Shown here in pieces: positions 1 through 64,000 of a DNA stretch of 64,000 nucleotides. The first letter of the stretch is position 1, and each line of letters begins with the position of its first letter. A program made the position numbers and the translations under genes. The notes beneath the pieces were generated by a model. The model worked only from the letters and a program-made list of their open reading frames with translations, was not told the origin of the DNA and made no database searches. Source of the DNA: Hormiphora californensis (lineage: Eukaryota > Animalia > Ctenophora). The stretch is from the NCBI GenBank assembly GCA_020137815.1, contig CM035352.1:7626001-7690000 (forward strand). The letters run 5' to 3'.

Positions 1-367
1 AAGAGAAGCTCACGGTAGTCCCGCCTGTTGGTCTGAAGTGATGGGGGCGATTAGAAAAAGGAGGGTATCTTTCGGTCTAGTGATAGGATGTGATTAGAGA
101 TAGGATTTGTACAAACGATATGATATTGATCTTATTCAGTAGCAAGTTGGGGGCGAAACTCTTAGAACGAATGGTTTGAGTGAGAAAGGTACAAAGGGGA
201 GGTTCACCACTTACCTCGTTATTTTCAACACCAATACCAGCAAATCGTTTTCCGATTGTTCCAGTGCTCTCATCGGCAGCTAGGATACCCTTTCCATTGT
301 CCACAATCGCATGAGCGATCTGCCTTAGTTCATCCTGTTGTTCCTTGGTTAGAGCAGCGGGTGCCAT
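1..367 (-). CDS. Fructose-bisphosphate aldolase class I, 5' part (exons 215-367 and 1-32, continues off the window)
   Basis: [48 protein letters not shown]|[10 protein letters not shown]; signature GILAADES; GT-AG intron at 33-214. Confidence 0.95.
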
Positions 368-764
368 GGTAACCTAGTTGAGAGTTAGGGTCATGGTTAC
401 CTTGTTGGGATTTAGAGTCATGGTTAATGGGAGAGACATGGTTACCTAGTTAGATTTAGAGTCATGGTTAACAACCGGGGGGGGGGGGGGGGGGGTCTAG
501 TACAAGGGGGGAAGAGGTGTTTGTCGAGGTAGCTGAAGACAACACAAGCTGAGAAGAGGATGGGAGAACAAGAGGCGGGTTTTTAGTAAAAGGAGCTTTA
601 AAAAAGGTAGGCGTATATTTACAGATCAGGACATTTAAAAAACACTGATAATTTAACACACACCAGTCACTATAAATATATGAGCTATGTCATCTGGACC
701 GTTAATAAATTAAGGGGGTTACCCGTTGTGCGAGAAAGTCTGAACACATCACGAAGGTTAGTCC

Positions 765-2222
765 CTAATTCCCTCCTAGCCTCTCAAACACTTTGGTTTG
801 CCGCTCAAGCAACTCATTATTCCTCTCCAGCAACTCGATTATTTTATCTAATTTCTGGTGGTAAGATGAGGATTGATCTCCCTGACCAGTACAGAATGGA
901 CGAGGGGATGGACGAGGTGATGTTAACTCTTCAATCGCTGGTTTAACCAAACCCCCAATAGACCCAGGTAACTTCAAATCAATTCGGTTCTCTTCCCCTA
1001 CTAGAACACCAATATTTGTGGCTGGCACAACAGCAGACTCCCTTCCTAGTGTATTATCACCTCGGAGAGTATCCAGGGAACTATAGTAGTGCTCATGGGC
1101 GCGGGCGAAGTGGCTTGCCGGGGCAGAGTAAGATCTGTTCATTGGTTCATACTCTATATAAGGCTCTACAACCCTCTCCGTCAGATGAACCTCCCTCTCT
1201 GTGGGCTTGGTGGCTGAAGGGAAGGCTGCTGCGACAGGGTCCTCTTTGTGCTTCCAGTTTAGTGATAACAAGTTGGCATCACGGAACGCAATCCCGCCAC
1301 ATCTGAATCCTGGATCAAGGGATATTTTACAGTGCATCAACAGCTTTTCCTTCTCAACTCTGTAAATGGTGACAGAGCATACATTGAACCCTGATACGGC
1401 CGCTAAGTAGGTTTGTTGGCAGAAGGTTAGATGACAGGGTGATATGAGACCGGTGAGATGAGTCTCTACTAGGGTATGTAGATTATAGTTGATTATCTTT
1501 AGCTGTCCTAGCCCTGAGTTATCTAGAGATGTCCTAGGTAGAACCATGCTGTCCATGTTAACAGGATCCCCTGTGAACAGATCCCGGTCTGCGCTACCAA
1601 GCTGCATTTTACCCTCAAATGTTGTAAGAAACCCAAATTGTGTCAGAGAGAAGGCAAGGGCGGCCAGTCCACTGATGAAGATAACTTCACCATTGCGATA
1701 ACATTTGGTTGATTTACCGTCTGATACCAGAACGGCAATGTGTTTAACCTCTGAGGAGCCCGGGGAGAATTCAGCAGCGATTGCGGTACATTTACTAATA
1801 GGATCTATTGGAGTGACATAACTCCTTTCGCCGGTGCTAAAGTTGTGGATTGTTAGTTTATCCGTCGTCACAGACACCGTATGTCCTGATAACAGGTAGA
1901 AACACCCCAAAACTGGCGTTGGTAAAACGATCTTTTTCTTAACGTCTGCTGGTCGCGATGATCGGAACTCTTGAAGACCGTTTTCTGTGACGACCACCTT
2001 TCGGGAACTCGATAGAATCCAATGACTTACAATCGGGTGAAATGGATTCACAAGAACATCCTCCGAAGAGACATCAAACAATTGACCTTTTGGATTTGCT
2101 TTTATCTGTTGGTGCGAGATGTTGGTTCTATCGTCGATAAGCAGGAAACTGTCCGATTCTTCGTCGTACGATTGTAGGTGATTGTAGTTGGGGGACAATT
2201 TAACGTGCCCTACCAATACCAT
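765..2222 (-). CDS. WD-repeat and coiled-coil containing protein (WDCP-like), single exon, 485 aa
   Basis: Long uninterrupted ORF, beta-strand-rich N-terminal part and C-terminal heptads (KLDKIIELLERNNELLERQ); the segment LTGLISPCHLTF..RCGGIAF..AFPS resembles vertebrate WDCP (from memory). Confidence 0.6.
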   Translation of the reverse strand: MVLVGHVKLSPNYNHLQSYDEESDSFLLIDDRTNISHQQIKANPKGQLFDVSSEDVLVNPFHPIVSHWILSSSRKVVVTENGLQEFRSSRPADVKKKIVLPTPVLGCFYLLSGHTVSVTTDKLTIHNFSTGERSYVTPIDPISKCTAIAAEFSPGSSEVKHIAVLVSDGKSTKCYRNGEVIFISGLAALAFSLTQFGFLTTFEGKMQLGSADRDLFTGDPVNMDSMVLPRTSLDNSGLGQLKIINYNLHTLVETHLTGLISPCHLTFCQQTYLAAVSGFNVCSVTIYRVEKEKLLMHCKISLDPGFRCGGIAFRDANLLSLNWKHKEDPVAAAFPSATKPTEREVHLTERVVEPYIEYEPMNRSYSAPASHFARAHEHYYSSLDTLRGDNTLGRESAVVPATNIGVLVGEENRIDLKLPGSIGGLVKPAIEELTSPRPSPRPFCTGQGDQSSSYHQKLDKIIELLERNNELLERQTKVFERLGGN

Positions 2223-3198
2223 ACTAAACTAGTAATTGAAATATTAAGCGTCCAATAAACAGCAGGTGTCAATGGATATCCGTCGTGCTGACGTCACAAA
2301 AGTTTGCCAAAAATTCTGCAAAAAGTTTTTAGTTTTTACACAGTCGTTTCACTAGCACGCGCCGCTCTGGATGAACTACTGTGTAAAGACTAAACTGTCC
2401 CTCTTGCCACTTGCCACTCGTAAGTCGTAACTCAGTGGCATCAACTGGCGGAGCCTTCCAAAATTTATCTTTCCTGCGAAAAAGGTTTGCTGATTGGCAA
2501 ACGTTGCTGGCGCAGCGCGGGATAAGGCAGCGCTTTTCAAGTTTGCTGAAAAAGTTTGCGATGCGATGGATATATTTATAAAATTAAAGCTTTTGAGCTG
2601 CGCGGCGTTCAATCGCGCGGCGTTAACTTTGGAGAAAATGTTAAGAACTCGCGCATTCCAACGTTTCCTGGTTTAAACATTGTTTCAGAGCATTGGCCTG
2701 CCAGAATTGAAATTGATTGTAAAATTATAACAAGGAGATTTACAGTAAAATGGTTATTCAAAACATTAAGAAATCGCTTTTAAATCAGAACACAGTTACA
2801 CACACGACATTGAGTTGTTTGACAATCATATCGAGACATAAAGACAGTTCATATATCACTGATAATATCACTGATACTGATAGTGATAATATCACTCATT
2901 CTATATTTCTCATTCTGAGCAAGACTAGGAGTTCGTAGTTTTCTTTCTCTGAACGGGGAACCCCAGAGAGCATCAGTTTCTGGGCAGCTAAGGATATTAA
3001 CACGGCATCCCGTTTTTTAAAAACAAAATCTCCCAATATCCCGGACTCAGCTCTAAGGCAGTCTCTAGAGACCTCTGAGAGATCTCTGAATGTCTGATGG
3101 GTTTTTCTGATTCTGATGACTTGTAAAATTCGAAGCTGTAACCAAAATCTTTCTCGATAACTCGCACTTCATCAATCACACTAGTGCTATCTCTCTAA

Positions 3199-10423
<7,225 letters not shown>

Positions 10424-11676
10424 TCAAGTCTGTGATGGGACAATGTTAGAAGGATGGTAGGTGTTATTGTATGTTAGAAGGATGGTAGATGTTATTGTAT
10501 GTTAGAAGGAGAAATCAAATGTGAGTTGGAAGGATAAATTTCAATTTAGATTTGTTAAGATTAAGCAACACAGAAAAGAGTACCCCCTCCCCCCAGAAGG
10601 GTGGTTAAAATAGTTTTTGCTGGCAACTTTAGTTAAATCAGACAAATCTAAAAGGAGCTCAACTGCAGTGTGTTAAGAAGGAACGAGGAAGAGAGAGAGA
10701 GAGAGAAATAGAGAGTGAGGAAGAGAAAGAAGGATAGAGGAAGTGAGAGAGAGAGAGAAAGATTTTGAGATGAGAGAGGAAGAAGGGAATGAATATTGAA
10801 TCAAACACACGAAGTCCGCACCGTTGACCAACGTATATGATATTGGGCCGCCCGCCGCAATACCAATTTTCTCAAAGACCCAATATATCAGACAGCCTAG
10901 AACAGTGTACGAGATTTATGTCAATATCACTACTATATGAGAATTCAAGAAAAGTGGGAGGTCTTAGTGGTGGGGGAGCATATGGGGTGACTCTGAGAGA
11001 AATGGCGAGATTGAGAAAGAGAGAGGTAGAGAGAGAAGAGAGAGAGAGATTAGAAAGAGAGAGGATAGATACTAGATAGGATGGTTTGAGTGGAAGAGAG
11101 AAGGAGAGAGAGAGGAGAGAGAGAGAGGGAGAGACGAGAGAGGAGATAAGCTCTCTCGCGATCTCTCGCGCTCTCCTCTCTCTCTCTCTCTCTCTCCGAA
11201 TCTCTCGCTCTCTCTCTCGCGCGCGCTCTCTGATGAATGGGACCTACTATCTTCTCAAGCCATGGTAGGAAAATGCTAAAAAACCAAAAGACAAAGATTC
11301 ATTTCAACCCTGGTAAACAGGCTCACCACACATCATAGGTGTCGCTAGGTTGAACTGGGTGCGCAGTGAAACTTAGATCACATATATTGGCCACCCTTTA
11401 ACAATTGTGCGAATACATCAGATAGTTAGAGAAAAAGAAAGATAGTCAGAGAAATATATCATAAATTGAATAGAATAAAGAAATCAGTTAAGAATAGACA
11501 GTTGGGTGATTATATTACGAATAGTCGGTAGAAAGCAAAAAGATTCTTCAACCGCTGAGAAAAAGTATCAATTATGCCAAAGAGAATAGCGAAAAGTGTC
11601 AAAGAAAAAGACAACTAAATCTCAAGAGATACTGGGCATCTGTTTCAAACAAAGAAAAGGAGAGAAAGTCGCGAGG

Positions 11677-11773
<97 letters not shown>

Positions 11774-11961
11774 GAGAGAGTTAACAGGCACACATGAGAG
11801 AGAGAGTTTGTTGTTTGGTGATTAATTGGTCTTGTTGAGCCAGCTCTTAAAAGATCTTGTTCATTAATCACGGAGGAGGCAAACAAAACCAAAGCTAAAC
11901 TTAGAATCTGACTTTTCCAAAGATAAGTCTCTGGTTACATGAATAATATCTTCTCTCTCTC

Positions 11962-12012
<51 letters not shown>

Positions 12013-12068
12013 CTCTCTCTCTCTCTCTCCCTCTCTCTCTCTCTTCCTCCCCCCTCTCTCTCTCTCCC
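11677..12068. repeat. (GA)n and (CT)n microsatellite tracts
   Basis: Direct reading; GA tract 11677-11780, CT tract ~11952-12068. Confidence 0.95.
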
Positions 12069-12734
12069 TAAGCCTCGGTGTGTCTACTTAAGCCACTGTA
12101 ACTCAGATTTACAGGGGACATTTAACTGTGACAGTAGGGAGATCTTGTTGTCGTGTCCACTGAGCTAGGAACGATAGATCTGATCTGTACGTGCCACGTC
12201 CATTAGTCTCAGAGAAAATGAAACATAGAAAGTGTACATATGGACCATTATTGTTTAATTACATTCAGAACCTGAAATTTTTTATACCAAATCCAAGTTC
12301 CACTTGGAACATTTAATGTAGGGTATTGGGCAATTTGTTTTGTTCAACAGTCTAACTTGGCAACGTGCAATGGCTGTTATAGAAAATGCTAGAAGGATCA
12401 ACAGTTGATCAACAGTTGGCTACAGTCCCATAATATCCTTGAGAGACATGTCAAGATCAGCTGCTTGTACCCCGTTTTCAACTACTGGAAGTTAACTGCC
12501 CTGAGAGAATCTGTCAAATGAGAGGAAGACATCTGCAGAGAAGCAAATGAATTATATTAACGCAGCTGTGCAGGAGCAGCACCATATTTAATATGTGCAG
12601 CAGATAGAGCTGTATAATACAGCCACCCGAATCCACGTGCTATATCCACACAAACCAACACACACACAAAAGACAATAGAACGGCTGGGGGAGAATGGGA
12701 ACATTCTTAATTCCAGTAGATCACAAACTCAGTC

Positions 12735-20777
<8,043 letters not shown>

Positions 20778-21128
20778 ACAGTCAAGAACTTGATACACTC
20801 GGTAAAAACTGAAAACAGTGCATTGGCCTGACAGGTTAAAACCACATCTTTTTCTGATTGTTTCAAAAGACTGCAGTCGACTGTTTTCCAGGAGCGGTAT
20901 TTTCCCCCTCTCAGCTAGGTTATATGCACTTCCATTAATCTTGAGAGATTGTATTGGAATCACTACGGTCCCTTCTTAATTGGATTAGAAGGGATGCAGC
21001 TATTATTAGATAGAGGTGTGATTCGAATCAGCTGTATTGTGGATAATGACTAGTTATAACTAGGGCGTGGACTGTGTTTCATTTAACTCGTGTGAGGGGC
21101 CAGATGTTCGCTTTTAAACAAGGAGACG

Positions 21129-21134
<6 letters not shown>

Positions 21135-21204
<70 letters not shown>

Positions 21205-21217
21205 GAGAGAGAGAGAG

Positions 21218-21268
<51 letters not shown>

Positions 21269-21308
21269 GAGAGAGAGACAGAGAAAGAGAGAGGGAGAGA
21301 GAGAGCGA

Positions 21309-21398
<90 letters not shown>

Positions 21399-21420
21399 AG
21401 AGCGAGAGAGAGAGAGATAG
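21135..21420. repeat. (GA)n microsatellite, ~285 bp
   Basis: Direct reading; similar tracts at 17083-17180, 22276-22432, 24149-24227, 49885-50000 and 50106-50163. Confidence 0.95.
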
Positions 21421-22283
21421 AGGAACGAAGACGAAGATACAGATAGAGAGGGAGGGAGAGTACAAAGTAGAGAAAGCCAGTTAAAGAAATGGAAATGAAA
21501 AATGAATGGGGGTGTCAAAGAAAGAATGACACAGAGAGAGACATTTTAGCAAGTATACGTAATAAGTAATTTAGAAAATTGCGTTTTGTGCCTTTCCATT
21601 TACTCACTTTTATTTTCACACTACATCTGTGGAAGTGTTTCAATTTGCACACTTATACCACATGTTGCATAGTTTCCACACGCTTCCACACTTCCTGGGT
21701 GGGAATACTAATTCGCTTGTGCTGCTCCATCTGAAAAAAAGAATTAAAAATGTCTTCACAGCTGTTCGTTATGTCGTGTAAATGAGTACATTAACGCACC
21801 AGCTAATTGATATAAAGTGACCTCAACTAATCGATATATGATATTCACCGATATAGTGACATTATAATTGGTCACCCTTTTTATAACTCCAGTAATGCTA
21901 GTTCAACTATATCATCAGTTGTTCATTGATGATATTGAGAGGTCTGGGCGAGAATAAAATTATCATCAGTTTGCATTTGTTACTTTATTTAGGCTTCAGC
22001 AGTCGCCATGTTACTGAAACTCACTTCCGATCGCACAGAAATAAGTGATAGATGTGATTAGATTTTTTTGTTTTTTAGACCAATATCTAAACTCTAAAAG
22101 AGAAGGTTCAATGCTCGATCTCAGATATTGTACCGACTTGTGCGGCACGTCCTCCATGAGGGATATGAAGGCTTGTGCAGCATATACCGTGGGATAATAA
22201 TCTGACGACTGGCACTGCAGTGGCACACATTTTACATCAATTTGCTCTTTCGAAAGTGTTACAGAAAGAGCAGGGGAGAGAGA

Positions 22284-22429
<146 letters not shown>

Positions 22430-23119
22430 AGACAGACAGAGAAGAGAGAAGTAGTGAGACGAAGACATTTCGACATAGAAACACAGACAGAAAAAGCGTG
22501 TCTATTCTTGGTCATATCTTTGCATTGCACATTGTACGTACCATGTTCATCATGATTGCGGTAATTCTGCTAAAAATCTGCTAATTCAACTCTACCGTTC
22601 TTTATCCAGGGGGGACTCGCACGCAGGGTTTGTAGCCAATAAAGTGTCCTCTAAATATTCAACTCAATTAGGTTCTAATGATATCTCTTTACGTAAATCG
22701 ACAACAATCTGCACACCTGCCACAGACGATAACTTTCTCTAATAGAGATTGATCAGATTCTATGACTATCTCTATCTCTCTGTCCTTCTATAACTATCTC
22801 AGATCTCTATCTCTCTGTCCCTCTACTCTCTTCTCTGGTCCTCTCTATCCGCTAATAATGAGGCCCGAAATTTATCTCCTAGCTAGTACATAAAATGGTA
22901 TTCTTTGCACCTTTGACCGCTCATCATCAGTCCAGCAGCTGGCGGAGATAATAGAGTCGCTCATGATTACCCACTTCTCTGGCCACTACAACTCTGGCTA
23001 CTACAACTCTGGCTATTACAACTCTGGCTAGTAGCCACAGTTGTATACAACTCTGGCTACTAGGGGTGCAACTCTGGCTATTACAAAGTCCCGCTTATAG
23101 AAGAAATATAACGCCGTAT

Positions 23120-23750
23120 TACACGTTATTATATCGTTGTCAGGGACGTATCCTTGGGAGAAGGTGTCGGACAGTGAGACGATAGGTGCTGTGATCGACA
23201 GAGTTCTTAAGAGGTTATACCAAGAGATGACTGCAGTAGAGACCATGCAATTAGACGTTCAGTCAGATGTGGTTGGCTTGGAGAGAGGATGTGGTCCCGA
23301 TGGGATTCATGTGTTCAGCTGGCTGTCAGAGTATTGGCTTGACCCATTTTCGTTTCTCGCATAAGAACTGTGGTCAAAGCATTGGCCTGACAGTCAGCTG
23401 GAGAAGCCTGTACGATATGGGGGAGAGAATGGTTGGCTTCATTCTATCCATGAGACCAAAGCAGGACTGATCTCATATTGAATTCTCGCGAGAGATAAAG
23501 ACGGTGAACTGGTGGGATCAGCTTATTTGTCCTGCTAATGGTTGGAAGTGTTTCAACATGGCAATTGAGGTTGGGTCTCGGGGTCAGGTAGCGGACAGCC
23601 TGACTAGATCAGCTTCCAGGCGAGGGTTCAGAGGTAGGGGACCGAGGAAACTGGTGAAGGATACGGGGAGAGATGCTGTTCGCTGTTCCATGTGGAACTA
23701 CTTCCTGTCGGCGAAGAAGGAGTGGGAGTACAGGAAAGTGGAGTAGTTGA
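23120..23750 (+). pseudogene. Decayed fragment of a restriction-like-endonuclease non-LTR retrotransposon (HERO/NeSL/R2-group C-terminus)
   Basis: GWKCFNMAIEVGSRGQVADSL..RKLVKDTGRDAVRCSMW resembles the 'GW..PVEVG(C/S)RG' RLE tail; the frame is broken. Confidence 0.55.
23323..23393 (+). mobile_element. 71-bp form of the micro-element (repeat - 29-bp spacer - repeat) with 8-bp TSD (TCAGCTGG)
   Basis: TCAGCTGG|CTGTCAGAGTATTGGCTTGAC-N29-GTCAAAGCATTGGCCTGACAG|TCAGCTGG. Confidence 0.8.
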
Positions 23751-24144
23751 ATCAGTGGAGCCCAGTCCAAAATTCAATGTTAACCTCATTTATTCATGAA
23801 CCACAATTGCTGAGAAGCTAAATTTAGTACTGAATGATAGATCTAGTTACAAGATGAACTTAAAAGAAGTTTCAGACCTCTACGCCTAAAGGTTGGAAAA
23901 TTATCTGAGGTTAACTTGATCCCCGAAAACTATGTTTTTCTTGAATAGCTCGGGTGGAACGATGTCATGATTCGGTGTTCTGTTGCATACATAGGCGGGG
24001 TCGTTTGGTAGCCAGAGATGCACTCCTAGTAGCCAGAGTTGTGTACAACTGTGGCTACTAGCCAGAGTTGTAGTAGCCAGAGTTGTAGTAGCCAGAGTTG
24101 TAGTGGCCAGAGAAGTGGGTCACCGTCGCTCATAGCTTTTTTCC

Positions 24145-24233
<89 letters not shown>

Positions 24234-24903
24234 CACATGCCTTACGTTACAGCAGTTACTTTTCTTTAATGTGTATAATTACAAAGTGGTAGAGCTTTTA
24301 ATCTTAGGTCGCTCATTTACTAAAACTTTCCCTTTTTTCCCTTTTACATTTCCCCGCAGGCCGCAATCCTCCTTGCTTGTACTGTACTTTCGTGAAATTT
24401 TAGGCCTAATATTACATCTCTCTAACAATTAATGCACTTTATAACTGCACGGGCTTATTAAAACAAAACGCACCGTTTGTTTCCCTCCGTGTATCCATAT
24501 CAACTTTTTGTTATTTGACTTTATTATTCGATTGTAATGCCAGCTGCTGCAAGATCATATCTTGTTCACCAATCCTATCACTATATCTCTAATCAGACCT
24601 TCCGCTGAGGATTCCGGTCAATCGGTTTGAGTTTATACAGCCATGTTAAAACAGTTATGCTATTGCGTATCCACTATCCTGTTCTCTGCCCTGTTTCCTG
24701 ATGTAAAATTGTTGGTGAGAAACAATTAGGATCACAATATTGTGACTATTTAGTCCAAGTTTCAAATATGTATCCTAGAATTCTTGCATACACGCCTGTA
24801 AAACATAGGCTATTAGGCTCCAGGAATTTAATTAACAAAAAGTTCTCAAGGACTCTCTCTTATGATTCTAAGATACCTGTTCTTAAACCGCACATTTGCA
24901 TTA

Positions 24904-25527
24904 CTAGTAAGCCCGCTCGCCCTACGGGCGAATGTCGGGGATGGTCAATGGTCATACAGTAAACTAAGCAAATAGTGTAGTATCATTTGAAATGTTTAAA
25001 ATCAGTAAATTTATCAGGTAAATTAACCACAGCGATTCTTTCGACAGAAAAACCACGGGTCCTCTTTTGCCAGGTCCTGAAGTATTTTATGAAGGAGCAC
25101 ATTTGCAAAATACTTTCACGTATTACTGCCATTTCTTATTAGTGCCATTGATACTTTGTTATTACGTGTGTTGACAACATTTTTTGAATAATAATCACCT
25201 CTTTTGTAGGATTCTATCACGTAGTCTATAGGCGTCAGCGCCAGTTTGGGACATATGGCTCCTCCAAACTCGCTGGCGATTGTGTTGAAGTTGAGTAGTC
25301 ATGTTCACGAAACGGGGGTGAACAGATCAAATCGAGCAAACGATCAATCACACAACCGGCAGAGAGATGAATCAAGGATGCACGTGCAGTTTAAGGCTCA
25401 AGCTGGCAGGTTGCCAGGGTCCCTCTAGGGACAACACGTGCAAAAGGCCATTTCCAGGAATTTTGTGCCATATTTGGTAAAAAAACCATCACCCATCATT
25501 TCCCTATTTGCTTTAATAATAGTATGA
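24904..25527 (-). mobile_element. Non-autonomous Helitron
   Basis: Minus strand a|TCATACTATTATTAAAGC...TCGCCCGTAGGGCGA (hairpin) GCGGGCTTACTAG|t; A-T target and no TSD. Confidence 0.75.
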
Positions 25528-26604
25528 TTAGTAGACTATGTATAATGCATCATACGGTTATGGTGACTTTTCTGCAGTAATAGGGGGAAGTGAAAAGTGA
25601 ACCTTAGTTTTCAGTCACAGCCGTTTGGATCACAGACCTCAGGTTCCATGGTCTCAGCTGTTAGGTGAATTGTGCACCATGCCTCAGGGTTAGCTAACTA
25701 ACGAATCCCGTAAATAAGACCAATTTCTTGACTTTAATTATATGCAGCGATCTCTCTATCCTATATTTTTATCCCTCTCTTTCTTTCAAGCATTATCTTT
25801 CACTCTCTTATCTTATTCTCTGAAACTTCCTCCATCTCTCATCCTTTCTCTTTTTTTTCGAAAAAAGAGGAGAGTTGAGTAATACAGAGTGCAAGATGTA
25901 ATCGTCACATTATGATACAACTGTAGCATTTTGCTGGGCTACATTAATTGGCTAGTATATGCCAGCCAGGAGCGTAGATCTTGAACCCTCCTTTTATTTA
26001 CAGAAAAATGATCTTTCAAGAGATTTGGTAGTCTCCATCGATGTCTTTGAGCTTCCAGATCTTCTGAACCCTCCTTTACAATATTTGAGAGAGAGTCGAG
26101 TAAGGAAGGTCTATATAACCGGTCTTTAGATATTTGATGGGACCATCGTATACTACCTCTAGCTAAAACTCCTGTACCCTCCATTTCTCCATACCGAATT
26201 TACTAGCACTGAATCCAGCTCTTAGTCTTATTATCCTGTTTTCTTGTTGTTCTCGAACGTATAATTGCAGCATCGAGCAGTAATCGATTCTTTTCCGGTG
26301 GAGTTAAAAGAGATACAAATAGGTGCAGCACTATAACAACCGCGCTGCTTTAATTGATCCCTAATTGATCCTACTACTACATGCTGCTGCTCTTCTTCCA
26401 GTTGCTGATTCTCCAATGGAGAATCTCCATGCTTTATATCCTTTGCGATGTATCTCAACTGAACTTCACATAGCTAACAGCGATACTTAATATATATTAG
26501 CTGCGTAGGGGAATCCTTCGACGAAGAATCTTCGTATAACGATTTAATTACTCGGTGGTCGTTTAAAACGAGAGGATAAATACTAAGAGGAAGCTAGAGG
26601 ACTG

Positions 26605-26673
26605 CATCAGGCCAATGCTCTGACCGCGGTTCTTTCAAAGAGATGAGAATAGGGTCAGGCCAATGCTCTTTAG
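26605..26673 (-). mobile_element. Second, degenerate 71-bp form of the micro-element
   Basis: TCAGGCCAATGCTCTGAC-N29-GTCAGGCCAATGCTCT; spacer similar to the reverse complement of 23344-23372; no clear TSD. Confidence 0.65.
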
Positions 26674-27078
26674 TCGTTTCCTAGTATTTTGTCTTTTCGT
26701 CCTCTCTCTCTCTAGAATCAGATTTATTTCGAGAGCCTTATAGCCGCAGTGAAGCGGCTAAATTTCATGAATATGTGTGATTCAATATATGCGGGTACCC
26801 GGCCCACACCTTCAATGTATATTGAGACGAGGGCCGAGCTGTAAGAATAGAAAACTGGAGAAATATTATCGACACTCCTTGCTCTTCCAGCAGGGCCTCT
26901 CTCTCTATATAATATTAAATGCCGGGCACGTGATTATTATATTCAGCACCATCCTGTATTGTACATTATATTCTCCCTACGATCTACATCCCTTCTCTCC
27001 CGTGTGTTCCTTGTTGAGTAATGTGTTCCTGTATCCATAAGTGTTCGGACCATGTATATCCATTCTCCAGCAATCTCT

Positions 27079-27225
27079 CTACCCTACTAAAATATAGTTC
27101 GACGCGACGCGACGCGCAATCGATGAACGATCGATAAACGATCGATAAACGATCGATATCGATTGTTTATCGATCGTTCATCGATCGCGCGTCGCGTCGC
27201 GTCGAACTATATTTTAGTAGGGTAG
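27079..27225. repeat. 147-bp CpG-rich foldback (possible TA-TSD MITE)
   Basis: CTACCCTACTAAAATATAGTTCGACGCG...CGCGTCGAACTATATTTTAGTAGGGTAG. Confidence 0.85.
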
Positions 27226-28056
27226 TGGCGCTTGTACCTTGGAGAAACGGCCTTTTTATAGCTTACACAATATTATAATTCGACTTTCACTGAACGAAGA
27301 ACGTTCTTATTTTGTTAGTGCGGTTAAATCTGAACCGATCTGGGCGAACTGGCGCCGCCATACAGCCACTACAAAAAGCCTGCTATTTCCTGCCTCAAAA
27401 TCGTGTCGGTGTTGTATAGAGCCCACAGTAATCCTACTTTTAGGAACGTCAGATGTCCTAACATAGGGCTGATCCAAGGTTCATTAGTTAGAGAGTGAGA
27501 AAAGAATGGAGGAAAGAAAGAAAGAGAGGGAGAGAGATGGAGGGAATACAATGGGACTAGGAAAAAATTAGAGTCAGGAGGGAAATTTTACACCTCACAC
27601 GAATATAATATTCCTCCAGGTTACTTAAGATTTCATAAAGCGAAATATAATATTTCTGTATTGAGCCTCCTAATTTCCTAGTGAACACATCCCCCGCCCG
27701 CCCCCAGTTGTATGATCGGTATTACCACTGTTACAGGAGAGCTAATAGTATACAAATCCACGTACATGATGTGTAGTTGCCATGTGTGTTGTTCTAAACT
27801 TATTCAGAGTTTTCCTTGTCTTGTCTGTGCACCATTTAGGAACAATTCTGACACATTTTGCAGGCTCTCTTTTTCGTCAATATATGTTGTGCATTCTGTT
27901 GTTATGTTCTTTAACCCTCGCACTGGAAGAGGGTCGAGCTAGGCAAGCATTCTGTCCACCTTGCTATTAAGTTACCAATATTATACTCTAGAATCAAGTT
28001 ACCAATTGAATACTCTACTAGGGTGTATGATGTTGTGGCGGTGATAATAGAGAGCC

Positions 28057-31000
28057 ATGTTCTACAACTCCCTCTCCTCCTCAAAACAGGGTCCTGAGGA
28101 TAACAACCCTTTGGATCACCAAGAGTTTAGGATTATAATTCTTGTTTTCCTTGTCCTTGCTACCCCTCCCACCATTATCCTCAATGTTATAGTTCTTACT
28201 ACTTGTAACAGGTACAGTTACTTTGTGTTATAGTGTAACACACCAAGGTTAGATCCTATACATTGGTGTGTTACACTATAACTAGTAGCTAGTGTACCCT
28301 TTGTAGGGTAGATCTATCCCATGGGCCCACTTTTTATTGGGTTGAACTATTTTGGGTGGGAGACATTTATAAATCAATTGCTTCAAATAAGTTACACTCA
28401 CGCACCCAGGGGACCCACACAGCATTAGGGCTGCAACTAAGGGTCCCTTACTAACAAAACTTGAACTCAACGAAAATGTAGTTTCGCCTTGACGCAAAAT
28501 AAAACCATTAGAGAAGGGTTTTCGTGCTGGTTGCTGCGGTATACCACGACCGCAAAACAGGGTCATGCGGCTTTACACTCGGAAGGAAGAAGATGAAGGA
28601 AGAGGAGAAAGAGAAGGGTGGGGGTGACTGAAAAACAAGTACAAGCAAGATCAGAGAATATCATCAGGGACAATTGTTCCTGAGATATGCTTCTTCACTA
28701 GCTTATTAAAGAGGGGTAGTGAATTGCACTGCCTGATCGAAAAGGGTAACTTATTCCACAAACTGACTGTTCTATGGAAATAGCCAGCCCTGATCGCTCT
28801 GTGGGTAGCGGGCCCATTCCTAAGTTCAGGGATAATAGCTAGTGTGGTGATATCACGACCCTCACATGATATATCAACATTCTGACGCGTGGTTCTCAAC
28901 GTGGTAGGATCGATGGGTTGAATGAAGTCAGGAATGGGGATATTAGTAATACCGAAAACCAGCTTGTAAAACAATCTGAGATCATAATACTGAAACAGAT
29001 ACTTGAAAGGTAACATATTAAGGGTCAGGAGATGTTCCACATATGTATCATTGGAATATGAAGCTAGTGGTTCATTCCTAATCCATTTAACAGCACGCTT
29101 TTGCAACTTCTCCAGATTTTTCAAACTACCAACATTAACATTAGACCAGATTTGGTTACAGTGCTCTATCAAAGATCTCACCATAGACAGATACAGGGTC
29201 TTCTTGTAGGAACTGCGCTTCAGAAAATAACAAGTACGACGTAGTAGGTTAAATTTGAAAACCATAGAGGAATGTAAGCTCTCAACATGTGTGTTAAACT
29301 CAAGACTACCAGTGACAGTGATACCTAGATCTCGCTGGCTGTCAACATAATTTAAATAAGTACCACCCAAAGAGTAAAAGTATTTAAAGTAAGGTAAATT
29401 ACTAAAGGGGTTCTGAATATAGGAAAGGTTACTAGATACAATCAAAACATGACACTTAGAAGGATGGAACTTCACCATGTTGCGTTCAGACCAGGCATAT
29501 AAAGCGTCAATTGATTGTTGAAGTGATATATGGTCATTCATGCAATCAATACGACGCCATATTTTGGTATCGTCGGCATAGAGCATGATATTAGTACCCG
29601 AGGTAACCTCAGAGATGAGGTCGTTTATAAAGATCACAAAAAGAACAGGCCCCAGGATAGATCCCTGGGGGACACCAGAACTGACAGGCAGTATATCTGA
29701 GCTCTCACCGTCAACAACAACTTTCTGAAATCTCTGTCTCAGATAACTCTTCACAAAACTCAGGAGATTACCCTCAACTCCAAAAACATGCTTCAATTTG
29801 CTGAGTATTAGGTCGTGGTTACACGAATCAAAGGCACGTGAGAAATCGAAATACACCACATCTGCACGTGCCTTGTTGTCTAATACTTCAGCAAGATTGT
29901 GGGTGAAGGGTAACATCTAAGTAGTACAGGATCTACCTGCTAGAAACCCATGCTGGCGATCATCCAGGTTAGGATAACAAATCTCTAAAAGTCTCGGCTT
30001 AACAAGCTTCTCCATAGTCTTGGCAACAAGAGAGAGTAAGGATATCGGTCGGTAATTACTAACATCCTTTCTATCTCCTTTTTTATAAACTGGGACAATG
30101 GAGGCCAGTTTCCAGGGGGTGAAAAGGGGGTGAACCAGTTACTACGGGTTAGTAATAGTAACAACCAGTTACTACATTCTCTTTCTTTTCAAAGCTCAGG
30201 ATGGCATTTTAAAAGAAAGCAGTTGCCTACAGCAATAATTACGTGTTGACAGTTGACAGTTTCTCAGAAGACGTAATCCCCCTCCCATCCCCCACCCATT
30301 ATAGCATTCATCGTGACTTATTGTCTCTGATTATAATACCTCTAAACCGGTTCATTGCCAATCATTATCAAACTGACATTGACAAGACAGCTCTATATCT
30401 AAAAGTTCTAACACATTCGTGGGGGGTCAAACAAATCATAACGTAACTTCAGACTAAACAAATCATAATTTAATGCCCCCACTTCACCCCAGGTCAATCA
30501 AATCATAACGTAATTCCCCTTTCTCAGGTTAAAAAGAGTTCAAGCGCACTACCTGGTGATCAACACAGCCATAGCAGATCTCCTAGTGGGACTTATCTCA
30601 AACCTGTCCCTCATTGCCGGTATTGCAACGTGTCTTCATATTAACAAATATCACACCCTAGTGGATATTTGGACTTTACCATGTCACGTGATCGGACCTC
30701 TCTCGACTCTATTTGTATACGCCTCCTACATGACTCTCTCCTGCATTGCACTAGACAGATGTTTAGTTGTGATATACGGTGCTCGATACAAGATAATTGT
30801 CACGCCACGTGTTATAAAAGCTTTAGTTACAATATCCTGGACGTTGTCCACACTCCTGGCCTTCCTTGGGCCACAAGTGTTTGGTTTGGATAATATCTAC
30901 TCGTTCTACCCCCCTGAATCAATGTGTGTGGTGGTAGTGAAGGACAAGGTAGTGAATGATGTGGTACATGAACAACAAGGGGGAGAATCAGGGGATGCAG

Positions 31001-31509
31001 AGCACCAGACACTCCGTGATGAACGGTTCTCTATAATGGAGAGTGTAATGAGCATGTACCTACCCTTCATTGTTCTTGTGACGTCATCGCTCATCCTAAT
31101 CGTTAATCTCCACCTCCGGAAGATAGGACAGAGGAGCGATATTGTGAAGCGGAGTTGTCAGACGGTGTTGCTTGTAATGTTAGGATATGTGGTGTGTTCC
31201 ACTCCCTACGCGGTCACAGCTCTCCTTCACACACAGATAACACCGGAAATGTACTTGTTATTTCGGTTTCTGCTCCAGGCACACTGTCTTTTTAATCCGA
31301 TTATATACATTTTCAAGGATAGAAACTTCCGGAGGGCCATGTCTATGAAGAGAAAGAGAAGGAGTAGTTGGATGAGGAGGCAGGATAAACGGTTGCAGTT
31401 GCACAATAAAGTGTCAAGCAACAGTCTTGATAGCACTGTGTTAAACACGGCGAGGAACACTACTGCCGTGAAACATTTACAGAGTGTTACTGAAAATGGA
31501 CAAATTTAA
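28057..31509 (+). CDS. Class A (rhodopsin-like) GPCR, 378 aa, 2 exons (28057-28211, 30528-31509)
   Basis: Exon 1 gives TM1 (RIIILVFLVLATPPTIILNVIV); phase-2 junction into LKRVQAHYLVINTAIADLL; DRC, TM4 W, CSTPY, NPIIY, FRRA helix 8. Confidence 0.9.
28370..30114 (-). mobile_element. 5'-truncated LINE (CR1/L2/Jockey group) reverse transcriptase, antisense within the GPCR intron; 3' boundary approximate
   Basis: WKLASIVPVYKKG..NYRPISLLS..QHGF..DFSRAFDS..GVPQGSILGP..YADDTK; one in-frame stop at 29917-29919; ORF 28651-29916. Confidence 0.92.
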
Positions 31510-31741
31510 AGAAGATATATATTTTGTTTTTTGTACATGTTAAAATCTAAAAATCTATTTACAAATCTTGGTATGAGAAATATATTGTCTGCGTGTTTCA
31601 GTTCATATGTAACATGATAAAACTTGTCAAAGACAACACGCCAACTTCCAACTGTTCAAATCAGCTCCTCCTAGACTGATGGTTATATCATCATCTTCCT
31701 CTAAGACTGGTGTGGTGATCATCAGCTCCTAGTGGTGATCA

Positions 31742-34700
31742 TCAGAGAGTGTTTTCTAGGTCCAGCTTAGTGTCAATCGCAATACACCGTCCATTGGGAA
31801 GGAAGGAGGGATCGGCTTTGTTGAACTTTTGAAGCACCTAAAACATGGGGGATAAATTACTTATCGCTGCTTGCATATGCAGTTTACTAACAATTCAATG
31901 ATTCCAACTATACTTTCCCAAGGCTGTCACATACTCTCAACTGCAACCTCAAAAACAAAACCAAGCGAAAACCTCATATAAACAAACCTCATTTTCGACG
32001 GCACTAAATTTGCCGGTGTGTTCCTGTAGATAAAAGAAGAAGGTGATATAGCTCCACATGTTGTGATCTCTATCCACGTGACTAGCCCAGGATATCCCAT
32101 TACTGGTTAGGTTGTCTTTGGAGAGCCCGCACACTGTACAGAGTGTTGTCATGTCCTTCAACGCCTTCTCTCGCTCCGCCTGGGTGGTATTACGGGGTTG
32201 GAGACAACTTCAAAATATGTAGTGGGGGGATGTAGTGCTACCATATCGTCAGAACATATTGTTGGGTGTTCTAGAGTAGAGAAAGGGTGGGTAGCTCTCA
32301 TATCTGCCTAACAAGCACTAGTATAGTATTAACAAGAAAACGATATAGTGGTATCAATACCTTTAGTTGTCTGAATCCATCGAGGATAAGAGAAGTAACG
32401 ACATTGAGACCGATGATAGTAAACAGAATCCAGAAACTGGCATCAATTAGCAACCTCATCCACAGGTCGTTAAAAGACGTCCTATTGGTCCAACTGGGGG
32501 AGAGGAAGGGGGAAGGTGTTAGATTCCAGATCAGATAAATGTTAAAATGTTAGCAGTTTGATTGTGGTTATCACTCTATACAACCACACTGCAAAACACA
32601 CAAAGCGGGCCAGCAACACAAATGCTCATACTAAAAACACAAAGCTGCTATACAATCACACTGAACACATAAAGCTGCTACACAATCACTGCTCACACTG
32701 AAAAGTGAAAACACGTCTAGCTGCTAGCGCTCACACCTATAATTGTGGCCCCCGCTCGACGGGCGAAGGGAGTTCTTTAACACAGTAACAAGGCACTGTC
32801 CGAGCGTCTCACAATACTCCATCTTATTCTCGTTGAACATGTCCCGGAAGAAAGAGAAGTAGATGATAGCGTAGATATAAGTGATTATCACCGCGAATGG
32901 TACACACACCTGAGGGAAGGAGGGAGGGTGTTGTTGTTGTAATCACCTGTAGTTGTGGCCGCCCCCAGTTTCCCGGAGAGATTTTAGAAGGACGGTCGAG
33001 AAGCACTCCCCAAAACTACCGCAGTACTCCATAAGGGGATTGTAGAAGGAGTCACGGAGAAGCAAATCGTAGATAATGGCGTAGGCGAAGGTAATGAATA
33101 GGGCAAAGGGTATACAGAACTGAAACATGACCGTGGTGACCCGGGGAATAGGAGAGAGACATGCAGGGGACTGGGAGAGAGACATGCAGGGGAATAGGAG
33201 AGAGTAATGAATAGGGCAAAGGGTATACAAAACTGAAACACGCTCATGGTGACCCGGGGAATAGGAGAGAGACATGCAGGGGAATAGGATCAATCACTAT
33301 TAGGCGGGGAATAGGAGAAAGACATGCAGAAATTGGGGATCAAAGCGGTGATGATTCGGACATGCGTCATGCAATGAGAGGTGGCTTAACCGAGGTATCT
33401 TAAATTGCGAAGAAATGGATGCCATGCCAAAATGAATTAGGAAAGCGGCAGGTGAGTAGAACTTCGCTCCTAATAAAAGGCTGCAATAAAAGGCTGCAAT
33501 AAAAGGCTGCAATAAAAGGCTGCAATAAAAGGCTGCAGAAAAAGGCTGCAATAAAAGGCTGCAAGGGATCACGTATCCAACCAGACTAAAGCGGGGGATA
33601 GACCGAATCGTCCTCCCCTAATAGTGTTTCGTATCACGTATCGGCTGTAGTGAGACCGAATCACCCTCCCCTAATTATAGTGATTCGTGTCACGTATCCA
33701 ACTAGACCATAGGCAATAGAGAGAGACCGAGATAGAGAGCGAGTACGAGTGAGAACTGAGAGTGTGAAAAATCAGAATCACGGCATGGTATCACGTACCA
33801 TGGTATCCTCTAATGAAAAGCGGTTACCAATTGGCAATGAGACCTCATCGGTCCCGATACGTGATTCTCTACCGCTATGTATTCTCATAATCAGTAATCA
33901 CGTATTGGCACCGATTAGGTCAAATTATAGGTAACCGCCTTTCATTTAATTAATTAGAGGATATCATGAAACGTGATACAATACTTGATTAGTCGTCCAT
34001 GATTCGGATCTCTCACTCTCACCTCTCTAACTCTCTATCTCCGTCTATCTACCGCCTATGGTTTAGTTTGATACCAGGCGATCAATGGCTACCAGGCGGG
34101 GACTGGGGAGACATGCAGTATCTGTGATCAATCGCTACCAGGCGGGGACTGGGGAGACATGCAGAAATTGGGGATCAAAGCATTGATGATTCGGACATGC
34201 GTCATGCGAGGTATCTTCAATTGCGAAGAAATAGATGCCATGCCAAAAGGAATTTATAGGAAACCATGCAAATCTTGGCGAACAAAGCTGTTGTATTGAC
34301 ATTCCCGAAACTCCCCAAAACTTCCCAGTTCCCTCCCCTAGCCCCTCCCTAGTCCTTCCCCTCCCTAGTCCCTCCTTCCCCTCCCTAGTCCCTTCCTTAC
34401 GATTAGTTGGTCAATGTGAATGGTAGCACCCTGGATAACTCTCCTCAGCAGGTCAAACAGTGTAGCAATATGGAACAGGTGAATACAGTACATCACACCA
34501 TCACTCCTGAAAGTTACAATCAGATCAGGAATGGAAATATTGGTAAATCGGGGCCCGGTAAATCGGGGTCCGAATGTACATATTATCTTCAATCGGAATA
34601 TTTTGGGAAATATGGTTTATGATGTGGCGTTATTTGTAAACTGTAACCCCTCTTACCATATTCCTAGACCACTGCAGATCAGTAGAGCGAGCAGGTAGAA

Positions 34701-37700
34701 ATGGTAGAAGGCATTCCAATTGATTGCCATTTTCTTGGAGGGGTTGAAGCGTATTGAGATGCGATGGTAGTTAGCCACAAAGTAACTGATACCCAGGAAA
34801 GATACACGCCATCATGTGAACGATACCCAGCAGTATCAAGCAGAAGTAGAACCCTTCTGAGGGACACACCCCTGTGTAGGTTCGATTCACATTCTCAGAT
34901 ATACACTTGCTGATGTGCACCGGGATTTCGACTTGTCTGTTCTCCGCTGTTTGTTTTGCGTAACTCATAGTCCACCCACTCACGCTAACAACCACAACTG
35001 CGAGAAGGGAATGGTATCAGGATACATCAATTATACATTATAGGGCGTGAAGAGTGCGTTACTAGTGCGTGATCATTGCGTGATAAGTGCGTGATAATTG
35101 CGTGATATAATTATTAGTATAACGCGTTATGTAATCACGCTGGTTATAAAGCTCACCTGCATGAATAGAGCCAATAAAAACACCAACCAATCCCACCATA
35201 TCTCCCTCTTCATGACCCAGTGAAGTAATGGGATCGCCGTGAAATACCTCTGATGTATCATGTCTTCAACGATCTGGAGAATTAGACATGTTTTTTTGTT
35301 ATTGTGCTCTGGGAATATGCAGGTCCTGAACAAACTCTACTAACTAGAGATGAATTCAAAATGAACATCACACCGCTCCCTGGTCTCACCTCACTACTCC
35401 ACATTAAAAAGTCTCGTTGTTTATCGAACTTTGATTTTCTATCCAGACCCCATTTTAGCTCCTCTTTTATCTTATTCCGGACTCCTCCGCTTTTTGGCAT
35501 GGGATAGTACACCTTCTCTAGATGCCCCTTCCACTGGATTTCAACACTACCCACCTGGGAAAGGGATGAAAGTTAATGGACGAGTCGACGATTATAACTT
35601 TTTCAGTACTCAGTAGTCACTAGTCAGTAGTCAATGACTGCTGAGTACTGACTACTAGTCATACAGGTCACAATACAATAAACTAGCATCATACTCGAAA
35701 CGAACAAAAACTTACCTTAAGTTTTTGTGATATTTCATCATCCAGTTTCCCGACATAATCCCTCTTTTCCAAGGAGCTGATCTTCTTCAACAGAGCATAC
35801 CCCTTGAAGGCAGCAGTCTGGGCCTGCTCCCCTCCCTCCGAACCCAGGAGACCAAGGTGAGCATTTATCTCACATTGTAATGTTCTAATGTCCAACTCTT
35901 CCCGGATCTTCTCGTAGAATTCTTTTAGCATGTTGGATTGTTCAACAAGGGTCGAGAGAAGGGAGTAGCAGTTAGATTTTATCTCTTGGGCATTCTTGTG
36001 GTCGTTCGCTGCAGGGAGGGAGGGCGTGTTAATAATGAAATACAGTCGCACAAGAATTTAGTTGGCAATCTGTCCATCTGAATTATAACGTACGTTATAA
36101 TTCAGATGGACAGATTGCCAAATAAATCCTTGTCATTTTCTAACCCTAGCCTTCCTTTACGGGGCACGGTGAGACAGGGTCGTCACGGTCACGGCAACTA
36201 AATCACGTACCGGGTGCCTCAGAAGCAACAATAGAGTTCAGTATCTCCACTATATCATTCTCTATAGCAGTCTCTTTAGCAGCATCATTTGCAGAGATGA
36301 GTGAGTTGACAGATCGCATTGTATCAATTAGTAGCTCACCCGACCTTACACAGTGTAACAGTCTGATTAACATGACCTGAAAAAGATGGGGGTGGGTGAT
36401 GAAACTAGGGAATTAATACGACCTGAATGAAGCGGAGTGGAGTTGGGGGTTGGTAGGGAACACTGAACTGGGGAATCAAGAAACATCGAAATCACATTAG
36501 AGAATATGGTTGCACCGGGAGAGGGAAAGCAAAGCAACCCATATATTGAAATAGAAACCATTGCAACCAATACACTCTACCTACCAAGAAGTTGTGAGAC
36601 ATGAGTTTGTTGTCCTGGAGCCTCAAGTAATTCTGCATCTCTGTATACTGCCCATCACACATTGCCCCTACCAGCTGTACTGATAACCTGATTATTGAGG
36701 TTGAAGACACGATCCCAACATCCTCTAGTGAACCTTCAATACCAGCCCGATCCCGCATCGCTTGGATCATACATAACTGGCTGTTACCTAGTGGGTGAAA
36801 AACAGTTAAACATTTGGGTACCTAGCTATAACCTGACAAAGGTCAAGGGTGAATTAAACCTGCTTCTTGGACATTATAAGTACAGTTCCCCTCCCATCCT
36901 ACCTTCAATAGCTGCCACAATATTTCCAGCACACCACTCGAACAAGGGTTCATCATTAGTCAAACAGAACTCCCTCAACCTGCTCTGGGTCGTTGGTATT
37001 TGTAGGAGACTCAACATGCACTGTGTAACAGCTTCTTGGATATTATCGTTATCACATGTTGTCATCAGGCTCCCAGAGCCTCAGTTAGGCCCATTTGTAG
37101 GAGGGATGCAGCGGGGGAGTTCTGGGGGAGAAAGGGATGTTAGAGATCAGGTGGTTTCAAATGTGAGGTTTAAAGAGAGAATTTTAAATCTTTTAAGAGC
37201 AAAAACACATTCCCACAATTACACGTATATTTAGCTCAGCAAAAGAAAAAAAGAAGGGTGCAATTTATGCTGAAGTTTTTAATGAGAAAAATTGGTTTAT
37301 TATTTGCCTGAAAATATTAGCAGAGTTACTGGGTTAGCGTTTTGACTCACTAGGTTTGTGTGAAAATATACTACTTACGGCAATTTTGAACTTTTCTTTC
37401 TTCATCATATCCCCAAGATCGGCTGGGGCTTGGTCCTTAAAGTGGATTAGGGCTTCAAACATGCTCATACAAACACACAAACCAATCAACAAACCAATAA
37501 TCAATAGGGCTTTTTCAAAACAAAATCAAGTGATTCACAACAAGACGTGGAAAACAATTAGCAATTCTTACCCGAGTTCTGTTGCTATCCTCCGCCAACA
37601 CGGCAAACACATTGATGAGACGGATTGCAGTGTAATCTGAACAGTCTCCGTTCTCTATTTTGGTGATTATTTTGGAGAGTTGGGCTACTGGTTCATGGGT

Positions 37701-40700
37701 GTCATAGTCGTCTTCCTAAAAAAATTGAGGGGGGTTTATAATGATGACTGATATCCAGCTTAAAGGTCGGCACGTTAAACTTAAATTATTTTAATTGCTT
37801 TAATTGATTTACCGTATCATCGCAGAACGGTGCGAAGTTCATCAGTTTATCGTCGTCGCTTTTTAAAACTTCATCAAACATGATAATTCCTAGACTCTTC
37901 AATTCTTCACTGATCTTAACTCCCCTTCCATCTTTCTCTGTCTCAGTTACCTGTGACAACATGTTAGAGCACATTTTGGCAACATGTTAACTATTAGCAC
38001 ATTTTGGCAACATGTTAACTATTAGTATATTTTTTGTGGTTAGCACACTTATACACCTTACCAGTTTGGTTTTGCTAGTTATTAGTTCGGTCAAGGAAAA
38101 CCCCTGGTGCTCAAGCTAGGGAATTCGATACATGATATCAATTGTCACATGATGCCACACATGATCTCACACATGACGTCACACATGATGCCACACATGA
38201 TGCCACACATGATGTCACACATGATGTCACACATGACGTCACACATGATGTCACACATGATGTCACATGATATGACGTGACTAACCTGAATTAAAGTTGA
38301 CACGATTGTTTGGAAGGCATCGTTCATATTACATTCCTTGTTCTCTCGCATTATCTTCTTCGTGTACGCCTCCTTCAGTTTGTACCCAGTCTTCTTTAGC
38401 ATCAGATCCATGACATCATTAATTTCCTTGTTAAACTGCACTGGCTTCTCAACCTAGTAATATATACGGGGGTTAGGAAAATACTGGCTTACTAAATATG
38501 TAATAGCATGGGGTCACGGGGTTAGGAATAGTGGTGTATAATATTGGACATGAAACAGCTCAGGGGTTTACGAAAAACGAGCGAGACTATAATACGAGAC
38601 TATAATACATACCGATTGGAGAAGACCAGTTCCCTCTTCAAACTGGTACATCCTGTTATCTTTATCAGAGAAGTAGAAATCAGAGAGATCGTTGATGTTC
38701 AGTGTGTTCACTGCCTCTATAGCTTCGAACAGTAGAGTCCACAGCATGGAGTTGAGGAATGGAGATACGAACTTGGCGAATTTGCAGAGTTGTTTTACAA
38801 TATTAAACCTATCGACATCTTTAATCGTCGCCTCAACCTGAACAGATATACAATGGGTTAGAAGGAAACAATAATTATTGCAATGCGTTATTGGGTTAGG
38901 ATGAAACAAAGATGAGGGGTTATTGAATTATGAAGTAGCTCCATAGAAGACCAAATAATGATATTGCATGAATGATGTGAAGTGTTTACCATTTTCGCAA
39001 CTTTTCTGCCAGTATGGTCAGTGGTCGTGAGTGAGTCGTGAAGGAGGAATGGTGGTATACCCACCAGATCTCGGTCTGATGAGAACACGTTGGTGACAAT
39101 CGGGCAGAGAACGAAGAAGATGTAGTCGTAGTAACAGACCAGATCCTTCAAGACGGGGTCCACATCCTCTCTGCTTCCTAGCAACTTTATCTGAAAGGGA
39201 GGGAGAGGGGTAGTAACTTACAACTAGACACTACTCCCTCTCTTATCGCGATGAGAGTTGTTGAGTAAGGGGTCGACCCCTTACTCAACAAGATGAGAGA
39301 GGGTCAAGATTGTCACAATTTGCATTGCTCGAACAAAACAAGTCAAATGATGACTAATCACTTATCTAATAAGTAATAGGACAAGTACCTGTGTACCGAG
39401 ATCTCCCAGCACGTTCAAATACGACATCTTCTGGCTGGTTGTACAATTCCGAAGGTTCTTTGTCACTCTCTCAACCAGAGTTACACCCTCGTTAATATAC
39501 CAAGCCAAATCCTTGCCTAGCAGTTGCTGAGGGAAGAGGGACATCGTTAATATAGTAAGGAGCGACAGGTCAGTTACTGAAAATATATTATTGATCATCT
39601 TCAGTTCATTTCTTAGCAGCCAAAAGGTGATAAATTACCAAACCAAGATCTCTCTCATTATGGTTCATGCAATGAATTATATAGCGAGGATTCCAGATCG
39701 CTACGTGCAGGTCGTGCACGTGTCATGGTTCATGCACACCTTACCATTAACCAATACACTGCCGACTTTCTACACCGACTCTAGATGTATATATTGGTAT
39801 AGTATACATTGGTATAGTATACATTATACAAGCCATTTGAATTGAAGCGTGGAGACAGTGTCAGGCGACTCAACAAGTCATGCACACTACACCAAGTTAA
39901 GTTTGTGTTATGGACCCTTCTGTCAGAGCATTAGCCTGACTGATAGATCATTTACCGCACACCAAACGCCACAGCTCACGCACACACACGGTTCACAGTC
40001 ACGCACTTTTGATCAGCTGACACACACGCCTTACCATATCTATTAGAAAGTCTTCTGCTTTAAAATTACACTGTATAACGGACAATTGTCAACTACTTAA
40101 ACTTAGTTAACTGCATATTTTAATGAGTTGTATGACTTTAGGCCCCGGATCTTACCTGTCGTTCCACAACGCTGATTGACTTAATGTAGACGTTCAGGAC
40201 GAACTTGGACAAACAAGTGAAGTAAGTGATATCATTCCTTGCTGCTCGAAGAAGAGGAAACACTGTTCGAAGCTGGTACTGCTCCTTGCAAATTGTCTCA
40301 GTGGATTTCGCATCGCCCACCACACAGCATGCCATTAGGGAGATCATTTGTGTGAAGTAGAGTCCCTGCCAGCTCCTGAAAAGGTTCACAAATGTTAAAT
40401 GAGCTATCAAGTATTAAATAGCCATGGATAAATATTTTTGCACACCGCTGACCGCGAACCAGGGACGGAACTGGGACTCTGGCCCACCGCGTCAAGGACA
40501 TGGGTAAACCCCACAAGCAGGGCTCAGTTGTGTAGGGGCGGGCGTGGACGCACAGTCAGGCGTCAGCTCCTATCCACCTCTGTCGCAGACGTGCCCGAGA
40601 CGCAAAACTTTTTTGCAAACTTCGAAATGTTCCTTTCGAAAAAATGTTCCTTTCAAAATTTGTTCCTAGCGCCGCGCGGAAGATTTTAATGCGCGTCATA

Positions 40701-43700
40701 TGACTTGTTTTGCGCGTTCATTATAAATGAACCAATCACATGATCGTATTTCAATCACGTGACAACGCCGCGCATTCAATGACTTTTCGAAAATTCAGCT
40801 CAGTTGTTTTTTCGTTGCGTAAAAAAATCACGCAAAATGTTTTGTTTTTTTACCGTGTGTTAGACAGGAGATCCTCCTTATTGAGACCGAGTAGACCATC
40901 AGGCCTCTTCTCAGACAACTGGTCCACATTTAGAAGGTTCAGTTCACTCAGCGAACCATCCTCCTCGATAAGACGGCCATTCAGCTCACTCCAAAACTCT
41001 CGAATTAGCCTGAAACAACAAGCCGTGTTAGTTAAATCAACCAAATATACATTCAAACAAGTTCATTACCTGAGGACGTATGTTTGATGTTTGCATAAGA
41101 AGTCTGTCGAGTCTTCCATGTCGATCATGTTCTCGATTATGGCGAGGTAGAGGTAGCTGTATCGAGCCTTTTTATCAATCTGGTCGGGTGTCGCCGTTAC
41201 GCTCTCCATTATCAGGTGGAATAACGCTGAAGGGGTAAAGAGATAAACTTTGGGTTTAGCAATTATTGACACAGTTGTAAATCAGCTACCCCAACTCTGA
41301 TCGAATGGGTCATATACGGTCTATCGTCCTCAAAGGGTTTAAAAGAACAGATAAGCAACTTTACATACCTAAGATTTCATCTTCCTTCACATTCAGACTA
41401 AGATTAGTGTTGTCTGTGAATATCTCATCGAGAGCAAAAGCCTTTGCTTGCTCCAATTTCCCTTCGGTGTCAATCTCTTCAACATCATGCACTGACAAGA
41501 TTTCCTTAAAGTGCTCCATAACATTATCTTGTCCCTGTTCCAGTCCCGATACAACAACCTGGAGATAAAATTGTTAGAAAACTACCTGGTTTAAGTTTAT
41601 GGCTGGTTTCTCACCTTCAGCAATCTAAAACTCTCAATCTTTAGATTTAGAAGTTTCTGGTTCACGAAACTGTTAGCTTCGGTTGGCAGGAAAGTGGATG
41701 ATATTGTTGTTTTGTTCGCTAGCACTATCCGTATTATCTCTTGCACGGTACCAAGGTTGAAGACAAATGTTTGCATGGTTCGATTTATGCTGTTATCGTC
41801 ATTGAGACAGGAGTCTCTGAGGCTGTTTAGTGCTACAATCACACTGTCCAATAGATCCTCTCTGAAGGAACAAGAGTTAGTTACAGACCCAATAAGCAGG
41901 ACAAGTACAGGAGTGAGAAGATTGATTTACAAACGGCAACTGTGGTTGTTAGACTTACGAGAGGGGGTCTGTGCTGAGTCGCTTAATGGTCAGAAAATTG
42001 TTTGTTATATCATTCCGCACCCACAGCGACTCCTCCGCTACCATAATCCTTGTCTTGGGCAGCACCCCTAGTAACTTGTGTATGGGAGAGAAGAGGAGGA
42101 CCATCAGCTCAGTGGCTCTAGTTGTCAGATAGTCAGCCTCATAGTTGAGAGTGTCCAGTACGACCTCCATAATGTCAGGGGTCTCGGAGAACAGGTAGAT
42201 GTCAGAGAGGATGTCCTCTAGGAATTCTGTGAATGTGCTGCAATGGCTAGAATTGAGGTCCTCTCCCTGGACTATCTCTGTCACGGCCTCCGGTAGGGTC
42301 ATTATCGGGATCACGTTCTGTACCTGTGGACCGTGGGAAATAGGAAAAAAAGCTCCAGATAAAACTGTCAAACACTTTCAATAACATCACTTTAAAAAAA
42401 CAAGAATTAGGGAACAAGGAGTGGAAATTATTCACTTACAGCATTGGTAATGTTGATTTGGAGCATCTTCTGTTCATTACCACCTGTTAAATCATACAGT
42501 GCAGTATGTAGCGGTGACATAACTTTGATCCAGAACTGTGTTAGACAGTGCCAGAATGCGAGATGAAGTGTTTCCAGAACTCTCTGTTTGATAACATTAC
42601 ACTTCCGGTTTTCAGGCAGGTTCCGGAACCTGATGGAGGTGCAGTGGATGAAATATTAATACGATCACCAACAGTAAATAGATCTTCCAATTGCAATGAC
42701 TATAATAAATGTTGGATTTATTTTAGCACCCCCTACCTGAAGATGGTTCGGAATACAATCAGACTGTTTTCATCTTGATCATCCTCATAGTACTTGTCCA
42801 GTGTGCCATCCAACCATTTTATTAGAGCCTTGATGTACCTGGAAAATTGATGTTTTATTTCTGCTGAGTCAATAACCAAAGTGCAATTTTCAAGAAACAC
42901 ATAGTGGAATTCTGTCTAGATTCCACCCAACGCTTATTCAATTATGCAAGTGTACCCAAATGTGGGTAACTTAATGCAAGATATTAAAATCCTCACCTTT
43001 CAAGTTGGATGGTGCTCATTGTCAGTTGATCCTTCCTGAACATGTACTCAACCAACATAATGGCACTGTTCTTGAACTGATTTATCTCCTCCTCTGCAGT
43101 CACCACGTGGGTATTATTCTCAACATACTTCAACAGCCACTTCTCCAACACGGCATACATGTCACGGGTTGTCTCCTTCCTCTCCAGGGCCCTCTTGTGT
43201 TGATATGACAACATCCGGGGCTCGAAGCTAGGCTCCCTGGTGTTATGGTCGATATGTGCAGCGATCAGGATCCTGATATAAACAGACCGGATTTGGACAT
43301 CAATCTCCTCGTTAGTGATGACATCAATACATTCCGTCTCGCTAAACATGTTGAGATTGTTTACTATCGTCTCCTTGGCCATCATATTCCGTCCATACAT
43401 GAGGTTCCTGATTAGCTCCAGCTGCCCTAGCCACTCCTTGAAGGTGTCTGCGTTGGTTGTCTCGCTTAAATCGACTACTGGGACCCACTTTTGTTTAACC
43501 TGAACACTCACAATACCCCCTGCAGTGTGCTGAATCTTGTACATGCGGGATGCAAAGGCTGCTTTGGAGAAGAGGGCCCCGATGATAATATTCTGGTTAG
43601 CTGTTACTGCCTGCTTTTTACATTTGCACAACTTCCTCAGCACCTTCAGACAGGTCCCCGTACCAAGGTTGATGTAATCCTTGACGAGCCGCTCAGTGAT

Positions 43701-45883
43701 ATCACTACTGATAACAGAGACTAAATTCACATTGTCCCTGATAACGTTGAAGAAGGCGTCCAGTCCACTATCGTTAAAAGCCAGAGCCCTCACCAGCTCC
43801 TGGCCCTTCTCTCCAATACTGCTGTGGGTGTGTTTTACCATGCCTCGGATCAGCACCACCAACCATTCAACAGTCCTTTTGAAACCCACATCCTCTCCCA
43901 TTCGTGGGAGGAGAAGGTGAGCAATGTTGAAGCAGAGATCTGTGATACCCATTGACATGCAGCTCTCATAAACCTCTGTCTTCTTCTTCACATTCTCTAG
44001 GTACCCGTGAATCTCCTGTACTGCACCAATAATTTGTTCCGTGTGGTGAAGAGTCATCTGTCCCTCCTCACACCGCTCCTTTATCACCTTCAACAGGAGC
44101 TTGTACCCGAGGAGTTTGAATAACCGCTGTCGCGTCTGCACATCAATCTTGTGGATGTTCAGAACATCAGTGTGGTCTCTGTGCTCCGTACACACGATCT
44201 TCCTTGTCGTTCCCTCGAGTGGCCCAAAACTAAGCCAAGATTTCCCAGAGAACATTTTCAAACAGTCCCCTGATTTTATATCCAGGCTCTTGATCTTGAT
44301 CAGGGACTTTAAAGAGACATGATCAATCTTTGATGGGAAGACAGCCTTTTTACCGGTGACAAAGTTGGTGAGCGTCACATCTTGTGCAGTACCGCTACCG
44401 GACGATATTTTGATGGGACAGGAATATTTTGCCTTCAGATTTTCCACAACCCAATATCCTGAAGCTGCGAAACTCATGTGTTTTGAGTTGATTTTCTCTG
44501 CTTTTCTCAGCACCAAATCTCCCTCTGCATCCATCTCGAGGAACATGTTGAGTGATTTGTTGTAGAACTGTACTAAATCCCCGCCTAGTACCGTGTTTTG
44601 TGTGAGGGAGGTCTCACTGACTTGGGAGAAGTGCTTGCTTTGGGTCAACTCCTTGTAAAGCTTGATAGAGAAACCGCCACCCTTGGGTCCAATAAACACC
44701 TCCCTCAGACTCGGGTAGAGAGTGCTAACGGGGTTCAAATCTCGAACACTCGTTTCAATAAATCCATCAGGATCGCTGTATAGGTTCACAAAATCCGAAT
44801 GGTTCACCGGGTCACCCGGGTCGTATCCATCCACCGCCGGTAGAATTTTGAAACGGCTATGTTTGCTAGGGTCACAGTCCAGGTAGCATGCAAAGTTTCT
44901 CGCCTCAGTATGAGAGGTTCGTTTGGGCGAGGCTGTCATTATTTTCCCTGAGTACAAGTGGAAGAGCTGGATTGTATGGTCGTATCGAACAACTCGGCCA
45001 ATATAACGGTTCAACCGCTTCTGGTTGTCCTTTTCCTCTCGTTTGTGGTTGTTTTCGAGTTCTAAAATTCGGTTCCAGTTTAACTTTTTTCTCATCAACT
45101 CCTCTTTCAACTCCTCCAATGACTCGTACCTGGGTGTGGATAGAGGATGTTACAGTGAATGCTTATTCAAATAGGCATATTAGTAATAAGTAGTTATTAA
45201 GGATTCTGCAGATCTGATTAGCCAATTAGGCTTGTCAAATCGGAAATAGGACCAAGTATTCACACTACTCGTGGCACGAGTAGTGTGCGGAGAGAAAGAG
45301 AGAGAGGCAATGTCAAAATATGCTGAATGGGTGAGCCGTTAACGCTACTTACTCATATGGAGGCATGATCCGGAAACAGCCACATGTCTTTACACAACAG
45401 AGTTCCTCTGGCATATCTCTGTTGTCCATTGGCATCATAAACATGTTCGACACAGCCTCACTGCTGTAGTAGGAGCCCAGCATCGAACCCACCTATAGAG
45501 AGAGAGAGAGGGGGGGTTAGGGAGATAATTACAATCTGATGTTGTTACCGGTGCGTGGTTATATGTTTCTGAAGAACCTTGAAACGGTCTAGTACAGTAC
45601 ATAAACACTGGGGAGCTATAATTTAGGTGAATATATATTTTGTACATCTGAAAATTCTCAAGAACTATAAAAGAGAGCTCTCCCTTACTTACGATATACA
45701 GTACGTGTACGTGAGGCCTCCTAATATAAAATAGGTGCACCTACAGTATGTACCACTAACCTGAGTGAGAAGGACGGTGTCCCATACAACTAACCTGGGT
45801 GAGAAGGACGGTGTCCCCATACTACTAACCTGGGTGAGTAGGACGGTGTCCCCATATCGCAGATGGGTCTCCTCCTTGCTCAT
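31742..45883 (-). CDS. Divergent inositol 1,4,5-trisphosphate receptor (IP3R/RyR-superfamily) channel, multi-exon
   Basis: N-terminus HLRYGDTVLL; VVRYDHTIQLFHLYSGK; LGGDLVQFY; MCDGQYTEMQNYLRLQ (RIH-associated); GSVEI..LEKVYYPMP; TM6 RLLIDASFWILFTIIGLNVVTSLILDGFRQLK; zinc finger CTVCGL..HVDRDHNMWSY; stop at 31742. Confidence 0.85.
32737..32909 (-). CDS. IP3R pore exon B (candidate mutually exclusive exon)
   Basis: 173 nt, AG/GT bounded: VCVPFAVIITYIYAIIYFSFFRDMFNENKMEYCETLGQCLVTVLKNSLRPSSGGHNY. Confidence 0.85.
32947..33119 (-). CDS. IP3R pore exon A (candidate mutually exclusive exon)
   Basis: 173 nt, AG/GT bounded: FCIPFALFITFAYAIIYDLLLRDSFYNPLMEYCGSFGECFSTVLLKSLRETGGGHNY. Confidence 0.8.
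33472..33563. repeat. 13-bp tandem repeat (AATAAAAGGCTGC) x7
   Basis: Direct reading. Confidence 0.95.
34542..34576. mobile_element. Partial CAGTCGGACC-family MITE (one end only)
   Basis: GGTAAATCGGGGCCCGGTAAATCGGGGTCCGAATG|TA. Confidence 0.55.
36062..36121. repeat. Perfect 60-bp spacerless palindrome in an IP3R intron
   Basis: TTGGCAATCTGTCCATCTGAATTATAACGT|ACGTTATAATTCAGATGGACAGATTGCCAA. Confidence 0.97.
38146..38281. repeat. 12-bp tandem repeat (CACATGATGTCA) x~11 abutting a splice donor
   Basis: Direct reading; donor at 38284-38285. Confidence 0.95.
39258..39291. repeat. Perfect 34-bp palindrome with imperfect outer arms (39236-39303)
   Basis: TTGTTGAGTAAGGGGTC|GACCCCTTACTCAACAA. Confidence 0.95.
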
Positions 45884-47397
45884 TATATCTGCAGTATCAA
45901 TCCATTCTACATCATGCTATAATAACTAGGAGAAGTTACCACAGGAGTATCACCATGATGTGAATTTAGTTATGGACCGGAAAGTAGAAACTAAAATATC
46001 AAAAAGGAATTAGAAGATATAAAAGCACTAAATAAAAGCATTGCCGAGGTCGGGGTAATTTGTTTTCTGTCTCTTATTGAATTTTATAAGAAGCGGATAT
46101 AGTCATTACCGCTCCAGCACTCAAGACGACAGTAGTGGGTAGTTTGCCTTGTACGTCCCCAACTCACACACACACACTGCACTGTTGCAGAGACCGTCAA
46201 TTAGGTGCCGTGCCGCACACACTCACATCCTGGAGCAGCTTTCTGCAGCTAGTGACGCGAATATTCTCACTGCATGCACACAATTCACGGTTGCAGGAAC
46301 GTGATACTAAGTTTAAATGCACACAGTTTATCAACGGCAAACGAACAACGGAAATCAGAATTATTTTTGGGTATGTCTGGTGTCTGCAACATTTTAGTAA
46401 GAAAAAAAGAACACATATGTTGACAGACGGTGATACAAACTAACAGCCGCTACTAGGTGCTCCTTCATAAAACACAACGTATGGGTCACGGTGAGTTACC
46501 TCTTTCTGGTATCAGCTATTGATGGTAGTGACAACAACAGAAAATGATTTGATATATCTCAGTTTGAAAAGCAGAATAAAGGCGTATAGGATGGCACAAA
46601 CCCGTTGCATCTATGCAAATGCGGAGCAACATACGCATGTCATGGGTCAGGGTATTTCAAAATATTCATAGTGTATCCTCTCGGTTCTCAGCTCTCTCTC
46701 TCCTACCTTTGTTACCAGAATCGTAATTTAAATTTCATACACACAATGCAAATTAAGAGAAAGCATGAGAAAATGATGATATGTTTCATTGCAACAGAAA
46801 TGTATTGTGTACCAGACAAGAATAGAAAAGTTGGGAATTTTATGAAAAGTGCAACTCAATTGGTAAGCAATCAAAAAGCAAGCGTTCACTACTGATCAGT
46901 GTACAGGTATCTCGGTATAATGAGATCCAAATAGCAAATGAACTCTCCCAATAGAACTCATGCAGCCCCGACCCCCTTCGGCCCCCTCTCTCATCCTTGT
47001 TGGAGTATGTTGCAAAAGTGAAAGGGCGGTAGATGTGTTACCACTTACCAGCCTTCTTCCTATATCGTAAGAGGACCGCTAAATTGTGTACTATTACTTG
47101 GACGACTATACTGTAGTACTATTTCTGGACCTGAGATTTAAATTAAACACGTACAAACTACAACAAGAAGTTTTGTCACGACATATTAACTTTCGTGAAA
47201 TGTATTTACTATCGATCTTGGACTGCAGTACTGGACTGGGACAAGTTGAGTTACATTTTACTTTCAGTTACTAATACAGCTGTTCGCTTTATCATCTGGA
47301 TATTCAAACGTGACTAAAAGTATAGTGACGGATATTAACATATGCGTATATGCAACTAAGATCAGACGAAGCTGAGAAAGATCGGATGATAGAAAGC

Positions 47398-47740
47398 AGG
47401 TAGAGCGGGTAGGAGAGATACTGATAGTGGGAGAGTCGGAGAGGGGGTAGGAGAGATATAGGAGAGCTACTGATAGTGGGAGAGTCGGAGAGGGGGTAGG
47501 AGAGATATAGGAGAGATACTGATAGTGGGAGAGCGGGTAGGAGAGATACTGATTGTTGGAGAGGGGGTAGGAGAGATACTGATAGTGGGAGAGTCGGAGG
47601 AGTGAGGGGTTAAGAGAGATACTGATAGTGGGAGAGGGGTTAGGAGAGATACTGATAGTGGGAGAGCGCTGAGGGGTTAGGAGAGATACTGATAGTTGGG
47701 AGAGGGGTTAGGAGAGATACTGATAGCTGGGAGAGTAGGA
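47398..47740. repeat. Degenerate tandem repeat, core GGAGAGATACTGATAGTGGGAGAG, about 9 copies
   Basis: Direct reading. Confidence 0.9.
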
Positions 47741-48068
47741 GGAAGTAGGAAGGGTCGGCAAAACGGAGTACAAGAGAGAGAGCTATAAGCAGGGAATGGT
47801 ATAGAGGTATTGAGAGGGAGAGAGGGAGGGAGAGATAGAGAGAGAGATAGAGAGAGACGAGCAAAAACGATGATGACCATTGAGATAACTAGCGCACACG
47901 CACACACCTTCAGAGTGACCATGAATAGAATGGATTGTACCAAGCAGGTTGTTTCTACTGGTCCATCGTGGCTTCAAACACCCAATAGACCCATTATAGC
48001 TATCTTCACAACACCTCTCCTACCTCCATCCCCTCCCTCTCTCTCTCTGATCTCTCTCTCTCTCTCTC

Positions 48069-48100
<32 letters not shown>

Positions 48101-50101
48101 CCTTTCTCTCTGTCTCCCCTCTCTCTCTCTCTCTCTCGGCTCTCTTTATCATGAAACAAGACAGGAAATCAGTGGGGTTCCACGAACGTGGTAGACCATA
48201 ATGCCCACTAACTAGAGTAGCTTGTATCATAATGGGTCCAGTGCAGTGAGAGCTAGTTCATAAAACCATTGGGGGACGTGGCATATGGCACTCAGAGAAA
48301 ATGAATGAACTATGATCCGGCTGGTATTGTTAAGTAGACGATAAAACATATTCTCACTTGTACTTCACAATTAAATAGAAGCTGAAAAAGTAAAGGAGCA
48401 TGAAACATGAGCTGTGAGCGGTTGAGTTTTATGCTACTGCTAATATACAACTATTCCGACTCGATTGTCATGGGTAGTATGAAGATATGGGTCTTGTAAT
48501 TAAAAGTATTCGTATCTATGGAGGATCGGCTGTACATATCCTATGATACATACACTTTGTTCAGATCATTAGTATGGTATATACAAAGGGCCCTTTTTCT
48601 CAGTATACACAGTAAGATAGTAGTAATTTTAAACTGATAGGGCAAATGGAAATTCTAAATGTACCTCGCTTCGTGATCACTGATCGCCACAAGGATATGT
48701 ATTATGTAAAGTATCCAGACCTACATTCATCTCATGTGGATAGTATCTTGTGGTATATAAAGAAACCTATTATCTTGATATAATCAATATGGAGGAGGGG
48801 GACAAGGTCAATATACGTGACGTCGCGAATGCTAAACTAACTATGCAATGAGAAAGTAGATAATGGCCACAATTATTGAAAGAACATGTGTTGTGGATGG
48901 GGGCCAAGTGGGGTGGATGAGAGAGACGAGAGTGAGAGGGGTGAGGAGTTGAGAGAGAGAGAGAAGGACCGGAGGCAGGTCTGGTGAATGTCACTTTCGA
49001 GGCAGAGCTCGGGACGTGCGGACATAGCTTCGGAGGCAGAGGAGAGCCCTGATGGATGTACGGAGATGCGAGTAACGGTGAGGATTAGGGGGAGGAGAGA
49101 GAGGAGAAGGTAGCTGTTTTTAGGGAGAGGGTAAAAGAGAGAGAGAGAAGAGCACGTGAGCTAGTTGGGAGATAACATGAGAGAGCGAAAATGAAGAAGA
49201 GTGAAGAGGACGAGGAAACGGATGAAAAGAAAAAAGGAAGAACGAAGGGAGAGAGACGAAAGAGGGAGAAACGAGAGAGAAGAGAGAAGATAGAGAAAGA
49301 TAGAGAGAGATAGTGAGAGAGAGGATGATGAACAACTTGAAAAAGGGCATCACATGAAAAAAGCCATTCCTCCTCCTGCCCCCAGAGAAAAGCATGCTCC
49401 TTCTTCTTTCTCCCCCCTCTCGTCCTTTGTGAGCATCTGAGGGTTGTTTGATTCAGTCGCGTCTTTGAACACAACGTGACTAAATGAATCCAATCTAAAC
49501 GCTGTAAACTGTGGTCGTTGATCAAGACTTTAAACAAATAGAACGAGATACTGGTTAATTTAAGATGGTCGACGAAAAAAAAATTAACGACGGACGGGTT
49601 AGCGGAAAGACGTGAGGGCGGAAGTCCGGCGTGGAGGGCGTTGGGGGCAGCGTGGGGGAGGGGTGGGGTATGTTCATCCGTCTTCGACCGTCGGCCTTGG
49701 CTGCAATCGTATTTTTCCATACCCTTCTGAACAAACTGCACCATTGAAAACAATTCCGCGGTGCAGTGCAACTTAGTGAGGGACAAAGTTGCTGACACCT
49801 CTTTCCTCATTGTAGAGAGTGGGGGAAAAACACTTTAAATTAGTGTATTGACTCGCTGACACGGGGAAAAGAAAAAGAATGCAGATGAGAGGAGAGAGAG
49901 AGAGAGAGAGAGAGAGGAGATGAGAGAGAAGAGAGAGAGAGACGAGAGGAGAGAGAGAGAGAGAGAGAGAGAGATGAGAGGAGAGAGAGAGAGAGAGATG
50001 AAAGAGGAGAAAAGAAGAGGTTAGAGAGAAAGAGCATAAGGATCAGAGAACTAGCGATATATAGATGTCTATCTTATAGAGCTGCAATAGATATACTCAT
50101 A

Positions 50102-50168
<67 letters not shown>

Positions 50169-51314
50169 CTTTTCCCCCACACTGCATGATGTCTGCATAT
50201 AATGTTTGAAACACGAAAGGAGGAAACACTGTAATTAGAACGACTCTAAATTTCAATGATTCCTGGGACATCCAATTGAGATTGGGAAATTAATTGATCA
50301 AGATTAAAACGATCTCTCGTGGGAAAGTCATGAATAAAAAACAGCTCCTGTCCACACCCATTATAGAGGCGGAGACTGGGAGAGAGGGGGACGAGATTCG
50401 GTCACATACAGACGCATGGTTTTACTTCTTCAATGCTCACACTGCATTCTGTGAGGGTTCGGTAAATCAACTTCTTCTATCTGTATATTATTATATTAGA
50501 CGTCGATCAGTCCCCCAAACTGAAAACAGCAGTATGGATAGAATGTACAATGCGGGTGGCTGACGTGGGACAAATGTCAATTATAATCGGAGATAGAATA
50601 TACTCCAAGTACAAACATTATACGAAGTAGGAACGGAGAGATTAACAACAATGGGAGAATACAAAATGAGTATGTCAAGGGTAAAGAGAGAGTGGAGGAA
50701 GAGAGATAAAGAGAGAGAGAGTGAGAGGGAGAAAGAGAGAAAGGTTGGATCCTGCTGAGAAGGAAGTGGTCAAATGATTAGACCGAACAAATAATTTGAA
50801 TCAAGTTAGCACGTAACAGCAGCCACGTAGGTACAGGACAATAACTCAATTTCACCCACTGCAGCACGCATCTATATCGAACAGCAACTTGGATGTAATT
50901 GTTGCGGTTTCCAGATGGAATTCATGAAACTCATTTGCCGGAATTCGTTATCTCAATTATACTCATTTATTTAGTATTCCTGAAGGAATAAATATTTCCC
51001 ACGGTCCAGGAAATGGGCTCTATTAAGTACAAGTGTGTCTGTATGACGTATGGCGTAGGAACAGGGAATTAGGAAAGTTGACATTGTTAGTGTACGAAAT
51101 ACATTTGCGCGCCGATGTATTGTACACCAGTGTACTGTAACTGCCACAATTCAATAATTCTCCCAACCCCTACAAAATAACGACTTCAGATTTATTAAAA
51201 TCCGCAGCAACAGTTGCTAAACAAGTAAAAACTAAAACACACAAAATATACATCAGCTATAGACATATTCACAGCATTTCAGCACGATATCGACAAAAAA
51301 CACTTTATATTTCA

Positions 51315-53207
51315 TCAATTTGATTGTCCCCTAAGAGATTTTGCACTGGGTACATTCTTCACGGACCCAGTTTCTTCCTTTATAGGTGGCTCTACAGTCT
51401 GTAAAAAGTCCGGTCGACGGAGATTCTTCCTATCAATATACTCTCTGAAGGAAATGGCGCCGTGCATGTAGGTTAGGGTAGAATCCAGTTCCCTGCTTTT
51501 CAGTTTGGCTTCTGAGACAGTGTTCATGGTATCGGCCCTCGGGTCTGAGAGGCCCTGAGGATTGTTCTTGTGTTTCCATAGGTCCACGGGAAGGTACCAC
51601 GCACCGTACTAAAGGAGAGAGAGGGTAGTTAGATTGGCAGGGGGAGGGAGGGACAGAATCAACATTATTGGTAGGGAAGAGATATATTGGAAGGGGATAA
51701 TCTCTCTGTTATCTTGCTGATGTACCTGATGTCTAATCCAATGATTCTGTTTATCCAGATTAACATTATGAGGCGTATCACCTCGCTTTATAGTGAGGTT
51801 CTTCACCCCGTACTGCAACAGGCTGGGTAGATCTGGAGACACCATGGCCCCATTCCTCAACTCCAGTGGGACATCCGATAGTTGGACCACGTGGATTGGT
51901 ACTGACAGGGCGGGTTTAGTTTCATACCCGCTGGCAAACAGACTGAATACTGTGCTTTCTTCGATGTTGTTTTGAGAGGAATCACCACCAAGATCACGGA
52001 CCCAGTCACAGAAATCTTTTGTTACTCGCTGTAAAATAGGGGAAGGTAATTGGATAAGTTGGGAGAAAACAGAGTGACAACTCTGTACGTCAGGACTCAG
52101 ATGGACGTCTGACACTGTGTCCTCACCCCAATAAAGGGACACATAATGGAAACATAATGTGCCCAAGATGGACGCCAGGGGAATGTATAATGTATACCTG
52201 TATTTTGGTGTGTCCAGAGCCCCTTTCCTGGGGACCCGCTGTTGAGCTGTTGTCGTCAAATGGCTCCTCACTGGGGTACCACTTGAAGCAGTTTGCAGTG
52301 TGGGACTTCTCGGCCTGCTCACCACTGGGGAGGGGAGGTAGTGAGTTGGTGAAGTTAGTAGGGGGAGGGGGTGATAGTCAGTGGCCTGGGGGGGGGGGGG
52401 GGGGGGGGGGACGGTGGTCGTGGGAGGAGAGTTGTTGAGTAAGGGGTTAGTTAAAAATTAGTTACCTGTCCTTGCTAGAGTGAGATCTGATTGAATCGAG
52501 TGCCTTCTGTGATGAAGCAGTACCCTCCTCGCTGCCAGACCCTCCATCTTCACTACCACTGCACTCACTGGAGCTGAAATGTCAGAGAGTTAGTGTCACA
52601 ATAATAAAACAGCAGCACACTTGATCTACCGAACCCTGAACTAAAATACGGTGTGAGACACACATAAAGCAATACTTCCCCTCCCAACTACCCCCTCCCC
52701 GATTCCACACAGTAGTCCTACAACTACAACTACAACCACCGACCTATTGTGTCTCATATCAGGATCTAGGTGTCTACAATTTCTTCAAACACGTCAGGTG
52801 CCACTGCCTCTTCATAATGCGGGAACACAGCCAGGGGATGACCAGTCAGACCACTTTCTATCACGTTAATATACTCCATCTGGGCCTTCCTCCGTGGCAC
52901 TTTCCTGTTCATTAATAGCACTGGCAGGTTTTTGGCCATCCAGCGGTGGTAGACGGGGTAGGAGAGCGCCTGGTCTGGTTCCATCTTTCTTGGTTAGGTA
53001 GGGTTGAGCAGACATGGTCTCCCTGGGTATTCCCGTTCTATAATCATCTCCCCCTTCCTTGACAAACAACCAGTTACTAGATAAAAGAGCTCCTGATGGT
53101 TTGCTGGATAGGTACTTTTGTCTCAGACGCTCCGAGTACCATGGGTAGTGTTTGGGGGTCTTTTTAGTTGGTGGAACGGTCCACAAATCGTACTTGTGTT
53201 CAGCCAT
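51315..53207 (-). CDS. FAM47-like protein, 5 exons, two apparent single-base indels in exon 1
   Basis: Exons 52744-53207, 52466-52573, 52198-52324, 51726-52028, 51315-51608; PWY..NWLFVKEGGDDYR, HPLAVFPHYEE, LFASGYETKP, YGAWYLP..LWK, MHGAISFREYI. Confidence 0.8.
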
Positions 53208-53612
53208 TTGACATGCTGTGTGTTCTACAGAGCAAGAGAGAGTTAGTAAGGTGGGAATTGAGAGAGAGTAAGGTGGGAGGTGGGTTAACTGTGTTGCAGA
53301 GCTTGTGAGACTGCGTGTATTTGCAAGCAATGATTGTGCTACTGTTGTCATGGCCACAGTTGATGTTACTACGCGCACGCAGCTACACACATCACAGTTA
53401 TGTAGCCGCGCGCTACGCAAAGTGGGGGACGGGGGATTGAAACAACGATGTGGGACAAAAACGGTTACAATGTACAGTTTTCTACAAAATAATTTACAGT
53501 TTTTCTTGATATGACTTACAAACCAAAAAACACTAACCAAACCAAAAAACATGCAGCGATAATAAGACCCTAAAATCTCTCCTATGAGTGTATAAAAAGT
53601 GTTTTTAATTCT

Positions 53613-56600
53613 TTAATCGGCGTTCAACATTAGAGCAACACCCTGTAGGACCCAATGAGAGGTGTGTTCCTTAGTGGTAATATCCGCTTCAAATACAAGA
53701 CCTACTCCCATAGCGTTACGTCTCTCTGAGGTAGTGTAGACGGGTGTTCGGAAGGTGTTCTGGAGCTTCAACCTATGTGCCTCAATTGGTATCACTTTTA
53801 GAATCGGTAACTCCTCGACCAATATCTTTGGCTTGCTCTTTCTCAGACAACTATTTTCAACATCCCAGGTTCCGCCCTCTAGATACAGACCCTCCACATA
53901 GCACCCATTATGCAGCTTCTCTCTCACATCACCCGCCTTAACGTGCTGTGTGACAGTTGTGTACAGGGTGCTCTTATCAAGTGGCCATCCGTTCTTTCTG
54001 CAGGTAGCCTGGACCAGTGCAGTGAGATAAGATTCAGGGATGTGAAGTCCTGACAGCCACATCACCGCTGGTTCACCCTTCTCTATCCACTCTATGTACT
54101 GAGTGTATCTCCTCTCGAAGTGAGCTATCCAGTTACCAAGACTCTTCAGAGTGTCAGGTGCGAGCCGCCTCCAACTGGCTGGTATCTGACCATTGAACAG
54201 AGCTTTAGCTACCTCATCCAACTCTGCACTCATACCAACTTCTCCGGCTAGAGCTCTCTTTAGAGTCATTACACTCATCTTCATTTTAAATATCAGGGCA
54301 TTGAACCTCTCCAACTCTTGTAGTAGTACAACTGCAGTGGGGGTTATCTCACCAAGCTGTTTCCTAATTCTGTCCAACTCAAACAACACCGGTAATTTCT
54401 CCTCTATGTCAGATGCTACCTTTTCGATGTACTGCTCCCTACTTATACCTCCATCAGAACTAGAAGTCTGGGGCTGCAGTTCGATCATGTAACTACACAT
54501 GTCCTTAGCTGCATTGGTGAAGTATCCTATCTCGGCGTTGCTATGGAGTCCAAATACACAGGGTGTGTTGGCGAGGGGTAGACTATCGATATACTCCAAG
54601 AACTTGTCTCTAGTGCTCTCTTTAGGGATGTTGTAGGAGATTTCCTTGTCTTTGTAGAAGAAGAATGGTTGGAAGGAATCGAAGATGAAGTCTCCCATGT
54701 ATTCGTCCATGTAGGTGTTGATGATACGTCTATCGAATTCATCTATCGCTCTGCCACCATACATAACCTCTCCGATTAGGTACTTTAGAGAACTCCAGGG
54801 GATCTTGCCGTCTATCTCCATCGACTTATCCAGATAAGTCTTGATCAGCTCCATACAGACCCGGAAATCAGACTCGTTGAAGTCATACGGGATGTTCCAA
54901 CCTATCTTACCGTACTTTCGACGTTCCTGTACGACAGCGTGGAAGAAGGCCAGTACAAATACCAACTCAGGATAGGCTTTGTGGCTGCAATCTTGGAGGG
55001 CTTGGGATGGGATCTTGACAAATGTCTGTCGGAGATTTAGTTTCAAACCGTTTGGAGGCTCTGTAACCACCTTGAATGAACGCTGCAGGATGCCAACAGG
55101 GAATTTGGGTGTCGGTTCGGTAGTCAGCCATAACCTGAACTCTGGATGTGGTTTCTGGATCTTTTCTAGCGCCTTTTCAAGATCAATCAGCCAGTTAACG
55201 AGAAGATGACAATTCTGCAACATGAGCCACTGTCCACGTGTAATGGCTGTGTCAAGCAGCTGGAGGGCAGCTTTCTCCTGTCCCTGACCCATGGCAAGGA
55301 ACTTGAGTCGGTTTCCCCCGAATCCAGTCCTATCTGCCAGTTTCATCAAATCAGAAGCTGGATCAGACCCAGGACTAAGGATAAAGACGACAGGAGAGAT
55401 GGGAGAGGATTGTTCAAGGATCGCCTCGAAGGTCACAACGGGAGGGGTGACATATTTCTCACCCATTTGAGCGGTGACGTAGTTGGTGACACCACGGTAT
55501 ACCCGGTCAACTCGGAAACATTTCAGGAGACATAGTTTCTGGAAATCGCCCATTTTGTCTTCCAGACCACCGGGTACTGGACGAGATTCAGGGTCATCCA
55601 TTTCTGCCCAAGTCTTCCACTTGGCTCCATCCCTCTCGACCATTCCGGGGACATCGCCAAGAGAGTGACACACCTCCCCAAACTTCACCAAATCTTCCCA
55701 ACCCTGATCTGGGATCCACGGGTGGGGCTTCTTCCTAGCACTCTTCTCCAGTGAAATGTTACCCTTGACAAAGAAATCAAGCTCTTCATTCCTGAGTTCA
55801 TCCCTCGCTTGTAGAATCTTGATAGTCATCTGGAAGGAGAACAGCAACTTGTGGATCTCGAACAGACCCGTACAGGCGTAGGCGTAGATATTCTGGGTTA
55901 GAGTGTCGATGATATTTCGTAGCCTCTTGTTGAGAAGGGAATCAGGGAGGGATCGGCGAAGTGAGATGTTGAATACCTCAAGGAACGCCATCAGGGAATA
56001 CTGGTACATAGGATTAATGACTGACATGTCCGAGAGAACGAAGAAGAGAACTGCACCACGGTTCGCTGCCATTCTGTATCCATCTCGAGCCCGCTCAATG
56101 TCAACTCCCTGTCTTCACTGACAGTTTCAGTTTCTCTGTAACCTCCGCAGCCTTGGTCTTGGTGTCCTTCCAGAGTGGAGATCAGCTCAGGTATTATCGA
56201 GCATGTTACCAGTAGGAGTTGGCCAACTCCCTGAGGAGAGTGTCCTCCAGATCCTTCAGCTTTTGTTTATTCTGGAAGGTCTCCTGGATCAACTTCTCTC
56301 TCTGCTCCTCCAGTTCCGGTCTCTCATACTTGACAATCACACTTAGCAGCTGATCTTCCAGACCCTTGAGGGTTACAGTGTAATTGATTACCATACTCTT
56401 ACCAAACACTCCAGGGCTGTACTTGGGATTAGCAAGTTTGGTATCCAGGTAAAGTCGGAAGTTTGGATCGTAATCGACCTCCTTATCTCCCAGCACGATG
56501 TACTGTCTCTGTCCAGTACCCTTGATATTCCGCTCCAGGACGTTGTCAATAACAGGATCAATGTACTCATCAACATCCTTGAACAGGAATGGGAAACCGT

Positions 56601-59600
56601 ACTTGATGGCCAGTTCGAGCTGTTTCAGGAAGTCAGCATCGTTGAAGGTACACACCTTGAGGTTATTCTTCTCCTCCCTCTTGGTTATCCAGGTGAGAGC
56701 TTGCTGTTGGGGATCAATACACAGTGGGAACCTGCTACCCTGGGTCGTCAGGATACCATTCTGGACAGACAGCTCATCAGGAGGTAGACCCTCTGAGGTC
56801 CACTGACTGATCTCAACGTCATTAGTCAACAGGGCTTCAAGTCTGAAGGGGTCGCTCATCGGAATACCCCGTTCTTTCAGATCTTTCTCCCAAATATTTT
56901 TCAGAAGGTCCTCTCTGAACTCGAAACTGAAGGCACCCACATAGCAAAGGAAGGCTGATCCTGCCATACAGTCTCCAAGGAGACATGTTCGCCTCTTTTT
57001 CAGCCCATCCAGATCTGCACTCCATCGTCCTTTCTCAGAGGACAGACCAGAGATCAGTTTCTGGGCCGCATCAAGCCGCTTACTCATAAGCTCAGCCTCA
57101 TCCTGGAGCTGTTGTTTCTCAGACATGGCTTCCTCGAACTTCTTGGAAAGGTCTTCTAGCTCTGCTGAGAGACTGGTACACTCGGCGGTGATACGATCTA
57201 ATTCTCGTTTACTAATGGTGAAGTTCTTCTCAAGTTTTGCCACCTTCTCTCGTTTGGGTTTGATCTCCCTTGCAACGGCACAGTACCCAAGGATAGCAGT
57301 CACGAACTGGAGGAGACCAAAACCAGCACTGGATATCGTCTTCATCGCCTCTAGGGTACACTGCGAGTTCTCCTTGAGGATGTTTTTCACTGTTCGCACC
57401 TGTGCGTTGGTGATGTCATCAACCTTCAACTCCTTCAGGTTCTTCAGGAAGTTCGACTCGGACATCATTGCCTTGGCAGACTTCCAGGAAACGTCACGAA
57501 TACCTCGGACAACAAGAACACACTCACACACCGCCTGGACAGTCTTGGGTGGGGTAGCAAATGATCGAATCTCAACAACATCACCCTTGTCCAACTTCTC
57601 GAGGGCAACCCTAGCCAGTTCAAGAGCGGGAAGAGCTTCATTGAGGGCTTCCTCAGCCTCCGCCTTCTCCACAATAATCAACTTGTTTTGTTCTTCCATC
57701 TCAGCACCCTTCTTCACAGCCTCTTTCTGCTTTAGTTTCGTTACCTCTTCCCTCTGTTCAATCTCCTTCAGCAGTTCGTTACAGCTCGTGGTTTTGGCAC
57801 TTACTGCGATCTTCTGGACCTCCAACTTGGCCTTCAGCTCATCAATTTGCTGGGATGCTTCAACCAGTTTTGACAAACCAACCTCGAGACGATTGCATTG
57901 GCTTAGGACAAAGTTATCTTTCTCCTCGAGTAGTCTCAGGAAGGTAGACACAAAGTCAAGATAGTTCTTGGGGGTGACATAGTTGACCCTCCTCAACATT
58001 TGGTGGAACTTGTTGCTCGATGTTATGACGGCCTGGTGAACAAGCACGATATGCTGGATCAGGTTATCACGATGACTTTCAGGTATCAGGGCATTTTCAC
58101 CACCCAGGAAAGTTGAGGCAACAGCCTCCAGGGCCTGAACGGGCCATGGCAGGAACCAATCAATTACCGTCTCATTGACAAGACCAGGGAAGTTTCTGCA
58201 CCGTGTTCTCAGAGTCTCACCGACTGGAGACATGGAGAGGACTATGTGCAGATTTCCAGATGCCTTCTTGATGAAATAGTTCCAACAGTTCTCTTTGTTT
58301 GGGTTGATACCAGCCTTATTCACCTCATCTCTGACATTGTTGATAATGGCTTCTTTCTCGTCATCCGGGAAGAGAGCGGGAACCTGACCAGTCGTCAGCA
58401 TGTTGTTAACCGACTCTAGGAACCCTTCCTCCACCACGTGACCTTCACTGAACAGGAACACTGTGGGCTTGTTCTCAATTCCGAGTTTGTTGTAGAGAAC
58501 CTTGAGGTCCTCCTTGAAACTCTCCTCGTTGTACCCTCGACACAGTGTGATCTCGAATATCTCACAACCAGCAGCGAAAGCAGCTAGTTTTGTTAGGGAT
58601 TGTTTACCGGAACCACCAACACCGACTAGCAGAGCATGGCCGTTAACCATCCTGAGGACTCGATGGATCCTGGTAGCGTGGTCAAGAGCATCCTCGAACA
58701 GCACGATGTTCATTGGATTGAACGTGGCATTGTATTCCTCTAAGATCTCAGTAAAGAGAGCACCGGACGCATCGAAATCCTGGAGATCCTCATAAACTCT
58801 AGGCTCTGTCTCGGGGTTTAGAGCAGCCCTGTAGTCACCAAACAAGATTGGATTTCGTAGCACCACCTCGCTTTCCTCGCGGAAGTTGCTGGAGATGATA
58901 TCATTGAGATGGTTCTGGACCAGGTCCTTATCCTTGTTACTGATCAGTCGATCATGGAAGATTCTCAGGCATTCGTTCCTCCAAACTCGCACAAACGCCG
59001 CCTTTTGTTCATAACGCTCAGGTAGAGTTAAAGACAGACCGTAGTAAATCCGTGACAGATCCCGCAGATTGAAGATGTAATGGAATTTGGAAGGAGTTGG
59101 TGGTAGCTCCTTCACAATATTAGCATACAGCTCCAGAGTGTACTGGGTGAGTGGTTCAGCCAGATCTTGAATATCCTGTTTGAACGTCTGGAGATGTCCC
59201 TTGAGAATGGTCGCATAGATGTAGTTGAGTGTGCTCTCCTCCGGGAATACCATGTTGAACACGCAGAAGAGGGACAGGAACCGAGGGTTGACCTCGTTAC
59301 GACCACCACCAGCCTTACCCATAGCAGCCAGATAGGAAATATCTCTGAAGAACCGCCACTGGAGGTCCTTGCTTCTGTCGTACATGCCACCCTTCTCCAG
59401 AAGGAGTTTAAGCAGCTCAATGGGCTGCTGAGATCCATACGTGTCCACCACGGGCATGTTCATGTCATCCATGAAGACGAGCAACTTCTTACCCGCGGGA
59501 GGCCCAAACGAATCCTTAGTCCTCTTCTCAACATTGGACTCCAAATTCCGTTGGATGTCCATGGAGGTGGTCCGGGATGAGAAGTTGATGTTCAGGACGA

Positions 59601-62600
59601 GACTGGATTCTTTGTCGACACCTCTCAAAACATCCTGGATGGTGGCAGTTTTTGAGGTACCAGTCTCTCCTACCAGTACAATAGGCTGTCTAATTCGGAT
59701 CATGTGGTTTATCAGCCAAGCTGCTCGGGTTGTATCCACTGTGGGAACGAGGATCTCGGTAAAGAGCCTCTCGGGATCGTGGATGTATGGCTCGACAGCC
59801 AGGGACCAGGCCTTCCACTCATTTGCCTCAATATCGAAGAAGTACTCGAACAAGGTAGGAACGGCCGGTTGGGAGTTCACTTGGAGAACAAGTATCACCG
59901 GGTGAATTACCAAGACACGCCAGGCTCTTCAGGGACTCATCAAACTTCACTCGGCCATCCTCCAATAGTGGTCCACCGAGAGAGAAGCAGAGAGCAGAGA
60001 TGAAGAGCGCCTCAATTGTATCACCAGAAAGAGTTGATTGAGCGTTAGTCTCCCCGCTATCAGGAATCAAGACATCCAACATGACAGACAAGTTGGGTAA
60101 CCAATCTCAGATCGGAAATGGGCACAATTGTCTTAGGTTTGGGGACGTTCTTCCCGTTCAGTACACTCCCTCGATGATGTACTCTAGCAGGGGAGGCACG
60201 TACTTGGTGTATAGTCGCTGGAACTCATCAGCCTCGAACTTGATGGACCGCCCCGCGATATACTTCATCCAGAAGGGCTCGTATCGAAGATTCTTTGGGT
60301 CCACATACACCATACCGCACCGGGATACAGTGGCCGGGGAGGCATACTGGAGATCCGCAACTTCGAACAGTAGGGCAACATGGGGCTGGAGACGCATTCG
60401 TTCTCCGTTAGCCAGGGTCAGCAACTTGTTATCAGTCCATCACAGAGTTCATGTTCTCAACCCAGAGCGCATCAACATCACCATCAAACAGAATGTACCG
60501 TCGCTCCTTTTTCTCTGTAGGCTGGTTGACATCTCGGAAGATGTTAGATAGCAGTCCATCAGTCCAATCTCGTGTTACCGGGTCTAGAATACCATACAGT
60601 TCAACTACAGTGACAGCTTTAGGGTTCATCGTGTTGACCTTGGTAGTCATGCCTAGCTTGGTCTGGGCCTTTGCAGAGGGTATCGATTACCACACTCTTT
60701 CCACCGCCAGTAGGTACCCACAATCATAGTGGTATGACGGGTCAACATAGTCTCGTACATCTGTACCGACCTTATCAACCTGATCTGGCTAGGAGGATGT
60801 TGTTACATTCCACAAGGAGCCTTCCTCAACTGCAGTCGTTGAATCTCGGATATCTGACTCTCGGGCAGTCCTAGACCGGGGAACAGATCTCCAATGAGAC
60901 CCTAGGAATAAGGGAACATCCTCAAAGATGAACTTGGGCAGATTCATATCTCGGAGAGCTCTCATCAGTACCGTGTCTTCTGACATCTCTCCAGGCACCT
61001 CGTTTAAGATCACCAGCCATTACCAGCACAGCCTTCAAGGCTCGCAATCCAAAATCGTAATGGTGCTGCTTGGACAGTTGTTCCCGGGCAAGTTTATACA
61101 GGACTGTCATCTTTTTAGCGAGAATCTTGGCCAACTCGAAGCCTTCTAGAGAACAACATGATCTCACAAATCTGCTGCAGATCAGGGACAATAACGACAA
61201 CATGGCCTAAATAGAGCCTTGACACTCTCCGGAAGCTCAGTTCGGCCGGCATAACCAGGGTTCATGGTGATGTATATTCCCATCCTACCATCCATCGAGA
61301 TTCTCAGTGCCCTCGAACTGGAAGTTCTCCAGTTTCATGATGAGAGCATTTTGAATGGTCTTGATCTGGGATGAGATGACAGAGAGTACAGAGACATCAA
61401 TACGGTTGAACTCATCGAAAGCATCCCCAGGCACCACACTGACACAGACCGGAGAAGATCTTTCCAATGGCCTTGAAATCCATACCCTCTCCACAGTTGG
61501 TCACCAAACACAGCAATCCAAAGGCCTTAGCCAAATCCTTGACGGTCTCTGTTTTACCAGTTCCTGCGGGTCCAGCAGGTGCTGTTCCGAGGTACATGGA
61601 GAGAGCCTGGGTCATTGTCAGATAGATCCTGTCTGTTAGAGGTGTGATGACAAGCCGACCATTGAGCCCCATGTACTCGTACCCGTAATCAAATGTACCG
61701 GTACATTGTTTGCACTGTAGGTTATCAATTTCCCGCTCCCAGTAGAACCTCAGCTGTGATTCCCACTCAAACTCACGGACATCGAGGATACTGTCCCGGA
61801 CAAAGTTGTCCACAATATCACGAGCATGGACATCGATTGTCAGCACTGCGTTGTACTTCTTTCGGTCGTTAGAACTCAGCTTTTCTCGGACACGCGTGAC
61901 AAGTTCATTGATCTGACCGTGCATCTTCACCGAGTAATTCTTCATCGCCAGTTTGTCACCCTTTTTCACCTTGGTGAAGACATCCTCCACCTCCCAGGTC
62001 CACCAGACTTGATTAGCAGCCAGAACGATCATACCCTGATAGTTGGACATCCAATCAATCCTCTTTATCTCGTGACAATAGTAGAACACACTCTCCTTAG
62101 TAAGGAGTCGATTAGTTCTTCGCATCTCGTTCAGCACGCTAGTCATCCAATCCTCAACCCGACCCTCCGCAGGGATGGCCTGTCTAAAGTCCATGGTCTC
62201 TCCCTCGCTCGACACCATCGCTTGGGCAGTGTGTTCGTCGTTATTACCCACCTCGAAACTCAGACTCTTGATGTTATCAAACATCTTGATCATGTGTTCC
62301 TGGACGCACGTGGCAGCGGAGGAACCGAGGATGGACAACAACTCGTCATCTGAGATAAAGAAGAACCTGGGGAAGGCATTCCTCTTGGAGTCCAGGTAAT
62401 CGTTCAGAGATTTCTGGCATCGTTCCAAGTCCACACTCATCTTTTCCAGGGTGGTAAGACGGTTATCAGCGTGACATGCATCTAGCACCACCATGGTCTT
62501 TGCTGTGTCATTCATGATCTTCTTGAAGGCCTTGTCAATAATATCGAACTTTTTAGCCTCCTCCGGAAGTTGATGTCTAATGTCCCCTCCAATGAAGATG

Positions 62601-63568
62601 CCCTCTAGGTACATCCACTTCCTCTGCACAACCATCCAAACCTCCACAACCTCACTGATGTGGGACAACTTCTTTTCCCAGCTCTGGACGTTCTCCAGGA
62701 AGGGGCCAACAAACCGTGACGCAGACATACTCTGCAGATTCATAGCATTGTCATCCAGAGACTGCATAATCTCTTCAACAGGACCCAGCACAAAACCTCG
62801 GTCCTGCCCTCCCTTGCTGTATTTGAGGACATTAAACTTAGTGCTGTTCCAGATATCAATGATGTCCTTGAGCCCGTTCTCAATGCTCAGCTCCTTAACG
62901 GCACTGGTAGTAATATCACCTATGACGTCACTAAAGTTGTGCAGCTCCATGGCAAATAGTTGGTCAAGGGTGAAGGTATCTGGATTCATTTCAAAGTTCT
63001 TGCCAGTCAGCTCCATGAGTTTCTTCCAGTGACGCTCCCTAAGAGCATCATTCTTAAGATCCTGGAAGAGAGGAATAGAATCCTTGAACTCCTTCATTTT
63101 CGCCTCAAGGATATTGCAGATTCCCATTGCTCGGATTTTCTTGGGGAACTTTCGAAGCCTCTTCAGGAATATCTCGATACCATCGGAAAGGATGGAGATA
63201 TTGAGATTAGCCCAGAGAGTCTGAGACCACTCCTCCTGACCCTTCTTCTGGTCACTGTAGAGACTGTAGATCATGTCATAGCCCTGCATATCTGCCTCGA
63301 GAGACACCATATCCGGGTACATACTGATAGGCAACCCAAACAACTTCTCTGCATTAGCCAACTCCTGCCGCTCGTTCTGGTACTTCTCAAACAGTTCCTT
63401 GAAGATCTTTTGCTGGTTGATTCCCTTATCCAGATCATATCCCACAGCACCAGGACCCTCCATAAGGAATTTCTCCCTGAATGCCGAGAGGTCTTCCTTG
63501 AATTTGTCCACTTGGGTCAGGGTGATCTCTGTGAACTTCTTCTTGACTGAGACCAGCGACTGGTTCAC
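53613..63568 (-). CDS. DNAH10: Axonemal dynein heavy chain 10 (inner arm I1/f alpha), terminal ~10-kb exon with multiple frameshifts; 5' part lies outside the window
   Basis: [11 protein letters not shown]-loops [16 protein letters not shown] and [18 protein letters not shown], stalk coiled coil, C-terminus [21 protein letters not shown]; acceptor at 63569-63570. Confidence 0.92.
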
Positions 63569-64000
63569 CTGTAGAAGAGAGTGGTGTTAGAAACAGGGCA
63601 CAAGGATAATCTGGATATGGTCATTTTTTTTAACTTGTGCAAAAATTTTTCCGAAAATGACATAAGTTCAGTTTTTTCGACTTTTATCATAGTTTTTGTC
63701 AAAAAATATTATTTTCCAACGAATATTATGTGTAAAAGTGTATAGGGAATAGATTTACAGGCAAAATAAATTAAAAACTCATCTCGTGAGGTGCCGGTGA
63801 CCATGTTTGCAAAAGCGTGTGCCATTCCGTCAAATTTTAACATTTTTTCCCAAAATTTTCGAAAATATGCTGAAAAATGTCCAATATAAACACCTTTAAA
63901 ATATGTAAGCAAACTTACTCAATCTATGAGGTGCAACCGGTGTTTAAAGTTACACTGTATACTTACAACTACTTAAGCCCGTAGCACCTCACGTTTCACG

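Follow-up and report, generated by a model that had tools for sequence, protein, structure and literature searches.

Switching of pore exons by alternative splicing is a kind of mechanism already known from the NALCN and Cav3 channels. In invertebrate NALCN, exons 15a/15b and 31a/31b are arranged in tandem, are used mutually exclusively, encode pore helices and the selectivity filter, and are conserved across species (Senatore et al. 2013, PMC3557258). The NALCN channel consists of one chain with four repeats, and in one of these a single charged filter residue is swapped (E/K) (PMC3557258). The alternative exons 12a/12b of invertebrate Cav3 extend from S5 through the turret to the pore helix and change selectivity while the narrowest filter residues stay the same; they are of unequal length, have different cysteine patterns, and terminate ahead of the filter (PMC4436565, PMC5095125). 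Thus, an exon that stops short of the filter still alters selectivity in Cav3 (PMC4436565). Within the IP3R/RyR superfamily, the insect ryanodine receptors carry mutually exclusive exons a/b, but these are located in the cytosolic SPRY2 domain and not in the pore (PMC3342285, PMC3787966, PMC6026295). According to one of these studies, no exons of this type had been mapped in the IP3Rs of insects (PMC6026295), and the term "mutually exclusive" is absent from a review of insect RyRs and IP3Rs (PMC8301844).

The window, i.e., the 64,000-nt stretch of ctenophore DNA analyzed here, contains an IP3R-like channel gene with two adjacent homologous exons, A and B, which have equal length and phase and their own splice sites each and which, like the NALCN exons, lie in tandem over the pore helix and filter region (Table 1). 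In the following, window A and window B denote the exon copies in this stretch, and lobates stands for Mnemiopsis and Bolinopsis. Both exons are preceded by CAG, followed by GT, and open in frame 0. They are identical at 31 of 57 amino acids and at 98 of 173 nt, and BLASTP aligns their products without a gap (E = 3e-16). An initial annotation of this DNA had described two 173-nt exons with these ends, open frames and amino acid identity, separated by 37 nt, and all of its coordinates and counts were correct on recheck. It had further claimed that either exon alone maintains the reading frame while both or neither shift it. In line with this, joining the upstream donor (after 34401) via A or B to the start of the TM6 exon (32493) yields 232 aa open to the natural stop, whereas inclusion of both exons leads to a stop after 99 aa, omission of both to a stop after 38 aa, and retention of the spacer to a stop after 93 aa.

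Table 1. Coordinates of the channel gene and of the features around its alternative pore exons (positions within the window).
Feature	Position	Strand	Description
Whole IP3R-like channel gene	31742..45883	-	~30 coding exons, placed by homology with proteins of Mnemiopsis and Bolinopsis; inferred start codon
Upstream constitutive exon	34401..34506	-	aligns to TM4 and the TM4-TM5 linker; phase 0 at its end
Partial duplicate of the acceptor and first ~37 nt of exon A	33195..33289	-	89% over 95 nt; out of frame; lowest acceptor score; would frameshift
Exon A	32947..33119	-	173 nt; entered in phase 0, left in phase 2; alternative exon for TM5, luminal loop, pore helix, and filter loop; its acceptor is weak; Gly aligned to ITPR2 G2498
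A-B spacer	32910..32946	-	37 nt, GT...AG; candidate branch adenosines all <=18 nt from A's donor; no YTRAY
Exon B	32737..32909	-	173 nt; conserved, likely default version of the pore exon; its acceptor scores highest of all in the gene; Ser aligned to ITPR2 G2498
Downstream constitutive exon	32361..32493	-	TM6, gate; starts in phase 2

Isoforms with either one or the other pore exon are annotated in two other ctenophores. Among 16 named isoforms (4 from Mnemiopsis and 12 from Bolinopsis), 2 are A-type and 14 B-type, each with exactly one pore exon and none with both; this count covers the named records only and leaves out nine unnamed members of the Bolinopsis cluster. The A-type isoforms, KAL5265438.1 (Mnemiopsis) and XP_063676077.1 (Bolinopsis), form equal-length pairs with KAL5265436.1 and XP_063676076.1, respectively. 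In both species the swapped segment comprises the same 57 residues as in the window, and the 28 positions at which the Bolinopsis X1 and X2 proteins differ all fall within 2276-2327. According to a Mnemiopsis genome paper, alternative isoforms were derived with PASA from RNA-seq (PMC11797021; the records used here may stem from another assembly). All of these isoforms are annotated protein models, and they cannot show the absence of an A-B junction because frameshifted A-B transcripts would give no protein record. Further alternative segments occur elsewhere in the lobate isoforms (proteins P0001-P0017), in Bolinopsis at about 1268-1288, 1362-1389, 1703-1721, and 1795-1800, and a 19-residue segment is missing from one isoform in each lobate species.

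Additional relatives provided B-type exons. The metagenome contig L001 represents a spliced cDNA of another relative and contains one B-type exon with the same boundaries (L001:197-369). Protein P0022, one of four relatives retained from 86 short protein candidates, covers part of a B-type exon. In both of these, columns 45-46 read Arg-Tyr, which adds further variation at the end of the pore helix. No A-type exon was found among the four short relatives. A metagenome scan with the A/B alignment gave 296 pattern matches, none of which was confirmed, and a scan with the TM6 alignment gave one confirmed match out of 337. In one RNA run matched to the window at 85%, 13 contigs out of 337,919 records were recovered, 11 of them less than 90% alike and none on A or B. 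Overall, the either-or isoforms of the two other ctenophores, the frame arithmetic, and a spacer that is shorter than 27 other introns of the gene bear out the proposed mutual exclusion. Exons A and B are thus very probably used in a mutually exclusive manner, with their splicing in this species predicted from the sequence.

The splice signals suggest how exclusion may work. The 27 other placeable introns of the gene measure 56-629 nt, compared to 37 nt for the spacer. Except for that of the final AG, the spacer adenosines are found at positions 4-18, and its only TRAY-like motif overlaps the donor of A. A YTRAY motif is present within 60 nt of the acceptor in 24 of the 27 other introns and absent from the spacer. 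In human, a donor-to-branch-point distance below 50 nt serves as the criterion for steric exclusion (PMC5740500), a value that may not be the limit in ctenophores. Because no candidate branch point of the spacer is more than 18 nt away from A's donor, which is itself overlapped by the only TRAY-like motif, we infer that exclusion is steric: the branch point of B would be too close to A's donor for the two exons to be joined, and decay of frameshifted transcripts would act as a backstop. B would win by default through its far stronger acceptor. When scored against the gene's own sites, B has the strongest acceptor (19.0) and A one of the weakest (3.0), with the 27 others ranging from -2.5 to 16.2, whereas the donor score of A is ordinary (7.7). 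On the basis of these acceptor scores, B is likely the default and A a regulated minor form; the isoform counts (2 A, 14 B) do not represent expression levels.

Full-length relatives of the host gene were found in Mnemiopsis leidyi (ACHWQZ_G006224) and Bolinopsis microptera (LOC134812533), which are 63-65% identical to it over the largest exon. No others were recovered in the protein searches, where 2 of 5924 and 2 of 494 candidates were kept, all from Mnemiopsis or Bolinopsis. Four out of four lobate proteins, with lengths of 2416-2471 aa, contain PF08709, PF01365, and PF08454 above the Pfam cut-off and no SPRY domain at E <= 1. In the window exons, PF08709 and PF01365 exceed the cut-off and PF08454 scores 26.9 versus a cut-off of 28.5. 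The channel hence shows the combination that characterizes IP3Rs, i.e., suppressor (PF08709), RIH (PF01365), and RIH-associated (PF08454) domains, no SPRY, and a length below 3000 aa, and not the SPRY and RyR repeat domains and the length of about 5000 aa that mark ryanodine receptors. Pfam finds no MIR domain and a single RIH stretch; language-model features match MIR-bearing IP3R clusters at 0.95-0.97. In a ranking of PDB matches, IP3R1-3 come ahead of RyR, with the best matches at E 4e-25 to 1e-30. For the IP3-binding core, there were no PDB matches at E <= 10 for window positions 44702-43290, and in a profile comparison with N-terminal IP3R1 fragments the match was confined to residues up to 180.

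The ion pathway of this channel also departs from that of IP3Rs. The IP3R filter motif GGG(V/I)GD (PMC2995152) is present in neither exon: the six aligned filter residues are TGGGHN in window A, SSGGHN in window B, and AGGGHN or SAGGHN in the relatives, and the Asp is absent from all seven exons. ITPR2 F2537 and I2541, which form the hydrophobic gate on TM6 (PMC13503717), align to Thr and Leu, invariantly in the five sequences compared. In all five related sequences, Thr and Ser occupy the places of Phe2537 and the following Gly, so that not only the filter but also the gate is non-canonical. The label IP3R-like, used in the initial annotation, is borne out by domain content and PDB rank, whereas assignment as an IP3R proper is not, as neither a canonical filter nor a binding core was detected. 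Given the undetected IP3-binding core, the non-canonical filter, and the Phe-to-Thr change at the gate, we refer to the channel as IP3R-like, a diverged member of the IP3R/RyR superfamily whose status as an IP3 receptor is not established by its sequence. The gene has one frame break, near 34800 in the transmembrane exon 34997-34657 (minus strand), which lies upstream of both pore exons. This break is probably an assembly indel, since the gene is otherwise intact and conserved.

Alignment to ITPR2 places the exons on TM5, the luminal loop, the pore helix, and the filter loop. The Bolinopsis A-form region and ITPR2 2473-2597 align over 125 columns without a gap (HMMER, E 3e-19), so that exon column c corresponds to ITPR2 residue 2446+c. 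This agrees with the TM5-pore helix-filter position given in the initial annotation, and a filter register shifted by one residue was set aside because of the ungapped 125 columns. TM5 aligns to about 2397-2420 of ITPR2, which has a luminal loop that is ~49 residues longer. Two structure predictions were poor (pLDDT 52 and 46, pTM 0.29-0.30), and searching by fold yielded nothing at E <= 0.001; the filter register is accordingly taken from the sequence alignment.

Of the 26 differences between window A and window B, TM5 accounts for 10, the pore helix for 8, the luminal loop for 5, and the filter loop for 3. Of the two contrasts that had been proposed earlier, the one at the filter holds in part: the two exons differ in the pore helix and at the start of the filter loop, but the last five filter residues (columns 53-57; ITPR2 2499-2503) are identical in all seven exons, A and B alike. 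All seven carry Asn in place of ITPR2 D2502, a charged residue of the luminal vestibule that is equivalent to an IP3R1 residue implicated in selectivity (PMC13503717). The proposed contrast in luminal charge was not upheld, being slight in the window (5 acidic and 3 basic residues in A, 4 and 4 in B) and absent in Mnemiopsis, where the luminal loop has 4 and 2 in both exons. A charge-switch model was rejected, as the filter-loop Glu of window A (column 50) is not kept in the lobates and is replaced by Pro in both of their A exons.

Column 52, which corresponds to ITPR2 G2498, is Gly in three of three A exons and Ser or Ala in four of four B exons. Homotetramers of IP3R2 G2498S show no Ca2+ release and 2:2 heterotetramers are intermediate (PMC7939385). 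A single substitution at this position thus silences IP3R2 (PMC7939385, PMC13503717). This A/B contrast gives the best hint of a difference between the two pores in conduction or gating. The human result may not carry over to A and B, because the filter is so diverged nearby (V>G, G>H, D>N). The pore helix ends with a basic residue, located at column 46 in A and at column 45 in B. In the proposed mechanism, the conserved functional contrast between the two forms would consist of Gly (A) versus Ser/Ala (B) at the G2498 site, the Lys that ends the pore helix one residue later in A, and the TM5 exchanges V>F, I>F, and I>A. A change in ion conduction or pore gating between A and B is a likely reading of the alignment, and one gene likely makes two pore types that would differ in ion passage; the difference in selectivity or conductance suggested by the initial annotation is a prediction from the sequence. 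Channels of this family assemble as tetramers with one pore loop per subunit. If this channel is likewise a tetramer to which each subunit gives one pore loop, cells making both forms would assemble mixed pores.

Alternatively, the exons could be exclusive while their swap spares permeation and instead tunes TM5 packing and gating, binding of lipids or luminal partners, stability, or trafficking. Ten of the 26 differences are in TM5 and only three in the filter loop, three of the five columns fixed in A exons (see below) are TM5 columns, and the residues aligned to ITPR2 2499-2503 are invariant in seven of seven exons, all of which would fit such a role. Against it stands the Gly (3/3 A) versus Ser/Ala (4/4 B) difference at the very site where one substitution silences IP3R2 (PMC7939385, PMC13503717), and we consider this alternative unlikely compared to an effect on conduction or pore gating.

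Conservation in related species had been named as a check in the initial annotation, and both exon types are indeed kept in Mnemiopsis and Bolinopsis. Window B is identical to lobate B at 44-46 of 57 residues, whereas window A shares 31 of 57 with lobate A and is no closer to it than to any B (29-32). Exon A appears to evolve fast, since it retains only these 31 of 57 residues while the flanking exons keep 63-65 of 79 between window and lobates. Another alternative is that A is functional in the lobates but under relaxed selection or little used in the lineage of the window. The window A branch is 0.98 substitutions per site long versus 0.12-0.14 for the lobate A tips (LG+G4), its acceptor is weak, and a broken partial copy and repeats are found just upstream. 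However, the 173 nt of A contain neither a stop nor an indel and end with a good donor (7.7), all 24 columns that are invariant across six exons are kept, including both cysteines, and in comparison to L001 second codon positions are conserved at 40 of 57 sites versus 19 of 57 for third positions. A decaying or idle exon A in this lineage is thus improbable, and an exon maintained by selection is the preferred reading.

Five columns are fixed in all three A exons and absent from all B exons (F1, F8, A12, K46, and G52), whereas no column unites the two window exons against the lobate copies (5 versus 0; sign test, p 0.06). In line with this, the best trees group A with A, with supports of 83/90 and 80/84. 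Independent duplication in the window's lineage and in the lobates, in which case the two A exons need not act alike, was not rejected by the AU test (p 0.09 and 0.20 for grouping the window exons), and window A is equidistant from all copies. Given the diagnostic columns and the trees, such convergence has very little probability, and a single shared origin of the A copies is favored, but not proven.

The codon pattern indicates that the duplication is old. Between A and B, 35, 45, and 16 of 57 sites are identical at codon positions 1, 2, and 3, respectively (position 2 versus 3, Fisher p = 8e-8), with pS at 0.92 (saturated), pN at 0.30, and dN at 0.39. In a crude neutral simulation, none of 5000 copies stayed open with 31 residues kept at >=0.5 substitutions per site. 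At 0.25 substitutions per site 20% did so, but a branch of this length does not fit because third positions are saturated. Saturated synonymous sites, a retained protein, and the failure of the neutral simulation argue that selection has held both copies for most of the history of an old duplication. Artefact or neutral decay, either of which the initial annotation had said would overturn its proposal, is contradicted by the codon pattern and by saturated synonymous sites with a kept protein. An assembly artefact or dead pseudo-exon can be rejected: the window looks indel-prone, with one frame break in the channel gene and many in the long gene at 53613-63586, but the 75 base differences between A and B (out of 173) follow a codon-position pattern, and matching either-or isoforms of orthologs are recorded in two other species.

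Several other elements were observed in the window. The intron upstream of A harbors a nest of inverted repeats (33550-34074), a 13-nt tandem array (33472-33564), and direct repeats about 800 nt apart, which may represent a small non-autonomous transposon. A 331-aa ORF (30514-31509, plus strand) with the look of a single-exon seven-helix receptor lies tail to tail with the channel gene. Also judged by eye, a reverse-transcriptase-like ORF of 421 aa is located at 28651-29916 (minus strand) and a cytochrome P450-like ORF of 367 aa at 19674-20777 (plus strand). The long gene at 53613-63586 (minus strand), which is apparently intronless in this stretch and shows many single-base frame changes, presumably encodes a dynein heavy chain-like protein, judging by eye from its motifs.

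Overall, the data are best explained by A and B being an old, selected tandem duplicate of a pore exon that is likely used mutually exclusively, with B as the likely default and A as a minor form that likely changes conduction or pore gating. We assign this reading a probability of about two thirds. A more far-reaching and rather doubtful possibility is that the gene encodes a release channel specific to the ctenophore lineage, a member of the IP3R/RyR superfamily from which the universal filter Asp, and perhaps also IP3 gating, has been lost and whose pore is set by splicing: the default B would naturally carry the Gly-to-Ser/Ala exchange that abolishes the function of human IP3R2, the minor A would restore the Gly, and the A:B ratio in a tetramer would serve cell types as a dial between a closed or low-conductance and a conducting state. 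If true, it would mark the first case in the entire IP3R/RyR family of a pore switched by splicing.

A full-text search, which left most subscription papers and supplements outside its reach, found no literature on this channel gene or on alternative exons in the pore region of IP3Rs or RyRs. In the orthologs KAL5265436-9 (Mnemiopsis) and LOC134812533 X1-X12 (Bolinopsis), the A/B swap is already contained in automatic isoform lists under the names "hypothetical" and "uncharacterized". The switch is thus latent in two automatic annotations and apparently otherwise undescribed. Compared to ITPR1-3 (PDB 6dqj, 6mu1, 12ad), the channel shows the suppressor, RIH, and RIH-associated domains, the TM5-pore-TM6 unit, and the C-terminal Cys/His pattern in the same order; it differs in that GGGxGD is replaced in both exons (Asp to Asn), Thr takes the place of the gate residue Phe2537, the luminal loop is ~49 residues shorter, and an IP3-binding core is undetected by sequence. 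Unlike in Cav3, the two exons are equal in length, share the same two cysteines, and include the filter loop. In contrast to NALCN, where the exchange affects one repeat of a single chain, each subunit here has one pore loop, so that the swap would act on up to four subunits, and there is no conserved charge swap but Gly versus Ser/Ala together with changes in TM5 and the pore helix. The filter motif of the IP3R/RyR family hardly varies, and single substitutions there affect conductance or lead to disease. Against this background, A and B represent two natural pore modules that have been maintained across ctenophore lineages, both of them off-motif and unlike each other at a position linked to human disease.
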